Notes under the pieces: generated by a model
Told to the model about the DNA's origin: nothing
Seen by the model: only the letters and a program-made list of their open reading frames with translations
Database searches by the model: none
Translations under genes and position numbers: made by a program
Shown here: positions 1 to 64,000 of the stretch, piece by piece
Layout of the letters: each line of letters opens with the position of its first letter
Numbering within the stretch: the first letter of the stretch is position 1
Source: Anaerolineae bacterium
Lineage (GTDB): Bacteria; Chloroflexota; Anaerolineae; UBA1429
Assembly (NCBI GenBank): GCA_040767425.1
Contig: JAXGON010000001.1
Coordinates: 5,477-69,476, forward strand
DNA length: 64,000 bases
Reading direction: 5' to 3'

Positions 1-418
1 AGGCCATAGCCTGGCGTGCCAGCGACAAGCTCGGCGATCAGCTGCCGCTCGAATCTGCGGACGAGATCGGCTGGGTCTCGGAACTTGGTCCAGTGGGCCC
101 CCGAGTGATGCAAAAAGTAGGACGCTGCTGGCGACACCGCGCGCCCGACGGCGCGGTAGAGGAACAGCGGCGTCTTGGCGTGTTGTGCTTCGCGCCACTC
201 GACGCCCAGCGGCGCGACAATGTCGGTGCCGAGCACAAAGAGATGCAGGTCGCTCTCGTGGAGGGCGCGCAGGTCTGGGTTCAGGTTGCCTCTGCCTGCT
301 GGGGTTCGGTGCAGCGTCCAGCGAACCTTGGGCAGCAAGCCAGCCAAGAGCTTGCCTATGGCCTCGCATTCGGCGTCCATCTCTTGCGCTGCGCTAATAT
401 AGAGTGTCAAGTCGGCCA
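1..418 (-). CDS. Hypothetical protein, 5' part only (ATG at 418; runs off the window start). The N-terminus resembles a DUF4062/TIR-like domain.
   Basis: Manual translation of the minus strand from the ATG at 416-418 gives MADLTLYISAAQEMDAECEAIGKLLAGLL...LHESDLHLFVLGTDIVAPLGVEWREAQHAKTPLFLY..., with no stop before position 1. It is absent from the ORF track because no stop lies inside the window. The pattern (hydrophobic-Y-I-S-A...D..E, then sD.hlfvLG..yG...E...A....P) matches my recollection of DUF4062. Confidence 0.35.
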
Positions 419-432
419 TCACCTATCCCCCG

Positions 433-1530
433 TTAGCTTGCGTTGGGCTCGATCACTGCCTTGACGACCCGCAATTGGGCCACATCGTCCAGCGCCATCT
501 GGGCCTCCTCCAGGCTGTAACGGCGCGAGATGAAGCGTTCCCACTGGTAGCGGTCGCCGTGCTTGGCCAAGACGCGCATCGCCCGCCATAGATGACCATA
601 GTCGATGCCCCACGTGCCGCGGATCTCCAGGTGCTTGCGGTTGATGTCCAGATGCGGATTGATGGAGATGTCGCCGCCGTCGGTATACTGGCCCACGATC
701 ACATACCGCCCCGCATCGCGAGTCATGGCCATGCCTTCGCGGACCGCTTGAGGGTTGCCGCTGGCCTCGATGGTCACGTCTGCGCCACGTCCGCCGCACA
801 GCTCGCGGACCATGGCGGCTCGCTCCTCGGGGGCGTGCGCGCTGATGTCGATGACGGCATCGGCGCCGATGCGTTGCGCCTCGGCCAAGCGGCTCGACGG
901 CCCGCCGATGACAATGATCTGTGTGGCGCCCTTGAGCTGTGCCAAGATGGCCGCACTCAGCCCCACTGGCCCGCTACCCTGGATGACGACAGCGTCGCCG
1001 AGCTGGATGTCGGCCCGCTCGATGGCGTGTACCGCCGTCGGCAGACCGCAACCGGCTCCGGCGAATCGCTCCGCCGATACACCGTCTGGCAGTGGCAGCA
1101 CCAGGACGCCCGGCTTGAGATAGATCATCTCGGACCAGCCGCCCAGCAGACCTTCGTCGGCCGAGTAGGTGATGCCGTATACCCGCCGGCTGGGGCAACG
1201 CGTCGAAGCATGTGCCACGGTGCAGTACCAGCAGCGCCCGCAGGTCTCGTGCACATCCAGAAAAGTGACCATCTGGCCTACACGGAGCGGCTCGCCGGCC
1301 ACGTCGCGCAGATCTCCCTCTAGTTCGGCGATCTCGCCCACGTTGATGTGGCCTGGGATGATCGGATAGGGAACGCCGCTGAGACGGCCCTCATGGAGAT
1401 GTACATCCGTCCCACAAACCTCGCTCATCACCGTCTTGAGGAGGATGGCGCCGGGCTCTAGTTTCGGCGTCGGATAGGAGCGAATCTCGATGGGCTGAAA
1501 AGGACCTGGCATCACGGCGGCGCGGACCAT
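433..1530 (-). CDS. Zinc-dependent alcohol dehydrogenase, MDR superfamily.
   Basis: ORF 433..1599(-). Contains CGTDVH, the structural-zinc cysteines (CGRCWYC) and a GSGPVG Rossmann motif. Start taken at the internal MVRAAVMPG to match family N-termini. Confidence 0.8.
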   Translation of the reverse strand: MVRAAVMPGPFQPIEIRSYPTPKLEPGAILLKTVMSEVCGTDVHLHEGRLSGVPYPIIPGHINVGEIAELEGDLRDVAGEPLRVGQMVTFLDVHETCGRCWYCTVAHASTRCPSRRVYGITYSADEGLLGGWSEMIYLKPGVLVLPLPDGVSAERFAGAGCGLPTAVHAIERADIQLGDAVVIQGSGPVGLSAAILAQLKGATQIIVIGGPSSRLAEAQRIGADAVIDISAHAPEERAAMVRELCGGRGADVTIEASGNPQAVREGMAMTRDAGRYVIVGQYTDGGDISINPHLDINRKHLEIRGTWGIDYGHLWRAMRVLAKHGDRYQWERFISRRYSLEEAQMALDDVAQLRVVKAVIEPNAS

Positions 1531-1713
1531 GGCGGATTCCTCTCTATGCGTGTTTCGAACAGGCAGCCTGATTATGGGGACGCCACGGCATCGTGTCAAC
1601 GAGCCGTTCTTAACGGCGGATTTATCCCAGTTTTACGATGCTCGACGCTTTCAGCGTCTTTGTGCTGCTATACTTATGAAAGACTGCCTGTATCTATCTG
1701 CGGGGGAAAGTTA

Positions 1714-2805
1714 GTGGATTGGCACGGAGCCGCGAGCGAATCGAGAGACCCTAGCCGGATCCTGTTGGTCGATGACGAGGCGGACGTCCTCTATTCGGTA
1801 CAAGAGTTCCTTCAACATGCCGGGTACCAGGTCATTCCGGCCCAGTCCGGCGAGCAAGGATTGGAGGCGTTGGTCCAATCGTCACCGGACATGATCATAT
1901 CGGATATCATGATGGCCGATATGGATGGTTTCGAGTTCCAGCAGCGTGCCAACGCGCTCACTGGCAACTCTGTGCCGTTCGTCTTTCTAACTGGCAAGGA
2001 TGACCTGCAGTCGCGACTTGATGGGCTCTTGCGCGGCGCCGATGACTATATCATCAAGCCGTTCGAGCCTAGGGAGCTGGCCGCCCGGGTGCAGGCGATC
2101 CTGAATCGCGTTGAGCATACCCGTGACGAGGAACGACGACGTCTGCAGGATCTGCGAACGCAGATCATCGCCGAGATCTCCAAGGAGTTGCGGGCGCCGG
2201 TTGCACGTCTGCAGTCGCACCTCAACCTCTTGCTCAGAGAGCGCTTTTCCGGCGATGAGCAGGGCATGGCCCGCTACCTGGAACAAGCACTATCCGATGC
2301 CCGCGTGCTGCGGGAGCTAATCGACGATCTCTCCTGGGCCGCGCCCGAGATCGCCGACGAGTATCCTGTGCAGCGCGAGCCAGTGCGGGTTGCCCCCATC
2401 GTGCGCGGCTCGGCGGCTCAAGCTGCCCGCTTGGCTGCCGCGCGCAACATCGAGCTCAAGATCTCATGCGGCGGCCTTCTCAGCGCCAACCTGGATCCGG
2501 ATGCCATGGAGCGGGCCCTGGCAGGCTTGCTCGAATCGGCCGTCAGCGTCTCCCCCAGCGGGTCTCGTGTCACCATCTCTGCCAGTCGAGCGGAGGAGGG
2601 TGGGGTCGAGTTTGTTATCACGGACGGTGGTTGTGCTGGGGACGTCGAGGCGCCCTCGGTAGAGGGGGATGTGATCGACTTTGCCAACCGAGTGGTCAGG
2701 GGCCACGGCGGCAAGCTGCGCATCGATCGTAACGTCGATCAGGAGACCGGTGTGGTCATCTGGCTTCCCGGCAGGGTGGCCAAGTATGTTGGGCAACGAG
2801 ACTAG
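1714..2805 (+). CDS. Response-regulator receiver domain fused to a degenerate (probably non-catalytic) histidine-kinase-like module.
   Basis: ORF 1546..2805. The REC domain carries the conserved LLVDDE...D...K residues. The HisKA-like helix reads KELRAPV where HELRTPL is expected, so the His is replaced by Lys. In the HATPase-like region the N-box Asn is replaced (LLESAV) and the G1 box is degenerate. A GTG start at 1714 follows a GGGGGAAAG Shine-Dalgarno. Confidence 0.7.
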   Translation: MDWHGAASESRDPSRILLVDDEADVLYSVQEFLQHAGYQVIPAQSGEQGLEALVQSSPDMIISDIMMADMDGFEFQQRANALTGNSVPFVFLTGKDDLQSRLDGLLRGADDYIIKPFEPRELAARVQAILNRVEHTRDEERRRLQDLRTQIIAEISKELRAPVARLQSHLNLLLRERFSGDEQGMARYLEQALSDARVLRELIDDLSWAAPEIADEYPVQREPVRVAPIVRGSAAQAARLAAARNIELKISCGGLLSANLDPDAMERALAGLLESAVSVSPSGSRVTISASRAEEGGVEFVITDGGCAGDVEAPSVEGDVIDFANRVVRGHGGKLRIDRNVDQETGVVIWLPGRVAKYVGQRD

Positions 2806-4840
2806 CCCCAGAGCCGAAGAACACCAGGTTCTCTGGTTTCACTTTATCGTTGGACGGACCATCGTCACCGGTGCGCTGCTCTTGGTGCTGGTAGCCATAC
2901 ACGGCATCGTGCCGTCACCCTCTGCGCTGCCACTACACCTTCTCGCCCTCACCCAGTTTGGTGTCAACGGGATCTATCTCTATCTCTGGCGCAAACGCGA
3001 GTTGCTCTTTCTCGGCTACTTGGTCTTTGCCCTCGAGATCCTGCTGCTTTCGGCCCTGATCTTTATGTTGGGCGATGATGGCTCGTACTTTTTGCTGGCC
3101 TACCTTTGGCCCATCATGATGGGCGGCTGGCTGATCGGTCCGCAGGCCGTTCTCCCCCTCACGCTTCTAGCCGCGGTTGCCTATACGACCCTGATCGTAC
3201 TTCAGCAACTAGGTATCCAGCCGATGCAGCCGGCCTGGGCGCCGGGGCAAGCGTCCATGGGGGCACTTCTGGGGTTGGTCTACCTCATCTCGGTGGCGGG
3301 GGTCGTCTGGATCTGTTACTCGGAGGCTTCGCGGCAGCGGGGCCTCTTACGACGGAGACACGAGGCGCTACGGCGCGCCAACGCCGATCTCCGCGCACTC
3401 TTGCAGGCCAGAGAGGAGCTTGCTCGGCCGGATGGCGAGCATGATCTGCTGGAGATCGCCTTGGAGCAGTTGCGGGCCCTCGCGGGCCAGGTGAGCGCCG
3501 GCATTTATCTTCGCGAGGGAGATCGTTGGGCCTTGCGCGCGGAGACCGATCTGGGCGAGTCGGGTAGCGCTCTGGCCGAGGCCACTTTGCGAACCGCCCA
3601 AGACTGGGGCCTTTGGGAGCGCTTCCTGACGGGCGACGGCAGAGCGGAGCGTGGGGTGGCTTCCTCTCGGGGCCCTAGCGATGTCTACTTGGTCCCCCTC
3701 TCCTCCCCCCATGCCCTCGAAGGCTGCCTGGCGCTGGTGATGCCGTCTGGGCAGGATCTCACACTCCGCCAGCGGAACATGATCGCCTTCCTGGCGCGCT
3801 CACTGGCGGCGACCCTTGAGGGCCGCCGGCTCCTGGACGATCTGCGCCGGGAAAGAGACCTGGTGGCAGGTGTGCTGGACAACCTGGATGAAGGCGTCCT
3901 TGTGGCCGACGGAAGCGGTACCATCAGGTTGGTGAACCCAGCCGCTCGCGACCTGGTGGGGGTTGATGCTGGGCAACCAGTGCCGGAGCAGTTTATTTCA
4001 CGGGGCGAGCCTGCCGCCCCCCTGCGCTGGGGTGAGCGATTCTTGCGAGTGCGAGAGGCTCCCTTGGGCGACGCGGGCGATCGGTGTGACGACGTCGTCT
4101 ATGTGGTGCGGGATGTCACCACCGACCTGGAGGCCCAGCAACGGCAGAGCGATTTCGTTGCCTACGTGGCTCACGAGCTTCGCACGCCTTTGACGACCAT
4201 GAGGACGCTGACCGGATTGCTGGCCCAGGAGGATATCGCTGCCGAAAAGCGCGACGAGTACCTCCACGTGATCGCCAACCAGATCGAGCGCCAGACCAAG
4301 CTGGTGCGTGGGCTGCTCGATCTCTCGCGCCTGGAGGCCGGCCACTATGACCTGCCCAAGGATTTGGTCGATGTGCGCGGGGTAGTGCGCGAGGCGGTCA
4401 CCGTCTGCCAGCCGCTGGCCATCGCCAAGGGCCAGAAGATCCAGGTTGATCTACCTGGGGACGGCCTGTTGATCGAGAGCAACGCCGACGGGCTCCAACA
4501 GGTCTTGATCAACCTCTTGAGCAACGCCATCAAGTTCACGCGCGATGGCGGCGAGCTGGGTATCGCTTGTGCGGGGGCGGCGGGGCGCTGCCGCATCCGG
4601 GTGTGGGATCGTGGCATCGGCATGACGCCGGAGGAGCAGCGTACCCTGTTCATCAAGTACGCCACTAGGAGATCCCAGAACGGGCAGGAGGGAATCGGCC
4701 TCGGGCTGGTGATCTCCAAGATGATTCTTGATCAGTTGGGGGCCGAGTTGCAGGTTCACAGCCGACCAGGCGAGGGCAGCGTCTTTACTGTCTCTCTGCC
4801 TCTGGCCAACGTCGTTCTGGGCACAGCGCCTGACGGATAA
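2786..4840 (+). CDS. Sensor histidine kinase with a multi-pass membrane N-terminus, GAF/PAS-like sensor regions, HisKA and HATPase_c.
   Basis: ORF 2681..4840. Shows the H-box HELRTPLTTM, N-box NLLSNAIKFT, G1 box DRGIGM and G2 box GIGLGL, plus several predicted TM helices at the N-terminus. I chose the ATG at 2786 (MLGNETS), which overlaps the upstream gene stop by 20 nt. Confidence 0.8.
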   Translation: MLGNETSPRAEEHQVLWFHFIVGRTIVTGALLLVLVAIHGIVPSPSALPLHLLALTQFGVNGIYLYLWRKRELLFLGYLVFALEILLLSALIFMLGDDGSYFLLAYLWPIMMGGWLIGPQAVLPLTLLAAVAYTTLIVLQQLGIQPMQPAWAPGQASMGALLGLVYLISVAGVVWICYSEASRQRGLLRRRHEALRRANADLRALLQAREELARPDGEHDLLEIALEQLRALAGQVSAGIYLREGDRWALRAETDLGESGSALAEATLRTAQDWGLWERFLTGDGRAERGVASSRGPSDVYLVPLSSPHALEGCLALVMPSGQDLTLRQRNMIAFLARSLAATLEGRRLLDDLRRERDLVAGVLDNLDEGVLVADGSGTIRLVNPAARDLVGVDAGQPVPEQFISRGEPAAPLRWGERFLRVREAPLGDAGDRCDDVVYVVRDVTTDLEAQQRQSDFVAYVAHELRTPLTTMRTLTGLLAQEDIAAEKRDEYLHVIANQIERQTKLVRGLLDLSRLEAGHYDLPKDLVDVRGVVREAVTVCQPLAIAKGQKIQVDLPGDGLLIESNADGLQQVLINLLSNAIKFTRDGGELGIACAGAAGRCRIRVWDRGIGMTPEEQRTLFIKYATRRSQNGQEGIGLGLVISKMILDQLGAELQVHSRPGEGSVFTVSLPLANVVLGTAPDG

Positions 4841-4869
4841 CCGTCAGGACCATGCCAAGGTCCGCAAGG

Positions 4870-5880
4870 CTAGGCTGCGTCGGGCCCAAAGATGTCCTTA
4901 TCGTGGCCAGCCTCGCGCAGCCACTCGACGGTGCGCTGGATGCCCTCTTCTAGGCCCACTCGGGGGCTGTACCCTAGCTCTCGCCGGGCGCGATCGATAG
5001 GATAGATCTGATCGGTGCCCATCACCTCCACGTTGGAGGCGGTCATGGGTGGGCGATCGTTGCGGCCGGTCATGCGATAGTAGCTCTCCCACAGCGAGGC
5101 CAGCAGATAGGCCATCCACCGCGGTTGGCTCTTTTCCGGACGTGAGAGCTGAAGCGCGTCGGCCAGCGCGAAAATGTATTCGCGCCAGGTGACCTCGCTG
5201 CCGTCGGTGATGTTATAGATGCGGCCGGCGGCCTCTTCCTTGTCGCCCGCCAGAATCATGGCGTCGACTAGGTTGCCCACGTAAGTGAGCCCGGCGACAT
5301 GCTTGCCGCCATCATAGAGCTTGAGAGTGCGGTCGCGCAGGCCGTCCAGGATCGCCAGCACCGTTCGCGTTGCCCTCGGCCCGTACACCGTTCCCCGGCG
5401 GATGATCACCGTGGGCAGATTCACCGTCCGGTGGCGGGTGCGCACCAATGCCTCGGCCTCGATCTTGGAGTCGGCATAGCCGAACCCCCTGGGCGAGGGC
5501 GAGACCGTCTCGTCGGCGGGTGTTCCCGGGAACCCGTAGACCTGGGTGGTGCTCAGAAAGACGAACCGTGCCCCGACGCGCGTGGCGGCGCCCAAGACGC
5601 TGCGAACGCCGTCCACATTGGCTTGCTGGAAGGCGATAGCCGGGCCCCAGTCGCGCGATAGCTCGGCGCAGTGGAACACGCGATCGACGCCTTCCGCAGC
5701 GGCGGCCACAGCCGCCTGATCCGTCAGGTTGCCCACGTGCACCTGCACGCCGCGTTTCCTCAGCACGGCCACATCGCTGCTCGGCCGCGCAAACGCTCGA
5801 ACCTCCTCGCCTCGCAATAGCAGAGCATCCGCCAGATGCCAGCCTACCAGGCCAGTGGCTCCCGTCACCAAGCTTTTCAC
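4870..5880 (-). CDS. NAD-dependent epimerase/dehydratase, extended-SDR family.
   Basis: N-terminal MKSLVTGATGLVGWHLADALL matches the GxxGxxG Rossmann motif. Length and family pattern are typical. Confidence 0.8.
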   Translation of the reverse strand: MKSLVTGATGLVGWHLADALLLRGEEVRAFARPSSDVAVLRKRGVQVHVGNLTDQAAVAAAAEGVDRVFHCAELSRDWGPAIAFQQANVDGVRSVLGAATRVGARFVFLSTTQVYGFPGTPADETVSPSPRGFGYADSKIEAEALVRTRHRTVNLPTVIIRRGTVYGPRATRTVLAILDGLRDRTLKLYDGGKHVAGLTYVGNLVDAMILAGDKEEAAGRIYNITDGSEVTWREYIFALADALQLSRPEKSQPRWMAYLLASLWESYYRMTGRNDRPPMTASNVEVMGTDQIYPIDRARRELGYSPRVGLEEGIQRTVEWLREAGHDKDIFGPDAA

Positions 5881-6043
5881 GGCGATGCCTCCCTCCCGGG
5901 TGTTCGGGGGTCCTCGTCGCCAACAGAAACTAGAGTTATATGATATGCTTTATTATATCCAAAGACCAGCTCGGGCGCAAGGGATGTGCGGATCGGGTGT
6001 GACGCGCCTAGGCAATCAACCTTGTGCCCCGGGTCGGCGTTTG

Positions 6044-6072
6044 CCTTGGCTGTCTGGCTGCGCTAAGATAGC
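6044..6072 (+). promoter_or_regulatory. Candidate sigma70-type promoter for the downstream metallophosphoesterase gene.
   Basis: TTGCCT at 6044-6049, a 17-bp spacer, then TAAGAT at 6067-6072, about 20 nt before the ATG at 6091. Confidence 0.3.
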
Positions 6073-6090
6073 GGGTCAGGATACTCTAGG

Positions 6091-6999
6091 GTGGCAATGG
6101 ACTGGCGTGAGCCGAACGAGCGGGAGATGAACGAGGGTAACTGGGAACGGCCCATCACGCGACGAACGCTGCTCAAGCTGGGGCTTGGGGTGGTTGGCGG
6201 TGGCGCCACAGCCATGACGTTCGGCGCCTACTATACGACCTCGGTAGAGCCGGGCTGGATCGAGGTGGTGCGGCGCGATGTGCCCCTGCCTAACTTGGCG
6301 CCCGATCTCGAGGGGCTTACCATCGCTCTCCTGTCCGATCTGCACGTGGGCGCGGTGGTTTCCCCCAGTCACGTGGCCAAAGCGGTTGCGCTCGCGAACG
6401 AACTCGAGCCCGAACTGGCGGCGGTTGTCGGCGACTTTGTGACGGGAGCCGGTGGCTATGCCATCTCATGTGCTCGCGAGCTGGCCGCGCTCAAGGCTCC
6501 TCTGGGTGTCTTTGGCGTGCTGGGCAACCACGACGTATGGAGCGATCCGCGCCTGATCGTCGAGATGCTGACGCGAAACGGCGTGGCGGTGCTTCGCGAT
6601 GAGATCGCCGAGGTGCGACGCGGGGCGGCCACGCTGTCACTGGTGGGGCTAGAGGACTCGGGTCACAGCGGATCGGCCAACGTGACGCCCGAGGTGCTCG
6701 CGCTGCGGTGGCGGGGCAAGATGGCGCTGGCGCGCAAGCTGCTCTCTTCGGCGCAGGGCACCGACCTGACCATCCTGCTGGTTCACAACCCCGACGTGAA
6801 CGAGTTTCTAGAGGACGTGCGCCTGTGGACTTGGCCCTTGCGGCCACACCACGGGGGCCAGATCGCCGCCTTTCTCGCCCCGCTGCTCCCCTCCTCCTTT
6901 GGCCAGTACGCTGCCGCCCATTCAGGGCCCCTCATGCCCGTCTATGTCACCCGTGGCGTCGGCCTGACGCGCCGCGGTCCGGGCCGAACTGCCGCCTGA
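6091..6999 (+). CDS. Metallophosphoesterase of the calcineurin-like YkuE type, with a Tat-type signal.
   Basis: Has an RRTLLKLGLGVVGGGA twin-arginine signal and the motifs LSDLHVG, GDFVTG, GNHD and HHGGQ. The C-terminus looks truncated or frameshifted (see findings). Confidence 0.75.
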   Translation: MAMDWREPNEREMNEGNWERPITRRTLLKLGLGVVGGGATAMTFGAYYTTSVEPGWIEVVRRDVPLPNLAPDLEGLTIALLSDLHVGAVVSPSHVAKAVALANELEPELAAVVGDFVTGAGGYAISCARELAALKAPLGVFGVLGNHDVWSDPRLIVEMLTRNGVAVLRDEIAEVRRGAATLSLVGLEDSGHSGSANVTPEVLALRWRGKMALARKLLSSAQGTDLTILLVHNPDVNEFLEDVRLWTWPLRPHHGGQIAAFLAPLLPSSFGQYAAAHSGPLMPVYVTRGVGLTRRGPGRTAA

Positions 7000-7025
7000 G
7001 GCCTTGTGCTCACTTTGCGCTCGAT

Positions 7026-7277
7026 CTAGGCCTCACTCTCGCCGAGATACGGTCGCTCCAGCGGCGCGATGTCATCCTCGTCAAACTGGGCCGGTTTGTG
7101 CGCATCGATGTCTAGCACCCCTCGAACCAACCCATCCTTGATCAGTGGCAATACGATCTCGCTCTGCGAACGCGGGTCGCAGGCGATGTGGCCGGAAGAG
7201 GCGTGGACATCCGGCACGACCACGGGCTTGCGTGTCCGAACTGCGTGCAGGCAGACCCCCTGGCCGTTCGGCAACAT
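7026..7277 (-). pseudogene. C-terminal remnant (about 83 aa) of a GAF-domain free methionine-(R)-sulfoxide reductase-like gene (fRMsr/YebR family).
   Basis: The ORF encodes ...GQGVCLHAVRTRKPVVVPDVHASSGHIACDPRSQSEIVLPLIKDGLVRGVLDIDAHKPAQFDEDD. This matches the C-terminal half of the GAF fRMsr family, including the GHIACD...SEIVLPL...GVLDIDS motif. An in-frame TGA lies 18 nt upstream, and none of the three upstream frames encodes the missing roughly 80-aa N-terminal half. Confidence 0.6.
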
Positions 7278-7329
7278 TATCTTCTGAGTGATGGATCAGC
7301 CTTCGGTAACATTATCATTTGGGTGGCCA
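7264..7329. repeat. Tandem pair of a low-GC repeat of about 30 bp (copy A 7264-7293 is degenerate; copy B 7299-7329). A third copy lies at 27461-27487.
   Basis: B (CCTTCGGTAACATTATCATTTGGGTGG) is identical over 27-28 nt to 27461-27487. A (CGTTCGGCAACATTATCTTCTGAGTGATGG) is a diverged copy 35 bp away and contains the ATG and first codons of the GAF remnant. Confidence 0.5.
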
Positions 7330-7375
7330 CACAGCAACCATCTCACACCCTTGGCGCTTGCGAGCAACCCTGACC

Positions 7376-7404
7376 TTGACCGCGAGCTGCTCCCTTTCTA
7401 TCAT
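7376..7404 (+). promoter_or_regulatory. Candidate promoter for the beta-glucosidase gene.
   Basis: TTGACC at 7376-7381, a 17-bp spacer, then TATCAT at 7399-7404. An AAAGGAG Shine-Dalgarno lies 7 nt before the ATG at 7440. Confidence 0.3.
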
Positions 7405-7439
7405 GAATCGAGCAGAGCAAAGCAGTAAAGGAGCTCGTC

Positions 7440-8777
7440 ATGAACGCCAAGGGCGCTTTTCCAGAGGGATTCGTGTGGGGCACCGCCACCGCCTCGTTCC
7501 AGATCGAGGGGGGGAGGACCGAGCGAGGGCGCTGCATCTGGGATGACTTTTGCGACTGGCCGGGCAAGGTCTTCCAGGGTCATTCGGGCGATGTGGCCGA
7601 TGACCACTATCACCTCTTTCGTGATGATGTGGCGTTGATGGCCAGGATGGGCCTTGGGGCCTATCGCTTCTCGATCTCCTGGCCGCGGGTGCAGCCTGAC
7701 GGCCAGGGCGACGTCAACGCCAAGGGGCTCGATTTCTACGACGCGCTGGTCGATGAGCTGCTCGAACACGGCATCGCACCCTATATCACCTTGTACCACT
7801 GGGATCTACCCAGTGCCCTGCAGAGCATTGGGGGTTGGGTGGTGCGCGATACCACCGCACGCTTCCGCGACTATGCGGCGATGGTGGCCGAACGCCTGGG
7901 CGACCGCGTTTCGCACTGGATCACACACAACGAGCCTTGGGTAGTGGCTTTTCTGGGCAACCTCATGGGGGTTCACGCCCCGGGCTGGCAGGATATGGGC
8001 GCGGCCTTGCAGGTGGCGCATCACTTGTTGTTATCCCACGGCATGACGGTGCCCGTGCTGCGCGACGCGTGTGGCGAGGACGCCCAGATCGGCATCACCC
8101 TGAACCTCTCGCCGATGTATGCCGCGACCGATAGCGAAGATGATCGCCAGGCGCAACGCATTGCCGATGGCTTTGCCAACCGCTGGTTCCTGGATCCGGT
8201 GCTGCGGGGCGCCTATCCCGAGGATATGTGCGCCCTGTACGACTGGCGCCTGCCCAACGTGGCCCCTGGCGATCTGGATGTCATCCACACGCCCATCGAT
8301 TTCCTCGGCATCAACAACTACTCGCGACAGGTGGTCACCCGACGCGATGAAGGGTTGTTTGGCTATGGCACCGTGCGGCCCGAGGGGCAATACACGGCCA
8401 TGGACTGGGAGGTGTTCCCGCAAGGGTTGGAGGACCTGTTGGTGCGGCTGGGGCGTGACTACCCAGGCACCGACTTTTATATCACCGAGAACGGCTCATC
8501 CTGGGAGGATCGGGTCAGCGAGGATGGCCGGGTCCATGACCCGCAGCGCGAGCGCTACCTGCGCGCGTACCTGCAGGCCTGCGCCCGGGCGATTGCGCAA
8601 GGCGTGCCGCTGCGCGGTTACTTTGCTTGGTCGTTGTTGGATAACTTTGAGTGGGCCTATGGGTATAGCCGACGATTTGGCCTGGTGTATGTGGACTTTG
8701 AGACCCAACAGCGCATCATCAAGGATAGCGGCGAGGCCTATGCGCGCATCGCTCGCGCCAACGCCTGGGATGCATAA
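7440..8777 (+). CDS. bglA: GH1 family beta-glucosidase.
   Basis: Contains FVWGTATASFQIEGG, the catalytic acid TLYHWDLP...NEP, the nucleophile motif ITENG, and a C-terminal FAWSLLDNFEWAYGYSRRFGLVYVD. Confidence 0.9.
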   Translation: MNAKGAFPEGFVWGTATASFQIEGGRTERGRCIWDDFCDWPGKVFQGHSGDVADDHYHLFRDDVALMARMGLGAYRFSISWPRVQPDGQGDVNAKGLDFYDALVDELLEHGIAPYITLYHWDLPSALQSIGGWVVRDTTARFRDYAAMVAERLGDRVSHWITHNEPWVVAFLGNLMGVHAPGWQDMGAALQVAHHLLLSHGMTVPVLRDACGEDAQIGITLNLSPMYAATDSEDDRQAQRIADGFANRWFLDPVLRGAYPEDMCALYDWRLPNVAPGDLDVIHTPIDFLGINNYSRQVVTRRDEGLFGYGTVRPEGQYTAMDWEVFPQGLEDLLVRLGRDYPGTDFYITENGSSWEDRVSEDGRVHDPQRERYLRAYLQACARAIAQGVPLRGYFAWSLLDNFEWAYGYSRRFGLVYVDFETQQRIIKDSGEAYARIARANAWDA

Positions 8778-8795
8778 CGGCAAGGAGAAGGGGCG

Positions 8796-10139
8796 ATGCA
8801 GCTAGCGCGGCTCAAGGAGCGGATCTGTCAGGCGATCGAGGCTCGTCACGATGACATCGTGGCGCTCGGCGAGGACATCCTGCGGCATCCGGAGCTCGGT
8901 TTCAAGGAGCATCGCACGGCGGGGCTGGTGGCCGAGCTCTTTCGCTCGCTGGGAATCCCCACCGAGACCGGCGTCGCGGTCACTGGCGTCATCGGCCGAC
9001 TGAGCGGGCGTGGGCAAGGCGCTACCGTGGCCTATATGGGCGAGATGGACTCGGTGCTGGTCCATGGGCACCCCTTTGAGGATCCAGAGACCGGGGCAGC
9101 CCACGCTTGCGGACACCACGCCCAGATCGCCAACCTGGCGGCCGTGGCCTACGGTCTGGTAGAAAGCGGCGCCATGGCGGAACTCGATGGCGATGTGCTC
9201 CTCATGGCGGTGCCGGCCGAAGAGTTCGTCGAGATCGACTATCGCTTGAGCCTGCGCGACCAGGGCATCATCCGCTTCTTGGGCGGCAAGCAAGAGCTCA
9301 TCCGGCTGGGCGCGCTTGAAGGGGTCGATATCGTCCTTTCGACGCACCAGGGGGCGCGCGCAGAGGGCGGCAGCTTTTCGGCGGGTGGGGCCTGCAACGG
9401 CTGTGTGGTCAAGCGGGCTCGCTACCTGGGCAAAGCGGCCCACGCAGGCGGGGCTCCCCACGAAGGGATCAACGCCTTGGCGGCGGCCACCGTGGCTCTG
9501 CACGCCATCGATGCCAACCGCGAGACGTTCCGCGATGACGACCATATCCGCGTGCATCCGATCATGACCCGCGGCGGCGACCTGGTGAACGTGATCCCGT
9601 CCGATGCGCGGCTGGAGATGTACGTCCGTGGGGCCAGCACCGAGGCCATCGCGGCGGCGGCCAAGCGCGTGGATCGCGCCCTGGTGGCGGGGGCGTTGGC
9701 GCTGGGAGCCGAGGCCGAGATCGAGAGCATCCCCGGCTACCAGCCGCGACGGCCTTGCAGCGAGCTGGCGCGGCTGTATCAGGCCGAGGCTGTGGCCCTG
9801 GTAGGAGAGGAGGGCTGGTGGGATAGTGGATTCGGCGCGGGTTCCACCGACCTGGGCGACGTGAGCTTGCTGATGCCGGTGCTAGAAGCGGTGGCCAACG
9901 GGTGCCGCGGCATCGGGCACGGCGCCGACTTTTTGGTGCATGATCCGGACCTGGCCTATGTCCTGCCGGGCAAGGTGGCAGGGCGGTCGGTGGTGGAGCT
10001 CTTGGCCAACGACGCCGCCCGTGCGCGCGCCATCGCCGAGGCGTACCAGCCACCCATGACGCGGGACGCTTACCTGGAGCATATGGCCTCGCAGGAGATG
10101 CTGTACCGGTGGCGGCCGGGGTTGCCGGCGGGGGAGTAG
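8796..10139 (+). CDS. M20 family peptidase/amidohydrolase (M20D-like).
   Basis: ORF of 447 aa with the metal-ligand motifs HACGHH...EE and the M20 dimerisation-domain pattern. A GAAGGGG Shine-Dalgarno precedes the ATG. Confidence 0.8.
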   Translation: MQLARLKERICQAIEARHDDIVALGEDILRHPELGFKEHRTAGLVAELFRSLGIPTETGVAVTGVIGRLSGRGQGATVAYMGEMDSVLVHGHPFEDPETGAAHACGHHAQIANLAAVAYGLVESGAMAELDGDVLLMAVPAEEFVEIDYRLSLRDQGIIRFLGGKQELIRLGALEGVDIVLSTHQGARAEGGSFSAGGACNGCVVKRARYLGKAAHAGGAPHEGINALAAATVALHAIDANRETFRDDDHIRVHPIMTRGGDLVNVIPSDARLEMYVRGASTEAIAAAAKRVDRALVAGALALGAEAEIESIPGYQPRRPCSELARLYQAEAVALVGEEGWWDSGFGAGSTDLGDVSLLMPVLEAVANGCRGIGHGADFLVHDPDLAYVLPGKVAGRSVVELLANDAARARAIAEAYQPPMTRDAYLEHMASQEMLYRWRPGLPAGE

Positions 10140-10165
10140 GCCGTAGGCCGAAAGTGCAGGGCGGG

Positions 10166-10600
10166 TTACTCGTCGAGGGATGGCTTTCGGCGCAGGGCCT
10201 TGGTGCGGCCATGGTGTCGCTTGCTACGTAGGCGACGTTCGCGGGAGCCATGGGTGGGGCGCGTGGCGATGCGGCGCTTTGGCGGCTGGACCGCCTGGTA
10301 CAAGAGCCGCTGCAGACGCTCGACGACTTCTTGGCGGTTCCGCCACTGGCTGGGCGTGCTATCGGCCACCAGATGCAGGACGCCGCTGCTATCGATATGG
10401 CGCGCCAGCCGCTGTAGGACACGCTCGCGGATCGGCTCCGGCAGACTGGGGGAGCCGGCCACATCGAACAGCAGCTCCACGCGGCTGGCGGTGCGGTTCA
10501 CATTCTGGCCGCCCGGCCCCGATGCGCGACTGAACCGGAAGCTGACCTCGGCTAGCGGGATGGCCAGGCCGGAGCCAATCGGCAGCGTCTCCTCGGTCAT
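10166..10600 (-). CDS. arfB: Alternative ribosome-rescue factor ArfB (peptidyl-tRNA hydrolase, YaeJ family).
   Basis: Has the GGQ motif in SGPGGQNVNRTASRVEL and a basic C-terminal tail, KRRIATRPTHGSRERRLRSKRHHGRTKALRRK. Confidence 0.8.
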   Translation of the reverse strand: MTEETLPIGSGLAIPLAEVSFRFSRASGPGGQNVNRTASRVELLFDVAGSPSLPEPIRERVLQRLARHIDSSGVLHLVADSTPSQWRNRQEVVERLQRLLYQAVQPPKRRIATRPTHGSRERRLRSKRHHGRTKALRRKPSLDE

Positions 10601-12579
10601 GGCGTCGGTTCTTGAGCGACGCGTGAGAGCAGTCCGCAGAGGTCAGCGGCGTCGCCGTGCTGTACGATGGTGAGCTGGTCGCTGGCGTCCAGGGCTTGGT
10701 AAGCAGCGCGAGGCCAATTCATGCCGTTGCCCGCATCTAGCGCGCGCAAGGCGAGAGGGCGCGGCGCCACGGCGGCGGCCACGGCCGGCAGCAGCCCATA
10801 GCGGGCCCAGCCGGGCGCGAAGAGAGGCCCCAGGTAGGCGCGCTCATCGTCCCACGCCAGGGCGCCCAGATCGGCATACACCGCGGACACCGCCGGATCC
10901 AGCGCGCCCGCCAGCAACGACCAGGCCCCTGCACCACGAATGCCTGCTATGGTGATCGGCACCCCCGGCCACCTGGCCCGCATCCATGCCAGGGCGGTCA
11001 GCACGTCCCGTATCTGTTCCCCCAAGATCGGCGGATTGTAGGTGGCCCAGAACCAGTCGCCGTCGCGGCGGGCGAGGGCTTCGGGCGGGGCCGCTACAGT
11101 TCCCAAGGGCGAGATGGTCAGCACGGCGCGGTCGCCCGCCAGGGCGGCCTCTAGCCACGCGGTGGGATGTCCCGCTAGGTCTAGCAAGCCCTCCACGCCG
11201 GCGGGGTGCAGCAATAGGAGCGCCGACTTGACCTGGGTTGGCTGCCACAGCCGCCCTGGCACCAGGGTGCCGCGAGCGGGGTATCGCAGGGTGATCGGCC
11301 GCCCCAAGGGCGACTCGACCAGGTTCGTGTGGTCCTCTTGGACGGCACAGACTTCTGGTGCGGGCGGGACGATGCTCAGGATATGCTGCAAGCGGGTACG
11401 CATACGGAGGGTGTGCTGTCGAGCCGACGTCGCATCGCTCGGCATCTCCGCCTTGGCAGCCGCCAAAGCCCTCTCCCGCAAGGCGCGCATGGATTCCGGC
11501 GCGCGCTGATAGCCATCGGGCAGCTCTCCACGGGGGAATACCCGCAACTGCTCGTCGGGATGCTCGGCGTAGGGTCTCTCGGCCGCCACAGCTTCATCCG
11601 CGGTCTGCAAGAACCAGCGCGCGAACCAGCGGTAGACGTGGGCGCGGCTGGCGGCGTGATAGTTATGGGGCGCATCCTCTTGAACACAGTGAACACGGTC
11701 GGTGGCATCATAGAGGGCATAGATGCTGCGAATGGCGGGATACTCGACCCTAGGCGTATTGACCGTCCAGTCGCCCGTGGCCGAGACCAGCAGGAGCGGC
11801 CGTGGCGCCGCCAGCGCGGCGATCTCGACGTTGTGGGTGTCTGTTCTCAAGCCCGGAGCATTCTCGCACACGCAGCCGCCCTGGTAGTGCGCCGAGATCA
11901 TGTTCACGGGCGCCAACACGGCGATACGTGGGTCCAGCGCGCCCAGCATGAACGTTTGGGTGCCGCCGCCCGAGGCGCCCGGGGCATCCCGGCGGTTTGG
12001 GTCGACATAGGGTAGGGCTTGGGGCAGTAAGTCGGCGGCTCGGATGCTGTCCTGCACCTGGAGGGCCATGGGCTCAGCCCCCAGAGGGCTGCCTCTCTGG
12101 ATGCATGGCGGTGCTCTAGCACCTGCAGGCCGTTGTAGCCGACCATGTCATACGCCAGAGCAGGCGCCATCCCCATGCGCGCAACTGATGCAGCGGGCCC
12201 GCACCGACCCGCGCGGCCCGTCTTCCAGGCGCCCGTGCTCCCAATGCCCATGGGGGTTGAGGATGGCGGGGATGCGCCCCTCAGGCTCGGGAGGGCGATA
12301 CAGATTGCCTGTGCACAGAAACCCAGGTCGGCTCTGGAACCAGACCCGCTCGACCACATAGCCTTCGCCCTCTCCGCAGGGGCTGACGTGGGCGTCCAGC
12401 GGGCAGGCCTGCCCGTCCTGCTCGAGTCCCAGGACGGTTCGTAGATGGTCCCGCAGGTAGGTGGAGCGGGCCTCCCAGGCGGCCAGATCGGTGGGCAGAT
12501 CGACGGCATAGGCCTGGTCCAGCGACCGATGATGCCAATGGCGGGCGTCGCTCATGGGGTTCTCTGGTTGGCTGGCCAT
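10597..12579 (-). pseudogene. Alpha/beta-hydrolase family gene (acetyl-xylan-esterase-like/Abhydrolase_7-like N-terminal domain plus a second hydrolase-like domain), interrupted. ORFs 12148..12579 and 10597..12069 lie in the same frame separated by a TGA, and the intervening segment reads better in another frame.
   Basis: The N-terminal piece ends ...PAILNPHGHWEHGRLEDGPRGSVRARCISCA. The downstream piece resumes MALQVQDSIRAADLLPQALPYVDPNRRDAPGASGGGTQTF (nucleophile GASGG) and later NMISAHYQGG...DAPHNYH. Between them the alternate frame reads RMGMAPALAYDMVGYNGLQVLEHRHASREAALWGLS, which looks like genuine protein. An RBS GGAGGG sits before the ATG at 12579. Confidence 0.6.
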
Positions 12580-12600
12580 CAGCCCTCCTTCGATGCGAAC

Positions 12601-12627
12601 GCGGGCCGCAACAAACGTGCGGCCCGC
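12601..12627 (-). terminator. GC-rich hairpin between the MIPS stop and the hydrolase start: a candidate terminator or attenuator with no clear U-tract.
   Basis: GCGGGCCGC, a 9-nt loop, then GCGGCCCGC (perfect 9-bp stem). On the minus strand it is followed by the RBS GGAGGG and the ATG of the hydrolase. Confidence 0.35.
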
Positions 12628-12642
12628 GCTTCCGACGGCGCT

Positions 12643-13716
12643 CTAGTCGCCGTTGGCGATCCAGGCTTCGAGCTGCCGCCGCGCCTCGTCATCGTCGAGC
12701 TGATGGGGCGGCGACTTCATAAAGTAGGCCGAGGCGGGCACGACCGCCCCCGCCAGTCCACGGTCCTTGGCGATCTTGCAGCAACGTACCGCATCGATGA
12801 CCACGCCGGCCGAGTTAGGCGAGTCCCACACCTCGAGCTTGAGCTCTAGACGCAGCGGTATCTCTCCAAAGGTGGTGCCATTCATGTGGATATAGCAAAA
12901 CTTGCGGTCGGTCAACCACGGCACATAGTCACTAGGGCCCACATGGACGTGGTCGGGATCGATTCGATAGTCTAGCTGGCTAGTCACGGCGTCGGTCTTG
13001 CTGATCTTTTTCGATTCGAGCCGCTCGCGCTCGAGCATGTTGAAAAAGTCCATGTTGCCGCCAAAGTTGAGCTGATAGGTATCATCCAGGCGGACGCCGC
13101 GGTTCTGGAACAGGCGCGTCAGCACGCGATGGGTGATGGTAGCGCCGAGTTGGCTCTTGACGTCGTCGCCGATGATGGGCAAGCCGCGCTCACGGAAGCG
13201 CTCCTGCCAATAGGCCTCGCGGGCGATGAACACGGGGATGCAGTTGACCATGCCGCACCCTGCGTCCAGGATTTGCTGGACGTACCATTTGGTGGCCATC
13301 TCGGAGCCAACAGGCAGAAAGTTGACCACGACGTCAGTCTGGGTATCCCTCAGGATCTGCACGATGTTGTCGGTCGGTCCAGGCGCCTTCTCGATCCTTT
13401 GGCTCAGGTACTTGGCAATACCATCATGGGTCATGCCCCGATGAACGGGGATCCCCATGGGCGGCACGTCGGCGAACTTGATAGTGTTATTGGGCCCCGA
13501 CCAGATCGCCTCGGAGAGGTCTTTGCCAACCTTGGCGGCGTCGATATCAAAGGCGGCCGTGAACTCGATGTCCCCCACGTGATAGTTGCCGAGGCGGGGG
13601 TGCATCAGCCCGGGGATGAACTGATCCTCAGGCGCATGTTGGTAGAACTGGACGCCCTGCACCAAGGCGGCGGCGCAGTTGCCCACGCCGATGATGGCCA
13701 CGCGAACTTTGGGCAT
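12643..13716 (-). CDS. Myo-inositol-1-phosphate synthase (archaeal/bacterial short form).
   Basis: N-terminal [25 protein letters not shown] gives the Rossmann fold, and the family pattern holds throughout (NFGGNMDF, catalytic region). 357 aa. Confidence 0.85.
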
Positions 13717-13790
13717 AGTTTCCCCCTACTGTGGATGTGATAGCTTCAAGCAAAATACTGCGCCGATAGTAGGCGCGCTCTTGCAGGTCG

Positions 13791-15005
13791 TCAAGACCTC
13801 CAGGCCCGCTGGATCTTGCGCGCCGCGCGAGCAATGTCCAGAATATCCTCTCTTTCTGATAGCAGGATACTCTGCATCAACCAAAGCCCCCGACGGCCAG
13901 CCTCTTCCGCCACAGGGCAGGAGGCCTGGGGTGGTTCGGGCAGGCCCAGTCGGCGGGCGATATAGGCTGAGCGCTCCACGATGACGCGCGTGCGATGCAA
14001 CGGCTCACCATAGCCCGTCACGATGGGGATCCCCTCGGCCTGGATCGCCCGCGCAAAGTCCGCGGCGGAGCGCCCGCCAAAGGCGTCGGGCTGATACCAC
14101 ATCTTGAAGATATGATAGGCGTTGCGGGTGACGCGGGGGTCGCCTGGCAGTGGATCCAGCCCGTCGATATCGGCCAGGGCCTCGCGGAGGGTGGCGGCCC
14201 GCGCCGAGCGCACGGCGGCCTGCTCCTCCAGACGCTCAAGCTGGACGCGGATGATCGCGGCCTCCCACTCGGCCAGGCGATAGTTGCTGGCTAGGGTGTG
14301 GTGTTCGTACCAACCGCCGGTCCGGGATCGGCCTACATTGTGGACGGACCAGCATCGTTCGGCCAGATCGTCGTCGTTCGTGAGGATGATGCCGCCCTCG
14401 CCGCCGGTGACGTTCTTGCTGGCCTGAAAGCTAAAGGTGCCCATTTGGCCGATGGCCCCCACCGCGCGCCCCTGCCAGCGCGCGCCATGGGCCTGGGCCG
14501 CGTCCTCGATGACGACCAGCCCGTGGCGGGCCGCGATCTCGTTGATGGCGTCCATATCGGCTGGCTCGCCGCCGATGTGGACGGGTAGGATCGCCTTGGT
14601 GCGAGCGGTGATCAACGGCTCGATGCCAGATGGATCCATGTTCCAGGTGTCGGGTAGCACATCCGTGAAACGAGGGATCGCGCCCACCAACAAGGGTGTG
14701 TTCGCGGTGGCGATGAATGTGTAAGGCGTCGTGATCACCTCGTCGCCCCAATCGATGCCAGCGGCGCGAAGGGCCACCTCGATGGCGATGCTGCCGTTGC
14801 ACACGGCGATGGCGTGCTTGGCGTCGTGGGCCTGAGCGAACTCGGCCTCCATGGCGCTGACTTTTACGCCGCTCTGCGACCACCACCGACCAGAGTGAAC
14901 GACATCGGTGATCGCCTCGACCTCGCGTTGGTCCCAGATGGGCCAGCGCGGAAACGGCCGACTGCGGAGCGGCGTCCCGCCGTCGATAGCTAGCTTTTGT
15001 GGCAT
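13791..15005 (-). CDS. DegT/DnrJ/EryC1/StrS family PLP-dependent aminotransferase.
   Basis: Contains the FSFQASKNVTGGEGG lysine motif, the CNGSIAIEVALRA pattern and the TTPYTFIATAN pattern. It sits immediately upstream of the MIPS gene on the same strand with a 74-bp gap. Confidence 0.85.
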   Translation of the reverse strand: MPQKLAIDGGTPLRSRPFPRWPIWDQREVEAITDVVHSGRWWSQSGVKVSAMEAEFAQAHDAKHAIAVCNGSIAIEVALRAAGIDWGDEVITTPYTFIATANTPLLVGAIPRFTDVLPDTWNMDPSGIEPLITARTKAILPVHIGGEPADMDAINEIAARHGLVVIEDAAQAHGARWQGRAVGAIGQMGTFSFQASKNVTGGEGGIILTNDDDLAERCWSVHNVGRSRTGGWYEHHTLASNYRLAEWEAAIIRVQLERLEEQAAVRSARAATLREALADIDGLDPLPGDPRVTRNAYHIFKMWYQPDAFGGRSAADFARAIQAEGIPIVTGYGEPLHRTRVIVERSAYIARRLGLPEPPQASCPVAEEAGRRGLWLMQSILLSEREDILDIARAARKIQRAWRS

Positions 15006-15114
15006 GTCACTTTCTCCTGTACCAAGGACGCGATGCTAGGTCATCGTAGCCGCTTGGGACCCCTTAGGTCAACTTGGTGCGATTCTGTGGCTGCGCTAGA
15101 ATGCTTCAAAGGAG

Positions 15115-15702
15115 ATGACCATGAACGATGAGCGACTGGCTACTATGATCCGTCTGCGAGATGGCCGCGAGGCCCGCGTGCGCCCACTCGAGCGCGAGGA
15201 TGCCGAGACGCTGGGGGATTTCTTTTGTGGGCTCTCGGAAAAGACCCGCAGCACGTACGGTCCGCACCCGTTTGGGCGCGATACGGCCGCCGAGCTGTGC
15301 GCCGCCGCGGACGACCCGCGCACGATTCGATTCGTCGCCGTGCTGGAGGATGAGACGCCCCACGCCGAGATCATCGCCTATATGATCCTCTCGCGGCACA
15401 TCTGGGATGGCGATCGCAGCCGCTATGGCGAGACGGTCCCCTGGGAGACGACAGCTTGCCTGGCGCCCGTGGTGGCCGATGCTCACCAGGGCCAAGGCCT
15501 GGGTAGCGCCATGGGGCGTCACGTGCTGGCCTGCGCGCGGGCCCTGGGTCTTTCGCACGTGATTTTGATGGGCGGCGTGATGGATGAGAACCCGCGCGCA
15601 CGGCGCGTCTATGAAAAGCTGGGGTTCGAGTTCGCGCGCAGCTTTGAGACCGAGGCTGGCGGCCAGCGTCGCCTTAACCATGACATGGTAGTGACGCTCT
15701 AG
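15115..15702 (+). CDS. GNAT family N-acetyltransferase.
   Basis: Acetyl-CoA binding motif QGQGLGSAMGRH...A. An AAAGGAG Shine-Dalgarno lies immediately upstream. Divergent from the DegT gene. Confidence 0.75.
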   Translation: MTMNDERLATMIRLRDGREARVRPLEREDAETLGDFFCGLSEKTRSTYGPHPFGRDTAAELCAAADDPRTIRFVAVLEDETPHAEIIAYMILSRHIWDGDRSRYGETVPWETTACLAPVVADAHQGQGLGSAMGRHVLACARALGLSHVILMGGVMDENPRARRVYEKLGFEFARSFETEAGGQRRLNHDMVVTL

Positions 15703-15875
15703 GGCCTGGGCAGTCAGCCCTGGCGGGATCTGTGGCTATCAGGGGGCTGCTGAGGGTGGTTCCCAGCCGACAAAAGACTAGCGCCGATGCCTTGGGTTGT
15801 CTGGTAGCGAGCATGCTCTCTTTGCGACGCAGAGTGGGCCTGCCCAGTGTGGTGTGGTAGAGCGAGGGGGAATAC

Positions 15876-16889
15876 GTGAGCCATCTGGTGGCGTTCGCCA
15901 GTCTGCCGTTTGGGATGCGAGGTGGCGAGTATCCCGTGGCAGTCGGCGACGGGCAGGTGCTGGTGCGCGTCGCCGACCAGCGATTCAACCCCTTTCTCTC
16001 GGTCACCTCGCGACCCGAGCTGGCCCAGAGCTTGCCCCAAGGGCGTATCGATGATCGGTTCACCAGCTATACCTGGTACGATCACCCCTTTCTCCTGCAA
16101 GTGGTTTTTGGGAGGAACGTGGCTGCGCTGGGGTCGATCAGCTCCATGGCGACGGTGGTGGAGCCCCTCCCGCGGCGCAGCCTCCGAGGCAGTCCCACTG
16201 TGTTGGACGAGCGCATGGAGCGGTTTGGGCAGCGAGCCATGCACGCCTGCAACACGGTCATTGCGGCGGTGCGGCGCAGGGCGCATCTGTATCAGCTTCT
16301 CGATCTCACCCGTGAGGACATCGAGATTACCATTCGCGACGACGCTGGCGCGGTGCTACGACACGATCCCGTGGAGGGCATCGTGGCCGAGCGTCAGGCC
16401 CGCGAGACTGAATCCTTTGATCTGGTAGATCGCGATGACGCCTGGTATCAGGAGTTGCGAGAGCATCTTGCGGAAGCTAGCGACTATTCGCTGGCTGAGG
16501 ATCTGTTGCTAGAGGCCGAACGCGCGTTGGCTCAACGTTTTGCGCGGCAGGCGGTGGCCACTTGCTATAGCGCCCTGGAGGCGGCGGCCGCGAGCCTATT
16601 GACGGCGCGCATGAAAGGGCATGGCCGTAGCGATCGGGAGATCGACGCTACGCTGGCGGGCAAGGGGCTGGCCTCCAAGCTCGATAGTCTGCTGCGTACG
16701 TATACGGGCTATAGCTTGCGGCGCGACAACCACGAGCTTTGGCACGAATTCTACGACTTTTTGGCCTTGCGGAACGACGTCGTGCACCGTGGGCTCTGTC
16801 CCAGCAACGAGCGGGTACGCGAGGCGATGCGCATCACGCGCAACATTATGGACTGGCTCGTTATGGTGACCGCCCGTGTAGGGACATGA
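15876..16889 (+). CDS. Hypothetical protein whose C-terminal region resembles a HEPN-like helical domain (R-x4-HRG motif).
   Basis: 337-aa ORF with a GTG start. I recognise no family for the N-terminal roughly 200 aa. The C-terminal roughly 120 aa is predicted helical and contains ...FLALRNDVVHRGLCP..., an R-x4-H motif characteristic of HEPN RNase domains. Confidence 0.5.
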   Translation: MSHLVAFASLPFGMRGGEYPVAVGDGQVLVRVADQRFNPFLSVTSRPELAQSLPQGRIDDRFTSYTWYDHPFLLQVVFGRNVAALGSISSMATVVEPLPRRSLRGSPTVLDERMERFGQRAMHACNTVIAAVRRRAHLYQLLDLTREDIEITIRDDAGAVLRHDPVEGIVAERQARETESFDLVDRDDAWYQELREHLAEASDYSLAEDLLLEAERALAQRFARQAVATCYSALEAAAASLLTARMKGHGRSDREIDATLAGKGLASKLDSLLRTYTGYSLRRDNHELWHEFYDFLALRNDVVHRGLCPSNERVREAMRITRNIMDWLVMVTARVGT

Positions 16890-16923
16890 TGCGGGCCGTA
16901 CGTAAAGACCTGTCGCGGGAGTC

Positions 16924-16952
16924 TTGACCCCGAACAAACGTTCCACTATAAT
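16924..16952 (+). promoter_or_regulatory. lexA promoter with an embedded SOS (LexA) box.
   Basis: TTGACC (16924-16929), a 17-bp spacer, then TATAAT (16947-16952). The spacer contains CGAACAAACGTTC (16931-16943), a GAAC-N4-GTTC Cheo-type LexA operator. A GAGGAG Shine-Dalgarno follows at 16974-16979 and the ATG at 16986. Confidence 0.6.
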
Positions 16953-16985
16953 GGGCGCAAGCTGGAGCTAGTGAGGAGTTCGGCC

Positions 16986-17642
16986 ATGCCCAAGCGTAAG
17001 GGGTTGTCCAAGCGGCAGCAGCGCATGCTCGACGCCATTCGCAGCTTTCTGGACGAGAATGGATATCCCCCCACCATTCGCCAGCTATGCGACATGGCGG
17101 ATATCTCTTCCACGTCCGTGGCTAGCTACAACCTCGACATTCTCCAGCGCCAGGGATTCATCACCCGTGACCCCGACGTCTCCCGCGGGATTCGCTTGGT
17201 GGAGAATGGCGAGGCGTCGCGGCGCGTCGGGCAGGTGGCGGTGCCGCTTCTGGGGGTGATTGCTGCTGGTGAGCCCATCCCCGTGCCCGATTCGGACTTT
17301 TCGCAAGCTGATTATGAGCTTATCGACCTGGCACGAGACCTGGTGCCCGATGCCGAGGATGTGTACGCCCTGGAGGTACGTGGTACCTCGATGATTGACG
17401 CCCTCATCGGTGATGGCGACATCGTCCTGATGCGGCATCAGACCAACGCCCGCAGCGGCGAGACGGTGGCCGCCTGGCTCAAGGACGAGAAAGCGACCAC
17501 CCTCAAGACGCTGTACTGGGAACAGAATGGGTCCGTGGCTCGCCTACAGCCCGCCAACCCCACCATGGAGCCGATCTATGTGCATGCCCGTGACCTCGAG
17601 ATTCAGGGACGCGTCATCGGGGTGGTCCGTCGGCTCGGCTAG
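16986..17642 (+). CDS. lexA: LexA repressor.
   Basis: N-terminal wHTH (GYPPTIRQL), a cleavage-site region, the S24 peptidase Ser in EVRGTSM, and the Lys dyad partner (TLKTL). 218 aa from MPKRKG. Confidence 0.85.
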   Translation: MPKRKGLSKRQQRMLDAIRSFLDENGYPPTIRQLCDMADISSTSVASYNLDILQRQGFITRDPDVSRGIRLVENGEASRRVGQVAVPLLGVIAAGEPIPVPDSDFSQADYELIDLARDLVPDAEDVYALEVRGTSMIDALIGDGDIVLMRHQTNARSGETVAAWLKDEKATTLKTLYWEQNGSVARLQPANPTMEPIYVHARDLEIQGRVIGVVRRLG

Positions 17643-17655
17643 GCCGCCGTTGGCC

Positions 17656-20600
17656 CTAGTTCCAGTGGACGGTCAAGTTGCCAGGACCCAGCAGGTTGTT
17701 CAGGGAGCGCTCTAGATCCTGCGAATAGGCCACTCTGTGGTCAGGGAATCCCATCTTTACCTGGCCTTGGCCATTCACCAGCCTAATGGTAAAGGGCGTA
17801 TCTCCCCGATGGTTGCCTAGCAGCTCCAGCGCCCGTAGTGCCAACGCCTCGCGAGGTTCGCGGCCATCCTCCAGGGTAATGCGCAGCTCGATAGAGCGCG
17901 GCTTGGGGCGGTGGGCGGTCCTCTTGGGCGCATCCTTGGGCGGGTCGTAAGCCACGATCTGATCGGCGATCAGTTTGGCGCGGTCGTCGCGATCGTCCAC
18001 CTTGCCCGTGATCATAAGCACCCGCTGCTCGTGCAGGAGACCATTCGCCTCCTCATAGATGTGCGGGAATACCACCACCTCCATGACACCCGAAAGGTCC
18101 TCCAGCGTTACAAAGGCCATGCGGTTCCCCTTGCGGGTCATGATCTCGCGCGACTCGCTGACCACGCCGGCCACCGTGACGATCTCGCCGGTTATCGCCG
18201 TGGTGATCTCGGCCAGCTCTGTCAGGCGCTCGTCGGCGCAGGTGGAGAGCACATCCAGGGGGTGGGACGAGACATAGATGCCCAGCAGCTCGCGCTCGTC
18301 CGCCAGGCGCTGTTTTTCGGGGAGCGGTCGGAACTCTTGCGGCAACAGGTGGCCACTGCCCATGCTGGCCCCCATGCTGTCGCCGGCTAGGTCAAAGAGG
18401 CTGGCCTGGCCCACGGCGGCATCGTGCTGCACCCGCGCGCTCTCGGCCATCATGCTATCGATGCCGGCCAGCAGCGCTCCCCTGTCTCCCATCTCGTCCA
18501 GAGCGCCCGCGCGGATCAGCGCCTCCAGGGCGCGTCGGTTGACCTTGCGTAGATCCACGCGCTTGACGAAATCGTCAATGTCCGCAAAGGGCTCCTCTCC
18601 GCGCGCCTGAACGATCTCTGCGGCGGGGCCATCGCCACAGTTCTTGATAGCGCCTAGCCCAAATCGGATCGACAGGCTAGAGGCCTCCGATAGGTCGCAC
18701 GAGACGGGCGCGCCGGTCTCATCGGCTGGTTCGAGGGTGAAATCCACCCCCGAGCGATTGACGCTGGGCGCCAGGAGGCGAATCCCCTGCCGACGGCACT
18801 CGGCGGCCAGCACTGCCACTTTTTCCAGGTTGCCGCGCTCTACCGAGAGGAGAGCGCCCATGAACTGGGCTGGATAGTGAGCCTTGAGATAAGCCGTCTG
18901 CACGGTGATGACGGCATAGGCCGCGCCGTGGGACTTGTTAAAGCCATAATTCGCGAACCGCTCAATGTCGGCAAAGATGGTCTCGGCCGCTTCTCGCGGA
19001 ATGCCGTGAGCGACTGCGCCTTTGACAAAGTTGGCATGCTGCTCGTCGAGGTCCTTTTTCTTTTTCTTGCCCACCGCTCGCCGCATCAGATCGGCCTCGG
19101 CCGCCGTATAGCCGGCCAGCTCCTGGGCGATGCGGATAATCTGCTCCTGGTAGACGATGATGCCGTAGGTGTCCTTCAGGATCGGCTCTAGCGCGGGATG
19201 CGCATAGGTCACCTCCTCACGGCCGTACTTGCGATCGATATAGGAGCCGATATAGTCCATCGGTCCCGGGCGGAAGAGCGCGATCACCGCGATAATGTCG
19301 CGAAACTCGCTGGGCTGCATATCCCGCAGGGTGCGACGCATCCCCTCGCTCTCTACCTGAAAGACGCCGGTGACGTCGCCCGAGCACAGCAGCGCGTACG
19401 TGTCGGGGTCGTCCAGCGGGATTCCCTCGGGATCGAGGGTGATGCCCTCGGTGCGTTCGATCCAGCGGAACGTGCGGTCGAGCACCGTCAGCGTGGATAA
19501 CCCGAGGACATCCAGCTTGAGCAGACCGATGGCCTCGACGTCTTCCATGCAGAACTGGGAGACGAGCCCATCCCCGTGGGGCGCCGGGCGCAACGGGGTG
19601 TACTGGACCAAGGGCTTGTCGGCGATCAGGATGCCGGCCGCGTGTGTGGAAAAGTTGCGGGCCACGCCCTGCACCTGAATGGCGAAATCGAGCAACTGTC
19701 GGATGTCGCGCCGGCTGGCATGCAACTCGTGCAGCTCTGCCACCGTCTCGAGGGCGTTCTCGATCCGCTGCTTGGGGCCTTCGGGGATCAGCTTGGCCAC
19801 ATAGTCCACCTCGGCCAGGTCCATTCCAAGCGCACGCCCCACATCGCGGATGGCCGCTCTAGCCCCTAACGTGGTAAAGGTGGCGATCTGGGCCGTCTTG
19901 TCCTCGCCATAGCGCCGCACCAAATAGTCGATGACCTCGCCGCGGCGGTCTTCGGGATAGTCTAGATCGATGTCGGGCATGTTCACGCGGCCAGGGTTCA
20001 AAAAGCGCTCAAAGATCAGGTCCAGCCCAAGGGGTTCCAGGCTTGTGATGCCCAGTGCGTACGATACCAGGCTGCCCGGCCCCGAGCCTCGCCCAGGGCC
20101 CACCAGCATCTTGGCCTCGTTCTTGGCCCATTTCACCAGATCCCAGTTAATGAGGAAATAGTCGTCAAACCCCATCGAGTGGATCACCGAGAGCTCGTGC
20201 TCCAGGCGTTCGCGAATCGTCGGGGTGACCTCGCCATAGTGCCGTCGCAGGCCTTCCTCACAGAGCTGGCGGAGAAAAGTCTCGCTGGTGTGGCCTTCGG
20301 GCACCTCAAAAATGGGCAGGTGGTATCCCTCTTGCTCGATGGTATAGTTGCAGAGATCGGCCACCATGGCCGTGTTCTCGATGGCCTCGGGGTACTCGGG
20401 CAGGGCCGCCATCATCTCTTCGTATGAGCGCAGGTGGTAATCCTGGCCCGACATGCGCATCCGGTCCGGATCATTGAGCGTGGTCTGGGTCTGGATGGCC
20501 AGCAGCAAGTCTTGGGCGGCGGCGTCCTCCTTGCGTGCATAGTGGACGTCGTTGGTGGCGATGCACTTCAGGCCGAATTCGCGCGCCATGGTGGCTAGCT

Positions 20601-21168
20601 GCTGGTTGATCTCGCGCAGCGCTGGGATGCCGTCATGCTGCTGTAGCTCAACAAAGTAGCGATCGGGGCCAAATAGGTCTCGGAAAAAGCCCATCGCCTC
20701 ACGGGCGCCATCGACATTGCCCTGGAGCAGCTTGGCGGGCACCTCGCCAGAGAGGCACGCGCTGGTGCAGATCAGCCCCTCGGCGTATTCGGCCAGGGTC
20801 TGCCGATCGATGCGCGGTCGATAATACATGCCCTCTGTGGAAGCCAGGGTCACCAGCTTGAGCAGATTCTCATAGCCGACCTGATTCATAGCCAAAAGCA
20901 CCAGATGGTAAGCCTCGCGATCGACCCCTGGCTCGCGTTGCTGCATGCTGCGCGGCGCCTGGTACAACTCACACCCGATGATCGGCTTGATTCCCTGCTC
21001 GGCGGCCGCCTGGCAGAAGGAGACGGCAGCGTACATGCAGCCGTGGTCGGTCAATGCGAGGGCCTTCTGGCCCATCTCGGCGGCTCGCTTGCACAGCGCC
21101 TTGGGGCTAGAGAGCCCGTCCAGCAGAGAGAACTCACTATGGACATGCAGATGGACAAAGGAGCTCAC
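17656..21168 (-). CDS. dnaE: DNA polymerase III alpha subunit.
   Basis: 1170 aa. The N-terminal PHP domain reads HLHVHSEFSLLDG, followed by the polymerase core and OB fold. Confidence 0.9.
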   Translation of the reverse strand: MSSFVHLHVHSEFSLLDGLSSPKALCKRAAEMGQKALALTDHGCMYAAVSFCQAAAEQGIKPIIGCELYQAPRSMQQREPGVDREAYHLVLLAMNQVGYENLLKLVTLASTEGMYYRPRIDRQTLAEYAEGLICTSACLSGEVPAKLLQGNVDGAREAMGFFRDLFGPDRYFVELQQHDGIPALREINQQLATMAREFGLKCIATNDVHYARKEDAAAQDLLLAIQTQTTLNDPDRMRMSGQDYHLRSYEEMMAALPEYPEAIENTAMVADLCNYTIEQEGYHLPIFEVPEGHTSETFLRQLCEEGLRRHYGEVTPTIRERLEHELSVIHSMGFDDYFLINWDLVKWAKNEAKMLVGPGRGSGPGSLVSYALGITSLEPLGLDLIFERFLNPGRVNMPDIDLDYPEDRRGEVIDYLVRRYGEDKTAQIATFTTLGARAAIRDVGRALGMDLAEVDYVAKLIPEGPKQRIENALETVAELHELHASRRDIRQLLDFAIQVQGVARNFSTHAAGILIADKPLVQYTPLRPAPHGDGLVSQFCMEDVEAIGLLKLDVLGLSTLTVLDRTFRWIERTEGITLDPEGIPLDDPDTYALLCSGDVTGVFQVESEGMRRTLRDMQPSEFRDIIAVIALFRPGPMDYIGSYIDRKYGREEVTYAHPALEPILKDTYGIIVYQEQIIRIAQELAGYTAAEADLMRRAVGKKKKKDLDEQHANFVKGAVAHGIPREAAETIFADIERFANYGFNKSHGAAYAVITVQTAYLKAHYPAQFMGALLSVERGNLEKVAVLAAECRRQGIRLLAPSVNRSGVDFTLEPADETGAPVSCDLSEASSLSIRFGLGAIKNCGDGPAAEIVQARGEEPFADIDDFVKRVDLRKVNRRALEALIRAGALDEMGDRGALLAGIDSMMAESARVQHDAAVGQASLFDLAGDSMGASMGSGHLLPQEFRPLPEKQRLADERELLGIYVSSHPLDVLSTCADERLTELAEITTAITGEIVTVAGVVSESREIMTRKGNRMAFVTLEDLSGVMEVVVFPHIYEEANGLLHEQRVLMITGKVDDRDDRAKLIADQIVAYDPPKDAPKRTAHRPKPRSIELRITLEDGREPREALALRALELLGNHRGDTPFTIRLVNGQGQVKMGFPDHRVAYSQDLERSLNNLLGPGNLTVHWN

Positions 21169-21446
21169 ACAATCCTCCAGACAAAGCGGACAGCTATGGA
21201 ATCAGGAGATCGGGCTGGCGCGCAGGAGCGAGGAATCCTGCGACGGCCTCAGCATAAACGGAAGATGCCCGCTGGGCAAGCCGCCGGCGCCGCAAAGGGC
21301 GGGCAACCGGTGCCTTGCACCAATGGTTCCGTCGTCGCTGGCGGCGAGAGAAACGGGCCAGTGGTGGCGGGCCTGGCGCAATGGCAGACGCAGCAACACC
21401 TCCTGGCCCCAAGATCGGGTCAGGAGGTGTTGCGAGTATCACGCCA

Positions 21447-21519
21447 AGCCACCCTCGAGACTTGAACTCGAAACCTGGCGCTTACGAAGCGTCTGCTCTG
21501 CCGATTGAGCTAGGGTGGC
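21447..21519 (-). tRNA. tRNA-Thr (anticodon CGT). The 3' CCA is not encoded.
   Basis: The minus strand folds as a cloverleaf: acceptor GCCACCC/GGGTGGC, D-arm GCTC-AATCGGCA-GAGC, anticodon arm GACGC-TTCGTAA-GCGCC (one A.C mismatch), T-arm TCGAG-TTCAAGT-CTCGA, discriminator T. Confidence 0.65.
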
Positions 21520-21591
21520 GCCGCCGCGCCCGAGGGCGCAGAGCGGAGCCAGTATAGCGGGCTGGCGTGCCACCGTCAAATCGCGAGCGGA

Positions 21592-22404
21592 TCAGGCGAG
21601 CAGGCCATCCCGCAGGCCACGCAAGTAAGCCACGCTTTCCAGCGTGCTGGAGGCATAGTCGGCCTTGCCCTCATACTCACTAACCACGCCGCCGTTGTAT
21701 CCACGGTCCGTTAGCGCTTTCAGCAGGCCCTTTAGGTTGATCTGGCCACGGCCAGCGGGGACCAGATCCACCTGGCCATCGACCAGGTTAAGGTCCTTGA
21801 CATGCACGCTATAGATCCGCGGCAGCAAGGCGTCGATAAAGCGCTGGGTGTCCTCAAGGCTGTGCCCGGCCCAGCAGAAATTGCCGGTATCGAGAGTGAC
21901 GCCTAACTGCGAGGATCCCACGTCTTGGAGAATGTTCCCGATCACGTCCCCGTCATTCATCAAGCGACCGTGGTTCTCGATGGCGATCTGTAGATCCCAA
22001 CCGGCGATGCGCTCACACACGGCCGTGAAGCCCCGCACCACCCAGGGGTAGAACTCGGGCGCCGTATGGCCCTCCTTGACGTCGCCCACGAACGCGCGGA
22101 CGACGGGCACCCCTAGCGTGCGGGCCAACTCGCAGTAGCTAAAGAGCTGATCCACCTGCTCCTGCAGATCCTCCTCGGTGAGCACGGCAAAGTCGCAATA
22201 CCCACCTAGGCTGGTCACCCGCAGGCCGGCCGCGGCGATGGACGCCATCACCGCGTCATGGTCGACGTCGCCTTGCCAGAGGCCTTGATGGATCGTCGGC
22301 CTTCCGTTTAGCTCGATGGTCTCGCAGCCAAAGGCCTGAGCGGCTGCCAACACCTTGGGGAGCGGCTCTGACCCCATCCCCAAGCTCGTCATGCCGATAT
22401 ACAT
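21592..22404 (-). CDS. Sugar phosphate isomerase/epimerase (xylose-isomerase-like TIM barrel).
   Basis: Family pattern along the whole 270 aa, including IELNG..., IAIENHG and HVKD. Confidence 0.75.
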   Translation of the reverse strand: MYIGMTSLGMGSEPLPKVLAAAQAFGCETIELNGRPTIHQGLWQGDVDHDAVMASIAAAGLRVTSLGGYCDFAVLTEEDLQEQVDQLFSYCELARTLGVPVVRAFVGDVKEGHTAPEFYPWVVRGFTAVCERIAGWDLQIAIENHGRLMNDGDVIGNILQDVGSSQLGVTLDTGNFCWAGHSLEDTQRFIDALLPRIYSVHVKDLNLVDGQVDLVPAGRGQINLKGLLKALTDRGYNGGVVSEYEGKADYASSTLESVAYLRGLRDGLLA

Positions 22405-22482
22405 CCGGTCACCTCCTCAATCTGATCGATACGTCCAGTCGTAAGGGGCGCCTGCCTGGGGGCGCGCTGGCCCAGTTGCTGC

Positions 22483-25400
22483 TCAGGCTCGGTACAGCTT
22501 GAGCGTCCGCACTTGGTGAGGCGTCAGGGCTAGCCGCACCTTGTTGCCATTCACGGGCAGAACGCTTCCCGGATCCTCCAGCGGGTTGGTGGCCTCGCAG
22601 CGGGTCAGCTCCCAAGGGCAGGTGAGCTCCGCCTCGGCCGTCTTTCCGTGCATCTCTGCCAGGCGGATCACCACGGCGTTGGAACCATCCTCGGCCATCT
22701 TGAGAGCGGTCACCATGACGTTTGATGGCTCACACGTGAGCATCGCGGTGCCCGGCGTGATCGGCCCGCGATGAGCGTCCGTGACGGCAGCCACCAGCGG
22801 CTGGTTGAACTCGACGCCACGGCGGTCGCTAGCGGCCTCTCGCCAGTCGCCCGTATGGGGATAGAGGGCATAGCTAAAGCTGTGCTCGCCCACGTCGGGC
22901 ACATTGTCCGGCTCGTACGACGAGCGTAGCAACGTGAGCCCCAACGTGGTGCCCTGCGCCGAGTGGCCATACTTGCCATCGTTCAGCAACGACAGGCCAT
23001 AGCTGCCGTCAGAGACGTCGGCCCACCGCAGAGCCGGCACCTCGTCTCCCGTCGCATTGCGCTCCAGGCCGGCATAGGCTACCTCAAAGGTCGCCTTGGT
23101 TGGCCCCAGGTTTGGCTTGAAGGTTGCGCGCAGCATCGGCGCGTCCACATCCTTGCCGCCTAGCTGCTGCCAGTCGATCCAGTTGTCGACGTCGATGCGG
23201 CGCAGGCCAGTGTAAAGCCGATATCGTTGAACGATGGTAGAGTCTAGGAAACGATGCCGTACTTTGACCGTGGCGCGCACCGGACCTCGCTCCGTGACGG
23301 CGACCTCTGCCCCTTTAAGGAGGTTATCCACCCGCGTGATGTCGCCAATGTTCCAGGCCGACATGGGGTGGGGTTCCTCCCAGCACACCTGTAGCCGGTT
23401 GATGAGGCCGGCGGTCTGTTTGCGCTCAACGCCGCGCCAGGTGCTCATGGTATCGACGACACGCTCGTTCTCCAGGTCGACCAAGCTGTCGATAGCTCCC
23501 GAGCGCGGATGCACGCGCATGCTGAGGATGCCGTTGGCGAGGGTGCCGTCGCCGTCCACCGAGACGCCCGCCGGCGCTGGCTCCTGACTGGGGCGATAGA
23601 CTCGGCAGCCCAGGGCGGGCATCGCCTCGGCCACAAAGAGCAGATCATCGCCATCCGTCTGCACCGGCAGACTCACGCCGTGATCGTCGACTAGGGCCGC
23701 CGGAACGGCCTCCAACGATGCCAGCGGGATGCGAACTAGGTCGGTGCGCTCCCACGCCAGCGGGTTCCACACCACGATGCGCGGTCCCTCGCCAGGGCCG
23801 GTATCCACGGCGCCGGCGAGCGCCTGGGCCGCCTCGTTGGTCATCTGGTCGGCATCGGCCACCACGCCGTCTAGGAGCTCCACCGCCTCATCATAGGTCG
23901 CCCCGATGGCGCAGCCGCACAGGATATCGTGGAATTGGTGGAATAGCGTGGTCTTCCAGGCCTCCGCCAGCTCGTCGTGGCGATAGGCGAGCTCCGTGTG
24001 GCTGGCGGCCAGCGTCTGCAAGGTCTCGGCCGTAAGTAGCGCTGTCTCACTGCGTCGGTTGCCGGCCTTGATGTCGCCATGGCTCGTGTAGCAGCCCTCA
24101 AAGGTGGTGTTCAGCTCCCCCTGAATCACGGGCAGCTCGACCCCAGTCTCCTCGACGGCGGCGTAGAAGGCCTCGACCGTGCTCATCTGGGCCCGTGGCA
24201 GGAACGGGGTCCGGTCTAGCTGCATGGCCGCTTCAACGTCACGCGCAGTCGCGCCGCCGCCGTGGTCGCCCACACCATACAGATACAGCCCGCGTCGCAG
24301 GCCATGGCGTCGCGCCAGGTCCAACGTCGGCGCCAGGACGGCGTTAGGTGTGACCACGCCGTTGTATCCGAGAAAGTCGTTAAACGCCAACACCCGCGAT
24401 CCGTCGATCCCCTCCCACCAGAACAGCGGCTCGCCGCGCCCGGCTCGGCAAAAGTAGTAACGATCCACGCCGGCCTGCTGCAAGAGCTGTGGCAACGTGC
24501 CCACATGGCCAAAGGTGTCCGGCTCCCAGCAGATGCGCGGCTCCAGGCCAAAAGTCCTGCGCACATAGCGGCGCGTGTGTAGCAGGTGGCGCGCCAGCGA
24601 CTCGCCCAGCGCCATATTGAGATCGCCCTCTACCCAGGTGTTGGCAGTCACCTCCCAGCGCCCCTCGGCCACCCGCCTTTTGACGGCCTCCAGCACCTCT
24701 GGGGCGCTCTCGGCCATGGCTTGGTAGGTCGAGGCCTGGCTCTGCGAAAAGTGGAACTCGCCATAGCGCGCCATCAGCCCGTCGGCGGCCTCAAAGTCAC
24801 GCCGGATGACATCCACGGTCTCATCCCAGGTCCATAGCCAGTTCATGTCGATATGAGAATGGCCCACCAGGTGGGTCACATAGCTCTTGGCGGCATCTTT
24901 CATCGGGGCTAGGCGTTCCAGCGCTTGTTGGCAGCTAGCCTGCCAAGCGTCCCAGTTGGCGGCCGCCAGGGCATCCCGGTCGAGGAGCTCCGCGGCCTCG
25001 TTCCAAGCGTGTTGCCAGGCCTCGTTCGCGTCGGCGCTCTCATAGGCGAGATAGTGCGTGAAGCGGATCTGCCCCTCGAGCACCTCTAGCTCCCACTGCG
25101 CTTTAGCCAGGGAGCTCACCCGCGCCCCGCTGGGCAGGAACAAGCCAAAGCCGTCCCCGCCAAAGGCGTGCACCGCGATCTGGATCTCTTGCCCAGGGAC
25201 ATAGGCATCACAGACCACCAGCGGCACCGCGCGTGTATCCAGCCACGAAGGCTCAGCGCGGCGCAATTCGCCATCGACATAGACCTCGCTGTGGATGGGC
25301 ACGATGAACGGAAGCTCGACGCTGGCGCCGTCCGTCTCGATGCCAGCCACCGTGTCCTCAAACCGTAGCTTGCGACGCAGCCAGACCTCGCCGGCCGCGC

Positions 25401-25566
25401 CGGCCCAGGTGGCGCCGGGCTGCACTAGCTCCCAGCCGCCGTCATCGTATGCGGGGTCAGCGGCGCCGTCCGCCGCACCCTGGCAAAAGCGCCAATCGGG
25501 CAGGGCTTGAGCCTCTTCCAAGGCCTTCTTGATGGGCCTGATCGCGTCCAGGATTGTGTCAAGCAT
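22483..25566 (-). CDS. GH38 alpha-mannosidase.
   Basis: Contains HSHIDMNWLWTWDETV, ...WVEGD and ...CWEPDTFGH. Start taken at the internal MLDTILD, which follows a GGAGGG Shine-Dalgarno; the ORF track starts it at 25608. Confidence 0.85.
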   Translation of the reverse strand: MLDTILDAIRPIKKALEEAQALPDWRFCQGAADGAADPAYDDGGWELVQPGATWAGAAGEVWLRRKLRFEDTVAGIETDGASVELPFIVPIHSEVYVDGELRRAEPSWLDTRAVPLVVCDAYVPGQEIQIAVHAFGGDGFGLFLPSGARVSSLAKAQWELEVLEGQIRFTHYLAYESADANEAWQHAWNEAAELLDRDALAAANWDAWQASCQQALERLAPMKDAAKSYVTHLVGHSHIDMNWLWTWDETVDVIRRDFEAADGLMARYGEFHFSQSQASTYQAMAESAPEVLEAVKRRVAEGRWEVTANTWVEGDLNMALGESLARHLLHTRRYVRRTFGLEPRICWEPDTFGHVGTLPQLLQQAGVDRYYFCRAGRGEPLFWWEGIDGSRVLAFNDFLGYNGVVTPNAVLAPTLDLARRHGLRRGLYLYGVGDHGGGATARDVEAAMQLDRTPFLPRAQMSTVEAFYAAVEETGVELPVIQGELNTTFEGCYTSHGDIKAGNRRSETALLTAETLQTLAASHTELAYRHDELAEAWKTTLFHQFHDILCGCAIGATYDEAVELLDGVVADADQMTNEAAQALAGAVDTGPGEGPRIVVWNPLAWERTDLVRIPLASLEAVPAALVDDHGVSLPVQTDGDDLLFVAEAMPALGCRVYRPSQEPAPAGVSVDGDGTLANGILSMRVHPRSGAIDSLVDLENERVVDTMSTWRGVERKQTAGLINRLQVCWEEPHPMSAWNIGDITRVDNLLKGAEVAVTERGPVRATVKVRHRFLDSTIVQRYRLYTGLRRIDVDNWIDWQQLGGKDVDAPMLRATFKPNLGPTKATFEVAYAGLERNATGDEVPALRWADVSDGSYGLSLLNDGKYGHSAQGTTLGLTLLRSSYEPDNVPDVGEHSFSYALYPHTGDWREAASDRRGVEFNQPLVAAVTDAHRGPITPGTAMLTCEPSNVMVTALKMAEDGSNAVVIRLAEMHGKTAEAELTCPWELTRCEATNPLEDPGSVLPVNGNKVRLALTPHQVRTLKLYRA

Positions 25567-25591
25567 AGCTATCCCTCCGGTCTTGGTGGCT

Positions 25592-26449
25592 TTAGCCGTT
25601 GTAAGCATCCACGAGTGGCCTCAGGGTCCGCAGGGCGATCTCCAGGCCCTGGTCCCAGCGCTCGTGCAGGAACTCACCATCCTCGTGTTCGACGGCGATG
25701 TCACCCTGGTAGCCCACTTGCTTCAGGGCGTCAAAGATCGCCTGCCAGGGCAGTTCGCCCAGGCCCGGCAGCACAAAGCGCCACCAGCCCGTGCCATGCA
25801 CCCCAACCTTGGCGCGCTGTACTCGGTTGATGGCGATGTCCTTGGCGTGCATGTGGTGGATCCGCTCGCCATAGTCCAGGATCGCCTGCACATAGTCGAT
25901 CTCTTGCCAGGCGAGGTGCGAGGGATCGTACTCGAGCCCGAGACTGGGGGCGGGTACCGCCTCGATCAGCATGTCCCAGAGCTGGGGCGTCGTGGCCAGG
26001 TTGGTCCAGCGATAGGGCCCGTGCCCGAGCACACTGCCCGGCCAAGGCTCCAGGGCGATCTTGACGCCGTGGTCGGCGGCGTGGCGCGCGATGGGATCGA
26101 ACCGCTCCTTGAATAGCGGCAAGTTCTCTGCCACTGTCTTGCTGTTGTCGCGTCCCGTGAGGCCAGAGACGACGCCACAACCCAGCGCTTCCGCCAGCTC
26201 GACCGCGCGCGCATAGTAGCCCACGGCCGCATCGACCGGCGCCTCGATAGCGCCTCCGTAGATGGCCACAGACGTGATCGCCACGTTGTGCTCGGCCATG
26301 GCGTCCTTGAGCTGTGGCAAGTTTGCCATGGATACGTCCAGCGTGGAGGCGCCCAGCCAGCCCACGGCCGCCTCCAGGCTATCGTATCCCAGGCGGCGGG
26401 CCCGCCCGATGTTCTCGACGCTGAGCGGCATGAGAAATCCTAGCTTCAT
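25592..26449 (-). CDS. Sugar phosphate isomerase/epimerase (xylose-isomerase-like TIM barrel).
   Basis: Family pattern, including HMHAKD and ALEPWPG. Adjacent to the mannosidase gene on the same strand. Confidence 0.75.
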   Translation of the reverse strand: MKLGFLMPLSVENIGRARRLGYDSLEAAVGWLGASTLDVSMANLPQLKDAMAEHNVAITSVAIYGGAIEAPVDAAVGYYARAVELAEALGCGVVSGLTGRDNSKTVAENLPLFKERFDPIARHAADHGVKIALEPWPGSVLGHGPYRWTNLATTPQLWDMLIEAVPAPSLGLEYDPSHLAWQEIDYVQAILDYGERIHHMHAKDIAINRVQRAKVGVHGTGWWRFVLPGLGELPWQAIFDALKQVGYQGDIAVEHEDGEFLHERWDQGLEIALRTLRPLVDAYNG

Positions 26450-26541
26450 GGTGGTATCTCCCCTAGAGATGGATGAGTCTCAAGCCGATTCTACCGGGGG
26501 GCGGAACTGTGTCAACGGTAGCTGCGCCGATAAATGAAGAC

Positions 26542-26565
26542 GCTCCCGGGCAGTCGCCCGGGAGC
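26542..26565 (-). terminator. Perfect 10-bp GC hairpin downstream of the L25 gene.
   Basis: GCTCCCGGGC, loop agtc, then GCCCGGGAGC. On the minus strand it is followed by GUCUUCAUUUAU. Confidence 0.45.
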
Positions 26566-26591
26566 GTTCATGTTCGCAGGGAGAACGTGGT

Positions 26592-27269
26592 CTACTCGGC
26601 GCCCTCGGCGTCATCAGAGGCGTCTTCCTCGGACTCGGCCTCCTCACGCTCGGCCGCCTCGCCCTCAACACCCAGGAGCTCGAGCTCCTCTTCTTCTTCC
26701 TCTTCCTCTTCCATGCGAGGCGCGGCCACGTGGATCACGTCGGTGTCTGGTTCGGTGAGAACGTCCACATTGGGGGGGATGACGAGATCCGCCACCACGA
26801 TGGCGTCACCAAAGTTCTCTAGGCCGCTGATATCGACCGTGATCTCGGTAGGCATGTCGCCAGGGAGACACTCGACCTCCAGGGTCTCGAGCGTCTGCAC
26901 CACGGTGCCGCCGATCTCGACCACCGGGGCGATGCCTGTCTGTACGATGGGAATCTCGGTCGACACCTTTTGGTCGGCAACCACGGCGTAAAAGTCGACG
27001 TGCAGCAGGCTATAGGTGACTGGATCGCGCTGGATATCACGAATGAGGACGGTATGTGGCGACTCATTGCCGGCGACATCCAGGGTGATTAGCCGGTTAT
27101 AGCCCGCTTGAGCGACCGTCTGGATGGCCGCCTCGGCGTCCATCTCCAGGCTCTCGGTATCGATGGCGGCGCCATAGACCACCGCCGGCAGCTTTCCCTC
27201 TCTGCGCAGAGCGCGCGCCGTCTGCGATAGATCGCGCTTGGCAGCCGCAAGATAGATATCGTTCGCCAT
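26592..27269 (-). CDS. rplY: 50S ribosomal protein L25 / general stress protein Ctc, with an acidic poly-Glu C-terminal tail.
   Basis: MANDIYLAAAKRDLSQTARALRREGKLPAVVYG is a typical L25 N-terminus. The C-terminus carries EEEEEEEEELELLGVEGEAAEREEAESEED. Confidence 0.8.
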   Translation of the reverse strand: MANDIYLAAAKRDLSQTARALRREGKLPAVVYGAAIDTESLEMDAEAAIQTVAQAGYNRLITLDVAGNESPHTVLIRDIQRDPVTYSLLHVDFYAVVADQKVSTEIPIVQTGIAPVVEIGGTVVQTLETLEVECLPGDMPTEITVDISGLENFGDAIVVADLVIPPNVDVLTEPDTDVIHVAAPRMEEEEEEEEELELLGVEGEAAEREEAESEEDASDDAEGAE

Positions 27270-27345
27270 CGTCCACTGACCCCCCGTAACTGCCCTGCAT
27301 CGACAGCGCAAGATCGCTGCGATGATTTTTCACATGCAACTCGCA

Positions 27346-27374
27346 GAGTATAGCGACGGGTCGCAGAAGGGTCA
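27346..27374 (-). promoter_or_regulatory. Candidate promoter of the L25 gene.
   Basis: On the minus strand TTGACC (27369-27374), a 17-bp spacer, then TATACT (27346-27351). This leaves a leader of about 70 nt to the ATG at 27269. Confidence 0.4.
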
Positions 27375-27391
27375 AATCGCGTGTTCCCTCA

Positions 27392-27487
27392 GCTAACATG
27401 TTACCGAACGAGTATGATTCCCTCAGACGAGCATGTTGCTGGGGGAGTCATGAGGTGGGGCCTTCGGTAACATTATCATTTGGGTGG
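27392..27487. repeat. Third copy of the 28-30 bp repeat (27461-27487) together with an inverted partner (27392-27408), giving an 11-bp perfect inverted repeat around about 50 bp.
   Basis: 27461-27487 (CCTTCGGTAACATTATCATTTGGGTGG) is identical to 7300-7326. 27392-27408 (TAACATGTTACCGAACG) is its inverted arm, so AATGTTACCGAA pairs with TTCGGTAACATT. GC content here is about 40%, against about 65% for the surrounding DNA. Confidence 0.5.
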
Positions 27488-27502
27488 ACACATACGCATA
27501 AG

Positions 27503-29755
27503 TCACCACAACGGTTCGAGCTCTGCCTGGCCAGCAGCTACTCGGCCCAGGAGCAGCTCCGATGCGGCGGGATCGCTGGCTGTCATCACGGGCCACCGCT
27601 GCAGGCTGTGGAGCTCATAGAGGCAGAGATAGATCAGCATCTCGTCCTGCCAGTCGTCCGCGAGTGCGATGACTCGGCGGTCCACGAACTCGTCTCCCGC
27701 CTCCCACAGCGAGGTGGCCAGGCGCCCGTTGGCGAGGGGGCCGTCGGCTTGGGCTATCACCCGGTTGGCCGAGTCGCGGAGCTGCACCGAGACTTGGAGG
27801 TCCACCTTAGGAGCGGCGTGGGCCTGCCAGGCGGTAGCGATCTCTAGCTGGTTGCCGTGGAGGTGCGCGTCCAAACCACTCATGAAAAGCGCCTGACCAA
27901 AAGTGTAGGCGACGGGCTCGAGCTCATGGCTATCGTTCAACCCCCTCAGCTTGATCGGCCCAAGGCGGAGGGTGCGCCCGATGCGCTGGCCACCGGCCCC
28001 AAAGATGGCCAGGGGCCTTTCGGGCGTCCAGCGCGGGAAAAGGCTGACATCCAGCCAGATGGTTCGATGGGGACGGGGTGCCAGGTCGTCGGGTAGGCGC
28101 ATGACCAACTGTTCCAGGTATAGCCCCGGGTCCCAGGAGTCGGTGGCCAGCGATCCGTTGCCGGGGTAGCGGGCGATTTCTGCCAAGAGCGTCCCATCAT
28201 CGTCGTACAGCTTGGCCGAAAGCACCAGCATGGTCCAAACTGGCTCGTTGGCCTGCCAGACTAGTTCGGCCTCGAATGTCCCGCCTGGATCGACCGCTGG
28301 CGTCAAGATGCGCCACGCTGGCATCTCGATCGATCCACCAAAGCGGTATGACGACTGATGATAGGCGGCCAAGTCCTCACGAGTGAGAGTCTTGGGATAG
28401 GCATAGGCGGGCATGATCACCAGCAGAGGCGTCAGCGCGACCAGGCCGGCCATGCCACCCAGCGGCAGCCACGGGATCCAGCGGGCTCTCAAGGCGTCGC
28501 CCAGCGTTACCCAGCCCAGCCCCAGGAGCAGGCCGAGAGCGGGCAACCCGGGCAAGAGGTAGCGCCCCTGCACGTGAGACCAGCCTTGTAATGCCCAGAG
28601 GGCCTGAGGCACCGCCAGCGCGACCATGACCATCACTGCTGCTAGCCCCGTAGCGGCCCGCTGGCGCCGTGTCGGCTGCCGCCGCAGCCAGATAGCGAGG
28701 CCCAAAAGCGGCGGCAGAACAATCCCTAGCGCAGCCAGATAGACCCACCGCTCATAGGCGACATTGTTGTAGCCAAAGCCGGCCCAAAAGGTGCGCAGGG
28801 CGTGCCACCAGGATCCCCAGCGCGTCAGGCCCGAGAGCGCCGTGGTGAGGGTGCCTTTCTCCGTCAAGAGCTCGCGGAGGATGCTCCATGGGCCGGCCAG
28901 GAGGCCGCCCGTCGTTGCCAGGTTGCGGAGGTACCACCATCCCGCTCCGAGGGCGACGACGACCAGGCCCGCCAGCCCGATGGTGATGGCGCGGCGGGTG
29001 CCGGTCCGGAACGTCGCCATCACAGCCAACGCTGGGATCAGCAGCAGGGGGAGACCGTTGGTCTTGGTGAGGGCGAGCATGGCCATGCCAAGTCCCAGGA
29101 TGAGCAGGGCCCGCAGGTAGTGCACGCCTTGCAGCACCAGCAGGCTGCCATATAGGGCCACGGCCGCCGCCAAGGTGACGGCGATGTCGTTGTTGACCAC
29201 GGCGCTGGTAAAGCGGAACTGCGGCCAGAAGGTCACCATCAGGGCGGCGGCCCACCGGATTGCGGGCTGGTCCGGCCAGACGGTCTGGCCGCAGAGATAC
29301 ACGAGCAGGATCACCAGCCCGCCCAGTAGCACCGACACCCATCGCGCCAGGTGAACGCCGAGCGTGTCACCGCGGTAGGGCCAGGCTTCGGCGACTGGAT
29401 CGTGCATGGCGACGTTATGGCCCCCCTGGGCGTCGGGGAAGCGCGCATAGCGGTTGACCTGGTACTCCAGGGGCCCATCCAGGTCGATCAGGGAGACGGG
29501 CAGCGCGCTCACCACATAGTACAGGGGCGGTTGGTGGGTTTCATCCTGGGAAGGGGCGGTCGTGGTGCCGGGTGGTGGTAGGCGCCCTTCCATAGCGATG
29601 TAGCGCAGCTTGGCATAGTGCCCCACCTCGTCGTGGGCCTCCCAGATAGGAATGGTGACGCTATAGTAGACGCCCAGCACCATGTGGCAGAGGAGCAGCA
29701 GGCCCAGCCAGACGGTCTCTTGGGGGCGACGAGATGTCGTGCTTGGCATGGTCAC
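27503..29755 (-). CDS. Membrane glycosyltransferase, GT39/ArnT-like (polyprenol-phosphate-dependent), with a large C-terminal extracytoplasmic domain.
   Basis: 750 aa with about 11 predicted TM helices in the N-terminal 450 aa. A first-loop acidic motif (HDEVGHY) matches the GT-C family pattern. Confidence 0.65.
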   Translation of the reverse strand: MTMPSTTSRRPQETVWLGLLLLCHMVLGVYYSVTIPIWEAHDEVGHYAKLRYIAMEGRLPPPGTTTAPSQDETHQPPLYYVVSALPVSLIDLDGPLEYQVNRYARFPDAQGGHNVAMHDPVAEAWPYRGDTLGVHLARWVSVLLGGLVILLVYLCGQTVWPDQPAIRWAAALMVTFWPQFRFTSAVVNNDIAVTLAAAVALYGSLLVLQGVHYLRALLILGLGMAMLALTKTNGLPLLLIPALAVMATFRTGTRRAITIGLAGLVVVALGAGWWYLRNLATTGGLLAGPWSILRELLTEKGTLTTALSGLTRWGSWWHALRTFWAGFGYNNVAYERWVYLAALGIVLPPLLGLAIWLRRQPTRRQRAATGLAAVMVMVALAVPQALWALQGWSHVQGRYLLPGLPALGLLLGLGWVTLGDALRARWIPWLPLGGMAGLVALTPLLVIMPAYAYPKTLTREDLAAYHQSSYRFGGSIEMPAWRILTPAVDPGGTFEAELVWQANEPVWTMLVLSAKLYDDDGTLLAEIARYPGNGSLATDSWDPGLYLEQLVMRLPDDLAPRPHRTIWLDVSLFPRWTPERPLAIFGAGGQRIGRTLRLGPIKLRGLNDSHELEPVAYTFGQALFMSGLDAHLHGNQLEIATAWQAHAAPKVDLQVSVQLRDSANRVIAQADGPLANGRLATSLWEAGDEFVDRRVIALADDWQDEMLIYLCLYELHSLQRWPVMTASDPAASELLLGRVAAGQAELEPLW

Positions 29756-29845
29756 ACACTCCTCCAGCCATCGCCTTCGGTGGGATCATGGTACCAGGGA
29801 GTGCGCCATCGTGCAACGCCCCCCCCAGGTCCGCTCCAGCGCGGT

Positions 29846-29875
29846 TTGACAGGCTCTCGACCTCTCGGCGATACT
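29846..29875 (+). promoter_or_regulatory. Candidate promoter for galK.
   Basis: TTGACA (29846-29851), an 18-bp spacer, then GATACT (29870-29875), 37 nt before the ATG at 29912. Confidence 0.35.
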
Positions 29876-29911
29876 GTCGTGGGTGGATCACCGACATGGG
29901 GGACAACTGGC

Positions 29912-31294
29912 ATGGAACCAACAGGGCCAACGACGCGTGCCCTTGAAGCGATATACGGCGACGATCCTGAACTGCTGGCGGCTCAGGTGGAGCGCTATCG
30001 CGCTGATCTGGCCATGTTTGCGGAGCTGTATGGGCCGGGTGAGGTGCGGGTCTGCCGCGCGCCCGGTCGAGTGAACCTGATAGGCGAGCATACCGACTAT
30101 AACCAGGGCTATGTGCTGCCTGTCGCCCTGGACAAGGACGTACTGCTGTTCTGCCGTCCGCGAGAGGATGATCTGGTGCAGCTTCAGAACGTCGAGAGCG
30201 TCTATCCTGGCCGCGAGTTCCGCCTCATGTCCGAGATCCCCCCGCAGGCCGTGGGCGATTGGGCCAACTATGCACAGGGCCCAGCCCAGCTACTGGCCCG
30301 TGAATCGGGCGTGGCCCTAAAGGGCATGGATGCCCTGGTGGACGGACGTTCGCCGCACGGAATCCCTCGTGGCTCTGGGCTGTCGTCGTCGTCGGCGTTG
30401 ACGGTGGCCACCGCGGTGGCCTTGGTTGAACTGAACGAGGTGGATCTGGAGGGTGCGGCCCTGGCGGATGCTTGCGGGCGGGCTGAATGGTACGTGGGCA
30501 CCCGTGGTGGCATCATGGACCAGTTCAGCGCTGTACTGGCTCGCCGCGATCATGCGCTATTCCTGGACTGCCGACCGCGTGGCGAGGCCACTGCCTATGC
30601 CTATGAGCATGTGCCTCTCCCGGCCGGCTATGCGGTTGTGGTGGTGGATAGTGGCGTCCGCCATCGGAATACGGGGCCCCATTTCAACCGACGCGTGGCC
30701 GAGTGTCGCGTCGGGGTGCGTCTTTTGCAGCGGCACTACCCAGAGGTCCAGGCGTTGCGCGACGCCGAGGGGTTGCCGTGGGGCGATCTGGAGCCGCTGC
30801 TACCGGAATCGATCAGCCGTGCGGAGTTGGAAGCGCTGGGCATCGACCCGGATGCGCTCCTAGACCGTGGTGTGGCTACCGAGACCGACGAGTTTCAGGT
30901 GCGCAGGCGCTGCCGCCACGTGATCACCGAGAACGCCCGCGTGGTGGAGGCAGTGGCACGGCTCAAGGCGGGGGACGTGCCGGCCTTTGGCGCTCTGATG
31001 AACCGGGCGCACGCCAGCGCCCGAGACGACTATGAGATCAGCACGCCCGAGATCGAGGTGCTGGTGGGGCTGGCGCAAGATGAGGATGGCGTGGTAGGGG
31101 CGCGGCTGACCGGCGCCGGCTGGGGTGGATGCATCGTGGCCCTGGTCTCCAGCGACAGGGCGGCCTCCTTTTGCCAGAACGTGCCTCCCGCCTATGAGCG
31201 CGAGACGGGCCGACGTGCCCAGGCCTTTTTGTGCCGTTCAGGCCCGGGGGCTGGCTTGGTGTTACGCACTACCACAGAGGACGAGGTGTCATGA
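29912..31294 (+). CDS. galK: Galactokinase (GHMP kinase).
   Basis: Contains APGRVNLIGEHTDY, the GHMP motif PRGSGLSSSSAL, and a C-terminal GAGWGGC. The ORF track starts it at 29618; I chose the MEPTG ATG at 29912. Confidence 0.8.
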   Translation: MEPTGPTTRALEAIYGDDPELLAAQVERYRADLAMFAELYGPGEVRVCRAPGRVNLIGEHTDYNQGYVLPVALDKDVLLFCRPREDDLVQLQNVESVYPGREFRLMSEIPPQAVGDWANYAQGPAQLLARESGVALKGMDALVDGRSPHGIPRGSGLSSSSALTVATAVALVELNEVDLEGAALADACGRAEWYVGTRGGIMDQFSAVLARRDHALFLDCRPRGEATAYAYEHVPLPAGYAVVVVDSGVRHRNTGPHFNRRVAECRVGVRLLQRHYPEVQALRDAEGLPWGDLEPLLPESISRAELEALGIDPDALLDRGVATETDEFQVRRRCRHVITENARVVEAVARLKAGDVPAFGALMNRAHASARDDYEISTPEIEVLVGLAQDEDGVVGARLTGAGWGGCIVALVSSDRAASFCQNVPPAYERETGRRAQAFLCRSGPGAGLVLRTTTEDEVS

Positions 31295-31716
31295 CGGACA
31301 AGGTGCTGTCCCGCGCGGAAGATGTCTATGCCGCCGGCGGCCATTGATCGGAGGCAATCGTCCTTGCCGTCGGCGAGGCGCTGTTTGGTCGAGTGCCTGG
31401 CCCGTTGACGCGAGCCAGCAGCCCCTTTGGAGGCGGGGTAGGGGGCTCGCTGGACGAGATGTGCGGGCTCTTGAGCGGGGGCGTCCTGCTGATTGGCGCG
31501 CTGCTGGGACGCGAGCTGCCCGACTGGCCTGACGAGGAGGCGCAGCGTTTGGCGGCGCTATGGCGCCAGCGCTTCCTGGCCGAATACGGCGCCACCCGCT
31601 GCAGGACGCTCCGCGATGCCCTGCCCGACGTCCCCCATCGCTGCCGGTCCCTGGTCAGGCAAGCGACGGCTCTCTTGCGAGATCTGTTGGCGGAGGAGGG
31701 CCACCTCGAGCCCTAG
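31291..31716 (+). CDS. C_GCAxxG_C_C family putative redox protein with an in-frame TGA (31345-31347) at the first conserved Cys, a candidate selenoprotein of about 141 aa.
   Basis: Reading through the TGA gives MTDKVLSRAEDVYAAGGH-U-SEAIVLAVGEAL...FGGGVGGSLDEMCGLLSGGVLLIGALLG...GATRCRTLRDALPDVPHRCRSLV. Every family motif is in one frame: xH-C-AESVL with the Cys replaced by TGA, FGGG.G, the C-G-x-x-x-G motif, and the two C-terminal Cys. The ATG overlaps the galK stop (ATGA). A hairpin GGCAA-ucgucc-UUGCC starts 6 nt after the TGA. Confidence 0.6.
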
Positions 31717-32585
31717 TCCGTCGGCTCAAGCCCCACGTGCGAGGCAGCGGGCGTAATCCAGGCGCGAGACATGCGCTGGGTATTCATGGCGCAACCGATC
31801 TCTCCGTCGCGGGTGAGTACAATCAGGCCGCCCTCGCCGTGCACGCGCTGGGCGAGATAGGCGATAGCCTCTTCGGCGGCTTGCTGGGCGGTCATACCCC
31901 CCTTGGCCAGGTGGTCGATGCAACGCTTGGCCATGACGATGCGGGTGATCTGTTCCCCGACGCCGGTGCAGGACACGCCGCCCACCTGGTCGTCGGCATA
32001 GATCCCGGCGCCGATACAGGGCACGTCACCCACCCGGCCGGGCACTTTGAGCGGCGAGCCTCCCGTGGAAACGCCGGCGGCCAGGTGGCCCGAGAGATCC
32101 AAGGCCACCGCTCCCACCGTGTCGCTAATCCCCTGATGGGCCAGCACGCGCTCGCGCTCGCGAGCCACGATCAGCTCATCGGGTGAGCAGCGACGCAGGC
32201 CATGCTGCTCGCCCCAGCGATGCGCTCCCTCCCCCACCAAGAGCACGTGAGGAGCGGATACCAGCAGCCGTGCCAGGGAGATGGGGTTGCGCATCTGGGA
32301 GATGGCGGCCACGGCCCCGGCGTTGAGGTCGGCGCCCTCCATAAAGGCCGCATCCATAGAGAGCGCGCCATCCAGGTCCAGGAACGAGCCCCGGCCGGCA
32401 TCAAATACCTCGTCATCCTCCATCACACGGATGGCCGCCTCTACGGCGTCCTCGGCGCTGCCGCCAGCCGTCAGCAGCTCCCAGCCCACTTGGCTGGCCC
32501 TTTGCACGCCCAGGCGGTGCCCCTCGGCCTGCTCATCGGGGATGTCGCCGGCGCCCCCATGGACTACGATGACGGGTCGTGACAT
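31713..32585 (-). CDS. Isoaspartyl peptidase/L-asparaginase (Ntn-hydrolase, plant-type asparaginase family).
   Basis: Contains HGGAG, the autoproteolytic GT nucleophile (DTVGAVALD), and GVSTGG. Confidence 0.8.
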   Translation of the reverse strand: MSRPVIVVHGGAGDIPDEQAEGHRLGVQRASQVGWELLTAGGSAEDAVEAAIRVMEDDEVFDAGRGSFLDLDGALSMDAAFMEGADLNAGAVAAISQMRNPISLARLLVSAPHVLLVGEGAHRWGEQHGLRRCSPDELIVARERERVLAHQGISDTVGAVALDLSGHLAAGVSTGGSPLKVPGRVGDVPCIGAGIYADDQVGGVSCTGVGEQITRIVMAKRCIDHLAKGGMTAQQAAEEAIAYLAQRVHGEGGLIVLTRDGEIGCAMNTQRMSRAWITPAASHVGLEPTD

Positions 32586-32607
32586 GGCATACTCCTTTAT
32601 CGGACGG

Positions 32608-33573
32608 CTAGACGAGGCCGTGGGGCAGGGGACGGCGCTGTGTAGCCATGAATTGCGCTACGTCCGCCAGGCCAAAGGTTCCCTCCATGGGGCCCAGGCG
32701 CGTGGTGGCCAAGGCGCCCACGGCATTGGCAAACATCCCTGCGGTGGCGAGGTCCCATCCTCTCAGCAGCGCCGTCACCAATCCGGCCGCATAGCAATCC
32801 CCGGCGCCGGTAGGATCCACCTGGGTTACGCTGAACGGGGCGATCTCTAGCGTGAGATCTTGGGTGAACAGCGTCGAGCCAGCCGCACCGCGCTTGAGAG
32901 CCACCAGCTTGATCCCGCGGGCGAGCAGCTCTCGGGCCCCTGCCTCGGGCGTATCTGCGTCCACCAACCCTAACAGCTCGGCGCCGCTTGGCAGCAGGTA
33001 GGTGGTGACCTCCAGGATCGGTTGGCAGATGGCGCGGATCTCGTCAATCGGCATCAGCTCCGGACGCAGATTGGGGTCCAATGAGATGGTGCCGCCGCGC
33101 TGGGAGACATCCTGAGCCAGCGCATAGCAGACCTCTCGCAGCGAGGTCCCGACGCTGAGGGAGGAGCCGGTAATGTGCAGGTGCTGCACCCCCTCAAGAT
33201 AGCCCACAGGGATCTGCCCCAGGGTCACGTCAGCGGCGGCTGCGTCGTGGAGGTGGAACAGGAACGCCCGCTCTCCATCGGAGCGGTAGGACACAAAGGC
33301 CATGCCGGTCAGCCGCTCGGAAGACACGCGCAGCGCCTGAAGGTCCAGCCCATCGGCTTGCAGGCGATCGGCGATGCAGCGACCAAAGGCATCGTCGCCG
33401 ATGGTGGCTACCATGCCAACGGACCCGCCTAGGCGGGCAGCGGCGCTGGCAAAGATGGCGGGCGCGCCGCTGGGGAATGGGCCGGCAAAGGTCCCCGGGC
33501 GGTCGAGCGGCTGATCCAGCTCGGTCCGCATGATCTCTACCAATGCCTCGCCTGCGGCGATGATGGAGGGCAT
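32608..33573 (-). CDS. PfkB family carbohydrate kinase (ribokinase/KDG-kinase-like).
   Basis: C-terminal DPTGAGDCYAAGLV anion-hole motif and an N-terminal GEALVE...G pattern. Start taken at the internal MPSIIAAGEAL. Confidence 0.8.
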   Translation of the reverse strand: MPSIIAAGEALVEIMRTELDQPLDRPGTFAGPFPSGAPAIFASAAARLGGSVGMVATIGDDAFGRCIADRLQADGLDLQALRVSSERLTGMAFVSYRSDGERAFLFHLHDAAAADVTLGQIPVGYLEGVQHLHITGSSLSVGTSLREVCYALAQDVSQRGGTISLDPNLRPELMPIDEIRAICQPILEVTTYLLPSGAELLGLVDADTPEAGARELLARGIKLVALKRGAAGSTLFTQDLTLEIAPFSVTQVDPTGAGDCYAAGLVTALLRGWDLATAGMFANAVGALATTRLGPMEGTFGLADVAQFMATQRRPLPHGLV

Positions 33574-33700
33574 GGGCCACCTGCCTTTCGTCCTTGCGAC
33601 CGGCCCACATTCTAGCGATGCCACGGTTGGCGGTCAATGCTGCTCCTTGCCACGGGTAGCGCTCGCGCATACACTCTGGCTATGTGGCGCTGGCAAGGAG

Positions 33701-34435
33701 ATGCTTGTGCGTGTTCTGGTAGTCTCTGATGTGCACTCGAACCTAGCTGCTTTGCAGGCTGTTTTGGCAGACGCCGGCGCCTTTGATGCGCTCTGGTCCT
33801 TGGGCGACGTTGTCGGGTATGGTCCGCAACCCAACGAGTGCATCGCGACGCTGCGCGAGCACGAGCATTCGTATATCGCTGGCAACCACGATTGGGGCGT
33901 GTTGGGCAAGATCCCGCTGGATGATTTCAACGGCGATGCGCGCAAAGCCAACCTCTGGAACCGCGAGCAGCTCACCCCAGAGTCGCTAGCCTACTTGGAA
34001 GCAGCCCCCGAGACCATCGTCAAAGGGGACGTGACGCTGGCCCATGGCAGCCCCCGGTATCCCATCTGGGAGTACCTCGTCTATGCCAGCACGGCCAAGT
34101 TGAGCTACGAGTTCTTTGAGACCAAGCTGTGCCTCGTGGGGCATACCCATGTGCCAGCCCTCTTTGAGATGGCTCCCCAAGACTCGGATTGCCGCAGGTT
34201 CGCCCTTCCCGTCGGTGAGCCCTTTGCCCTTGAAGAGGGACGCTACATCGTCAACCCCGGCAGCGTGGGCCAACCACGCGACGGCGATCCCAGGGCAGCG
34301 TACCTGCTGCTAGACACGGACGATCTCACCATGGACCACCGACGCGTGCCCTATGACATCGCTGCCACACAGGAACTGATGCGCCAAGCCGGCCTCCCGC
34401 GCCGGAACATTGCCAGGTTGGAGAGAGGTTGGTAG
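33701..34435 (+). CDS. Metallophosphoesterase (YfcE-like phosphodiesterase family).
   Basis: Contains VVSDVHSN, GDVVGYGP, GNHD and GHTH. An AAGGAG Shine-Dalgarno precedes the ATG at 33701; the ORF track starts it at 33530. Confidence 0.75.
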   Translation: MLVRVLVVSDVHSNLAALQAVLADAGAFDALWSLGDVVGYGPQPNECIATLREHEHSYIAGNHDWGVLGKIPLDDFNGDARKANLWNREQLTPESLAYLEAAPETIVKGDVTLAHGSPRYPIWEYLVYASTAKLSYEFFETKLCLVGHTHVPALFEMAPQDSDCRRFALPVGEPFALEEGRYIVNPGSVGQPRDGDPRAAYLLLDTDDLTMDHRRVPYDIAATQELMRQAGLPRRNIARLERGW

Positions 34436-34509
34436 CGGGTGGGGAATGGAACCTGCCAAGCACCATAGGCGTCTTCCTTGTGTGAACCTACACGATCCAA
34501 GGAGGAAAC

Positions 34510-35427
34510 ATGTCGAGAGATATGAGAAGGCTCATCGGCGTCATCTTGGTGCTCGCGTTGGCGCTGACTGGATGTGCCGCGAGGCAATCCTCGGTGGAGC
34601 CAGCCGCCGACTTGGATCGCGGTGAGAAGGTAGTCTTCGAGACGGTCGTGGTCGAGAGAGCGGTCGAGGCCGAAGCCCCCGGCAATGCTGCCTCTTCCTA
34701 TGGAGTGGGTGAAGTCAGTCTCGGGTCCGCCACCGAGCAGATGATCATCCGCACGGCCAACCTGTCGGTGGTCGTCAAAGAAACCGAGGAGGCCGTGGAA
34801 AGCATCACTGGCTTGCTCAAGAGCTATCAAGGTTATGTGACTGAGTCGCATACCTGGTACTCGGGTGAAGATGTGTACGCCAACATGGTGCTCCGCGTGC
34901 CGGCCGGTTCGCTGGACGCGTTCCTGGAGGACCTGCGCACCCATGTCGTCAAGGTCGAGGATAGCAGCATCACCGGTCAGGATGTCACCGAGGAGTACAC
35001 CGACCTGCAAGCCAGGCTGCGGAACCTGGAGGCCACGGAGGCAGAACTGCTGGCGCTGCTCACCGAGGTGCGCGAGAACCGCGGCAAGGCCGAGGATATT
35101 CTCGCGATCCATCGCGAGCTCACCAACATCCGCGGGCAGATCGAGTCGCTCCAAGGCCGCAAGCAGTACCTGGAGCGCATGACGGCCATGGCCACCGTCA
35201 ACCTCTCCATCCGACCGGAGGCGACGCCGAAACCTGTGGTGCAGGATCGGTGGACGCCGCTGGTGACACTGAGCGAAGCGGCCAGAGCCCTACTTTCGGT
35301 GCTTAGGGTGTTGGCGGATCTGGCCATCTACGTGGTGGTGCTCTCGCCCATCATTATCGTCCCGATTGTGGTCATATGGCTGGTGGTCAAGCTGATCAAG
35401 CGCAACAAGTCTCGCAAGGTCAGCTAG
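34510..35427 (+). CDS. DUF4349 domain lipoprotein.
   Basis: Signal peptide with lipobox LALTGC, a coiled-coil central region, and a C-terminal TM helix. Shine-Dalgarno AAGGAGG. Confidence 0.7.
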   Translation: MSRDMRRLIGVILVLALALTGCAARQSSVEPAADLDRGEKVVFETVVVERAVEAEAPGNAASSYGVGEVSLGSATEQMIIRTANLSVVVKETEEAVESITGLLKSYQGYVTESHTWYSGEDVYANMVLRVPAGSLDAFLEDLRTHVVKVEDSSITGQDVTEEYTDLQARLRNLEATEAELLALLTEVRENRGKAEDILAIHRELTNIRGQIESLQGRKQYLERMTAMATVNLSIRPEATPKPVVQDRWTPLVTLSEAARALLSVLRVLADLAIYVVVLSPIIIVPIVVIWLVVKLIKRNKSRKVS

Positions 35428-35447
35428 CTGCATCCTCGACAACCCAC

Positions 35448-35479
35448 ACGGGCGGGCATCTCTTGCGGTGCCCGCCCGT
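35448..35479. terminator. Bidirectional GC hairpin between the convergent DUF4349 gene and valS.
   Basis: ACGGGCGGGCA, a 10-nt loop, then TGCCCGCCCGT (11-bp perfect stem). Confidence 0.5.
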
Positions 35480-35504
35480 TCGCTGTGCGGCCGCAGTCAC
35501 GCGG

Positions 35505-38186
35505 CTAGGCTTCCAGCGTCGCCAGGCGCTCTTCCAGGCGCTGCTTGCGTTCCTGGTGCGAGGCCAGCTTGTCCCGCTCCCGCTGTACCACCTCGGCCGG
35601 CGCCTTGCTGCAGAACCCCTCGTTGCTCAACAGCTTTTCCGAGCGTGCAATCTCGCCCTCGGCGGCCTCGATCTCGCTACGGAGACGCTCCCTTTCACGA
35701 TCAAGATCGACCAGATCCGCTAACGGCAGATAGCACTCGATGCTGCCCACGACCAGGGTCAGGGCCTGGGCGGGCTTGTCCTCAAGCTTCGAGGCGATTT
35801 CTAGCCGTGATGGCTCCACGCGAGCCAGGCTAGAGAGCACCCCGCGGATCCCCTCAAGCCACGGCGTCTGGTCCCCCGCCACGACGATGGCCGCGATCCA
35901 CCGCCCCGGTTCCACATCATACTCGGCGCGGGCGTTGCGGATAGCCCGCACCAACGCAAAGAGGGCATCGACCTCAGCCATGGCGCGGGCATCGGAGGGG
36001 CCCGCCTGTGGCCACGGGGCCACGATCAGCGCGTCGCCCCGATGGGGCAGGTACTGCCACGCCGCCTCGGTCACGAACGGCATGAACGGGTGCAGCAGGC
36101 GCAAGCTGCCCACGAGCACATAGACCAGCACGCGCCGCGCCGCATCGGCGCTGGCAGGGTCCTGGCTTCGGAGGCGCACCTTGCTGGCCTCGATGTACCA
36201 GTCACAGTACTCGCCCCACAGGAACTCGTAGAGCTGTCTCCCGGCCTCGCCGATCTGGAACGCGTTCACCAGGCGCGATGTCTCCTCGATCAGCTGGTGA
36301 TAGCGGCTCACGATCCAGCGATCCAGCGGATCCTTCAGGGTGGCGGGATCCAGCGGTTCCTCTGACGGGGTGAATGCCTCCGGCTCCGCGCCCAGATTGC
36401 CGAGCACATACCTGGCCGCCTGCCAGATCTTGTTGCAAAAGTTGCGGTTCGATTCCACGCGTTCCATGGCCAGCTTCATGTCGTTGCCTGGCGTGGAGCC
36501 CGTCAGCAGGGTAAAGCGTAACGCGTCGAGCCCGTACTCGTCGATTACCAGCAACGGATCGTACTGGTCCACATCCGGCAACGACTTGCTGATCTTGTTG
36601 CCGTTGCGATCTCGCACCAGCCCGTGTAGGTAGACGGTATGGAACGGCAGCTCGCCGGTCATCTCTAGGCCCATCATCACCATGCGGGCGACCCAGAAGA
36701 ACAGAATGTCATAGCCGGTCTCCATGACCGACGTCGGGTAAAAGTAGCGCAGATCGGCCGTATCGTCGGGCCAGCCCAGCGTCGAGAACGGCCAGAGCGC
36801 CGACGAGAACCAAGTGTCGAGCACGTCGGGATCCTGCGTGAGCTCGGTGCCGCCACACTCGGTGCAGGTGGTGGGATCCTCGCGCCCCGTCATCATGGCG
36901 CCACAAGCATCGCAGTACCACACGGGGATGCGGTGCCCCCACCAAAGCTGGCGGGAGATGCACCAGTCGCGGATGCCCTCCATCCAATCGGTATAGACCT
37001 TGGCAAAGCGCTCGGGCACGATGCGTAGGCGACCATCGCGCACAGCCTGAAGGGCCGGCTCTGCCAACGGCTTGGCCTTGACGAACCACTGGGTCGAGAT
37101 GCGTGGCTCGATGACGGTATCGCAGCGCTGGCAGTGCCCCACGCTGTGATGGTACGGCTCGATCTTGACCAGATCACCAGCCTCGTCGAGCTGAGCGACC
37201 AACGCTTGGCGGCAATCTAGCGTGCTCATACCCGCAAAGGGGCCGGCGGCATCGCTCATGGTTCCCTGATTCGTCATCACGTCGACGCTGGCCAGGCCGT
37301 GTCGCTGGCCGATCTCATAGTCCACCGGGTCATGAGCGGGGGTGACCTTGACGGCGCCTGTGCCGAACTCGGAATCCACCGCCTCATCGGCGATGATGGG
37401 CACCTCGCGCTGAACGAACGGGATCACCACCTGCTGCCCGATGAGGTTGTGGTAGCGGTCATCGTCGGGATGCACCGCCACGGCGGTATCACCCAGGATC
37501 GTCTCTGGGCGAGTGGTGGCCACCACGATGGATTGCGAGCGATCGGGCGTCCAGTAGCGCACGTACCACAGGTTGGTGTCGGTCTCGGCGTGCTCCACCT
37601 CGAGATCGGAGATGGCCGTGCCGCAGCGGGGACACCAGTTCACCAGATAGAGGCCGCGGTAGATCAGTCCCTGGTCATACAAGCGCACAAAGGCCTCCCG
37701 CACGGCACGGGACAGGTCCTCCTCCATGGTGAACCGTTCGCGCTCCCAGTCGCACGAGATGCCCAAGCGGCGTTGCTGCTGGGTGATGCGGGCGTGATAG
37801 ATGGCCTTCCACTCCCACACGCGCTCGATGAACCCGTCGCGGCCCAGGTCGTGCCGAGAGAGCCCTTCGCGGGCCAGCTCACGCTCAACCACGTTCTGGG
37901 TGGCAATGCCGGCGTGATCGGTGCCTGGCACCCACAGCGTCGGCTCGCCCAGCATACGGTGGTAGCGGATCAGGGCGTCCTCGATGCTGGACATGATGGC
38001 ATGGCCCAGATGCAAGGCGCCGGTCACATTGGGAGGCGGCATCGAGATGACAAACGGCTTGCGCTCGGGGTCGACGCTAGGGCGAAAGAACCCTCGCCTC
38101 TCCCACCACTCGTAGAGCGGCTGTTCGATCAGCCCAGCGTCATAGATTTTGGGCATCTCTGACGGAAGCGGTGCTCTGGGATCCAT
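35505..38186 (-). CDS. valS: Valyl-tRNA synthetase.
   Basis: Has the HIGH-region PPNVTGALHLGHA, the KMSKS-like KISKS, an editing domain and a C-terminal coiled coil. A GGAGAGGAGA Shine-Dalgarno precedes the ATG at 38186 (MDPRAPLPSEMPKIYD). Confidence 0.9.
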   Translation of the reverse strand: MDPRAPLPSEMPKIYDAGLIEQPLYEWWERRGFFRPSVDPERKPFVISMPPPNVTGALHLGHAIMSSIEDALIRYHRMLGEPTLWVPGTDHAGIATQNVVERELAREGLSRHDLGRDGFIERVWEWKAIYHARITQQQRRLGISCDWERERFTMEEDLSRAVREAFVRLYDQGLIYRGLYLVNWCPRCGTAISDLEVEHAETDTNLWYVRYWTPDRSQSIVVATTRPETILGDTAVAVHPDDDRYHNLIGQQVVIPFVQREVPIIADEAVDSEFGTGAVKVTPAHDPVDYEIGQRHGLASVDVMTNQGTMSDAAGPFAGMSTLDCRQALVAQLDEAGDLVKIEPYHHSVGHCQRCDTVIEPRISTQWFVKAKPLAEPALQAVRDGRLRIVPERFAKVYTDWMEGIRDWCISRQLWWGHRIPVWYCDACGAMMTGREDPTTCTECGGTELTQDPDVLDTWFSSALWPFSTLGWPDDTADLRYFYPTSVMETGYDILFFWVARMVMMGLEMTGELPFHTVYLHGLVRDRNGNKISKSLPDVDQYDPLLVIDEYGLDALRFTLLTGSTPGNDMKLAMERVESNRNFCNKIWQAARYVLGNLGAEPEAFTPSEEPLDPATLKDPLDRWIVSRYHQLIEETSRLVNAFQIGEAGRQLYEFLWGEYCDWYIEASKVRLRSQDPASADAARRVLVYVLVGSLRLLHPFMPFVTEAAWQYLPHRGDALIVAPWPQAGPSDARAMAEVDALFALVRAIRNARAEYDVEPGRWIAAIVVAGDQTPWLEGIRGVLSSLARVEPSRLEIASKLEDKPAQALTLVVGSIECYLPLADLVDLDRERERLRSEIEAAEGEIARSEKLLSNEGFCSKAPAEVVQRERDKLASHQERKQRLEERLATLEA

Positions 38187-38470
38187 CGGGTCTCCTCTCC
38201 GGTCAGGGCTATGCTGACCGCACAACAAAAAAGGCTCCTTCGTCTTCTTGGAGACGAAAGAGCCCTTCCGCGGTACCACTCCAGTTCGATGGCGGTCACC
38301 AGGCACACCACCGCGCTCGATGGCTGTAACGGGCGTTCCCGGACTGGCCTACCTATTCAGCCAGCCTGCTCCCAGGCGACTTTGGGCTGCGCTTGCCGCG
38401 AGGGGCTTTCAGCCGGTGACCCCTCTTCTCTACCAGCGCCCGACAGCCTACTCCTCCTGCTCACTGCAGT
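38187..38470 (-). promoter_or_regulatory. T-box riboswitch leader of valS, with its promoter at 38478-38506 and an intrinsic terminator.
   Basis: On the minus strand: promoter TTGACC-17-TACAAT; a stem-I region containing GGGGUCACC, which carries a GUC Val codon followed by a purine; the conserved T-box AACUGGAGUGGUACCGCGG (forward 38264-38282); and a terminator GGCUCUUUCGUC-loop-GACGAAGGAGCC plus UUUUUUGUU (forward 38224-38265). Confidence 0.6.
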
Positions 38471-38737
38471 TGACCAGATTGTAGCATGGGGGCGGCCGGC
38501 GGTCAACCTGAGGTTTCGAACGGAAAGGGGAGCACCCCTGGGCGACAAAACAACGGGTTCCACCGAGCGAGAGGCGCCTTCGCCGCTGCAGAGGTCCCCG
38601 AGATCAGGTTGCCGGGACGCGGCCAGTGGCACCCGCCCGCTCTCTTGCATATAATAGACTCAGCAAGCAAGGGTGCTTTCGCGACCGAGGCCGGTTTTTC
38701 TGTGGTAGACTCAGAAACATGGTGAAAAGGAACAACG

Positions 38738-39028
38738 ATGATCCTACGAGAACCTCAAGGAGATAAAGTCCGCGTCACGTTTCGCCTGCCGTCGACCATC
38801 TGGGCCGAGTCCGTCCATCTGGTCGGCGATTTTAACGACTGGAGCCGGACATCCCACCCGCTGCAGCGGACGCGCGATGGCGAGTGGGAGATCAGTCTGG
38901 TTCTCGACCAGGGCAAGAGCTACCAGTTTCGGTATCTGGTGAATTGCAGCGATTGGCAGAATGACTGGAACGCCGACCGTTACGTCTCCAACCCATTTGG
39001 TGGCGAGAACTCGGTCATCGAGACGTGA
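38738..39028 (+). CDS. Small stand-alone CBM48/E-set (glycogen-binding-like) domain protein.
   Basis: 96 aa reading VRVTFRLPSTIWAESVHLVGDFNDWSRTSHPLQRTRDGEWEISLVLDQGKSYQFRYLVN, the typical CBM48/isoamylase-N-terminal beta-sandwich pattern. Confidence 0.6.
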   Translation: MILREPQGDKVRVTFRLPSTIWAESVHLVGDFNDWSRTSHPLQRTRDGEWEISLVLDQGKSYQFRYLVNCSDWQNDWNADRYVSNPFGGENSVIET

Positions 39029-39070
39029 TTCGTTCGCTGGCGATTGCGGGCCGACCAACGAGAGGGATGG

Positions 39071-39742
39071 ATGCTTGCTCCCCAGATCGTCCATCGGTGG
39101 GATTGCACCCCCAAAGAGGCCATGATGCTTCAAGCCTCCTTGGCGTCCCAAGTTGTGGTGGAGCCCTCTGGCGTTGGCCGAGCTGACACCGTGGCCGGCA
39201 TCGACGTCAGCGTGGTGGACGGCCAGGCCCGAGCGGCGGTGGTCGTCATGCGGCTGGATCCGATGGAGGCGCTCGAGACCGTCCGCGCCCAACGTGAGGT
39301 CTCGTTTCCCTATATCCCAGGCTTGCTCTCTTTTCGAGAGGGGCCGGTGATTCTCGATGCCCTTGGACAGCTTGAGACCATTCCCGACGTGCTGCTCTTT
39401 GACGGCCAGGGGCGCGCCCATCCGCGCCGACTTGGGATCGCCGCCCACATCGGCGTGCTTCTGGATCGACCCTCGGTGGGCTGCGCCAAGTCACGCCTCT
39501 GTGGCACGCACGACGAGCCCGGTGTTGAACGTGCGGCCTACGCGCCGTTGTATGATGGCGACGAACAGATCGGCGCCGTCTTGAGAACGCGGTCTCGCGT
39601 CAAGCCAGTTTATGTCTCGGTGGGGCACAGAGCGACCCTGGCCGAGGCCATCGAGCTGGTGCTGCGTTGTGGCACGGGCTACAAACTGCCCGAGCCGATC
39701 CGCCAAGCACACCGAGCGGCCTCTCTGGCTGGCTCTGCCTAG
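39071..39742 (+). CDS. nfi: Endonuclease V.
   Basis: Contains GIDVS...AAVVV, SFPYIPGLLSFREGP and FDGQGRAHPRRLGIAAHIGV. Confidence 0.8.
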   Translation: MLAPQIVHRWDCTPKEAMMLQASLASQVVVEPSGVGRADTVAGIDVSVVDGQARAAVVVMRLDPMEALETVRAQREVSFPYIPGLLSFREGPVILDALGQLETIPDVLLFDGQGRAHPRRLGIAAHIGVLLDRPSVGCAKSRLCGTHDEPGVERAAYAPLYDGDEQIGAVLRTRSRVKPVYVSVGHRATLAEAIELVLRCGTGYKLPEPIRQAHRAASLAGSA

Positions 39743-39750
39743 GCCGAGCT

Positions 39751-42700
39751 ATGCATGCAGTGCGCATCCGCCTCATCCTCGCCGCCCTCTGTCTTGGCCT
39801 TCTGGGCGTCTCGTGCTCGCTTCCTCGTGCGCATGCTCAGACGACCGGCTTTGCCGGCACCGTCACCGATATGACTACGGGGGCGCCCATCCAGGGGGCT
39901 ACGATTCGCGTCGAGGGGCAGGCTGCCGTCACCGATGATCAGGGGCGCTACACTCTGGCGGTCCTGCCCGGGCTCCACGACGTCCGCGCTGAGGCCGATG
40001 GCTATATCGGCATGACGCACACCCTCCAGCGCTCTCTGGCTGGCCAGATCACGGCATTGGATTTCGAGATGATCCCGGACAGCCCGACGGCCGAGCAGGA
40101 GGCGGTAATCCAGGCCAAGCTGTTGCGGGAGCCAGCCGAGGCTCAGGTGCTCTTTGCCGAGATCGACGAGGCGGAGCTCTACCAGGTGAGCACGGTGCCC
40201 AGCACCGTTCGGGTGGGGATGCTAGACGGCACCATCGTCACCATGACCATGGACGAGTACCTCAAGGGCGTTGTGCCCCACGAGATGAGCCCCTCGTGGC
40301 CGCTGGAAGCCCTGAAGGCGCAGGCCGTCGCTGCCCGCAGCTATGCCGCGACCAACCGCAAACATGCGGCCGAAGGGTACGATGTCTGCACGACCACGCA
40401 TTGCCAGTACTGGGCGCCGACGCACTATGACACCACCGATGTAGCCGTCGACGCAACCCACGGCCAGGCGGCCCTCTACGATGGATCCATCATCTATGCC
40501 TTTTACCATGGCCACTGCGATGGGCGCACCCGTAGCTATCGCGAGGTCTGGGGCGACGGTTCGGTGGATATCCCCTATCTGCAATCGGTAGAGTGCCCGT
40601 GCGGCTATGAGCAGCTCTGGGGACATGGTGTGGGCATGTGTCAGGAGGGCGCCCGGGCCATGGCGCGCGACCAGGGTAGCGACTATGTCGAGATCCTCCA
40701 GCACTATTACGCCGGCGTCACCGTGGAAGGCCCCACGCCTAACCTGATCACCTCGGCCCAGGTTACGCCGAACGCAGGCACCGATCTGACCGAGTTTGTT
40801 TTTACAGCCACCTATGATGGCCCCTCTTTGGTGTTGCCGGCGGTGGCCAACGTGGTCATCGACGGCCGGGCCTATGCTATGGAGCGCGTGCCTAACGCGG
40901 TGGGATCCGGCTACCACTATCGGCTGGTGATTCGGCTGCCGGCTGGAGGGCACAGTCACTACTATTACTTTGATGACGGTTACGGCAACCCGACCCGGCT
41001 GCCAGCGAGCGGCGCCTATGGCGGCCCCAACGTTTCTGCTAGCATCCCCGGGGGGCCGACGCCCACGCCCGTGCCTTACCTAAGCGATATGGCGCGATCG
41101 CACAGCCTGACCAGCTCAACGGTGGCGGACTGGAGCTGGGGCGCGCACGATGGCACCGTCGCGACAGGTGACGTGAGCGAAGGAGCGCTTTTGCTGGCCG
41201 CCGGCCGCGAGCAGGGCACCTACACCTCCCCTGTGCTGACCTTGCCCGAGCGGTGCGACGCCGTAGCGCTCACGTGGGTGGCTCAGGATCCGCCAGAGCT
41301 CTCTTCATTGCAGCCACGGCCGGTGGCGCTAGAGATCCGCACCCGGCTGGCGGGGACGGCCTGGCGCGCCTGGCAGCCCGTGCCCCCCTCGGATGCCAAT
41401 GGCAGCCGAGGGCGCCTAACGATGTCCGACCTTTGTTTTGGCAACGTCGACGAGGTCCAGTTCCGCGTGACCCTCGCCAAGACGTCGCTGGCCGATCCGG
41501 TGCTGGAGCAGGTTCGGGTGGTGGGGTTGGTGATCGACGACGACAGTGCCGCCATCGAGGCGACACCCTTGGGCATCGTCTCCCGAGAGGGGTGGGGGGC
41601 CGACGAGCAGTTGCGGAGTGGTGACACCAGCTACCGGACCCCCCGCATCATCATCCTGCATCATAGTGGTGCCCCCCTCGGTGGCATGTCAGCCACGCGG
41701 GCTATGCGGGGGTTGTACTACTATGATGCGGTGGTGCGCGAAGTGGGCGACCTGGGCGTCCACTATGTGATCGATGGTGACGGCGTCGTCTATGAGGGGC
41801 GCTATGGGGGCGTGGGGGCCGTAGGACAGCATGCCAGCCAGTATGACTATCATAGCATTGGTATCGTTCTTCTGGGCGATATGGGCGTCGAGACGCCTAG
41901 CCCGGCCATGCTCGCCAGCCTCACCGATCTGTTGGCAAGGCTGGGCACCAACCTGGGCATCCCTGCCACCGAGCGCCGCGCCTTTCAGAACATCACGCCG
42001 CCCACCATGGCCGGCCTGAACGAGCTCTACACGCGGCAGGCGCCGCGCTCGCCGGGTGCAAACGTGATTGCGCGGCTGGCCGAGATTCGTAGCGCTATCT
42101 TGGCCAAGATGGCCAAACTGCCGGCGGATGGCGCACGCGTCGGCGGGATCGTGCCGCTGGAGGTGGAGGCCACCTCTGGCATCACCGAGGTTGTGTTTGC
42201 GGTGAATGGAGCTGTGCGCCATGTGGCCGCTGAAGCGCCCTACCAGTGGCATTGGCATGCCTATGCCGAGAGCGAGGGGCCGAATACTCTGCAAATCACC
42301 ACCCGGACCGACGGTGGCGAGAGCAACATCACGCGGCAGGTGCAGGTCGATCACACGCCGCCGACCGGCGTCGGGATTACCACCTCTGCCTGGACCAACC
42401 GGCGCGCGCTGGATCTGGCCACTGGCGATGCCACCCATGTGCAGGTTGGCTACGGGTGGGTGTGGGAGGGCGAGGATCTTTACCATGGGCCGAACACGGG
42501 CTCTGCGGTGAGCGATTCGGCCGCTATGAACGATGTGGCGTGGCAGGCCGTGCCGCCAACGCACGGTGCCGGCGACTGGTTCGGCCCCTATACCTGCGCG
42601 CTACCGGCATGGGGTGACTATGAGGTCTCGTTTCGTATGCGTCTGGCCTCGCCGGCTGGCAGCGGCACGTTGGCTACTATCAAGGTGCAGGACGAACAGG

Positions 42701-43338
42701 GTCGACGTATCTATGCGCAACGCACCCTCACCGCCGACATGCTGCCTTCCGATGGGTCCTACACCGAGATTAGCCTGAACCTGCCGTACCAGTCAGTCCT
42801 GCCGACTTGCGGCGATCCGGACCGCAGCGATGGGATCGAGTTCTTTGTGCACTATACGGGGGCCGGAGGGCTGGCGCTGGACCGCGTGACCGTGTGGCGC
42901 GCCAGACAGCCCGTAGCGGACACGATCTATGATGCCCTGCCTGAGCAGGATGGTCTCCATGCTGTAGACGTGCGCTTCCTGGATGCCGCCGGCAACGCCG
43001 TGACGCAGCGTGTCACCATCGGCCTGGATCGGACCAAGCCGGTCTGGTCTGGCATCGGCGATCGCTCGGCGGTGGTGCAGGATACGCTTTCGGGGATCGA
43101 TACCGACAACGTGTTCTGGACGGATTCACCGGACGGAGGCGAGACCTGGGGGTCGTGGCGTCCTCTGTCGCTGGCGGCGCCCCTGGGCACCGTCGAGCCG
43201 GTGGCGCTGGTGGCGCCCGACGAGGCGGGCCCGTTGGTGCGGTTCCAGGTGCGAGACCGCGCCGGGAACATGACCATCAACCGCGACGCGCCACTCCTGG
43301 CGTTGCCATGCATCCTTCGCGGCGCTGACGGACGTTAG
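39751..43338 (+). CDS. Large secreted multidomain cell-wall hydrolase: signal peptide, carboxypeptidase-regulatory-like domain, SpoIID/LytB domain, Ig-like/beta-sandwich regions, and an Amidase_2 (N-acetylmuramoyl-L-alanine amidase/PGRP) domain.
   Basis: Signal peptide MHAVRIRLILAALCLGLLGVSCSL. SpoIID motifs (ALKAQAVAARSYA, CTTTHCQYW, GHGVGMCQEGA). Amidase_2 motifs (IIILHHSG, YHYVIDGDGVVYEGR). 1195 aa. Confidence 0.8.
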   Translation: MHAVRIRLILAALCLGLLGVSCSLPRAHAQTTGFAGTVTDMTTGAPIQGATIRVEGQAAVTDDQGRYTLAVLPGLHDVRAEADGYIGMTHTLQRSLAGQITALDFEMIPDSPTAEQEAVIQAKLLREPAEAQVLFAEIDEAELYQVSTVPSTVRVGMLDGTIVTMTMDEYLKGVVPHEMSPSWPLEALKAQAVAARSYAATNRKHAAEGYDVCTTTHCQYWAPTHYDTTDVAVDATHGQAALYDGSIIYAFYHGHCDGRTRSYREVWGDGSVDIPYLQSVECPCGYEQLWGHGVGMCQEGARAMARDQGSDYVEILQHYYAGVTVEGPTPNLITSAQVTPNAGTDLTEFVFTATYDGPSLVLPAVANVVIDGRAYAMERVPNAVGSGYHYRLVIRLPAGGHSHYYYFDDGYGNPTRLPASGAYGGPNVSASIPGGPTPTPVPYLSDMARSHSLTSSTVADWSWGAHDGTVATGDVSEGALLLAAGREQGTYTSPVLTLPERCDAVALTWVAQDPPELSSLQPRPVALEIRTRLAGTAWRAWQPVPPSDANGSRGRLTMSDLCFGNVDEVQFRVTLAKTSLADPVLEQVRVVGLVIDDDSAAIEATPLGIVSREGWGADEQLRSGDTSYRTPRIIILHHSGAPLGGMSATRAMRGLYYYDAVVREVGDLGVHYVIDGDGVVYEGRYGGVGAVGQHASQYDYHSIGIVLLGDMGVETPSPAMLASLTDLLARLGTNLGIPATERRAFQNITPPTMAGLNELYTRQAPRSPGANVIARLAEIRSAILAKMAKLPADGARVGGIVPLEVEATSGITEVVFAVNGAVRHVAAEAPYQWHWHAYAESEGPNTLQITTRTDGGESNITRQVQVDHTPPTGVGITTSAWTNRRALDLATGDATHVQVGYGWVWEGEDLYHGPNTGSAVSDSAAMNDVAWQAVPPTHGAGDWFGPYTCALPAWGDYEVSFRMRLASPAGSGTLATIKVQDEQGRRIYAQRTLTADMLPSDGSYTEISLNLPYQSVLPTCGDPDRSDGIEFFVHYTGAGGLALDRVTVWRARQPVADTIYDALPEQDGLHAVDVRFLDAAGNAVTQRVTIGLDRTKPVWSGIGDRSAVVQDTLSGIDTDNVFWTDSPDGGETWGSWRPLSLAAPLGTVEPVALVAPDEAGPLVRFQVRDRAGNMTINRDAPLLALPCILRGADGR

Positions 43339-44288
43339 CGGGCAGGAATGCGCAGCGTTTGCCCCTCTTTGATGAGGGAAGGGCTGGCCAGCAGATCCTG
43401 ATTGGCCTCCCACAGGGTCTCCCAGTCGAGGCCGTGCGCGCGGGCGATGCTATAGAGCGTGTCGCCGCGCTGAACGGTGTAGCTATCCATCCCATCACCA
43501 GGGCGGGTGGGGGTCGCGATAGCGTAGCGGGTCTGTTGAGGCTCGGTCAACGTGGCCGTGGCTGCCTCTACCGCGGCCTGAAGGCTATCTCCCGGCCACG
43601 ATAGCGTGGGCAGCACCGCGTCGATGGCCACCAGTTCTTCCCCCAGGCGCGCTTCGAGCATCTGCCCCGCGCTAAGGGTTACTTCCTGCGCCCCCATAGA
43701 GACAGTCGCGCTGCCCTGGTGAACGGCGACGGACACCGTGTCGCGATCTAGCACCACGCACCGCACCGTGCCCGATTGGGCGGCAACGGTGGCGACGGGG
43801 GTATCCAGGCTGAGATCGGTACCGCCCACCACCGCACCGCGGATGCTAGCGATGACCTCTCCCTCCACCAAAGCCAGGCTGGCGTGAAGGGCCTGCGAGG
43901 TTCCGCGCCTGGCCATCTCGAGCACCGTCAGCTTGGTTGAGGGGCCAAGCAGGAGACGGTCACTTCCGCCCAGAACCAGCTCTGCGCGGGCTCCATTGCC
44001 GGTGTGCAACTCATCTCCCGCAGAGACGCGCGTGACACTGCCAGCATCCACATAGGGGCGCGTGCTCCCCTGCGAGCTCCCCACCGACACCGAACCGTCA
44101 TGCACCGCCAGCTCACCAGCCGCCTGCGTGAGATTCGGCCCCGCCTGACGCAGCGCCGCATAGCCCACCAGCAGCACGGCCGCCAGTAGGAGCCATGGTC
44201 CCAGCCGGCGACTAGGTCGGCTCTGCGCCGGGCTCAGCGAATAGGGCTCCGTCTTGGGCTTTCTGGGCACGTTCCCCCGTCCTGGCAA
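43335..44288 (-). CDS. FecR-like domain protein with a C-terminal LysM domain, membrane-anchored.
   Basis: N-terminal TM helix (LGPWLLLAAVLLVGYAAL), a FecR-like beta-rich region, and a C-terminal LysM (YTVQRGDTLYSIARAHGLDWETLWEANQ). The start is uncertain because it overlaps the miaA 3' end by 77 nt. Confidence 0.6.
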   Translation of the reverse strand: MPGRGNVPRKPKTEPYSLSPAQSRPSRRLGPWLLLAAVLLVGYAALRQAGPNLTQAAGELAVHDGSVSVGSSQGSTRPYVDAGSVTRVSAGDELHTGNGARAELVLGGSDRLLLGPSTKLTVLEMARRGTSQALHASLALVEGEVIASIRGAVVGGTDLSLDTPVATVAAQSGTVRCVVLDRDTVSVAVHQGSATVSMGAQEVTLSAGQMLEARLGEELVAIDAVLPTLSWPGDSLQAAVEAATATLTEPQQTRYAIATPTRPGDGMDSYTVQRGDTLYSIARAHGLDWETLWEANQDLLASPSLIKEGQTLRIPAR

Positions 44289-45210
44289 AGGTGACGGCCT
44301 TGGCCGCGATCCGCTCGGGGTTCACCTCGGCTATATCGTACCAGGTTATCCACCCTGCCGACAAGCGGAACCAGTTGTACTGCTGCCTGACAAAGCGGCG
44401 CGTGTCACGCTTGATCTGCTGCACGGCCTCCGCCTGGGTGGTCTCACCGGTCAGATAGGCCGCCATCTGCCGATAGCCGAGGCCAGACATGGACGGCAGC
44501 GTCGGGTCATAGCCACGATCCAGCAGTTGCCGCACCTCTTCTTCGAGGCCGGCTGCGAGCATGCGCTCCACGCGGGCATCGATACGCGCGTACAACCGCT
44601 CACGCGAGCAGGTTAGGCCGATGGTCCAGACGTCATAGCCAGGAGGGCGCTTGCGCTGTAGCTTGGAGATGGGCTGTCCAGTGAGATGGTGGACCTCGAG
44701 GGCTCGGATGACCCGCCGTACGTTGCGCGCGTCGATGCTGGCAGCGGCTTCCAGATCGACCTCGGCGAGGCGTTGTGATAGGGCTTTTGCACCCTCGGCC
44801 TCCGCCAGCGCGTACATTCGCTGACGAAAGGCCTCGTCGGGTGGCGCCTCGGGGACGGTCCAGCCCTCGAGCAGCGCTCGCACATAGAGCCCTGTCCCAC
44901 CGACCAGAATGGGGAGCTTTCCACGGGCATGGATCTCTGCGATGGCGGCTTTGGCCAGCTCCAGATACTGGGCCAGCGTCAGGGTGTCATCGGGGTCCAC
45001 GATATCGACCAGATGGTGGGGCAGAACCTCGCGCTCTGCCATGGTGGCCTTGGCGGTGCCGATATCCATGAGACGGTAGATCTGGCGCGAGTCGGCCGAG
45101 ACGGCCTCGGCCGCCACCTGCCGACCTATGCGGAGAGCCAAGTCGGTCTTGCCGACGGCCGTGGGGCCAACGATGGCCAAGAGTCGGATATCCGACGGTT
45201 GGGGGTTCAT
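44212..45210 (-). CDS. miaA: tRNA dimethylallyltransferase.
   Basis: P-loop IVGPTAVGKTDLA, ...ADSRQIY and ...LVGGTGLY. Start taken at MNPQPSD (45210), giving a 4-nt overlap with the yraN stop. Confidence 0.85.
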   Translation of the reverse strand: MNPQPSDIRLLAIVGPTAVGKTDLALRIGRQVAAEAVSADSRQIYRLMDIGTAKATMAEREVLPHHLVDIVDPDDTLTLAQYLELAKAAIAEIHARGKLPILVGGTGLYVRALLEGWTVPEAPPDEAFRQRMYALAEAEGAKALSQRLAEVDLEAAASIDARNVRRVIRALEVHHLTGQPISKLQRKRPPGYDVWTIGLTCSRERLYARIDARVERMLAAGLEEEVRQLLDRGYDPTLPSMSGLGYRQMAAYLTGETTQAEAVQQIKRDTRRFVRQQYNWFRLSAGWITWYDIAEVNPERIAAKAVTFARTGERAQKAQDGALFAEPGAEPT

Positions 45211-45584
45211 ACGACCGCCGCGCATGGCACCAGGTTCATGCGCACCGGGCGGTCTTGGTGGTCCAACTCGATGGCGACCAGATCGATGCGCCAAGAGACG
45301 TTGGCCAGGTTGTGCTCGGCTAGGTAGGTCTGCGCCAGCTGCTGGAGCCGTCGCGCCTTTTGGTCGGTCAAGCCATCCTCGGGGCGCTGTATGCGGTGAC
45401 CTCGGCGTGTCTTGACCTCGACAAAGGCCCAGCAATCGCCTTCGCGGGCCACGATGTCAATCTCTCCCGAGCGGTGGCGCCAGTTGCGGTCTACGAGCTC
45501 ATAGCCGTGGCGTTGTAGCAACGCAGCCGCGAGGTCTTCTCCCAGGCGTCCTAGGGACTGCCGGCTGCCTCCGCCCTCTCCCAT
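45207..45584 (-). CDS. YraN family (UPF0102) endonuclease-like protein.
   Basis: GE(I)DIVA...FVEVKTR pattern of the YraN/PD-(D/E)xK fold. Confidence 0.75.
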   Translation of the reverse strand: MGEGGGSRQSLGRLGEDLAAALLQRHGYELVDRNWRHRSGEIDIVAREGDCWAFVEVKTRRGHRIQRPEDGLTDQKARRLQQLAQTYLAEHNLANVSWRIDLVAIELDHQDRPVRMNLVPCAAVV

Positions 45585-45606
45585 GTCGCTTTTACTCCTC
45601 CCGAGC

Positions 45607-46653
45607 CTATCCGGTAGGCGGCACCTCCGTCAGCCATTCGGCCTCCTGGAGCCAGGCTTCGTCGCGGGCTGGCGCCTGGCCGCGAACGGCGTCCACCATG
45701 GCGTGAATGTTCTCCAGGGGCGTGTCCATGGGGAGGTCACAGCCGCTGGCCACGATAAAGTTGGGGTGCCCCTCCATCGAGTCTACCAGATGACGGGTGG
45801 TAGTGTAAACCCCGTTGGGCGTCATATCCCTGAGCACGGAGACGGGATCCAGGTTGCCGATCAGGACCACGTCCTCTGGCACCCGTTGGGCGGCGGCGGG
45901 AAAGTCGACCAACGGCCCCAGGCTAAGGCCATGGGCGCCGGTCTCTACCATGCCATCGAGCAGGTGGGTGGTGTTGCCACAGATGTGCAGGACCGGGATG
46001 GCCTTGAACGTGCCGATGATCTCTTGGATGTAGGGCAGGACGAACTGACGAAAGAGCTTGGGTGATAGGAAACTGGCGGTCGGCTCCAGAAGGCAGATCA
46101 TGTCGGCGCCGGCGCGCTCCAGGGCGCGCGAGTAGCGGGCGATCACGCCGGAGGTAAAGCGCAACACCGCCTGCATCAGCTCGGGCTCGGTGACCGTCGC
46201 CATGGCCGCCTCGCTGGCTCCCAGCAGCAGGCCGGCAAGGGTAAAGGGGCCGGTCACATAGGCGCCCTTGATGCTATCGAGATAGCGCGACATCAGGCGC
46301 ATGGTCTCGATGTAGACCGCCACCCGCCCGTCGGTCAGCACGTCGGAGCTGGTGACCTGGCCTAGATCGGCGACGGTGCGAATCAAATGTTGCTCGACGG
46401 TGGGAGAGTCGTCTAGCGGAAAGCGCACTGGAAGGCCCAGCGCGCTGGCCTCGACCGAGAGGTCCATGAAGAAAAAGACCGCGTCGGGCCGGAACCGACG
46501 CTCTAGGGCAAACACGGTGGAGAACTGGGTCCCCCAGTTAAAAGTGTTCTGCTTGAGCGTGGAGCCGTTCAACTGCACTCCCGGGAACCCCATCAGGGGA
46601 ATCACCATGCGCCGCCCGCGGCTCTTGACAATATCGATCAGCTTTTCTGCCAT
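45607..46653 (-). CDS. Uroporphyrinogen-decarboxylase-family protein (URO-D/MtaA-like).
   Basis: 348 aa with the URO-D TIM-barrel pattern throughout. Confidence 0.75.
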   Translation of the reverse strand: MAEKLIDIVKSRGRRMVIPLMGFPGVQLNGSTLKQNTFNWGTQFSTVFALERRFRPDAVFFFMDLSVEASALGLPVRFPLDDSPTVEQHLIRTVADLGQVTSSDVLTDGRVAVYIETMRLMSRYLDSIKGAYVTGPFTLAGLLLGASEAAMATVTEPELMQAVLRFTSGVIARYSRALERAGADMICLLEPTASFLSPKLFRQFVLPYIQEIIGTFKAIPVLHICGNTTHLLDGMVETGAHGLSLGPLVDFPAAAQRVPEDVVLIGNLDPVSVLRDMTPNGVYTTTRHLVDSMEGHPNFIVASGCDLPMDTPLENIHAMVDAVRGQAPARDEAWLQEAEWLTEVPPTG

Positions 46654-46726
46654 GGTGGATACGCTCCTATCGCTTGTGCACTCGACACCGATACTTTACC
46701 ATATAACTTGACTTTATGCAATATCT

Positions 46727-47425
46727 CTATGAAGCGGGGGATCCCATCTCGACAGGCAGGGCGTGTGAGATGGCGATGCTGGTGGTTGAGACGTCGCAGG
46801 CATAGGCCTCAACCATCACACCGGCCTGCGATGCAGCCACCAGCGCCTCAGCAAAGGTGGGGTCGGCTTCCCGGTGGGGGGCGAACCGACAGGCATCCGA
46901 GCGCTGCACGACGAACACCGCCGCTCCCTCTTCGCCGCCTGCCACCAGGTGCTGCAACTCGCCCAGATGCTTGGCGCCGCGGCTGGTGGGCGCATCGGGG
47001 AACAGGGCGACACCTTTCTCGACCAGGGTGACCGACTTGACCTCGATCCACCGGCGGGCGTTGGGCGTCGTCACCCGAAAGTCCAGCCGCGAGGCTCCCC
47101 GGCGTACCTCCTGCTCCAGCGATCCCGCACCGGCCCTCCAGACGGCGCCGCTCTCCCAGGCTTCGCGGTAGAGGTGGTTGGGTAGGCGAGCGTCGACGGA
47201 CACGAGCACCCCCGCGCTCTCGACCAGGGCCAGATCGTAGGCCGTCTTGCGGCCGGGGGCGCTGGCGGGTCGGAGCCAGACGGGTGCGCCCTCTATCAGT
47301 AGCTCCCACATGCGCCCCGAGCTGGAGACGTGAACGGCATGCTGCCGCCCATCGATGCGTACGGTGGCGCGGAATCGGTTATCTCGTCGCACAAAGGTTC
47401 CGGCAACGAGCTGGCCGTATTGCAC
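46727..47425 (-). CDS. sfsA: Sugar fermentation stimulation protein SfsA homolog.
   Basis: N-terminal OB fold (GTFVRRDNRFRATV) and a PD-(D/E)xK-like C-terminal domain. Confidence 0.8.
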   Translation of the reverse strand: MQYGQLVAGTFVRRDNRFRATVRIDGRQHAVHVSSSGRMWELLIEGAPVWLRPASAPGRKTAYDLALVESAGVLVSVDARLPNHLYREAWESGAVWRAGAGSLEQEVRRGASRLDFRVTTPNARRWIEVKSVTLVEKGVALFPDAPTSRGAKHLGELQHLVAGGEEGAAVFVVQRSDACRFAPHREADPTFAEALVAASQAGVMVEAYACDVSTTSIAISHALPVEMGSPAS

Positions 47426-47440
47426 GCAACCTCCGTTCCT

Positions 47441-48691
47441 TTAAAATCCCCAGTCAACTCGCGGCGTCGGCAGCGCCAGGCTTCGATCCAACGCGACCAG
47501 GAGCTGCGGCTCTCCGTCCAGGTTGTCACTGATGGCCAGGCTGGTGGCCGACCGAACCCCTAGCCAGAGACGTGAAAAGGCGCCGACCGATGCCCGCAGC
47601 TCGGGCAGGCCCGGCGTGTGCTCGGGCTGGATGGAGGACTCTTTGGCTACGCAGAGGGTGTATTCGCCCGTCAGGCCGCGCCAATCGGCCGTTTGGTCGA
47701 GGTAGCGCGCCACGGGATCGGTCAGGGTGAGGTTGCAGCGTACGGCCGGGCCCCGTCCGTGCAGAGCCCGCACGCAGGTCGGTAGATCGAGGATGCGGAT
47801 CTGCCACCAGGCAGCGGCACGCATGGCCTGGGCCATCTTGCCGTTCTGGGTGCGCTGCCGATTGGCGAATGGTTGGTTCAGCAGGTCCTGAATCTGCAGG
47901 CAGAATGGCTCGGTCATGTCGATCCGGTAGATCTGGTCGGCCAGGCTCTTGAGGACCCCCAGGAGCTCGAGCAGGTCGTGCCCGTCTCGGAACACCAGGG
48001 CGTGCACGCCGTAGGGGCCATGCTCACGCGAGCTGGTGCCCAGCCATATCCAGTGTGATAGCGCACCCTCGGGACCGTCATGGAACCCCAGGCCGATCCC
48101 GTTCTCGGTCTCCAGCGCCTGCGACTTGGTCAGGTCCGCCGGCAGGAGCGTCCAGGCGCCATGGCCGCGCCAGCGCGCCAGTCGGGACATGTGGAGGGCC
48201 TCCCAATCGGCGACTTCCAGGCGGCGGGGCGGTCGCGCGGGGATTGGCACGTTCAGGTTCGACGGATCGAACTGAATGTACGGCTCATAGCTTCCCGTGC
48301 CAAAACCGAGTCGGTCATAGTACCCCTGGTCAAAGATGCCCAGTCCAGCCACAGCGGCACCCGTTTGAGCCTCGCGAGCCAGCACCGCGGCGAGGGTCCG
48401 TCCGGCCAAGCCCTGCCTACGCGCCACGAGGCTGGTGGTCACGCCGGTGATGGCGGTGGCGGGTAGGTCGGTGTCCACGTGCCGCATCTGGGCCGAGGTC
48501 GCCAACACCAGGCACTCGGCTGCTCCGTCGTGCTCGGCTACCATGGGCCGGCTGCAGCCCACCAGCAGGTCCATCGCCTCCGTCTTGTCCTTCTCGATCC
48601 ATCCCACTTCATACCAGATGCGATGGACGGCCTTCTCATCGCGGCCGCGGTCATACGGGCGGATAGTCATGTTCTCCTCCAGGGTGGCCAT
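47441..48691 (-). CDS. Eis-like GNAT acetyltransferase (GNAT domains plus an SCP2-like C-terminus).
   Basis: Family pattern with an N-terminal IRPYDRGRDEKAV. The start is either ATG 48691 (MATLEEN) or ATG 48670 (MTIRPY, preceded by GGAGGAG). The ORF track extends to 48802. Confidence 0.65.
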   Translation of the reverse strand: MATLEENMTIRPYDRGRDEKAVHRIWYEVGWIEKDKTEAMDLLVGCSRPMVAEHDGAAECLVLATSAQMRHVDTDLPATAITGVTTSLVARRQGLAGRTLAAVLAREAQTGAAVAGLGIFDQGYYDRLGFGTGSYEPYIQFDPSNLNVPIPARPPRRLEVADWEALHMSRLARWRGHGAWTLLPADLTKSQALETENGIGLGFHDGPEGALSHWIWLGTSSREHGPYGVHALVFRDGHDLLELLGVLKSLADQIYRIDMTEPFCLQIQDLLNQPFANRQRTQNGKMAQAMRAAAWWQIRILDLPTCVRALHGRGPAVRCNLTLTDPVARYLDQTADWRGLTGEYTLCVAKESSIQPEHTPGLPELRASVGAFSRLWLGVRSATSLAISDNLDGEPQLLVALDRSLALPTPRVDWGF

Positions 48692-48838
48692 CCGAGCGTC
48701 ATCGAGAGCGCTGGGAGGGGGCAAAAGCGCCAACCAGTATACACGTACCAGACCGGGCCGGCGAATCCGGCGCTGATCGGCCAGATGGCCCTTCGATGGC
48801 ACTTGCCCGTCACCGGCCCCCTCGCTACACTGCTCCCC

Positions 48839-49309
48839 ATGCGTACCAGGCTGCCCGGAACCTACATGCTCATCCTACGCGCCCCTCGCGCTGCGAGCGT
48901 TCGTGTGGGGTCGCTCGGCGACGTCAGTGTCGAGCCCGGTTGGTACGTCTATGTGGGCAGCGCGATGGGGGGGCTGTGGCAACGAGTGCGGCGCCATCTT
49001 GCCAGCGAAAAGCCTCTGCGCTGGCATATCGACTATTTGCTGCAAGTCATGCAGGTCGAGGAGGTCTGGTTCCGCCTGGGGAGCCAAAGAGACGAATGTG
49101 CCTGGGCGCGGGCACTGGCTGGAGCCGAGCAGTTCTGTCCTTTCGGCGCCATCGGGGCTTCCGATTGCGCCTGTCGGACCCATGTCTACCGATGCGAGCG
49201 CAAGCCGGACTCTGCGTGGCTCGGCAACGATCCCAGCTTTGGCGAGCTGCAGCGCTGGGTCCCGGGCACACCGTTCCCTGGCGATGGGGGCGCTGGCAAT
49301 GGGCGCTGA
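48839..49309 (+). CDS. GIY-YIG nuclease superfamily protein (DUF123-like).
   Basis: GTYMLIL...GWYVYVGSAMGGLWQRVRRHL...RWHIDYLL. The ORF track starts at 48479, overlapping Eis antisense, so I chose the internal ATG at 48839. Confidence 0.6.
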   Translation: MRTRLPGTYMLILRAPRAASVRVGSLGDVSVEPGWYVYVGSAMGGLWQRVRRHLASEKPLRWHIDYLLQVMQVEEVWFRLGSQRDECAWARALAGAEQFCPFGAIGASDCACRTHVYRCERKPDSAWLGNDPSFGELQRWVPGTPFPGDGGAGNGR

Positions 49310-50009
49310 CATGACGGCCTCGTCGCGGCTCCCGGCACCCAAGCACCCGCTGCTGGAGGGTGTGCGGGCGACTCTGGCCATCGGCCTCAGCGTGCTGCCG
49401 TTTGGGCTGGCCTATGGCGCCGTCGCTGGGCAGACCATGCCCTTGGGGCTGGTCAGCCTGATGTCCCTGACCGTCTTTGCCGGCACGGCCCAGTTCGTGG
49501 CCGCCAGCATGCTGGCGCAGGGGGCGGCCCCCGTCTCGATCCTGGTGACCACGACCCTGCTGCAACTGCGCCTCGTCTTGATGAGCGCGTCGGTGGCGCG
49601 TCGGTTGCGGCGGGTTCCGCGGGCCCTCGAGCCCGCCCTGGCCCATCTGATCACCGACGAGAGCTTTGCCGTCACCATGGCGGCCATGGCAGAGCGGGCC
49701 GTCGGACCGCGCTTTTTCGTGGGATCGGGCCTCACCGTCTTTGTGATCTGGCAGATATCCAGCGTGGTGGGTGCGTGGTTGGGGAGCGGCGTCGGCGAGG
49801 AGTGGGGCATCGCCTATGCCATGCCTAGCTCGTTGATCTGCCTGCTGTTCATGCTGGTACGTGACAAGCGCACTCTGGCCGTGTCCTTGGGGGCCGCGGG
49901 TCTGTGTATCGCGCTGCGCCCGCTGGTGGGCAGCACTTGGAACGTCTTGCTCGCCACGGTGGCGGCAGGGATAGGGGGTGTTTGGTGGAACGCACGGCGC
50001 TCTGGGTGA
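49284..50009 (+). CDS. azlC: AzlC family branched-chain amino acid exporter subunit.
   Basis: Polytopic membrane protein with the AzlC pattern. The start is uncertain among the ATGs at 49284, 49299 and 49311. Confidence 0.7.
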   Translation: MGALAMGADMTASSRLPAPKHPLLEGVRATLAIGLSVLPFGLAYGAVAGQTMPLGLVSLMSLTVFAGTAQFVAASMLAQGAAPVSILVTTTLLQLRLVLMSASVARRLRRVPRALEPALAHLITDESFAVTMAAMAERAVGPRFFVGSGLTVFVIWQISSVVGAWLGSGVGEEWGIAYAMPSSLICLLFMLVRDKRTLAVSLGAAGLCIALRPLVGSTWNVLLATVAAGIGGVWWNARRSG

Positions 50010-50311
50010 CGCTGGCCCTGGCGGCAGTGACGTTGGCCCTGCGCTACATCCCCTTTGCCACCATGGCCCGGCTCTCACTGCCGGATTGGGCCGAGGAATG
50101 GCTGCGGCTGGTGCCGGGCGCGGTGCTGGCCGCCATGCTGGCGCAGACTTTGCTCTATCCCGATGGACAGACCCTGCCGCCGTGGCAAAACGCGTACCTC
50201 TTGGCCGCTGGCCCAGCGTTTCTGGTGGCGTGGCGCACCCGCAGCGTGGTGGCTACCATGCTGGTGGGCGTGGGGAGCTATGCACTGCTCTCGCGGCTGC
50301 TGGTTCCCTAG
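49985..50311 (+). CDS. azlD: AzlD family branched-chain amino acid transport protein.
   Basis: About 108 aa with 3-4 TM helices. A GTG start overlaps the azlC stop. Confidence 0.6.
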   Translation: MERTALWVTLALAAVTLALRYIPFATMARLSLPDWAEEWLRLVPGAVLAAMLAQTLLYPDGQTLPPWQNAYLLAAGPAFLVAWRTRSVVATMLVGVGSYALLSRLLVP

Positions 50312-50346
50312 AGAGTCGTGGTGGGCTGAACCGTCGGGGCGGGCGG

Positions 50347-52335
50347 CTAAGGCATAGCCACATCCTGGATCACCCAGACGGCTTGATCCGCCTCGCAGCC
50401 GGCATAGATTCGGTCCTCTCGCGTATCCACCGACAGCGCCGTGACGGGCCCGCTCAAGGTCATCTCTATGACTAGGCCCATGGTGCCAGTGTCATAGGCG
50501 CGCAGCGCTCCCCCGCTTGAGGCGTCAGGAGGCAGCGCCTGGCCGAGGGCTACCCAGAGGTGGTGCGTCGCCGGGTTTAGCGCCAGGCCGATGGGGCGCC
50601 GCTCCAGCGGCAGGTGCAGACGCTCCGAACCGGTGGCTGGATCCCAAACCTGTAGCCCATAGGCGCCCATGCGCTGGTACAAGCTGTAAAACAGGTCCAG
50701 CGCCTCGTCATAGCAGAGATCGACCAGGCCCAGTCGCCCGGGGCCGCCGGCAGTCGTGGTCCCGTCGTCCTCCAGCCGGTACGCGATCAACCCATAGTTG
50801 GAGCCGAGCACGCCGTTGCCCGCCACCAGGTAGGTGATGTCGCGCGCACCATCCACCGCTACAAGCGTGGGCGCCTCAGCAGTGCCCAGGGGTGTGGTGA
50901 CGACCACCGTCTCGGTGATGCCGGTGGCGAGGTCCATGACCAGGTCGCCGGCATAGAGCCGTCGGTGTGCGCCATCATGGAAGAGTGCGGACGCGTCTGC
51001 GCGTACGGGGTGTTCTGCGACCAACGTTCCGTGGCGATCCTGCAAAGCCAGCGTCCCCGAGGAAGGCGAGAGCACGGCCACCTGCTCTAGTTCGGGCAGC
51101 CAGGCCAGCCGCTGTGGATCCGGCCCTGCGGGCCATTGTGCCTGGATCTCCGTGTCACCCAGCACGGCCACCTGGTCGGCAGAGCCGAGCGCCGCCAGCA
51201 TACCCTCGGGACCCATGGCTAGGGCCGTGATGCGGGCGGCGAGGGGGATCGGCGCGGATCGCTCGCCGGATGCAGGGTCGAGCCGCGCCACCTGATCCGA
51301 CCCGCCGCAGGCGACGTGAAGCCCGCCAGCCATGATCAGCAAGGCCACCGGCTCTCGGCCGACCTTTGCCCGCCACAGAGGCTCTAGCCCGTGCGGGTTC
51401 AGCGCCAGCACGGCGTGCTCCTCCGGCAGCGCCAGATAGACCCGATCGCCGGTTGGGTCCACTAGCACTGCGCGAGGGGCGCTGGAAAGGCGCGTCTCGT
51501 CGAGCCAGGCGAGATCAGAGGCAGCGAGCTTGAGCAGGTAGTGCTCGTCGGCCTCGGCCTGGTAGACACCGGCATACAGGTGAGCGCCATCACGGGAATA
51601 GGCCAAGGCTCGCCAGATGCCGACCTCGGCTACGATGGACTCGACTCCCCGGTCCAGGTCGACGCGATGGATGCGCCCATAGGTCACCGCGGCGGCCCAG
51701 CGTGCGTCGGCGGGATCGGGCACGATCTGCAAGACCGGCGCATCCTGTGAGAGCGGGATGGCGCGCAGCTCACGGCCGCCTTCAGGTGAGAGGGCCAGCA
51801 GGCGACCATCGCCGGTGCCGATCCACGGTGTCTCGCCCACGACCGCCAGGGATCCGCTGCCGGGAGGCACGGCCCAGCGTTGCACCACGGCCGTGCCCTC
51901 GATGACGAGTAGCTGCGACTCGCGTTCATCCAGCACATAGACGCGGCCGGCTCTATCGGCGGCGAGGGCGGTTGGCTCGGAGCCTGCCGCCATCGTGCTC
52001 ACCACCTGGCCGTCCTCGATCACGGACACGTTGGCGGACTGGGCATTGGCGACGTACAGCCTGCCCTTGGCGGCGACCATCGCCCGAGGCCCCGTGCCTT
52101 GGCCGGGCAGATCGTAAAGAGGCACGCGACCAACGATCCAGGGCCTATCGGGCGTTGGTGTGGAGGCTGGTGTAGGGCTACGAGGCGGGGTCGGGCTGGG
52201 AGTCGGGGTGACCGTCGCGGCCGGCCTAGCCGTGGCAAAGGCAGGTACCGGCGTTGGCGTAGCGTGCGTGCAGCCGAGGCCGATCATCACGGCTAGCAGA
52301 GCGGCCAGTCGGCGCGGCCATCGCCGACGGCTCAC
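50347..52335 (-). CDS. YVTN-family beta-propeller repeat lipoprotein.
   Basis: Signal peptide plus lipobox (LGCT), a Pro/Thr-rich linker, then repeated roughly 40-aa propeller blades. Confidence 0.7.
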   Translation of the reverse strand: MSRRRWPRRLAALLAVMIGLGCTHATPTPVPAFATARPAATVTPTPSPTPPRSPTPASTPTPDRPWIVGRVPLYDLPGQGTGPRAMVAAKGRLYVANAQSANVSVIEDGQVVSTMAAGSEPTALAADRAGRVYVLDERESQLLVIEGTAVVQRWAVPPGSGSLAVVGETPWIGTGDGRLLALSPEGGRELRAIPLSQDAPVLQIVPDPADARWAAAVTYGRIHRVDLDRGVESIVAEVGIWRALAYSRDGAHLYAGVYQAEADEHYLLKLAASDLAWLDETRLSSAPRAVLVDPTGDRVYLALPEEHAVLALNPHGLEPLWRAKVGREPVALLIMAGGLHVACGGSDQVARLDPASGERSAPIPLAARITALAMGPEGMLAALGSADQVAVLGDTEIQAQWPAGPDPQRLAWLPELEQVAVLSPSSGTLALQDRHGTLVAEHPVRADASALFHDGAHRRLYAGDLVMDLATGITETVVVTTPLGTAEAPTLVAVDGARDITYLVAGNGVLGSNYGLIAYRLEDDGTTTAGGPGRLGLVDLCYDEALDLFYSLYQRMGAYGLQVWDPATGSERLHLPLERRPIGLALNPATHHLWVALGQALPPDASSGGALRAYDTGTMGLVIEMTLSGPVTALSVDTREDRIYAGCEADQAVWVIQDVAMP

Positions 52336-53462
52336 GGCACACCGCCACGGAGCGTTGGCCCCAGCGCGTCCAGGATCTCTTGCATGGCGGCTACCGAGCC
52401 GCTGGTGATCGGATTGGCTGGCAGGAACGGGCAGGCGTGCTGGACGCGCGTGCTCACGTCAAAGGTGCCGATGCGGCGGGCGATCTGGATGATCTCGGTC
52501 TTGTCCATGCCGATGAGCGGGCGCAGCACCGGCAGCTCGATGCCCAGCGAAATGGCCCGCAGGTTGGGCAACGTCTGGCTGGCTACCTGGCCCAGCGAGT
52601 CGCCCATGACGATGGCGTCGGCGCCGACCTCGGCCGCCAGCTCTTCTGCCCGACGCAACATCAGGTGTTTGCATACCAGGCAGCTCCAGCGCTCCTCGCG
52701 CATCTCCGCCAGTGCCGCCAAGGCCGGCGCCACCACCTCAGCGTGCTTGAGCACCGTGGGGCGGAACTCCCAGCCGTAGGCGTACCGTTCTAGCTGCTCC
52801 AGGTTCGCCAACGTCTTGGCCGTCTCGGCGTCGTTCTGCGAGAGATGCAGGGGAACCACACGACAACCGCGCTTTAGCATGAGCCACGCCGCCACGGGCG
52901 AGTCGATGCCGCCAGAGACCAAGGCCACCACGCGGCCCTCGGTGCCGACGGGCAAGCCCCCCGGTCCTCGGAGGACGCGTCCGTAGAGAAGCGCCCGATC
53001 ACGCTGCACTTCGACGCCGATGGTCACGTCGGCGTCGCGGCTCAGGTCCACGTCGCCCTGGGTGGCCGCATAGATCGCCTCGCCCACCACCCGGTTGATC
53101 TCGGGCGAGATCAGCGGAAAGCTCTTGTCTGACCGCCGGGCCTGGACGCGGTAGGAGACGCCAGGCTGGACGCCTGCCGCCAGCGCCTCCTGGACGCCGG
53201 CGTTCACGATCGCCTCCACCTCGCGTGCCACCGTGGTGACTGGCGAGAGAGACACGATGCCAAACACGCGCTGTAGTGGGCCAGTTGCCTCGGCCACCTG
53301 CCCCGTCTCCACATAGACGCGCTGCCCTTTTGAGGTCACATGGCCCTGGATGCCGTGCTCTCGCAGGCAGGCACGGATGTTGCGGCGCAGGGCTCGCAGG
53401 AACAGCGGACGGTTGCGTCCTTTGAGCGCGATCTCGCCATAGCGGAGCAGAATGAGACCCAT
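52332..53462 (-). CDS. thiI: tRNA 4-thiouridine synthase ThiI (short form, THUMP plus PP-loop).
   Basis: MGLILLRYGEIALKGRNR and the PP-loop ALVSGGIDSPVAAW. Start at ATG 53462 after a GGGAGA Shine-Dalgarno. Confidence 0.85.
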   Translation of the reverse strand: MGLILLRYGEIALKGRNRPLFLRALRRNIRACLREHGIQGHVTSKGQRVYVETGQVAEATGPLQRVFGIVSLSPVTTVAREVEAIVNAGVQEALAAGVQPGVSYRVQARRSDKSFPLISPEINRVVGEAIYAATQGDVDLSRDADVTIGVEVQRDRALLYGRVLRGPGGLPVGTEGRVVALVSGGIDSPVAAWLMLKRGCRVVPLHLSQNDAETAKTLANLEQLERYAYGWEFRPTVLKHAEVVAPALAALAEMREERWSCLVCKHLMLRRAEELAAEVGADAIVMGDSLGQVASQTLPNLRAISLGIELPVLRPLIGMDKTEIIQIARRIGTFDVSTRVQHACPFLPANPITSGSVAAMQEILDALGPTLRGGVP

Positions 53463-53556
53463 GTGATATCTCCCATCACGATCATAGCTCGAAACGAAAA
53501 GGCGAGCCAACAAAGGCTGGCTCGCCGAGGGAGCGCGACAAGGGAGCGAAGCGATG

Positions 53557-54486
53557 CTAGGCGGCGGCCCTCAGCGGCCGGAAGAGCGAGCTCCACTCGT
53601 CCTTTTCCCATACCACCAGCAGCGGCACCGCAAAGAAAAGTGAGGAAAAGGTGCCCATGACCATGCCCACCAGCATCATAACCATAAAGTTCCGCGTGGT
53701 GGCGCCGCCGAAAAAGATGATCGCCGTCATGATAAAGATAGCGTTGAGCTGAGTCGTCAGCGATCGGTGCAGCGTCTCCAGCAGGCTGCGGTTCACGATG
53801 GTCTCAAAATCCTCGCCGCGTCGCCGCGGGATATTCTCGCGGATGCGGTCAAAGACGACGATCACGTCCTCCAGCGAGAACCCGATCACCGTCAAGACGG
53901 CCGTCAGGACGAGGGCATCGATCTCCCAGCCAAACAGAATCCCCATCACGCTGGCAAAGCCCAGCAGAAAGAGCACATCATGGAGCATCTTGGCGATGGC
54001 GCAGACGCCATAGCGCACGGGATTGGGAACCCGGCGAAAGGCAAAGGCGATAAAGGCGAGAATCGCGGCCGAGGCGGCCAAGAGCGCATAGAGCGCTGAT
54101 CGGGTGGTCTCGCGGCCGATGCTCGGCCCCACACTCTCATAGCGTAGCTCGGTGAGGGGGCCAAAGGCGGCCCGCAGCTCATCGAGGAGGGCCTCTTTTT
54201 CAGCGACGCCGATCTCTTTGGTGCGTATGATCACCTGGTTCTCCCCGCCGATGGTCTGCACCGCGATATCGTCGAGCCCGGCGGCAACAAGCACCTCTCG
54301 AATCTCCTCCAGCGGGATGGCTTGCTCAAAGGCCAGCTCAAGCAGAGCGCCGCCGGTAAAGTCGATGCTCAGGCGGATGGGCGAGCCAAAGACGATGGTC
54401 GAGTAGATCATGGCCACGATGCCCGCCAACAGCAGGGCGGCCGAGATGGTAAAGTAGAGACGCCGTTTCTGGACCAGGGCAAACAT
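53557..54486 (-). CDS. secF: Protein translocase subunit SecF.
   Basis: Six TM helices and the SecF pattern. Confidence 0.9.
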   Translation of the reverse strand: MFALVQKRRLYFTISAALLLAGIVAMIYSTIVFGSPIRLSIDFTGGALLELAFEQAIPLEEIREVLVAAGLDDIAVQTIGGENQVIIRTKEIGVAEKEALLDELRAAFGPLTELRYESVGPSIGRETTRSALYALLAASAAILAFIAFAFRRVPNPVRYGVCAIAKMLHDVLFLLGFASVMGILFGWEIDALVLTAVLTVIGFSLEDVIVVFDRIRENIPRRRGEDFETIVNRSLLETLHRSLTTQLNAIFIMTAIIFFGGATTRNFMVMMLVGMVMGTFSSLFFAVPLLVVWEKDEWSSLFRPLRAAA

Positions 54487-54504
54487 GCTACCTCCCGACC
54501 CCTG

Positions 54505-55854
54505 CTATACGCCCAACAGCCACTTGATTTGGCGCAGCTTTTCGCCGGCCAGCACAAAGGCCGTGTGGACAAAGGTACGTGTGACGATCACGGCGGTGAA
54601 CATGTTGACCCCCACGCCGATCGCCAGAGTCAGCGCGAACCCCTTGACCATGCTAGCGCCAAAGCTGTTGCCAAACAGCCAGAGAATCAGGCAGGTGATC
54701 CACGTCGAGATGCCCGAATCCAGGATGGGGGCCCATGCGCGACTGAACCCGGCGGTGATGGCGTACTGGAGTGTTCGGCCCGCGCGCAGCTCCTCACGCA
54801 TACGCTCAAAGATGAGAATGTTGGCGTCCACCGCCATGCCGACTGAGAGCAGGAACCCTGCGATGCCTGGCAAGGTCAAGGTGATCGGCACCAGCTTGTA
54901 GAGCGCCAGGTTGAGCAGGGCATAGATGATCAACGCCAGGTCGGCCAGAAATCCTGGCAACCGGTAATAGAGCAACATGAACAGGAGCACCGTTACCAGG
55001 CCGATGGCTCCCGCCCGGATGCTCTTTTGCACCGAGTCTTGCCCCAAGCTGGGGCCGACGGTGCGGGTATCCAGAATGCGCAAGGGAACGGGCAAGGCGC
55101 CATACCGTAGCTGCAACACGATTGAGCGCGCTTCCTCAAGGGTGAACTGGCCCTCGATCTGGCCTCGTCCGTCCGGGATGGTGGTCGTGATTCTGGGGCA
55201 AGAGACCACTTGCTTATCCAGGACGATGGCCAGGAACTGGCCGATGTTGGCCGAGGTGTGCTCGGCAAAGATGCGGGCTCCTTCGTTGTCTAGCTCAAAG
55301 GTGATGATGGGAAGGCCGGTGCCTGTCTGATCAAAGGCCACGCTGGCATTGCGGAGGTTGGCGCCGGTCAACACGGTGTGATAGACGGGAGCGTCCTCAT
55401 CCACCACGGGCTCTTTGCCGGCGGTCTCGACATCGGTGCGAACTACCGTGCCCGGCTCCAGCCATTGGGAGCCCACATCGACCCACTCCATTAGCGCGGT
55501 CTCGCGGAGGGTCTCGACGGCCGCCTCTGGGTCGTCGATGCCAGGAAGCTCTACCAGGATGCGATCCGAGCCCACCCGCTGCACCACTGGCTCGGTCAAT
55601 CCCAAGGCATTGACGCGGCTTTCGATCACGTTGGCGGTGGCCTCCATGGCGTCCGGCGACAGCGATCCGCTATCAGCCAGATCGGCCTCAAGCAGGACCT
55701 GCATCCCGCCTTGCAGATCAAGGCCTTGGTGGATGCGAATGTCGCGCTCCCAGCTACCCAAGCGGATACCGGGATTGCTGGGCAACGCAACCCAGATGGC
55801 GAATGCGACCAGAACGGCGATGAGAACCAAGAGGCGAATGTCGCGCGGTTGCAT
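54505..55854 (-). CDS. secD: Protein translocase subunit SecD.
   Basis: An N-terminal TM helix, a periplasmic domain and six C-terminal TM helices. Lies immediately upstream of secF. Confidence 0.9.
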   Translation of the reverse strand: MQPRDIRLLVLIAVLVAFAIWVALPSNPGIRLGSWERDIRIHQGLDLQGGMQVLLEADLADSGSLSPDAMEATANVIESRVNALGLTEPVVQRVGSDRILVELPGIDDPEAAVETLRETALMEWVDVGSQWLEPGTVVRTDVETAGKEPVVDEDAPVYHTVLTGANLRNASVAFDQTGTGLPIITFELDNEGARIFAEHTSANIGQFLAIVLDKQVVSCPRITTTIPDGRGQIEGQFTLEEARSIVLQLRYGALPVPLRILDTRTVGPSLGQDSVQKSIRAGAIGLVTVLLFMLLYYRLPGFLADLALIIYALLNLALYKLVPITLTLPGIAGFLLSVGMAVDANILIFERMREELRAGRTLQYAITAGFSRAWAPILDSGISTWITCLILWLFGNSFGASMVKGFALTLAIGVGVNMFTAVIVTRTFVHTAFVLAGEKLRQIKWLLGV

Positions 55855-55994
55855 CGCGTGTGTCTCCTCGTGCGCGAAACGCTGCTTTGTGGCGTCCAGA
55901 GGTAGGGCATTGAGCTGGGTACAAGCCCAGAGGACGATTATACGGCAGGGTGGGGCCTGGTCAAACCACCGATGGGGGGGGCGAGTGTGCGCCG

Positions 55995-56396
55995 CTACGA
56001 GGTGAGCTGCCGGACGAGGCCGGTCAAGGCCAGCTCCGCCACCTCCTCGGGCGAGCGCTGGTCGGTATCGATGACCAGGTGGGCGTGTTGGCGCGCGTGG
56101 GCCAGCCTGTCGACCTGGGCTTGGTAGAGAAAGCGGGGCAGCGGCGGATGACGTCGTGCCTGCACCACCGCCAGGCTAGCATCGAGATAGATCAGGACCT
56201 CGGGGCGGGTCAGCAGTCGCCACATCTGGGCGATATGCGAGTGCTCTTGCCCACACTGGACGGCGTCGTATCCCGCGGCCCGTAGGCGCTCCACCAACGT
56301 GGTCTTGCCGGCCGCGCACACGCCGACCACGGCGACGCGGCCCGCTATCGGCTCGGGAACGGTTCGGCCCAGCACCTGGTCCACGGCGACTCCCAA
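55995..56396 (-). CDS. Small P-loop NTPase, nucleotide/nucleoside-kinase-like.
   Basis: Walker A motif VGVCAAGKTTL, and a LIYLDASLAVVQAR lid/Walker-B-like region typical of shikimate/adenylate-kinase-like folds. 133 aa. Confidence 0.55.
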   Translation of the reverse strand: MGVAVDQVLGRTVPEPIAGRVAVVGVCAAGKTTLVERLRAAGYDAVQCGQEHSHIAQMWRLLTRPEVLIYLDASLAVVQARRHPPLPRFLYQAQVDRLAHARQHAHLVIDTDQRSPEEVAELALTGLVRQLTS

Positions 56397-56411
56397 GGCG
56401 GCCAGATGGCG

Positions 56412-57131
56412 CTAGAGACCCAACACGTTATCCAGCGGGACAATAAGGCTCATGCGGCGGGCACCGTAGGCGATGGGATCGGCCAACACGGCGACCACCA
56501 ACACGCTCATGTCATCATGCGGCCGGTACGAGTCGGCCTCCAGGGCGCGAGCCAACAGGAGGTCCGCCATCGCCTGAGCGCTCGGGCCATGGGGCGCCTC
56601 GGCCGTCACGATGGCCAGCAGGTCGATGTCAGCGCGGGCGGCGCCGCCCGTCTCCATGATGCCATCGGTATAGGCGACCAGGTAGGTGCCGGCCGTCACT
56701 GGCACCTCGACCACCACCGGCTTGGTTCGCGCATAGATGCCCAGCACCTGGCTGGGGGCATCCAGGAGTTGTCCCGTGCCGTTCTGAAACAGCACCGGTG
56801 AGCAGCGGCTGTTACGCGAGATCACCAGAGTGCGAGTGCTCAGGTCGACCGAGACGATCTGCAGCTCGGCCGAGACCTGGCCGCGGCGGTGGGTCAGCAG
56901 GTAATCATGGGTGGCGCGCGCCACGGCGCCGTCACGTACACCCTCGCCGATGAGCGACACCGCCTTGCGGGCCACGATGTTGCTGATGATCTTGGCGGAA
57001 CGCCCGCTGCGCTGGCCGTCCACCAGCACGGCCGAGTAACCGCCCTGCGGACGCTCGATCATCTCTAGCGTATCGCCGCTCTCACGCGTCGCGTACTTGG
57101 CCACCTTGGCGGCGCCAAACTGCACCTGCAC
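56412..57131 (-). CDS. PP2C-family (SpoIIE/RsbU-like) serine/threonine phosphatase domain protein.
   Basis: PPM motifs (VLVDGQRSG, AYTDGIMET, DDMSVLV). Confidence 0.7.
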   Translation of the reverse strand: MQVQFGAAKVAKYATRESGDTLEMIERPQGGYSAVLVDGQRSGRSAKIISNIVARKAVSLIGEGVRDGAVARATHDYLLTHRRGQVSAELQIVSVDLSTRTLVISRNSRCSPVLFQNGTGQLLDAPSQVLGIYARTKPVVVEVPVTAGTYLVAYTDGIMETGGAARADIDLLAIVTAEAPHGPSAQAMADLLLARALEADSYRPHDDMSVLVVAVLADPIAYGARRMSLIVPLDNVLGL

Positions 57132-57297
57132 GATGCTCTCCCCCTCTCGTTGACGGGCTCATTCTAGCGCAGCGACGCCATTCTGTGCAACGGGCGGTGA
57201 CGATGATCCTTGACGGCGCCTCCCCTGACCGTATAATCGCCAAGTGACTGTGAGCGATTCGTTCCGCCCTCGGAATGGGCGGGTAGGAGGTGTCTGC

Positions 57298-58194
57298 ATG
57301 CCGAAACAGACGATTGGATTCATCGGGTTGGGTATCATGGGTCGCCCCATGGCGGGCCACCTGTTGGCCGCGGGCCACGACCTGGTCTGCTTTGACGTAG
57401 TACGCGAGGCCGTCGACGAGCTGGTGGGCAAAGGCGCGCAGGCCGCCGCTTCCAGCCGAGAGGCGGCCGAGAGGGCCGACGTGGTGATCTCCATGGTGCC
57501 GGACTCGCCCGACGTGGAGGCCGTCTACCTGGGCGACGAGGGTGTGTTGGCCGGCGCCAAGCCGGATACGCTGCTGATCGACATGTCCACCATCTCGCCC
57601 GTCACAGCGATCGCGGTTGCCCAAGCGGCTGAGGCAAAGGGCTGCCCCATGCTGGATGCTCCGGTCAGTGGTGGGGAGGTGGGAGCGCAAGAGGCGCGTC
57701 TGTCGATCATGGTGGGTGGCGATGAGGCCGCCTTTGAGCGCGCCAAGCCGATCTTTGAGCTGTTGGGCACGCCCACCCTCTGCGGCCCTTCTGGCGCGGG
57801 CCAGACGGTCAAAGCCTGCAACCAGATTCAGGTGGCGCTGAACTTTATCGGGATGGCCGAGGCTCTGGTGTTGGGCGCCAAAGCGGGCGTCCAGCCAGAG
57901 ATCATCATCAAGGTGCTCAGCGCCGGCTATGCCCAAACGCGGGTCATGGATGTGCGCGGCCCGCGGATCGTCGCCGGCGACTATGCGCCAGGGTTTCGCA
58001 GCCGTTTCCATTACAAGGACCTCAACATCATCCGGGAGACTGCGCGCGCCTATGGGGCGTCGCTGCCGGCGTCGGCCCTGGCGCATGAGCTGTTCACCGC
58101 CATGATGGCCAACGGCTGGGGCGATCTGGACCACTCGGCCGTCGTCAAGGTGATCGAGCAACTGAGCGGCTGTGAGCTGCCCGTCAGCGAGTAG
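57298..58194 (+). CDS. NAD(P)-dependent 3-hydroxyisobutyrate/2-hydroxy-3-oxopropionate dehydrogenase family (beta-hydroxyacid dehydrogenase).
   Basis: Rossmann motif IGFIGLGIMG, and the catalytic K in GQTVKACNQ. Shine-Dalgarno GGAGGTG before the ATG at 57298. Confidence 0.8.
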   Translation: MPKQTIGFIGLGIMGRPMAGHLLAAGHDLVCFDVVREAVDELVGKGAQAAASSREAAERADVVISMVPDSPDVEAVYLGDEGVLAGAKPDTLLIDMSTISPVTAIAVAQAAEAKGCPMLDAPVSGGEVGAQEARLSIMVGGDEAAFERAKPIFELLGTPTLCGPSGAGQTVKACNQIQVALNFIGMAEALVLGAKAGVQPEIIIKVLSAGYAQTRVMDVRGPRIVAGDYAPGFRSRFHYKDLNIIRETARAYGASLPASALAHELFTAMMANGWGDLDHSAVVKVIEQLSGCELPVSE

Positions 58195-58287
58195 GCGCGT
58201 AACGGATTCAGATCAGCGAGGGCGCTCTCCAGGGCGCCCTCGCATTGCGGCTGATAGCTTTATAGCTAGCAAGGGAGCGCAGATAGC

Positions 58288-59082
58288 ATGGAACTAGCCC
58301 GGGTACACGCCCTCCTCATCGATCTTGATGGTGTGCTCTATCGGGGCAAGGCGCCGTTGCCAGGGGCCAGCGAACTGTTCGATTTCCTACGCGAGCGCGG
58401 CATCGGCTACCTTTTGGTCACGAACAACTCGACCTTGACCCGTGAGGCCTTTGTCGAGCGTCTGGCTGGCTTTGACATTCACGTCACGCCCGACGAGATC
58501 ATGACCTCTGCGGTGGCCACCGCGGCGTACCTGCGAACGTTGGCGCCCGAGGGGACCAAGGTGAACGTGGTGGGCGAGAGCGGGCTGGTCCACGAGCTGG
58601 AGCGGTTCGGCTTTGTCATGGCGGGACGGGATGCCGAGTACGTCGTAGCTGGCTGGGACAAGACCGTTACCTACGAAAAGCTGCGGGTAGCGACCCTGGC
58701 TATCCGCGATGGGGCCACGTTTGTGGGCACCAACCCCGACAAGACCTATCCCATGGAGAACGATATCATTCCTGGCGCCGGTAGCATCCTGGCAGCGCTG
58801 GTGGCCGCCACCGATGTGGAGCCCATCATCGTGGGCAAGCCCGAGCCGATCATCATCCAGCGCTGCCTGGACTTGACCGGCAGCTCTCCGGCAGAGACCG
58901 CCATCCTGGGCGACCGACTGGACACCGATATACTCGGCGGCCAGAGGGCCGGCATCGGCACCATCCTGGTTCTGACTGGCATCAGCACGCGCGACGAGGC
59001 CGAGGCGTGGACGCCCCGCCCCGATCTGATAGTGAGCGATCTCACCGACCTGCTGCGGCGGTGGGATGCTGCCTTGGGCTAG
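58288..59082 (+). CDS. HAD-superfamily subfamily IIA hydrolase (NagD-like sugar phosphatase).
   Basis: DLDGVLYRG, ...LVTNNST... and ...GDRLDTDI.... Confidence 0.8.
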   Translation: MELARVHALLIDLDGVLYRGKAPLPGASELFDFLRERGIGYLLVTNNSTLTREAFVERLAGFDIHVTPDEIMTSAVATAAYLRTLAPEGTKVNVVGESGLVHELERFGFVMAGRDAEYVVAGWDKTVTYEKLRVATLAIRDGATFVGTNPDKTYPMENDIIPGAGSILAALVAATDVEPIIVGKPEPIIIQRCLDLTGSSPAETAILGDRLDTDILGGQRAGIGTILVLTGISTRDEAEAWTPRPDLIVSDLTDLLRRWDAALG

Positions 59083-59173
59083 CGGCGCCTTTTTGCGAGC
59101 GCCCGTCGCCACGGATATACTAGGCTTGGATTGTTATATTAGCATGTTATGCAAACTTTCCAGGGGGTAATCC

Positions 59174-59875
59174 GTGTTCGGGCTGATGTTCAACTCGACC
59201 TATCTGCTCTTTGCCTTGCCGGCGCTGCTACTGGGCTTGTATGCCCAGGCTCGGGTTAGTTCCGCCTATAGCCGCTATCAGAAGGTGCGCAACCGCCACA
59301 ATATCACCGGTTATGAGGCTGCGCGAAGAATCCTGATGGTGGCCGGCCTCAGCGGGGTGACCATTCAGGAGACACCAGGTCAGCTTTCGGACCACTATGA
59401 CCCCCGCACCAAGTCGCTGCATCTCTCCGCGGGCGTAGCGCGGTCGCCGTCGGTGGCTGCGTTGGGCATCGTGGCCCACGAGATCGGCCACGCCATGCAG
59501 GACGCCGAGGCTTATACGCCGCTGCGCGTGCGGACGGGCATCGTGCCTGTGGTGCAGATCGGCTCGTGGCTGGGTCCCATCGTGTTCGTGCTGGGGATGC
59601 TGTTCCAGACGCCCAATCTCGCGGTGGGGGGGTTGGTCCTCTTTTCGCTGACGGCCGTGTTCGCGCTGGTGACCCTTCCCGTCGAGTACAACGCTAGCGC
59701 TCGCGCTACCCGCCTGCTGGCAACCAGCGGGCTGGTGGCCTCTGAGGAGGAGGAGCAGGGGGTCCGTGCCGTGCTGAACGCTGCGGCGCTGACTTATGTG
59801 GCCGCGGCGGTCCAGGCGATCTCGACCATCCTGTACTATGTGTTTCTCCTCGGCGGCTTTCGTCGTCGTGACTAG
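59174..59875 (+). CDS. Membrane zinc metallopeptidase (YugP/Peptidase_M-like, HExxH).
   Basis: HEIGHAMQD zinc motif, N-terminal and C-terminal TM helices, and the family pattern. Confidence 0.7.
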
Positions 59876-59901
59876 GCCTCGCCATCTCTGAGAGACACCC
59901 C

Positions 59902-60951
59902 ATGGCAACTCGAACACAGCTGCTCGATCTGACCCTGCGCGAGCTCGAGCAGGAGCTGGTCTCCATGGGAGAGCCCAGCTATCGCGCCGTGCAGGTATGG
60001 GAGTGGCTCTATCGATCGCTGGTGACCAGCTTTGATGAGATGACCAACCTACCCAAGGCTCTGCGCCGCCGCCTGCGAGATCGATGGCGCTGTGAGGCCT
60101 TGCGGGAGGTGACCACCGCGTCGGCGGATGACGGCCGCACCAAAAAGATCCTGCTAGAGGCCGACGACGGAGCGCGGATCGAGACGGTGCTCATGGTCTA
60201 TGACGATCGCAACACCGTTTGTGTATCCTCTCAGGTCGGCTGTGCGGTGGGGTGCCCGTTCTGTGCCACGGGCGCCACGGGGTTAATCCGTAACCTCACG
60301 GCGGGAGAGATCGTGGCCCAGGTGCTTTATGCCGCTCGTATGCTGGCGCAACAGGGGGCCAGCCTCACCAACGTGGTGTACATGGGCATGGGCGAGCCGC
60401 TGCTGAACTATGACGCCGTCTGGCGCGCCACCATGAATCTTCATGATCCTGCCGGCCTGAACGTGGGCACACGCCGCTTTACGGTGTCGACCATCGGGGT
60501 GGTGCCGGGCATCCTCCAGTTGGCGCAAGAAGAGGGCGAGGTGGGGCTGGCCGTGTCGTTGCATGCGCCCGATGATGCGCTACGCAACCAGCTGGTGCCG
60601 ATGAACAAGCGTTACCCCATCGCGGCGGTGCTAGAGGCCGCCCGATCCTATAGCCAGCGGACGGGACGGCGAGTGACTTTTGAGTATGCTCTCATCGCTG
60701 GGGTCAACAGTGCCCCCGCGCAGGCCCAGGCTACGGCCGCCTTGTTGCGGGGGATGCTCTGCCATGTGAACTTGATCCCGCTGAACCCCGTGCCGAACTC
60801 GCCAATGGTGCCCCCGAGCGCGGACGGTGTGGCGCGCTTTCGCGACATCTTGCTGGCGCGAGGGATCCCTACCACCGTGCGCGACAGCCGCGGGGCCGCG
60901 ATCGCCGCGGGTTGCGGGCAGCTTTGCGCCGCCCATGAGACTATACTCTAG
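59902..60951 (+). CDS. rlmN: 23S rRNA (A2503-C2)/tRNA methyltransferase RlmN (radical SAM).
   Basis: CxxxCxxC in [16 protein letters not shown], and a C-terminal Cys in GCGQLC. Confidence 0.9.
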
Positions 60952-60974
60952 AGAAACAAGAGAGAAAGCAGTCG

Positions 60975-61643
60975 ATGCAGATCGAACGCCGCGTCCTCAT
61001 CTCACCGTCCATTCTATCGGCCGATTTCTCCCGCCTGGGAGAGCAGGTGCGCGAGGCCGATGCAGCTGGCGCCGACGCCATCCATATCGACGTCATGGAC
61101 GGGCATTTTGTGCCGAACATCACCATCGGGCCGCTGGTCGTGCGGGCGGTGCGGAGGGTAACCGAGCTGCCGCTAGAGGTCCATCTGATGATCGAGCAGC
61201 CCGAGCGCTACATCGCCGACTTTGCCGAGGCGGGCGCCGATCTGATCATCGTCCATGTTGAGACGTGTCCTCATCTCGATCGAACCCTGCATCAGATTCG
61301 TGAGGCTGGCGTGCGCGTGGGCGTTACCCTGAACCCGGCCACTCCCGTCATGGCGCTACAAGAGATTCTGGACTTGGTGGACCATGTGCTGGTAATGAGC
61401 GTGAACCCAGGCTTTGGCGGGCAAAGCCTGATCCCATATACCCTGGGGAAGGTGCGCCAGTTGGTCGCTCTCCGCGACGAGCGCCACCTCGGGTATGACA
61501 TCGAGGTCGACGGCGGCATCAACGCCGAGACGGCGCCATCAGTGGTGGAGGCGGGCGCGAACATCCTGGTGATGGGGTCGGCCATCTTTGGGCATCTAGC
61601 AGGCGTGCAGGATGCTATGGACGAGATTCGCGCGACGCTTTAG
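60975..61643 (+). CDS. rpe: Ribulose-phosphate 3-epimerase.
   Basis: PSILSADF...HIDVMDGHFVPNIT..., ...VNPGFGGQ. Confidence 0.9.
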   Translation: MQIERRVLISPSILSADFSRLGEQVREADAAGADAIHIDVMDGHFVPNITIGPLVVRAVRRVTELPLEVHLMIEQPERYIADFAEAGADLIIVHVETCPHLDRTLHQIREAGVRVGVTLNPATPVMALQEILDLVDHVLVMSVNPGFGGQSLIPYTLGKVRQLVALRDERHLGYDIEVDGGINAETAPSVVEAGANILVMGSAIFGHLAGVQDAMDEIRATL

Positions 61644-61709
61644 CGGGGAACACGGAAGAGGAGCCAGCGACTTGGTCGCTGGCTCCAACAGTTGCGGGCT
61701 AGAGAGTAT

Positions 61710-61892
61710 CTAGGCGGTCTTGCTCAGTGTCCGCAGGCAACGCGTGCAGACGTTCATCCGCTTGGGGCGCCCGTCCACCATCACGATCGTCTTCTGAACG
61801 TTGACATTCCAGCGACGTCGGGTGGTATGCTTGGAGTGTGGGACGTTGTTCCCGAACTGAGGGCCCTTGCCACATATGTCACATTTGGCCAT
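61710..61892 (-). CDS. rpmB: 50S ribosomal protein L28.
   Basis: MAKCDICGKGPQFGNNVPHSKHTTRRRWNVNVQK.... I chose the internal start at 61892; the ORF track extends to 61937. Confidence 0.85.
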   Translation of the reverse strand: MAKCDICGKGPQFGNNVPHSKHTTRRRWNVNVQKTIVMVDGRPKRMNVCTRCLRTLSKTA

Positions 61893-62009
61893 GATATCGA
61901 TCCTCTCCCGAATGCATGCCGCTTGGCATTGCATCATTTGCCACGAGCGTGAGGGCTATGATACCATACCTTTCGCACGTGGGCAAACGGTCCCAGCAGG
62001 AGAAACGCC

Positions 62010-62366
62010 ATGAGCGAGAAGGCAATAACAGGCAAGATCGAGGTATCGCCCAAAGCCATTGCGACCATCGCCGCTGAGGGTGTCCTTCGGTGCTATGGCA
62101 TCGTGGGCATGGCGCCTGCCAATCTAGGCGATGGCATCGCCGAGATCCTTCAGGTCGGCAATCTGCATCGCGGCGTCAAGGTGCAGGTTGTGGATGAGCG
62201 TATCGTCATTGACCTCTATGTGGTGATCCAGTACGGAACCAGGATCTCTGAGGTCGCCCAGAACGTGATGGAAGCGGTCAAGTTCAACGTGGAGCGTTCC
62301 CTGGGCATGCCTGTTGCCGAGGTCAACATTCACGTGCAGGGCTTGCACCTGAACCACGAAGACTAG
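62010..62366 (+). CDS. Asp23/Gls24 family envelope-stress (alkaline shock) protein.
   Basis: 118 aa with the Asp23 family pattern (GKIEVSPKAIATIA...GVKV...V.VYV). Confidence 0.8.
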   Translation: MSEKAITGKIEVSPKAIATIAAEGVLRCYGIVGMAPANLGDGIAEILQVGNLHRGVKVQVVDERIVIDLYVVIQYGTRISEVAQNVMEAVKFNVERSLGMPVAEVNIHVQGLHLNHED

Positions 62367-62406
62367 CATCCCAGCGAGCACCTATCTACTGCGTCGGAGG
62401 CAACTG

Positions 62407-64000
62407 TTGGGCTCAAGTGAGCGTGTACCTGTAAAAAGCACGACAAATTCCGAGGAGCTGGACGGTGTCGCTTTTCTAGAAGGCTTGCGTTCCAGCGGTG
62501 CGTGGTTGCAACAGCATCTCGATAGCATCAACGCGCTGAACGTCTTTCCCGTGCCCGATGGCGATACAGGCACCAATATGTCCCTCACCATCAAGGCGGC
62601 TCTCGCCGAGGTAGGCGACCATCCCAGCGCTGACGTGGGCAGCCTGGCTCAGACTATCGCCCATGGCGCGCTGATGGGCGCTCGGGGGAACTCGGGCGTG
62701 ATTCTTTCGCAAATCCTGCGTGGGATGGCGCGGGCCCTTGAGGGCCGCGCGACACTAGATCCCGCGTCCCTGGCCAAGGCGCTCACCGAGGGCGCTGCGA
62801 CGGCCTACAAGGGTGTCATGAAGCCTGTCGAGGGCACCATCCTGACCGTGGCGCGGGAGTCCGCCGCGGCTGCTGAACGAGCGGCCGCCGCTGGCGGCGG
62901 TCTGCGCGACGTGTTGGCGGCCGCTTACGAAGAGGCCGAGGCATCGGTGCTGCGCACCCCGCGGCTCTTGCCCGTGCTCGCAGAGGCGGGCGTAGTCGAT
63001 GCAGGCGGCACGGGCTATGCTCGCATCCTCGAGGGTTGGCTGCGGCAGATGGATGGTGAACAGGTGACGGACGTCCAACTCGCGGAAAAGAGCATCGAGC
63101 GGGTCGCCGCCCCCGAAGGCGGTTACAACTATGATACCCAGTTCCTGATCAAGGGACGCGACCTAGAGGTGGAAAAGATTCGCGCTGCCATGGCCACCTT
63201 TGGTGATTCGGTGGTCGTTGCGGGCGATGAGACCCTCGTCAAAGTACATGTCCATTGTGATCTCCCTGGCAAGGCGCTGGACTATGCCGTGGGGTTGGGT
63301 GATGTGACCGACGTGGTTATTGAGAACATGGAGCTCCAGTACCGCGAGTTTATGGCCAAGCAGGCCCAGGCGGCGACACCCAACTCGGGGATGGCTGTCG
63401 CCACGAACCAGATGACCAACGGCATCGCCGTGATCGCCGTCGCTTCGGGCGCGGGCTTCAAGCGCGTCTTTGAGAGCTTGGGAGTTGCCGCCGTCATTGA
63501 GGGTGGCCCGACCATGAATCCGAGCACTCAGGAGATTCTCGAGGCCATCGAACAGGCCCCTGGTCAGCAGGTGATCGTGCTGCCAAACAACGGTAATATC
63601 ATCCTCGCTGCTCAACAGGCCAAGGAACTGGCAGCAAAGCAGGTCGAGGTCGTGCCGACCCGCACCGTTCCTCAAGGCATCTCGGCGTTGCTGGCATTCA
63701 ACTATCAGACCGATCTCGAGAGCAATGTCTCGTTCATGAATGAGGCTTGTCGACACGTCACCACGGGCGAGATCACCAGAGCGGTGCGAGACGCCCAGCT
63801 GAACGGCTTGTGCATCCAAGAGGGGCAGATCATCGGCTTGGTGGATGGCAAGCTGGTGACGGCGGCTTGCTCGGTGAGCGAGATTCTACCGCCGCTGCTT
63901 GAGCGGATGAACGTTTCCGACGCGGAAATCGTCACCGTCTATTACGGTGCCGATGTGGACGAGGAGCAGGCGAGCCAGATCGTCGATGAGCTCGAACAGA
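62407..64000 (+). CDS. DAK2-domain fusion protein YloV, partial (3' end beyond the window).
   Basis: Manual translation gives ...EELDGVAFLEGLRSSGAWLQQHLDSINALNVFPVPDGDTGTNMSLT..., typical of a DAK2 N-terminus. The frame stays open to position 64000, so it is absent from the ORF track. The nearest plausible start is the TTG at 62407 after GGAGG (low confidence on the start). Confidence 0.7.
   Translation, partial: MGSSERVPVKSTTNSEELDGVAFLEGLRSSGAWLQQHLDSINALNVFPVPDGDTGTNMSLTIKAALAEVGDHPSADVGSLAQTIAHGALMGARGNSGVILSQILRGMARALEGRATLDPASLAKALTEGAATAYKGVMKPVEGTILTVARESAAAAERAAAAGGGLRDVLAAAYEEAEASVLRTPRLLPVLAEAGVVDAGGTGYARILEGWLRQMDGEQVTDVQLAEKSIERVAAPEGGYNYDTQFLIKGRDLEVEKIRAAMATFGDSVVVAGDETLVKVHVHCDLPGKALDYAVGLGDVTDVVIENMELQYREFMAKQAQAATPNSGMAVATNQMTNGIAVIAVASGAGFKRVFESLGVAAVIEGGPTMNPSTQEILEAIEQAPGQQVIVLPNNGNIILAAQQAKELAAKQVEVVPTRTVPQGISALLAFNYQTDLESNVSFMNEACRHVTTGEITRAVRDAQLNGLCIQEGQIIGLVDGKLVTAACSVSEILPPLLERMNVSDAEIVTVYYGADVDEEQASQIVDELEQ

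Follow-up and report, generated by a model that had tools for sequence, protein, structure and literature searches.

Low-GC repeats at two loci of a 64-kb Anaerolineae window match the ends of a 1.39-kb insertion sequence

A low-GC repeat is shared by two loci of the window (the whole 64-kb stretch of DNA analysed here), one at the start of a truncated GAF gene and the other upstream of the gene encoding L25/Ctc, raising the question of what this repeat is and how it came to lie at both places. The first-pass annotation had considered a small non-autonomous mobile element or its terminal-repeat footprint, truncation of the GAF gene by a recombination scar, a duplicated gene start, and a regulatory or translation-initiation module of stress genes. 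Below we compare the repeat with related sequences in other genomes and metagenomes and examine what it has left behind at each of the two loci.

The repeat units and their match to insertion sequence ends

Exploring the window, we found two exact copies of the 27-mer CCTTCGGTAACATTATCATTTGGGTGG, at 7300-7326 and at 27461-27487, and no third site with 3 or fewer mismatches; in 100 dinucleotide-preserving shuffles there was not a single match. Ungapped and with one mismatch, the repeat extends to 33 nt (7299-7331 versus 27460-27492). The GC content of the 27-mer is 44% versus 64.5% in the window. The core of the repeat, TTCGGYAACAT, is present at four sites (7267+, 7302+, 27463+ and 27408-) versus 0.88 expected, and no shuffle reached four copies. 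Laid side by side, the copies resolve into five units of one motif of ~25-30 nt with a 35-nt period:

7267 (u1) and 7302 (u2), plus strand: tandem units, locus 1
27463 (u3), plus strand: single unit, locus 2
27443 (u4, degenerate) and 27408 (u5), minus strand: tandem units, locus 2

Locus 2 carries a minus-strand tandem pair opposite a single plus-strand unit, and the degenerate fifth unit (27443 to 27409, minus strand) had been overlooked in the first-pass annotation. The 11-bp perfect inverted repeat of this locus is formed by ATGTTACCGAA (27398-27408) and TTCGGTAACAT (27463-27473) with 54 nt between the arms, and the full imperfect arms are ~28 nt long (27381-27408 and 27464-27491). All that had previously been said of the sequence itself was confirmed, i.e. 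the 27-mer pair, the diverged copy at 7264-7293, the 11-bp inverted repeat and the low GC, as was the start of the truncated GAF ORF (MLPNG) inside the repeat: the ORF at 7026-7277 on the minus strand begins within the inner repeat of locus 1.

Scanning one genome per prokaryotic species with the 24-nt degenerate pattern TTCGGYAACATTATCNNYTGRGKG, for which we estimate about one chance match, yielded six loci, all of them in Chloroflexota MAGs (Dehalococcoidia, Anaerolineae and unclassified Chloroflexota). All six carry the same tandem pair, 35 nt apart, and their flanks are unrelated beyond its end; the second copy ends ...CATTTGA(T/C)TTGACAC or ...TTTGGGTGGACAC. A metagenome scan using the window's own inner-repeat 19-mer as query returned seven loci, five of which were low-GC chance matches. 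The two real ones, L009 and L011, are full-length insertion sequences (IS) of 1390 bp, identical to each other and residing at different sites. The IS has a GC content of 57.6%, ends in GTGT...ACAC and carries two repeats per end, each end comprising two copies of a ~25-nt motif (TTCGGTAACATTATC.T.TGAG.G) placed 35 nt apart. The ends of L009 and L011 form imperfect inverted repeats of ~28 nt (GTGTTCCCTCAGCTAAAATGTTACCGAA / TTCGGTAACATTATCATTTGGGTGGACAC), and the termini deduced from related copies read 5'-CG(T/C)GT...ACAC(A/G)-3'.

Blastn of the L009 IS against the window detected exactly three significant segments:

7260-7330, plus strand: lone IS right end, IS 1320-1390 (68/71 identical, no gaps), with the inner repeat at 7267-7291 and the outer repeat at 7302-7330, terminus ...CCAC
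27381-27459, plus strand: IS left end, IS 1-79 (73/79 identical, no gaps), with the outer repeat at 27381-27408, the degenerate inner repeat at 27416-27443 and the transposase ribosome-binding region GAGGTGGG
27460-27491, plus strand: IS right end, the last 32 nt, IS 1359-1390 (32/32 identical), outer repeat only

Short-word blastn and tblastn were also run with the L009 element, and no IS fragments beyond these three segments were found in the window; tblastn detected no transposase gene anywhere in the 64 kb. We are therefore highly confident that the low-GC repeat represents the terminal region of a ~1.39-kb IS and that the window holds two decayed remnants of this IS, neither of which is functional. 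Neither can move on its own. The earlier proposal of a mobile element or its terminal-repeat footprint is borne out, as both loci align to the ends of the 1390-bp IS. The proposed duplicated gene start did not survive the comparison: ATGTTRCCGAA is the reverse complement of the core TTCGGYAACAT, which is found at both IS ends, and on the coding strand of the IS the core holds the stop codon of the transposase (..GTT CGG TAA).

The parent element and its family

The IS of L009 and L011 carries a single transposase ORF of 415 aa that begins ~10 nt past the inner left repeat and whose stop codon sits in the inner right repeat (..CTG GCC GTT CGG TAA). The residues D171, D232 and E275, constituting a DDE triad, are invariant in an alignment of seven transposase sequences. 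A search for homologs returned 5578 proteins at E<=1e-10, typically 412-447 aa long, most of them on contigs of 1.3-2 kb, i.e. about the length of the element, as would result if repeated copies were assembled into short contigs of their own. A precomputed PF00665 match was present in most of the 120 homologs listed. The best curated models for the transposase were Pfam rve (E=4.7e-4) and NCBIfam IS481, both scoring well under their cut-offs; the 224-bit cut-off of IS481 (NF033577) was reached neither by the ORF of L003 (45.3 bits) nor by the transposase of L009 (27.2 bits). Judged by these profile scores, IS481 fits best of all models but is no more than a distant relative, and family membership is not established. 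What appears mildly new is that the transposase does not reach the cut-off of any curated IS family model. In the L009/L011 transposase, five residues (GNPCR, 235-239) are inserted right after the catalytic D232-N-G; this insertion is absent from six homologs and might impair the enzyme.

The arrangement of the ends is conserved across the family. In L003, a second pair of repeats lies inverted 1.5 kb away from the first, with a frameshifted integrase-core (rve) gene between the pairs, and in L004 and L006 homologous transposase fragments adjoin the repeats. Three more complete elements were fetched via their proteins (L022, L023 and L024). In L003, L023 and L024, a homologous transposase gene is enclosed by ends that each carry two repeats, and in L022 the right end is reduced to one repeat. 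Perfect 5-bp target duplications flank L009 (GCCGG) and L024 (ATGGG) and were found in none of L003, L022, L023 and the window's locus-2 remnant, that is, in two of six cases. A 7-bp duplication (AGCCGGC), suggested by L009, was rejected, as L024 supports 5 bp only. Mobility of the family is evident from L009 and L011, which are identical copies with different left flanks, and from two MAGs each carrying two right ends with different flanks (L002/L006 and L005/L007). Contigs L001, L005, L007 and L011 end inside or beside a repeat, as is to be expected when repeated DNA is assembled from short reads.

A lone right end with a few hundred nt of IS interior is present in L002 (Dehalococcoidia MAG JAUYDP010000259.1, ~1300-1560 of the reverse-complemented locus) and gave no transposase match, indicating that one-ended remnants are common in this IS family. 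Reading the translation, the L002 remnant adjoins a gene pair resembling an AbrB-type antitoxin and a PIN-domain toxin.

The parent IS resembles the IS481 family (NF033577; related to IS3, retroviral-integrase DDE superfamily) in carrying a single transposase ORF, whose product has a helix-turn-helix-like N-terminal region and a DDE core of the rve type, in its length of ~1.4 kb and in its TGT...ACA ends; a short target duplication, as in IS481, was present here in two of six cases (5 bp). It differs from IS481 in its low scores (27-45 bits versus the 224-bit cut-off), in the location of the transposase stop codon inside an end repeat, and in that its ends are made of two ~25-nt motifs at 35-nt spacing rather than of a simple terminal inverted repeat. 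To our knowledge, two-motif ends are not a described feature of IS481. Phage Mu, Tn7, IS21 and Tn552 carry several transposase-binding sites per end and encode transposases of the DDE/integrase superfamily. Like these, the parent IS combines subterminal motifs in direct orientation, repeated at both ends, with a transposase of that superfamily; unlike these, which are larger and have a helper ATPase or further proteins, it is a single-gene element. By this analogy, the paired motifs are probably transposase-binding sites, an outer and an inner one, that would position the enzyme on the termini.

A probable deletion scar in the GAF gene at locus 1

The features of locus 1 next to the lone right end are:

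7026-7265, minus strand: GAF / free-methionine-(R)-sulfoxide-reductase-like pseudogene, 5'-truncated, matching residues 53-123 of 132
7253-7265: IS/GAF junction zone, in which the stretch AGACCCCCTGGCC reads either as IS (AGACTCTGGCC in L009) or as the GAF codons G-Q-G-V

The GAF ORF (83 aa) covers only positions 52-125 of the 136 positions of the Pfam GAF_2 profile, i.e. an incomplete GAF domain, and its start ATG (7277-7275) comes from the inner repeat of the IS. Full-length GAF relatives are 126-132 aa long. The window GAF aligns to the 132-aa relative P0242 from residue 53 (G-S-G-V-C) onwards, the tblastn match starting at 7265, and residues 1-52 of P0242 have no match anywhere in the window by tblastn. 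The earlier suggestion that a recombination scar truncated the GAF gene is thus supported, with ~52 N-terminal residues missing compared with the relatives. Upstream of the inner repeat, the full IS has the transposase coding sequence ...CTCGAGACTCTGGCCG; the window has AGACCCCCTGGCCG instead, with GAF coding sequence before that. Given that 7253-7265 is readable as IS or as GAF, the deletion joint shows a short microhomology.

We infer that the IS lay between the GAF and the GH1 genes and that a deletion extending from near the 3' end of the IS into the GAF gene removed ~1.3 kb of the IS together with the ~52 first codons. The joint would have formed at the short microhomology, and the complement of the inner repeat would by accident supply an in-frame ATG.

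The same GAF/IS scar is carried by L035 (metagenome 3300027914), which is 97.4% identical to the window, and this indicates its fixation in that population. The native GAF C-terminus (...LERILTLLQPYL) survives in L035, and the window is frameshifted at this point. No intact syntenic GAF locus was found among the five protein-search matches, and the one long contig among them, L021, shares only the GAF-epimerase neighbourhood; exact-protein look-ups for the window's GH1 protein and for the 83-aa GAF ORF gave no match.

Aligning window positions 5491-7612 with L035 required 21 gap openings in 2.16 kb, and the metallophosphoesterase gene encodes 302 aa in the window versus 315 aa in L035. Small indels seem to be numerous in the window, resulting from assembly error or from real decay, and the lengths of its ORFs are therefore to be treated with caution.

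A 111-bp remnant upstream of the L25 promoter

At locus 2, IS 1-79 is joined directly to IS 1359-1390 (junction sequence GAGGTGGGGCCTTCGGTAAC); the locus is therefore a 111-bp internally deleted IS without positions 80-1358. The start codon of the transposase is deleted, and the left inner repeat carries four substitutions, three of them within the core. No target-site duplication surrounds the element, its flanks being AATCG versus TACGC (or AAATCGC versus ATACGCA), and its left flank is homologous to relatives and its right flank is not. The element lies next to the promoter of L25, which is located outside it:

27347-27375, minus strand: L25/Ctc promoter, TTGACC-17 nt-TATACT, identified by promoter scan

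The -35 box of this promoter is 4-5 nt from the IS left terminus. The promoter is kept in L015-L020 and L025-L034: relatives whose L25 is 74-78% identical have the same -35 and -10 hexamers, and none of them has the motif. We also examined ten close-relative contigs, members of the 90%-identity L25 cluster, one of which is an Anaerolineae MAG (GCA_050949385.1). In all ten, the promoter and the 5'UTR are almost identical to those of the window and a divergently transcribed rho gene lies upstream of L25, and the IS motif is absent from every one of them, a difference that also speaks for the mobility of the family. L027 is 90.5% identical to the window over 3.8 kb, and the blastn alignment ends at 27378, 2-3 nt from the IS terminus; beyond the 111-bp remnant, the window continues into the 3' end of a gene for a 750-aa glycosyltransferase-like membrane protein. 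The end of homology to L027 and the replacement of rho by the glycosyltransferase-like neighbour place the remnant exactly on a synteny breakpoint, which explains why the target duplication is missing.

Most likely, an IS-associated rearrangement put the glycosyltransferase-like gene in the place of rho, and the 111-bp remnant marks the site. The internal deletion may have occurred after the rearrangement or have been combined with it; this order of events is a reconstruction. With a mutated inner left site and no inner right site, the remnant is a doubtful candidate for mobilisation in trans.

The 111-bp element could instead belong to an actively propagating MITE family that is mobilised in trans by the full-length IS and whose many copies share the same junction. 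We consider this improbable. The element is short, has no coding capacity and retains both inverted ends of the IS, and contig L001 breaks inside its left repeat, suggesting repeated DNA in that metagenome; bacterial MITEs derived from an IS and of comparable size are known, e.g. MITEAba12 (PMC6382973), and the locus-2 element resembles such internal-deletion derivatives in being non-coding, bounded by IS inverted ends and intergenic, beside a promoter. Against a MITE, the element has no target-site duplication and lies exactly on the synteny breakpoint, its ends are asymmetric, with a mutated inner repeat on the left and one of the two repeats kept on the right, and no second copy with the 79/1359 junction was found among the fetched loci. 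For the locus-2 element, 'decayed IS remnant at the breakpoint of a rearrangement' is a more apt description than 'MITE'.

It is possible, although we hold this view only tentatively, that the parent is a large IS family, apparently common in Chloroflexota and lying outside the curated models (>5000 homologs, none of those tested reaching the NCBIfam cut-off, with two-motif ends and a stop codon in the end repeat), and that the 111-bp remnant records a recent IS-mediated swap upstream of the L25 promoter that possibly altered the control of L25.

That the remnants were co-opted later, with the AT-rich IS end acting as an UP-like element or otherwise altering L25 transcription and the IS-supplied ATG expressing the 83/84-aa GAF fragment, seems very unlikely. 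The IS terminus does lie at the distance from the -35 hexamer at which UP elements act, and in L035 the ORF starting at the IS-derived ATG is intact to the native C-terminus. However, the GAF fragment is without ~40% of the GAF domain and its 3' end is frameshifted in the window. In addition, promoter scans of the loci detected no hybrid promoter created by the IS ends; the promoters of GH1 and L25, the only ones detected, lie outside the repeats.

Hardly credible is the view that the repeats are operator or promoter modules through which a host transcription factor co-regulates GAF/fRMsr and L25/Ctc, or a duplicated translation-initiation region: both loci are intergenic and near sigma-70-type promoters, the 35-nt spacing of the units equals about three helical turns and the minus-strand reading begins ATG-TTR-CCG-AA, but transposase genes in unrelated contexts are flanked on both sides by these sequences in six or more other assemblies and metagenomes of Chloroflexota, the L25 promoter and a near-identical 5'UTR are retained by relatives from which the repeats are absent, the locus-1 gene supposed to be regulated is a truncated pseudogene, and no Rfam family scored above chance. 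The regulatory or translation-initiation module put forward in the first-pass annotation falls with it.

Several further candidates were rejected. A minus-strand promoter giving a leaderless mRNA (GATAAT, then GTTACCGAA) was dropped, as the same sequence is found at transposon ends. None of the operator consensus sequences of RDRM, LexA, CIRCE, HAIR and CtsR fits the repeat, and there is no tRNA near either locus from which an attachment site could derive. Rfam searches of the window at curated thresholds gave only an unrelated T-box; relaxed searches gave nothing at locus 2 and, at locus 1, a 17-bit match to a snoRNA model (cut-off 60) that we attribute to chance.

IS remnants, lone ends, IS-derived miniature elements and IS-linked deletions and rearrangements are textbook features of genomes. 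The two dead IS fragments are ordinary genome scarring and carry no new biological principle. For annotation, 'IS remnant' is the appropriate record for both loci, rather than 'regulatory motif' or 'gene start', and 'pseudogene' for the 83-aa GAF ORF. The remnants also provide a dated rearrangement marker in an Anaerolineae-like lineage, given that the gene order upstream of L25 differs from that of the 90%-identity relatives at the IS end, and the paired-repeat ends are a handy signature for finding, in metagenome bins of Chloroflexota, an under-annotated IS family and the breaks in assembly that it brings about.

A few observations on L25 and elsewhere in the window stand apart from the remnants. 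In L015, whose L25 is 78% identical and whose contig starts 146 nt upstream of L25, positions 29-37 read ACATGTTAG directly before GATTTGACC, just upstream of the -35 box; this 9-mer is also present in the window's IS left end and could be a chance match (~3-4% by our estimate) or an older, further-eroded scar. The 5'UTR of L25 (27270-27340, minus strand) forms a leader of ~85 nt with a hairpin, CAUCGCAGCG-AUCUU-GCGCUGUCGAUG, that is kept in L015, L016 and L018 with apparently compensatory changes and is nearly identical in L025-L034. The hairpin matches no Rfam family at E<=1 and may be an undescribed ribosomal-protein leader. The L25/Ctc protein itself (26592-27269, minus strand) has a long acidic C-terminal tail, EEEEEEEEELELLGVEGEAAEREEAESEEDASDDAEGAE, and most of its homologs cover only ~80% of the query. 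The T-box leader, located at 38247-38473 on the minus strand, scored 101.8 bits, above the Rfam gathering score, which fits a Chloroflexota origin of the window.

Follow-up and report, generated by a model that had tools for sequence, protein, structure and literature searches.

A serine-esterase gene divided by a short tract of clustered indels in one Anaerolineae assembly, probably through a local assembly error

Two open reading frames (ORFs) on one Anaerolineae contig lie in the same frame, and together they resemble a single alpha/beta-hydrolase. Do they represent a decaying gene, a recoded one, an enzyme made in two parts, or an error in the deposited sequence? We examined the locus within the window, that is, the whole stretch of 64,000 nucleotides that was analysed (GC content 64.5%). 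Its main features are as follows.

10597..12579, minus strand: serine-esterase locus, one disrupted coding sequence of 1983 nt, with which P0121 and P0001 align end to end
12148..12579, minus strand: N-terminal ORF of 143 aa (from the ORF listing), ending ...GSVRARCISCAHGDGACSGV, deposited as P0122
12070..12185, minus strand: segment encoding conserved protein (P0121 residues ~134-171) in the alternate frame
10597..12069, minus strand: C-terminal ORF of 490 aa, starting MALQVQDSIRAADLL..., deposited as P0002
11971..11973, minus strand: TCG codon of the predicted nucleophile Ser in GASGGG (Ser203 of P0121), aligned with Ser282 of BT1017
12643..13716, minus strand: upstream inositol-3-phosphate synthase gene, in the same gene order in relatives L001 and L003
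10166..10600, minus strand: downstream arfB (ribosome-rescue peptidyl-tRNA hydrolase), whose ATG overlaps the esterase stop (ATGA)

A first-pass annotation had described one alpha/beta-hydrolase gene that leaves its frame and comes back about 110 nt later, with a TGA and 26 codons between two ORFs of the same frame. The ORF listing confirmed this arrangement, the gap of 78 nt reading HGRLQRPAGARAPPCIQRGSPLGAEP. Translation of the deposited sequence from the ATG at 12579, upstream of which lies the Shine-Dalgarno sequence AAGGAGG, ends after 143 residues: the product is in register to Ile131 and then runs off register (SCAHGDGACSGV) to the TGA at 12148-12150. The 490-aa ORF contains the Ser, Asp and His (S203, D270 and H305 in P0121 numbering) together with an uncharacterised C-terminal domain. 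Conserved residues 134-171 are absent from both ORFs. They are found in the alternate frame across the gap, which reads ...ARMGMAPALAYDMVGYNGLQVLEHRHASREAALWGLSP... and is identical to residues 134-171 of intact P0121 at 36 of 38 positions (BLASTP, E = 3e-20), in agreement with the earlier suggestion that this frame encodes real conserved protein. The opposite possibility, that the 26 in-frame codons are the conserved ones, failed the same test: they had no in-register homolog match (best E = 0.1, off-register).

We joined frame A, frame B and frame A again into a 661-aa reconstruction, which matched thousands of full-length homologs of about 650-700 aa. The best match was P0001 (662 aa), at 84% identity over 100% of the length. 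Because the reconstruction matches thousands of full-length homologs of about 660 aa, the locus is not a chance ORF pattern; the two ORFs and the alternate-frame segment are one gene, predicted to encode a BT1017-like serine esterase of about 660 aa.

Intact relatives of this gene are available at several distances. Besides the window's own fragments, the 90%-identity clusters held only P0121 (660 aa), the sole other member of the cluster of P0002, which is encoded on L002, a JGI metagenome contig. L002 is about 98.5-99% identical in nucleotide sequence to window positions 12579-9819, and its gene is intact and has exactly the length of window 10597-12579 (1983 nt). L001 and L003, the latter a Chloroflexota metagenome-assembled genome (MAG; DAIRUQ010000042), are ~87-87.7% identical to the window in nucleotides and 84-86% in amino acids. 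The gene was intact in homologs at 86-40% identity, and every full-length homolog found was a single chain, ~650-700 aa long or longer.

Among solved structures the closest is PDB 6GOC (BT1017), in which residues 117-468 align with residues 23-382 of P0121 (E = 2.6e-46). We take the family of BT1017 to be CAZy family CE19. The window's GASGGG aligns with GGSGGG of BT1017, and in the alignment SATGDW corresponds to SDGGDW and APHNY to EKHDF; S203, D270 and H305 of P0121 align with S282, D352 and H388, and the spacings of 70 and 36 match when alignment gaps are counted. BT1017, from Bacteroides thetaiotaomicron, is a pectin methylesterase of the serine type that carries a GxSxGG motif and has S282, D352 and H388 as its triad; it is the founding member of a serine-esterase family acting on rhamnogalacturonan-II (PMC7939467). 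In Pfam the two fragments gave sub-threshold matches only: the 490-aa ORF scored below the gathering thresholds of AXE1 (PF05448; 14.4 bits against a cut-off of 21) and GCE_fung (PF22244; 20.3 bits against 27), the intact relatives on L001 and L002 gave only weak or faint matches to the same two families, and homologs are often annotated as 'acetylxylan esterase' or 'dienelactone hydrolase'. Judged by the alignments, the predicted protein belongs to a family known in kind, the BT1017-like serine esterases. One family feature, the R-[IL]-G-C-T-G strand, is present in intact P0121 and missing from the window, which encodes RRDAPG there; the window copy lacks it because of the lesions only.

Conservation was measured, in P0121 numbering, over 117 aligned full-length homologs, the most distant of them at about 38% identity. 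Asp150, Thr200, Gly201 and Ser203 are 100% conserved, Ser151 98%, Asn178 97%, Cys199 96% and Gly198 82%; over residues 130-151 and 184-210 all 117 sequences are free of gaps. The family consensus agrees with a motif that the first-pass annotation had given, ARC..FAR.G..AF.YDM.GY.D...ALWG.

Lesions were called from the base-level alignment against L002. The damaged tract, 206 nt long, contains nine indel events, all within 12187-11981, which gain 7 nt and lose 7 nt for a net change of zero; it also has about five substitutions. Over this tract the L002-like sequence is ATCCAGTTTGCG ... GAGCCCCATGG ... CGCTTGGGATGCACGGGC, and a protein segment that marks the intact gene is ...CIQFARMGMAAL... The individual sites are listed below, all on the minus strand, with changes written on the coding strand from L002 to the window.

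Between 12187 and 12186 (site a): ATCCAG to ATCAG, a 1-nt deletion (CC to C)
T-run 12183-12184 (site b): GTTTGC to GTTGC, a 1-nt deletion (TTT to TT)
12183..12187 (sites a and b together): ATCCAGTTTGCG to ATCAGTTGCG, two 1-nt deletions relative to all relatives; the conserved frame moves +1, and Gln132 and Phe133 are lost
12164..12166 (site c): insertion of 3 nt, CGC (or equally GCC at 12163-12165), giving an extra Pro in MGMAALAYD, where none of the 117 homologs has a gap or insertion
12130..12131 (site d): junction of a 3-nt deletion (ACA), turning YNDSLQ into YNGLQ and removing Asp150 and Ser151
C-run 12070..12072 (site e): CCCC to CCC, a 1-nt deletion that brings the conserved sequence back into the original frame just before Met172 (ATG at 12067-12069)
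12048..12051 (site f): two substitutions, at 12051 and 12048, giving N178D and G179S
12014..12024 (site g): CTGCTAAGCCTA to CTGCCCCAAGCCCTA, insertions of 2 and 1 nt (T to CCC, plus one C), turning LLLSLP into LLPQALP in a segment that is gap-free in homologs
11981..11991 (site h): CGCTTGGGATGCACGGGC to CGCCGGGATGCCCCGGGC, a compensated 1-nt loss and gain, turning RLGCTG into RRDAPG with the ORF still open; Gly198, Cys199 and Thr200 are replaced

The same gaps recur when the window is compared with L001 and with L003. Three of the lesions are homopolymer contractions, and of the seven inserted bases all but one are C on the coding strand. The indels of each local group add up to a multiple of three, and those of the whole tract to zero. 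The frame excursion is caused by three separate 1-nt deletions, at sites a, b and e. Site h lies just before GASGGG and disrupts the strand that leads into the nucleophile elbow.

This inventory revises the account given by the first-pass annotation. Its order of a +1 followed by a -1 shift was right in reading-frame terms, and there are indeed two changes of frame. The upstream one, at 12183-12187, falls slightly 5' of the proposed 12176-12180, and the downstream one, in the C-run at 12070-12072, just 3' of the lower end of the proposed 12072-12080. A model of two compensating indels proved too simple: three deletions produce the excursion, and the tract holds six further indel events. The suggested extent took in sites c, d and f unnoticed and left out sites g and h, with four indel events, which carry the damage to 11981.

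Can the excursion be a recoding signal? Under such a scheme the full-length enzyme would result either from a programmed double frameshift, first +1 and later -1, or from selenocysteine insertion or readthrough at the TGA 12148-12150, and the shared frame of the two ORFs and the open alternate frame between them suit it. However, the segment is in one frame in L002, L001, L003 and the 117 further homologs, and a perfectly shifted product would still carry the other lesions at invariant positions. A programmed double frameshift fails in addition because the shift is not conserved in orthologs and its sites are not slippery: we found no X XXY YYZ heptamer and no CUU-UGA-type site at ATC AGT TGC GCG or GAG CCC ATG. 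Selenocysteine insertion or readthrough was rejected since the conserved frame at the TGA is the alternate one; the frame of the TGA matches no homolog, and no Cys or Sec column is aligned with it. The first-pass annotation had likewise thought selenocysteine improbable; its other option, a single nonsense TGA, fell away with the same result, as this TGA lies in an off-register frame aligned to nothing. We regard recoding of any of these kinds as almost certainly wrong.

Nor do the two products look like the parts of a functional split enzyme, in which the 143-aa and 490-aa chains would be made separately and assemble into an active hydrolase. Both ORFs have ATG starts, and the 490-aa piece has all three of Ser, Asp and His, as such an arrangement would allow. 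But a 37-residue core segment (residues 134-171) is in neither product, the 143-aa piece ends with 12 off-register residues, the RLGCTG sequence before the nucleophile is destroyed, and the full-length homologs found are single chains without exception. It is scarcely credible that the locus works in this way.

The distribution of the lesions is a further source of evidence. All nine indels fall in 206 of the 2761 nt aligned with L002 (7% of the compared length), while the remaining ~2555 nt contain 23 substitutions and no indel (clustering by Fisher's test, p about 6e-11). Between the lesions the tract is base for base the L002 sequence, with no ordinary synonymous change. We set the polarity of the changes relative to L002 using L001 and L003 as outgroups, and found that all differences in the tract are derived in the window: the three relatives are in agreement at every lesion position except a single one, where the window is unlike any of them. 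Elsewhere the gene has 19 substitutions; those on the window lineage comprise 8 synonymous and 3 nonsynonymous changes, which indicates that the gene was under purifying selection until very recently.

These figures bear directly on whether the locus is an ordinary pseudogene in gradual decay under relaxed selection, the gradual form of the first-pass annotation's 'genuinely decaying gene'. Frameshifts, a premature stop and replaced conserved residues are all to be expected of such a gene. However, uniform decay at the density of the tract predicts roughly 78 indels in the remainder of the gene, where none is observed; the excess of synonymous changes outside the tract speaks for selection, and the flanking operon genes are intact. 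Gradual decay is therefore highly improbable.

We also asked how the assembly behaves elsewhere in the window. The order inositol-3-phosphate synthase, esterase, arfB is conserved in relatives, and L003 is collinear with the window over 3967-21716. Twelve other L003 proteins mapped to the window in a single frame; the only split match came from a stop-to-stop ORF that begins with 105 codons of upstream non-coding sequence. Eighteen further window ORFs contain whole, distinct Pfam domains, and we saw no other broken gene among those checked. Other gaps relative to L003 or L001 with lengths that are not multiples of three lie between genes (6027; 21177-21405; 13730-13756; 15725) or, in divergent stretches, are alignment noise that is compensated. 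The data thus give no support to a globally error-prone (long-read) assembly. An Rfam scan of the window at gathering thresholds returned a T-box only.

Several local causes were considered and set aside. In GC content the tract is ordinary; it shows neither a tandem repeat nor a hairpin of note, and unusual composition or repeats do not account for the lesions. Templated mutagenesis through quasi-palindromes or direct repeats was rejected, as the inverted repeats at sites c and h (I8, I3) fail to predict the new bases. Gene conversion from another copy in the window was rejected as well: no mutant 11-mer has a meaningful second copy, and tblastn finds one locus.

A search for an independent assembly of the same strain found nothing closer than 86% in the genome contig scan and 75% in the metagenome contig scan. 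Exact-protein look-ups of the window's arfB, inositol-phosphate synthase and P0002 returned no contig, and neither fragment occurs in any other assembly among 15 billion proteins. The lesions exist, they are clustered and derived, and they are limited to this record.

Taken together, the data favor a local assembly, gap-filling or consensus error, to which we assign a probability of about 0.7; the technical cause is inferred from the consensus. Under this reading the organism would carry a normal, single gene for a serine carbohydrate esterase of ~660 aa. The error would have corrupted ~206 nt (12187-11981) in the consensus of this single deposited assembly, so that the gene is called as two artificial ORFs, one of 143 aa and one of 490 aa; the true sequence across the patch would be L002-like and the enzyme intact. 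Such an error is suggested by the extreme clustering, by the identity to L002 between lesions, by the derived state of every lesion in the window only, and by purifying selection elsewhere in the gene until essentially the present. The lesions strike invariant features (Asp150 and Thr200, as well as Ser151, Cys199 and Asn178) in an assembly that otherwise looks clean, and their profile is of a technical type, with homopolymer contractions, a base bias on one strand and gains equal to losses. In other words, this is a short patch, in one assembly only, in which all differences are derived relative to several independent relatives, and neither fragment recurs in a second assembly. Local assembly errors lacking read support are documented in MAGs at a frequency close to that seen here: one genome of 1.13 Mb had 13 of them, the rate is roughly one per 100 kb, and gene sequences in public databases are corrupted by them (PMC7111523). 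Among the options raised by the first-pass annotation, that of sequencing or assembly indels is thus the one favored by the evidence, short of proof.

Some observations fit an assembly error poorly. The tract shows no unusual GC, repeat or hairpin that would account for a coverage gap, and neither random error nor unselected mutation predicts multiples of three in each group and a zero net sum. Pure de Bruijn-graph short-read assemblers such as MEGAHIT and metaSPAdes build contigs from k-mers present in reads and seldom invent indels; if an assembler of this type was used, molecules bearing the lesions probably existed.

This last point leads to the other reading that deserves weight, namely that the lesions are real and that one very recent complex mutational event or burst scrambled a patch of ~200 bp, perhaps by error-prone repair synthesis across a break or gap, or by integration of a damaged DNA fragment. 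The outcome would be a fresh pseudogene allele in this strain. Translation would stop at TGA 12148 after 143 residues, and even with the frame restored the invariant residues beside the nucleophile would be missing. The sequence stands in the public record with both fragments called as proteins, and k-mer-based short-read assemblers rarely create indels. The three deletions that contract homopolymers could equally be products of replication slippage, and purifying selection elsewhere together with identical sequence between lesions would suit a very recent event. Against this, no mutational process known to us in bacteria would place about one indel in every 23 nt of a 200-nt stretch and leave its flanks untouched. 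We found neither a templating repeat, inverted or direct, nor a donor copy within the window, and the change is present in one assembly only. Local assembly errors in MAGs have, moreover, a far higher prior rate (PMC7111523). We consider a real recent mutation doubtful, though worth keeping in view. Its most specific form is somewhat more doubtful still: a natural 'mutation shower', in which a single event introduced all nine indels and several substitutions into a wild population of Chloroflexota before further divergence. If true, this would show localized, indel-rich bacterial hypermutation in nature with unusual clarity. All readings other than assembly error and real recent mutation are, even jointly, quite improbable.

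The locus matters mostly for the quality of annotation. Two spurious proteins, one of 143 aa and one of 490 aa, arise from the public record and stand as separate entries in protein collections. In all likelihood the organism encodes one esterase of 660 aa. To count the locus among pseudogenes or candidates for recoding would be a mistake, or would at any rate lack support. Should the lesions prove real, they make a modestly interesting natural case of clustered indel mutagenesis. Whether artefact or pseudogene allele, the phenomenon is not new, and the locus opens no long-standing question.

Compared with known systems, the predicted enzyme resembles BT1017 in its catalytic alpha/beta-hydrolase module, which aligns over 360 residues with the GxSxGG motif and the Ser, Asp and His in corresponding positions. 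It differs in that identity is only about 30% and the host belongs to the Chloroflexota; in addition, the DUF3826 domain is absent from the window esterase, which has an uncharacterised C-terminal domain of ~260 aa instead. As in prfB (+1) and dnaX (-1) frameshifting and at selenocysteine TGA codons, conserved coding continues in another frame or past a TGA; unlike in those systems, the shift in the window is not conserved, there is no slippery site and no Cys or Sec is aligned. The locus shares with frameshifted bacterial pseudogenes a premature stop after a frameshift and intact orthologs in close relatives, and, just as such genes are annotated as two ORFs or as 'frameshifted', it is recorded as two ORFs. 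It departs from them in that its lesions are packed into 206 nt, with no sign of relaxed selection elsewhere in the gene.

The remaining comparison is with the local assembly errors of MAGs described by Chen, Anantharaman, Shaiber, Eren and Banfield (2020, Genome Res., PMC7111523). Those errors are defined by the lack of any perfectly matching read, whereas the window is compared at the level of the consensus, and an indel-rich pattern like that of the window is not described among them. The likeness lies in the form of the damage: a short stretch of consensus deviates from all relatives and one gene is hit, in a contig that is otherwise clean.

At window positions 10597-10600, the stop codon of the BT1017-like serine esterase gene overlaps the start codon of the downstream gene arfB in an ATGA. 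The same overlap is present in L002, a metagenomic contig approximately 99% identical to the window that carries an intact copy of the esterase gene, and in L001, a relative at approximately 87% nucleotide identity. Gene order (inositol-3-phosphate synthase, esterase, arfB, M20 peptidase) matches that of the window both in L001 and in L003, a Chloroflexota MAG (DAIRUQ010000042) of similar identity. The arrangement suggests that a ribosome-rescue factor, arfB, is translationally coupled to a carbohydrate esterase.

Inside the esterase gene, we observed six substitutions relative to L002 within 29 nt (window 11727-11755); the difference between the two across the whole gene is approximately 1%. 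Polarity in the cluster is mixed, with some substitutions derived in the window and others in L002. This pattern resembles that of a short tract produced by recombination or by a mosaic of strains. The cluster hints at strain heterogeneity in the gene, which could have caused trouble for the assembler here.

At window positions 21177-21405, in the intergenic region between dnaE and a tRNA gene, alignment to L003 contains four single-base gaps. Three of them lie in homopolymers. These gaps are probably ordinary non-coding divergence, though every one is a deletion in the window. The tRNA gene is the only one in the window:

21447-21519, minus strand, tRNA-Thr(CGT)

Two further features were annotated:

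38247-38473, minus strand, T-box leader (Rfam RF00230, 101.8 bits)
39556-43338, plus strand, very large multidomain cell-wall protein of about 1220-1260 aa with CarboxypepD_reg, SpoIID, Amidase_2 and Big_7 domains

The T-box leader lies upstream of a 948-codon ORF (35505..38348), presumably an aminoacyl-tRNA synthetase gene. Ahead of the likely start of the cell-wall protein, its open frame shares about 190 nt with the terminal part of the endonuclease V gene.

The proteins of the esterase family, about 660 aa long, have the following C-terminal portion:

10597-11400, minus strand, C-terminal ~260 residues (residues ~400-660 of P0121, the L002 protein)

This portion has no match in Pfam or NCBIfam, and its conservation spans many phyla in the list of homolog matches. 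Alignment to BT1017 (PDB 6GOC), the closest solved structure, leaves it uncovered; a GxxGxG... pattern suggests a second hydrolase-like domain.

Follow-up and report, generated by a model that had tools for sequence, protein, structure and literature searches.

The gene examined here lies at positions 15876–16889 (plus strand) of a contig from an Anaerolineae bacterium, within the 64,000-nucleotide stretch that was analysed as a whole and is referred to below as the window. As delimited in the open reading frame list, it encodes 337 residues followed by a stop codon, and its product consists of an orphan N-terminal domain, a connector and a C-terminal HEPN domain. The start codon is GTG, with a purine-rich Shine-Dalgarno sequence of the AGGGGG type just 5′ of it, and the N-terminus of the protein (MSHLVAFASLPF) agrees with the N-termini of all homologues. 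The C-terminal peptide quoted in an earlier note on this DNA (...HEFYDFLALRNDVVHRGLCPSNERVREAMRITRNIMDWL...) is found in the encoded protein. At least 92 full-length homologues, together with dN/dS values of 0.04–0.09, rule out a chance reading frame, and the frame and length given in that note stand. With a pI of 6.1 the protein is mildly acidic, and an AF2 model of its full length has a pLDDT of 82.9.

Domain searches identified a GNAT acetyltransferase gene as the upstream neighbour in the window and lexA as the downstream neighbour. The adjacent MNT-type antitoxin gene that the earlier note could not find is indeed missing, and no nucleotidyltransferase gene adjoins any of the family's genes, whose neighbours are GNAT and LexA here and ArfB, L25, MFS and sulfatase genes elsewhere. 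No terminator-like site was found between 15500 and 17800 of the window, nor any Rfam RNA element between 9000 and 29000. The GNAT gene (15115–15702, plus strand) is of the Acetyltransf_3, RimJ/RimL-like type, and several lineages (L010–L013, L022, L029, L034 and L045) keep it 0.2–6 kb from the HEPN gene.

Domain architecture of the HEPN protein

Residues 188–337 (16437–16886, plus strand) are predicted to form a four-helix up-down bundle, with helices at residues 206–219, 223–248, 286–305 and 311–335 and a helical insert at 253–284 between core helices 2 and 3, as expected for the HEPN superfamily. The predicted catalytic motif, R299-N300-D-V-V-H304-R305-G306 (16770–16793, plus strand), is placed at the C-terminal end of helix 3. 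It contains an Rx4-6H element with a polar residue after the arginine (R299-N300-D-V-V-H304), just ahead of the loop that leads into helix 4, and none of R299, N300, H304, R305 and G306 varies among 34 sequences with 44–95% identity to the query. Catalytic members of the superfamily have the motif at the end of helix 3, a polar residue after the arginine and an insert between helices 2 and 3 (PMC3710099). E213 in helix 1 and E235 in helix 2 are also invariant and are candidates for the second acidic HEPN residue; the exact E-x3-[KR] spacing of the HEPN submotif was not found in the protein. The HEPN-like R-x4-H motif proposed in the earlier note is therefore borne out, as the model gives a HEPN-type helical bundle at the C-terminus and the arginine and histidine are kept in all 34 homologues. 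We regard the HEPN fold of this domain as almost certain and, judging from the conserved motif, consider the protein probably a catalytically competent RNase. The HEPN call is correct, and the HEPN domain by itself is ordinary.

Matches of the window protein to curated libraries were sub-threshold and all to HEPN models. The only Pfam model matched was that of Csm6 HEPN (E=0.04), and PADLOC gave weak matches to Csx1/Csm6 HEPN (E=2e-4). Among 34 family members, the commonest matches were to HEPN_RiboL-PSP (PF18735, 21 members), HEPN (PF05168, 16) and DUF4145 (PF13643, 14), all of them below the curated gathering thresholds, with best E-values of about 1e-4 to 4e-5, and none covering the N-terminal module. 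For PF18735, the 21 of 34 members are those matching at E≤0.1 (best E 1e-4, none at the gathering threshold), and the window protein itself scores 11.4 bits (E=0.3) against a gathering threshold of 28.4 bits. One member, P0151, carries a precomputed PF18735 match. A search of NCBIfam with the HEPN protein returned no match, and PDB sequence searches with the protein and with the full-family profile returned nothing significant.

The remaining 187 residues constitute a family-specific α+β module, of which the connector part is common to distant HEPN relatives. Residues 1–98 (15876–16169, plus strand) make up a β-rich subdomain of eight antiparallel strands, with invariant SLPF at 9–12 and an invariant Y65-x-W67-Y68-x-H70-P71-F72 pattern that reads Y-T-W-Y-D-H-P-F in the window protein. 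The connector, residues 99–187 (16170–16436, plus strand), comprises a long helix (107–136), a β-hairpin (149–163) and a further helix (165–180), as assigned by DSSP from the models. Its invariant positions are N126 and R133 in the long helix, D143, L144 and R146 in the loop between helix and hairpin, R154 and G158 in the hairpin, and D164 and P165 just past it. Modelled alone, the N-terminal 187 residues gave a confident fold (pLDDT 85.9, pTM 0.75).

We searched for relatives of this module by several routes. Viral structures in BFVD gave no match at E≤0.001, a PDB profile search with the N-terminal profile gave nothing significant, and the same module profile run against 5.8 billion proteins retrieved the family itself and nothing else. 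No similarity to known ribosome-binding domains was detected. The earlier note had recognised no family for the N-terminal 200 or so residues, and these searches, which yielded no convincing structural or sequence relative, agree with it. An identity as a CARF/Csm6 protein, raised by the weak PADLOC and Pfam matches, was rejected: Csm6 and Csx1 combine a Rossmann-like CARF sensor with a type III CRISPR-Cas neighbourhood, whereas the N-terminal fold here is not CARF and the context is not CRISPR.

Distribution, constraint and distant relatives of the family

A search of 5.8 billion proteins returned the 92 or more full-length homologues mentioned above (333–369 aa), and those with a name all derive from Chloroflexota/Anaerolineae MAGs. 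A scan of 185,579 species genomes, one per species, found 37 loci of this roughly 336-residue family in 36 genomes, two of the loci being halves of one gene split across contigs. All 36 genomes are Anaerolineae/Anaerolineales/Chloroflexota MAGs, with a single copy in each. The dN/dS range, obtained with six close relatives, is alike in the N-terminal and C-terminal halves. At matched loci, pairwise identity of the HEPN protein tracks that of L25 (r=0.88) and that of ArfB (r=0.69), and its mean identity is 57%, compared with 51% for L25 and 56% for ArfB. No integrase, transposase, restriction-modification (R-M) or other defence genes were seen in the family's own contexts. Such co-divergence with L25 and ArfB, together with the high mean identity, is what marks a housekeeping-type gene passed on vertically and sets it apart from a defence gene, and in our judgement the HEPN gene is likely to be of this vertically inherited housekeeping type, not mobile defence. 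The description of the protein as a solo, Abi-like HEPN in the earlier note can accordingly be kept in its first half, since the MNT partner is absent, but hardly in its second, given the single copy, restriction to one clade, fixed synteny and dN/dS below 0.1.

More distant relatives came from a phmmer search run exhaustively over 1.84 billion representatives. The full-length family amounted to approximately one cluster at 50% identity, and residues ~190–335 also matched about 30 other proteins of 180–460 aa, nearly all of which carry R-N-x-[IV]-[IV]-H. Alignments to distant groups by hhalign start at query residues 78–113 (probability 97.6–99.1%), so that homology takes in the connector helix and hairpin that precede the HEPN domain. 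An alignment of 22 superfamily sequences with a mean identity of 21% has the R and H as its sole invariant residues; the connector-helix asparagine (N126), N300 and G306 are kept in at least 90% of the sequences. Judged by eye, an early LP[FYW] strand is common to many superfamily members.

A metagenome scan for distant relatives was run with superfamily subgroup A4. Distant relatives lie in conflict-related or mobile contexts, among them a CAP12/Pycsar-type TIR gene with adjoining HD and HNH genes, a position among DUF488, DuOB and ORF6N genes, and a place within a type III R-M operon (N6_N4_Mtase - X - ResIII) that adjoins a reverse transcriptase gene. Others feature a DUF4145 HEPN gene, resolvase and TraG/TrwB genes, a NOV_C gene or an RNase H gene. 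Neither arfB nor rplY was found near the distant out-of-family relatives. At two loci (L052, 202–7592, and L053), a distant relative sits between mod (N6_N4_Mtase, 4-bp overlap) and res (ResIII), with the reverse transcriptase gene adjoining; this relative may be an undescribed R-M-associated HEPN accessory.

Ancestral neighbourhood and its rearrangement in the window

The gene immediately downstream, lexA (16986–17642, plus strand; LexA_DNA_bind and Peptidase_S24 domains), has its own promoter. A promoter scan found TTGACC-17-TATAAT at 16924–16952 (plus strand, 11/12 match), which belongs to lexA and not to the HEPN gene. The stop codon of the HEPN gene ends at 16889, which leaves 34 nt to the −35 hexamer, and this interval holds no terminator-like structure, so the earlier note was right both in placing the end of the gene 35 bp before the promoter and in seeing no intervening terminator. 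Its further suggestion of read-through into lexA or co-regulation with it does not survive, because the adjacency stems from an inversion and no LexA box lies upstream of the HEPN gene. The sole perfect CGAAC-N4-GTTC (Cheo-type LexA) box in the 64-kb window is at 16931–16943, in the spacer of the lexA promoter, and none occurs in 15703–15875 even when one mismatch is allowed. A LexA-like palindrome with one mismatch (CGAACGCGCGTTG) was noticed at 16517–16530, inside the HEPN coding region; as a candidate LexA site it was dismissed as likely due to chance, since the window holds 16 such matches against 10.6 expected.

Besides the window, only 1/36 GTDB species genomes has lexA downstream of the HEPN gene, that of a relative (L010) whose protein is 95% identical. 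In three further relatives, L011, L012 and L014, whose proteins are 88%, 81% and 79% identical, the downstream gene is that for L25. Relative to these three (72–79% DNA identity), a segment of ~10.5 kb that carries lexA, dnaE and onwards to rplY (16890–27381) is inverted in the window. In a blastn comparison, L011 is collinear with the window up to 16889, after which L011 7060–11962 aligns in reverse to window positions 27381 to 22482. One breakpoint falls right after the HEPN stop codon, by the lexA promoter, and the other at a promoter-like element of rplY, TTGACC-17-TATACT (~27375–27347, minus strand), which abuts it. The rplY/ctc gene (L25), the ancestral downstream neighbour, was located by tblastn and as an ORF at 26592–27269 (minus strand), now ~10 kb away and inverted. 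Its position and the reversed L011 alignment indicate that the ~10.5-kb inversion placed lexA beside the HEPN gene. The lexA adjacency is an artefact of this recent inversion, and the lexA neighbourhood is therefore uninformative on the function of the HEPN gene. In the MAG of the one relative that shares it (L003/L010, contig DAIRUQ010000042.1), the public annotation has nothing but short ORFs of 64, 131 and 176 aa 3′ of the HEPN gene where tblastn gives homologues of LexA and DnaE, and the alignment of that MAG to the window has a gap at 17428–17681; this suggests frameshifts or assembly errors in the MAG.

Upstream, a similar displacement is seen. The arfB gene of the window (10166–10600, minus strand) encodes 144 aa with a GGQ motif and a basic C-terminal tail, and its identity is supported by the NCBIfam equivalog NF006718 (153.9 bits; cutoff 100). 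It lies displaced 5.3 kb upstream of the HEPN gene on the opposite strand. The block formed by arfB and the interval 12643–15702, with genes for ArfB, an AXE1-like esterase, inositol-1-phosphate synthase and a DegT aminotransferase, is reversed relative to L029 and L033, in which the DegT, inositol-1-phosphate synthase and arfB genes, all on the plus strand, lead into the HEPN gene. The reversed block points to an older inversion that parted arfB from the HEPN gene in the lineage of the window.

Read from the contexts of the family as a whole, the ancestral order is arfB, HEPN gene, rplY (L25/Ctc). By tblastn mapping and annotated contexts, arfB directly precedes the HEPN gene, in the same orientation, in 22/36 genomes, a count beside which 5–8 further loci are unscored or without arfB in the sequence covered. 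An L25/Ctc gene is immediately downstream in 21/36, and both genes flank the HEPN gene in about 15/36. The conservation of the genomic neighbourhood, a check proposed in the earlier note, thus extends to the arfB/rplY order, which is kept in relatives, and not to the adjacency of lexA. The gap between arfB and the HEPN gene has a median of 64 bp (22–242, n=20), and that between the HEPN gene and the L25 gene a median of 178 bp (130–370, n=21). In two clades that have no L25 gene there and in which all other neighbours differ, the arfB–HEPN pair is kept, with gaps of 60 and 5 bp. No plus-strand terminator is present between arfB and the HEPN gene in L037 and L040. In L040, a perfect sigma-70 promoter (TTGACA-16-TATAAT, 12/12; 9056–9083) is found between the HEPN gene and rplY, which gives L25 a strong promoter of its own in this species. 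Given the close gaps, the persistence of the pair, the lack of a terminator and the promoter before L25, arfB and the HEPN gene likely make up one transcription unit, with L25 as a syntenic neighbour. Tight co-transcription is nonetheless dispensable, since arfB does not adjoin the HEPN gene in the lineage of the window or in at least three further species (L022, L034 and L045).

A small gene for an RRM_1 RNA-binding protein recurs just 3′ of rplY on the opposite strand (for example L007, 6962–7261, and L008, 7155–7481, both minus). It is found there in about 8 GTDB loci and is another RNA-related gene in the ancestral neighbourhood.

Possible coupling to ArfB and competing explanations

The family acts like a core gene, being single-copy, clade-wide and as slow to evolve as a ribosomal protein, and its most persistent partner is arfB. 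The lexA adjacency catches the eye and is a rearrangement artefact; the link of interest is that with arfB. Synteny and slow evolution point to translation quality control, and not phage defence, as the setting of the HEPN gene. As the best overall explanation we tentatively favour a domesticated HEPN endoribonuclease that works with ArfB. Functional coupling of the gene to ArfB or translation, as suggested by gene order and sequence constraint, is a possibility that we put forward with similar reserve. The arfB–HEPN synteny spans one bacterial order only, within which shared ancestry alone can keep gene order.

By analogy with established HEPN biology, the protein would be a metal-independent endoribonuclease, probably a dimer, and its branch would have been domesticated from a conflict-system superfamily for RNA surveillance linked to translation, together with ArfB. 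The ribosomes from which ArfB frees peptides are those with a short or empty mRNA channel; once mRNA extends more than about 9 nt 3′ of the P site, ArfB activity is sharply reduced, and defective mRNA is not removed by Arf pathways (PMC8012679). Cleavage of mRNA by the HEPN protein on or near stalled ribosomes could leave a short or empty channel, from which ArfB could release the peptide; alternatively, the HEPN protein might destroy the defective mRNA, which survives Arf-type rescue. Recognition of the target, either ribosome or RNA, may fall to the orphan N-terminal module. The pI of the protein counts against binding to ribosomes or RNA, since a mildly acidic protein is atypical of such binders. 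Further points against the proposal are that the N-terminal module resembled no known ribosome-binding domain and that the HEPN submotif E-x3-[KR] is absent in its exact form. The most specific form of the proposal, in which the protein would be an unrecognised ribosome-quality-control nuclease and dedicated partner of ArfB with a new recognition domain, and would cleave the mRNA of ribosomes that have stalled or collided or degrade non-stop mRNA, we consider unlikely.

The constraint and vertical inheritance that suit a partner of ArfB fit equally well with a housekeeping HEPN RNase that acts independently of it, in rRNA or tRNA maturation or in general RNA turnover, much as Las1 does, with the gene order merely inherited. 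Several lineages have lost the adjacency of arfB yet kept the HEPN gene, the synteny is confined to one order, and genes for L25, a 5S rRNA-binding protein, and for the RRM protein are often downstream. Against this stand the survival of the arfB–HEPN pair, at gaps of 5–60 bp, through rearrangements that removed all other neighbours, and the separate promoter of L25, which weakens the link to that gene; on balance we find independence from ArfB somewhat unlikely. A solo abortive-infection or defence toxin seems rather unlikely; in such a protein, phage would be sensed by the N-terminal domain and RNA would then be cut without specificity. Most prokaryotic HEPN families are effectors of conflict systems (PMC3710099), distant relatives that share the HEPN domain and connector occur in R-M/reverse transcriptase, TIR, HNH, HEPN or mobile contexts, and the weak PADLOC matches are to Csx1/Csm6 HEPN. 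The family itself, in contrast, is single-copy, restricted to one clade and fixed in place among housekeeping genes free of integrase, transposase, R-M or defence genes; it co-diverges with L25 (r=0.88), and its rate is as slow as that of L25, with dN/dS below 0.1.

These same features, neither mobile nor multi-copy, also speak against a pair resembling toxin and antidote, in which the HEPN protein would regulate growth by cleaving mRNA and the co-encoded ArfB would relieve the non-stop ribosomes. ArfB is an equivalog-level housekeeping factor and not a family-specific antitoxin, and the HEPN gene persists without an adjacent arfB; we judge such a pair very unlikely. It is more improbable still that the domain is non-catalytic, serving in ligand binding or regulation like MtlR, sacsin or the nucleotidyltransferase-associated HEPNs. 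Such HEPNs typically lose the Rx4-6H motif (PMC3710099), whereas here R, N and H are invariant in the family and R and H even across the superfamily. A gene linked to the SOS response through co-transcription or co-regulation with lexA would suit the 34-nt interval and the lack of a terminator-like structure. This idea is effectively refuted, as the adjacency arose by inversion and is shared by the window with just one 95%-identical relative, no LexA box precedes the HEPN gene, and the sole perfect box is in lexA's own promoter.

Three features of a domesticated, possibly ArfB-linked HEPN protein are new: the two-part architecture, in which an orphan β-rich module is joined through a shared connector to a HEPN domain; the turning of a branch of a conflict-type superfamily into a slow-evolving, single-copy, clade-wide gene; and the recurrent pairing of arfB with a HEPN gene, which is absent from the literature searched. 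In that literature, no paper mentioned ArfB together with HEPN, and nothing relevant was found on HEPN and ribosome rescue. To our knowledge, prokaryotic HEPN nucleases have nearly always been interpreted as toxins or defence effectors, and we know of no means by which the ArfB pathway generates or removes its mRNA substrate. Should the coupling prove functional, the HEPN protein would add a new nuclease arm to ribosome rescue in bacteria, providing an mRNA-processing step that ArfB is thought to be without, and a bacterial case of a conflict-system RNase domesticated for core translation surveillance.

Comparison with known systems sets the family apart in several respects. HEPN-MNT toxins (SO_3166/5yep, 7ae2) and other canonical catalytic HEPN domains (TT1696, AF0298) differ from the present protein, which has no MNT partner and carries an extra N-terminal module of 187 residues; in contrast to such toxins, the gene is not mobile or multi-copy and is ancestrally fixed on the chromosome beside arfB. 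RnlA and LsoA (RNase LS), anti-phage mRNA endoribonucleases, have NTD/NRD or RNase H/TBP-like N-terminal domains and an RnlB-type antitoxin, unlike the protein described here. Solo HEPNs of Abi systems and defence islands have a patchy distribution with horizontal transfer, mobile locations and fast evolution, traits that were seen only in the distant relatives outside the family. Eukaryotic Las1 and the KEN domains of Ire1 and RNase L are instances of a conflict-type HEPN fixed as a core RNA enzyme (PMC3710099); the likeness is conceptual, an analogy alone, as architectures and lineages are different.

Nuclease-coupled ribosome rescue is known for SmrB with tmRNA and for Cue2/NONU-1 with Dom34. 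A census of release-factor neighbourhoods found ArfB without a conserved partner save a pseudouridine synthase in proteobacteria, and the prfH-rtcB operons described there likewise pair a gene for a peptidyl-tRNA hydrolase of the release factor family with one for an RNA-acting enzyme (PMC6514570). Compared with prfH-rtcB and with SmrB/Cue2-type systems, the partner here is ArfB and the enzyme is a HEPN nuclease, not a ligase or an SMR domain.

Four family members (P0007, P0020, P0051 and P0064; for example L048, 5001–6068) are called with an N-terminal extension of ~25 residues rich in Pro, Arg and Lys, such as MKTSSRRSQPKRRHTPAPPPPPPP, which begins 5 bp past the arfB stop codon. This extension could reflect a mis-called start or could be a real basic tail, reminiscent of the C-terminal tail of ArfB.

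Follow-up and report, generated by a model that had tools for sequence, protein, structure and literature searches.

A probable selenoprotein gene of the C_GCAxxG_C_C family, linked to galK, in an Anaerolineae bacterium

Positions 31291-31716 of the window, which is the whole 64-kb stretch of DNA analysed here, very probably constitute one intact gene, whose product is a C_GCAxxG_C_C-family protein of 141 residues. Selenocysteine (Sec) at residue 19 would be inserted by SelB with the aid of a hairpin in the mRNA, and it would contribute to a redox site or to an iron or iron-sulfur centre. The gene has an uninterrupted frame, belongs to the family, carries a conserved TGA that is followed by a covarying hairpin and is linked to galK. 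The features of the locus are as follows:

29909-31294, + strand: galK (galactokinase); Pfam GalKase_gal_bdg (2.7e-20), GHMP_kinases_N and GHMP_kinases_C
31283-31286, + strand: Shine-Dalgarno-like GAGG, read from the sequence, 4 nt before the ATG and within the end of galK
31291-31716, + strand: predicted selenoprotein coding sequence, 141 codons plus TAG, C_GCAxxG_C_C family (PF09719)
31345-31347, + strand: UGA, codon 19, predicted Sec; first invariant Cys column of the family (alignment)
31353-31368, + strand: first-proposed hairpin GGCAA-UCGUCC-UUGCC, arms 31353-31357 and 31364-31368; competes with the conserved hairpin, with which it shares bases 31362-31368
31362-31378, + strand: SECIS-type hairpin CCUUGCC-GUC-GGCGAGG, 17 nt, arms 31362-31368 and 31372-31378, loop 31369-31371
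31462-31464, + strand: Cys58 codon, invariant column, in the CG(A/L)LSGG motif
31600-31602, + strand: Cys104 codon, invariant column
31642-31644, + strand: Cys118 codon, invariant column
31713-32585, - strand: convergent Asparaginase_2-family gene (Pfam PF01112, 5.4e-83)

The gene and its family

Read in a single frame, the gene encodes MTDKVLSRAEDVYAAGGH-TGA(31345-31347)-SEAIVLAVGE...EEGHLEP-TAG(31714-31716), which amounts to 141 codons. Upstream, the galK reading frame is open from a GTG at 29618; its translation was taken from 29909, the Pfam-supported part. The start codon lies where an earlier reading of this DNA, made from the sequence alone, had put it: the ATG at 31291-31293 overlaps the galK stop codon TGA at 31292-31294 (gtcATGAcg). 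As the two codons overlap and the GAGG is positioned 4 nt upstream of the ATG, translational coupling to galK is probable, and both genes are probably transcribed together. The same junction, with a start codon overlapping or abutting the galK stop, was found again in seven genomes, and in seven loci the gene immediately upstream, in the same orientation, encodes a GalK homologue. The GAGG is also kept in the loci L016 and L017, and its place is taken by TAGGAGG or GGAG in galK-linked relatives that are more distant. At the other end, the galK-selenoprotein unit is bounded on its 3' side by the convergent Asparaginase_2-family gene, whose stop codon overlaps that of the selenoprotein gene within CTAG; this convergent arrangement also occurs in L006, L016 and L017.

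With Cys substituted at codon 19, the 141-residue product matched PF09719 with 70.1 bits (cut-off 27, E 2e-19), residues 18-131 aligning to positions 2-117 of the 118 in the profile. Of the two profiles named in the sequence-only reading, PF09719 thus recognized the product, while TIGR01909 scored narrowly below its cut-off (44.1 against 47.4 bits) with a match that spans profile positions 2-119 of 120. In the family alignment, codon 19 falls into the invariant column of the first Cys, and C58, C104 and C118 occupy the other three invariant Cys columns. The proposal of a complete family member with a UGA at the first conserved Cys and with both conserved C-terminal Cys residues therefore held. 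The central motif reads CGLLSG, compared with CGALSG in most members. The 18 codons in front of the UGA are conserved among relatives in frame and without indels, and they are conserved as protein, e.g. ARAGDLxxxGYH across the clade. With Sec at position 19, the peptide is predicted to be AAGGH-U-SEAIVLAVGEALFGR.

The UGA codon and the hairpin that follows it

Of 96 homologous loci, nearly all of them from Chloroflexota, 79 have TGA in the column of codon 19 and the other 17 have TGC or TGT. Counted by species-representative genomes, TGA is present in 63 out of 80, with TGC or TGT in the remaining 17, and seven distinct metagenomic homologues have TGA at the Cys column as well. The 69 distinct Sec-form DNA sequences span 39-91% protein identity and show no indels from the UGA to the hairpin. 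As the identical column is TGA in so many of the loci, a chance occurrence is excluded, and a read error is not credible because independent assemblies agree on the TGA. The alternation of Cys and Sec at this position had been anticipated from the sequence, with an intact Cys and no SECIS element in close relatives named as a sign of a nonsense mutation; relatives across the whole range of identities instead keep the TGA. We conclude that the in-frame TGA at codon 19 almost certainly encodes selenocysteine.

The hairpin at 31362-31378 has its stem base 14 nt and its loop 21 nt from the UGA. In the alignment of the 69 distinct sequences, 96.3% of the cells of the hairpin columns (18-24/28-34) were paired, and double changes occurred in three of the pairs (12 cells). 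Not one of 500 shuffles matched the observed pairing, the number of double-change cells or the covariation score. Sliding the partner by 1-3 columns lowered the pairing to 34-46%, and RNAalifold, run independently, returned this helix as the only one. The hairpin of the window has an energy of -9.4 to -9.9 kcal/mol; the mean is -11.0 kcal/mol in Sec forms versus +4.0 kcal/mol in Cys forms. Part of the hairpin's conservation is at the protein level, since its bases overlap the codons of the conserved peptide LAVGE. Within Sec forms, the synonymous codons are biased (Leu CTC 57/61, Ala GCC 56/57, Gly GGC/GGT 67/68), and the Leu codon immediately 5' of the stem is mostly CTG or TTG. In the Cys forms L021, L045 and L051, an identical V/LAVG peptide is encoded by different codons, and the hairpin is missing.

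Published criteria for bacterial SECIS elements cover the stem length, a G in the apical loop, the spacing to the UGA and the energy (PMC13188914). The hairpin at 31362-31378 agrees with each of them: the stem has 7 bp, the loop is GUC, the spacing is 21 nt and the energy is -9.4 kcal/mol, with spacing, stem and energy all within the range of the consensus model. No Rfam family matched the region, either in a scan of the window at gathering thresholds or in a permissive scan of 31250-31500. The sole match was epsC, with an E value of 2.1, which is at chance level.

The sequence-only reading had placed the SECIS element slightly further upstream, at 31353-31368. This hairpin is present in the sequence, but the SECIS role did not stand, and the overlapping hairpin at 31362-31378 is the conserved element. 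As a SECIS candidate, 31353-31368 was rejected on its spacing of 10 nt, a loop with no G at position 1 or 2 and its energy of -4.6 kcal/mol. Its pairing across the 69 sequences (72.5%) equals the shuffled mean (72.0%), i.e. it is not conserved. It dominates the free-RNA ensemble of bases 31345-31398 in the window, with a probability of 0.91 versus 0.05 for the conserved hairpin, but among family members it prevails in only about 4%. Holding the first 15 nt unpaired was required to raise the probability of the conserved hairpin to 0.62. A ribosome positioned at the UGA would have the next dozen or so bases inside its mRNA channel. This occupancy would unwind the competing upstream pairing and leave the 31362-31378 hairpin at the channel entrance, to be bound by SelB carrying Sec-tRNA(Sec), so that selenocysteine would be delivered as at the mini-SECIS of E. 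coli fdhF. A 17-nt hairpin in a fixed register would provide a simple and testable SECIS signature for this lineage, which could help to find further selenoprotein genes and to define recognition by SelB.

Alternative readings of the locus

The UGA might also be read through without Sec, either by near-cognate Trp or Cys insertion or by a lineage-specific recoding, and the hairpin might then promote read-through or be a by-product of the LAVGE peptide that it overlaps. The identity of residue 19 is deduced from sequence, a single homologue from the databases (P0025) carries Arg in the UGA column, and no Sec machinery was located in the window and the flanks of the homologous loci. ARAGORN, Rfam and a Pfam scan of 39 ORFs (33 of them matched) returned no selA, selB, selD or tRNA-Sec in the 64-kb window. 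In the window and all 95 further loci, tblastn with E. coli SelD and SelA gave no match and ARAGORN found no tRNA-Sec; with flanks of just 3-5 kb, both are weak tests. Against this reading, the UGA stands where the family otherwise has an invariant Cys, which is the hallmark of Sec, and the family is already curated as one that contains selenoproteins. The hairpin corresponds to the bacterial SECIS model in every geometric respect, and the constraint on synonymous codons within it is absent from the Cys forms. TGA is moreover an ordinary stop codon elsewhere in the window, and Chloroflexi, which have been reported with selenoproteins and with tRNA-Sec, including one of the 8/4 acceptor/T-stem form, are known to decode Sec. 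We therefore regard read-through by another amino acid as unlikely. A reassignment of TGA in the genetic code was rejected, as 7 of the 33 ORFs with Pfam support in the window end in TGA, among them galK, whose stop lies 51 nt upstream of codon 19.

Less likely still is a locus with two products, an 18-residue leader that ends at the TGA and a shorter protein that starts at GTG 31393 or TTG 31405. Such a protein is exactly what gene callers yield (103-107 aa), the downstream start codons do exist, and the 107-aa piece at 31393-31716 is all that the six-frame ORF list has of the gene. Likewise, the protein entries of the clade comprise 114-128 aa, cover about 80% of the query and begin just past the TGA, and among the best 120 of 1886 profile matches, nearly every one lacks the N-terminal part up to just after the UGA. 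Automated annotation had been expected to call a pseudogene or a truncated ORF, and the gene calls in public databases do lack the N-terminus. But the shorter protein would be devoid of the first helix and of the first invariant Cys column, while the PF09719 match already starts at residue 18. In addition, protein-level conservation extends over the 18 codons upstream of the TGA, and the Cys-form homologues are continuous, full-length proteins. The start residues of the called products differ between entries, and the positions of the downstream starts are not conserved. The correct annotation would accordingly be a 141-residue selenoprotein and not a fragment of 103-107 aa. Because the entries of the clade are truncated in this way, selenoproteome counts for metagenome-assembled genomes of Chloroflexota are expected to be too low.

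It is most improbable that the gene is dead, with a first Cys codon (TGC or TGT) that became TGA through a nonsense mutation or an error in sequencing: although the TGA is a single base away from either codon, the six-frame view is that of a broken ORF and no Sec machinery was seen in the window, independent assemblies of divergent relatives share the TGA, the frame is intact without indels on both sides of it, and the covarying hairpin follows it only in TGA-bearing genes.

Putative function and relation to known selenoproteins

A structure was predicted for the Cys-form homologue P0019 together with 62 aligned homologues. In the resulting model of a seven-helix bundle, U19, C58, C104 and C118 would each be found at the N-terminus of a helix and jointly make up a single site. 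This four-residue site may hold an iron or iron-sulfur centre, by analogy to split-Soret cytochrome c, or act as a selenol/thiol redox site. The fold matched split-Soret cytochrome c (1H21) with 16% identity and within the helical domain only; sequence-profile searches with three different alignments gave no true PDB match and none to 1H21. In 1H21, four non-haem Cys residues bind a [2Fe-2S] centre. Split-Soret cytochrome c is a dihaem protein with two CxxCH motifs that is fused to the iron-centre domain, whereas the protein encoded in the window has no CxxCH and stands alone. The 141-residue product is thus not a member of the split-Soret cytochromes c and works like their helical domain at most.

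In about one third of the genomes, the Sec-form gene is located directly downstream of a NifU-type scaffold gene, in a Nitro_FeMo-Co / MobB-FeS / Mrp cluster. The subclade of the window copy may instead have become fixed behind galK. We tentatively propose, on the analogy of the fold, that Sec might serve as a direct ligand of Fe or Fe-S in a stand-alone version of the split-Soret 'novel iron centre' domain, and that the Sec form might be the default across Anaerolineae-type Chloroflexota. If a Sec-ligated iron centre and the NifU-type cluster do belong together, the protein would be a selenium-containing component of a pathway for metallocluster assembly or transfer. The link to the split-Soret fold and the NifU-type neighbourhood may offer the first concrete and testable hypothesis on the function of the C-GCAxxG-C-C family, an iron centre with a selenolate ligand.

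Catalogues of prokaryotic selenoproteins already include the C-GCAxxG-C-C family, in a form 1 and a form 2 (PMC9312934, PMC13188914), and the NCBIfam title of TIGR01909 is 'C-GCAxxG-C-C family (seleno)protein'. As two reviews and TIGR01909 list the family, the gene adds to a known one; the exchange of Sec and Cys, SECIS elements in coding regions and the family itself are all established, and no new principle is involved. Like the catalogued members, the protein has the full-length Pfam domain, about 140 aa in an all-helical arrangement, four conserved Cys positions of which one is taken by Sec, and a coding-region hairpin after the UGA. Form 1 and form 2 are listed in the catalogue tables without a Sec motif. 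The example accessions in the catalogue are apparently not from Chloroflexota, whereas the gene in the window belongs to a large Chloroflexota/Anaerolineae clade. Its subclade differs further in having CGLLSG rather than CGALSG, in being linked to galK and in scoring just below the TIGR01909 cut-off. The family name does not appear in the searchable text of the 2007 and 2008 source papers.

The SECIS element of E. coli fdhF is minimally a 17-nt upper stem-loop located 11 nt downstream of the UGA. The hairpin in the window shares with it and with the consensus model the length of 17 nt, the position in the coding region after the UGA and a small apical loop that opens with G and then U. It differs from the fdhF element in its unrelated sequence, in its 3-nt loop without a bulged U and in the distance of the stem base from the UGA (14 versus 11 nt).

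A more remote resemblance exists to the HUGP/GUXX-star fusion selenoprotein (NF045501). Residues 6-107 of the product, including H18-U19, align to positions 11-116 of the 236 in that profile (E 8.9e-5), but the score of 22 bits is far below the cut-off of 325, and the product has no second domain. The name HUGP suggests a His-Sec dipeptide, as in the GGH-U of the protein encoded in the window.

Reading frame and family membership

A single reading frame on the + strand spans 31291-31716, of which the six-frame ORF list showed solely a 107-aa tail starting from GTG 31393. The frame is composed as follows:

31291-31293, + strand: start ATG, sharing bases with the TGA stop of the upstream ORF (31292-31294)
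+ strand, between the ATG start and the in-frame TGA: N-terminal stretch MTDKVLSRAEDVYAAGGH, 18 sense codons
31345-31347, + strand: in-frame TGA at codon 19, followed by 122 further sense codons
31714-31716, + strand: stop TAG, end of the frame

With the TGA replaced by Cys, the 141-aa product matched Pfam PF09719 (C_GCAxxG_C_C) nearly over its full length (70.1 bits, E 2.2e-19; profile positions 2-117 of 118), the match beginning at residue 18, just 5' of the TGA residue. NCBIfam TIGR01909, "C-GCAxxG-C-C family (seleno)protein", was matched end to end at 44.1 bits, just below its cut-off of 47.4. In the homologue alignment, codon 19 falls in the first invariant Cys column, and C58, C104 and C118 occupy the remaining three. 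The sequence-only reading, which had proposed a complete family member read through a UGA at its first conserved Cys, is borne out on both points, and 31291-31716 is very probably a genuine Sec-encoding gene.

We also compared the codon that homologues carry at this position. A protein-database search returned 13 relatives, 12 of which are 77-121 aa long and start just past the TGA position; only P0013 spans it, with a Cys. When the DNA 5' of the shortened protein calls was read on their metagenomic contigs, all seven distinct homologues (sharing 43-88% identity with the window protein) had an in-frame TGA in the same column, each preceded by the conserved N-terminal peptide and a plausible start. 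A GTDB scan with one genome per species yielded 80 loci. Among these, 63 have TGA at the codon-19 column (Sec forms), nearly all from Chloroflexota and labelled Anaerolineae, Anaerolineales, Caldilineae, Ardenticatenia, Thermoflexales or "Chloroflexia"; the other 17, some Anaerolineae and every Zixibacteria and Desulfobacterota match, have TGC or TGT (Cys forms). Including the window and the metagenomic loci, TGA occurs in 79 of 96 loci (69 distinct DNA sequences) and TGC or TGT in 17. At the codon level, this is the standard Sec/Cys pattern, and it rules out a pseudogene caused by a private nonsense mutation as well as a read error. TGA is otherwise an ordinary stop in this genome: within the window it terminates seven of 33 Pfam-supported ORFs, including galK 51 nt upstream.

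As predicted, automated calls of these genes are shortened not only among the 13 relatives: among 1886 database proteins recovered by a profile search (E <= 1e-8), the 120 best are almost without exception 114-128 aa long with about 80% query coverage, which indicates a systematic annotation error for the Sec clade.

Two homologues deviate at or near the Sec column. In the full-length database protein P0025 (144 aa), Arg occupies the Sec column (GYH-R-AEAVLLAVGG) and the SECIS-encoding peptide is kept; TGA may have changed to CGA/AGA here, or the gene call may be at fault. Locus L095 (3037-3051) has an extra in-frame stop four codons 5' of the Sec TGA (NA*GYH*), and its hairpin, at -5.6 kcal/mol, is weaker than that of any other Sec form; decay of this copy or a misassembly could explain both. 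Separately, stop usage in the 33 Pfam-supported ORFs across 433-57131 (64.5% GC) is TAG 20, TGA 7 and TAA 6; TAG as the leading stop is unusual in a GC-rich bacterium, where TGA is normally the commonest.

The SECIS-type hairpin

No Sec-form sequence contains an indel between the TGA and the next 45 bases, so that all 69 align gap-free over this region. RNAalifold returned one helix only, pairing columns 18-24 with 28-34 around a 3-nt loop. It differs from the hairpin proposed in the sequence-only reading:

31362-31378, + strand: conserved hairpin CCUUGCC-GUC-GGCGAGG, from the RNAalifold helix and covariation
31353-31368, + strand: originally proposed hairpin, with a 5-bp stem, UCGUCC loop, UGA-to-loop distance of 10 nt and -4.6 kcal/mol

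Standard pairs fill 96.3% of the cells of the conserved hairpin, compared to 34-46% with the 3' partner slid by 1-3 columns. Three of its seven pairs show two-sided changes (12 cells; G-C to C-G, C-G to A-U or G-C, and G-C to A-U), and the closing pair of the window, C18:G34, is itself a compensated variant of the usual G:C. In 500 shuffles, neither the pairing nor the number of double-change cells nor the covariation score of the real alignment was ever reached.

As the hairpin is encoded by a conserved peptide, (V/L)-L-A-V-G-E, amino-acid and RNA conservation need to be separated. The stem codons of Sec forms are near-fixed synonymously (Leu CTC 57/61, Ala GCC 56/57, Gly GGC/GGT 67/68); for the Leu codon directly 5' of the stem, CTG or TTG occurs 31 times and CTC twice. 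Cys forms with the same peptide use different codons, with which the hairpin cannot form (VAVGE as GTG GCG GTG GGG GAA in L021; LAVG as CTG GCG/GCA GTG GGA/GGG in L045 and L051), and the mean energy of the 7-bp hairpin is -11.0 kcal/mol in Sec forms versus +4.0 in Cys forms. Codon choice and the Cys-form controls thereby separate RNA-level from amino-acid conservation.

The bacterial SECIS consensus has an upper stem of 4-16 bp, an apical loop of 3-9 nt with G at position 1 or 2, a UGA-to-loop distance of 16-37 nt and an MFE <= -7.5 kcal/mol (PMC13188914). The conserved hairpin agrees with it throughout (7-bp stem, GUC loop, 21 nt, -9.4 kcal/mol). The originally proposed hairpin departs from it in spacing, energy and the lack of G in the first two loop positions; it is also not conserved (72.5% of cells paired across the family versus 72.0% in shuffles) and is a by-product of the Glu-Ala codons GAG GCN, which by chance are complementary to the stem GCC. 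A SECIS-type element thus does follow the UGA, at 31362-31378 instead of 31353-31368. Rfam contained no family matching the TGA/hairpin region, as expected for a short, lineage-specific bacterial SECIS.

In the free-RNA ensemble of the window, the originally proposed hairpin, extended to the UGA, dominates (P 0.91) over the conserved one (P 0.05). This sets the window apart from the rest of the family: across the 69 sequences, P of the conserved hairpin exceeds 0.5 in 81% (median 0.99), and the competing fold prevails in about 4%. Forcing the first 15 nt to stay single-stranded raises the conserved hairpin of the window to P 0.62. Such a constraint would presumably apply inside a ribosome that has paused at the UGA, which may thus favour the conserved hairpin.

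Genomic neighbourhood and probable Sec decoding

The gene upstream of the selenoprotein frame encodes galactokinase (galK). The ATGA overlap with its stop and the GAGG before it (31283-31286) recur unchanged in L016 and L017, the closest relatives. In four more distant genomes (L024, L042, L071, L090; GalK 57-65% identical), a selenoprotein-family gene lies directly 3' of galK, starting at most about 12 nt from the galK stop and preceded by GGAG or TAGGAGG. Given this recurrence, the galK linkage is a conserved feature of the subclade, and the junction is consistent with the translational coupling originally suggested. Within this subclade, L042 (3040-3076) is a Cys form (TGT) with a partial hairpin (-5.4 kcal/mol), suggesting that Cys has recently replaced Sec and that the SECIS is relaxing.

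On the 3' side, a convergent Asparaginase_2 gene overlaps the selenoprotein stop and is followed by a PfkB kinase gene. The TAG (+) and the Asparaginase_2 stop (-) overlap in the palindrome CTAG (31713-31716), as also in L006, leaving no space for a terminator between them. Upstream of galK, a 750-aa ORF (27503-29755, -) lacks Pfam matches, has numerous predicted hydrophobic segments and overlaps a 5' extension of the galK ORF (29618-29908, +), so that the true galK start is uncertain. Elsewhere in the window, a valyl-tRNA synthetase gene (35505-38306, -) is immediately preceded by a T-box leader (38247-38473, -; Rfam RF00230, 101.8 bits).

Other Sec-form loci have NifU-type surroundings (for example L012 1013-3366, L040 2355-2984, L061 2181-2975 and L089 18-1220). 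A NifU_N gene lies immediately upstream on the same strand in 25 of 68 loci; further upstream are Nitro_FeMo-Co (24/68), MobB/FeS (9/68) and Mrp/NBP35-type ATPase genes (7/68). The first three types are absent from every Cys-form locus, and an Mrp/NBP35-type gene occurs in one, L092.

The single tRNA of the 64-kb window is a tRNA-Thr; neither a tRNA-Sec nor an Rfam tRNA-Sec match was found there. SelA, SelB and SelD had no match among 39 large window ORFs scanned with Pfam (33 matched some family), and the 3-5 kb flanks of the homologous loci contained no selA, selB, selD or tRNA-Sec. Selenoproteins have been reported for Chloroflexi, with three families in a 2006 survey (PMC1794560), as has an unusual 8/4 tRNA-Sec (PMC5389517), a form that could escape ARAGORN. 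Indirectly, the retention of TGA and hairpin across 63 species-level genomes points to Sec decoding in the lineage.

Relation to known selenoproteins and predicted fold

Two prokaryotic selenoprotein reviews place a "C-GCAxxG-C-C family protein", in two forms, under PF09719 (PMC9312934, PMC13188914). Together with the NCBI model name "(seleno)protein", this makes the gene a new Chloroflexota member of an already known selenoprotein family: the sequence-only reading is supported, with its SECIS relocated, and the novelty is lower than it had assumed. Several features may be undescribed: how extensive and uniform the Sec clade of Chloroflexota is, its 17-nt SECIS with a fixed register, and the NifU-type and galK linkages.

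No member of the family has been characterised, and sequence searches detected no solved structure. An AlphaFold model was made of P0019, a full-length Cys form 47% identical to the window protein (62-sequence alignment). This very confident model (pLDDT 96.1, pTM 0.90) is a seven-helix bundle that places each of the conserved Cys 23, 62, 108 and 118 at a helix start. The fold-level comparison partner is split-Soret cytochrome c (PDB 1H21), whose four non-haem Cys presumably ligate a [2Fe-2S] centre; this modelled link to the split-Soret iron-centre domain may be undescribed as well. A view of split-Soret cytochromes as a C_GCAxxG_C_C domain fused to a dihaem module fits the annotation of a Geoglobus dihaem cytochrome with this domain (PMC4600277). 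As a tentative best guess, U19, C58, C104 and C118 might bind an iron-sulfur centre, or a related iron centre, in which the selenolate is among the ligands; the NifU-type surroundings seen in many members of the clade agree with this. Alternatively, the site may be a selenol/thiol redox couple.
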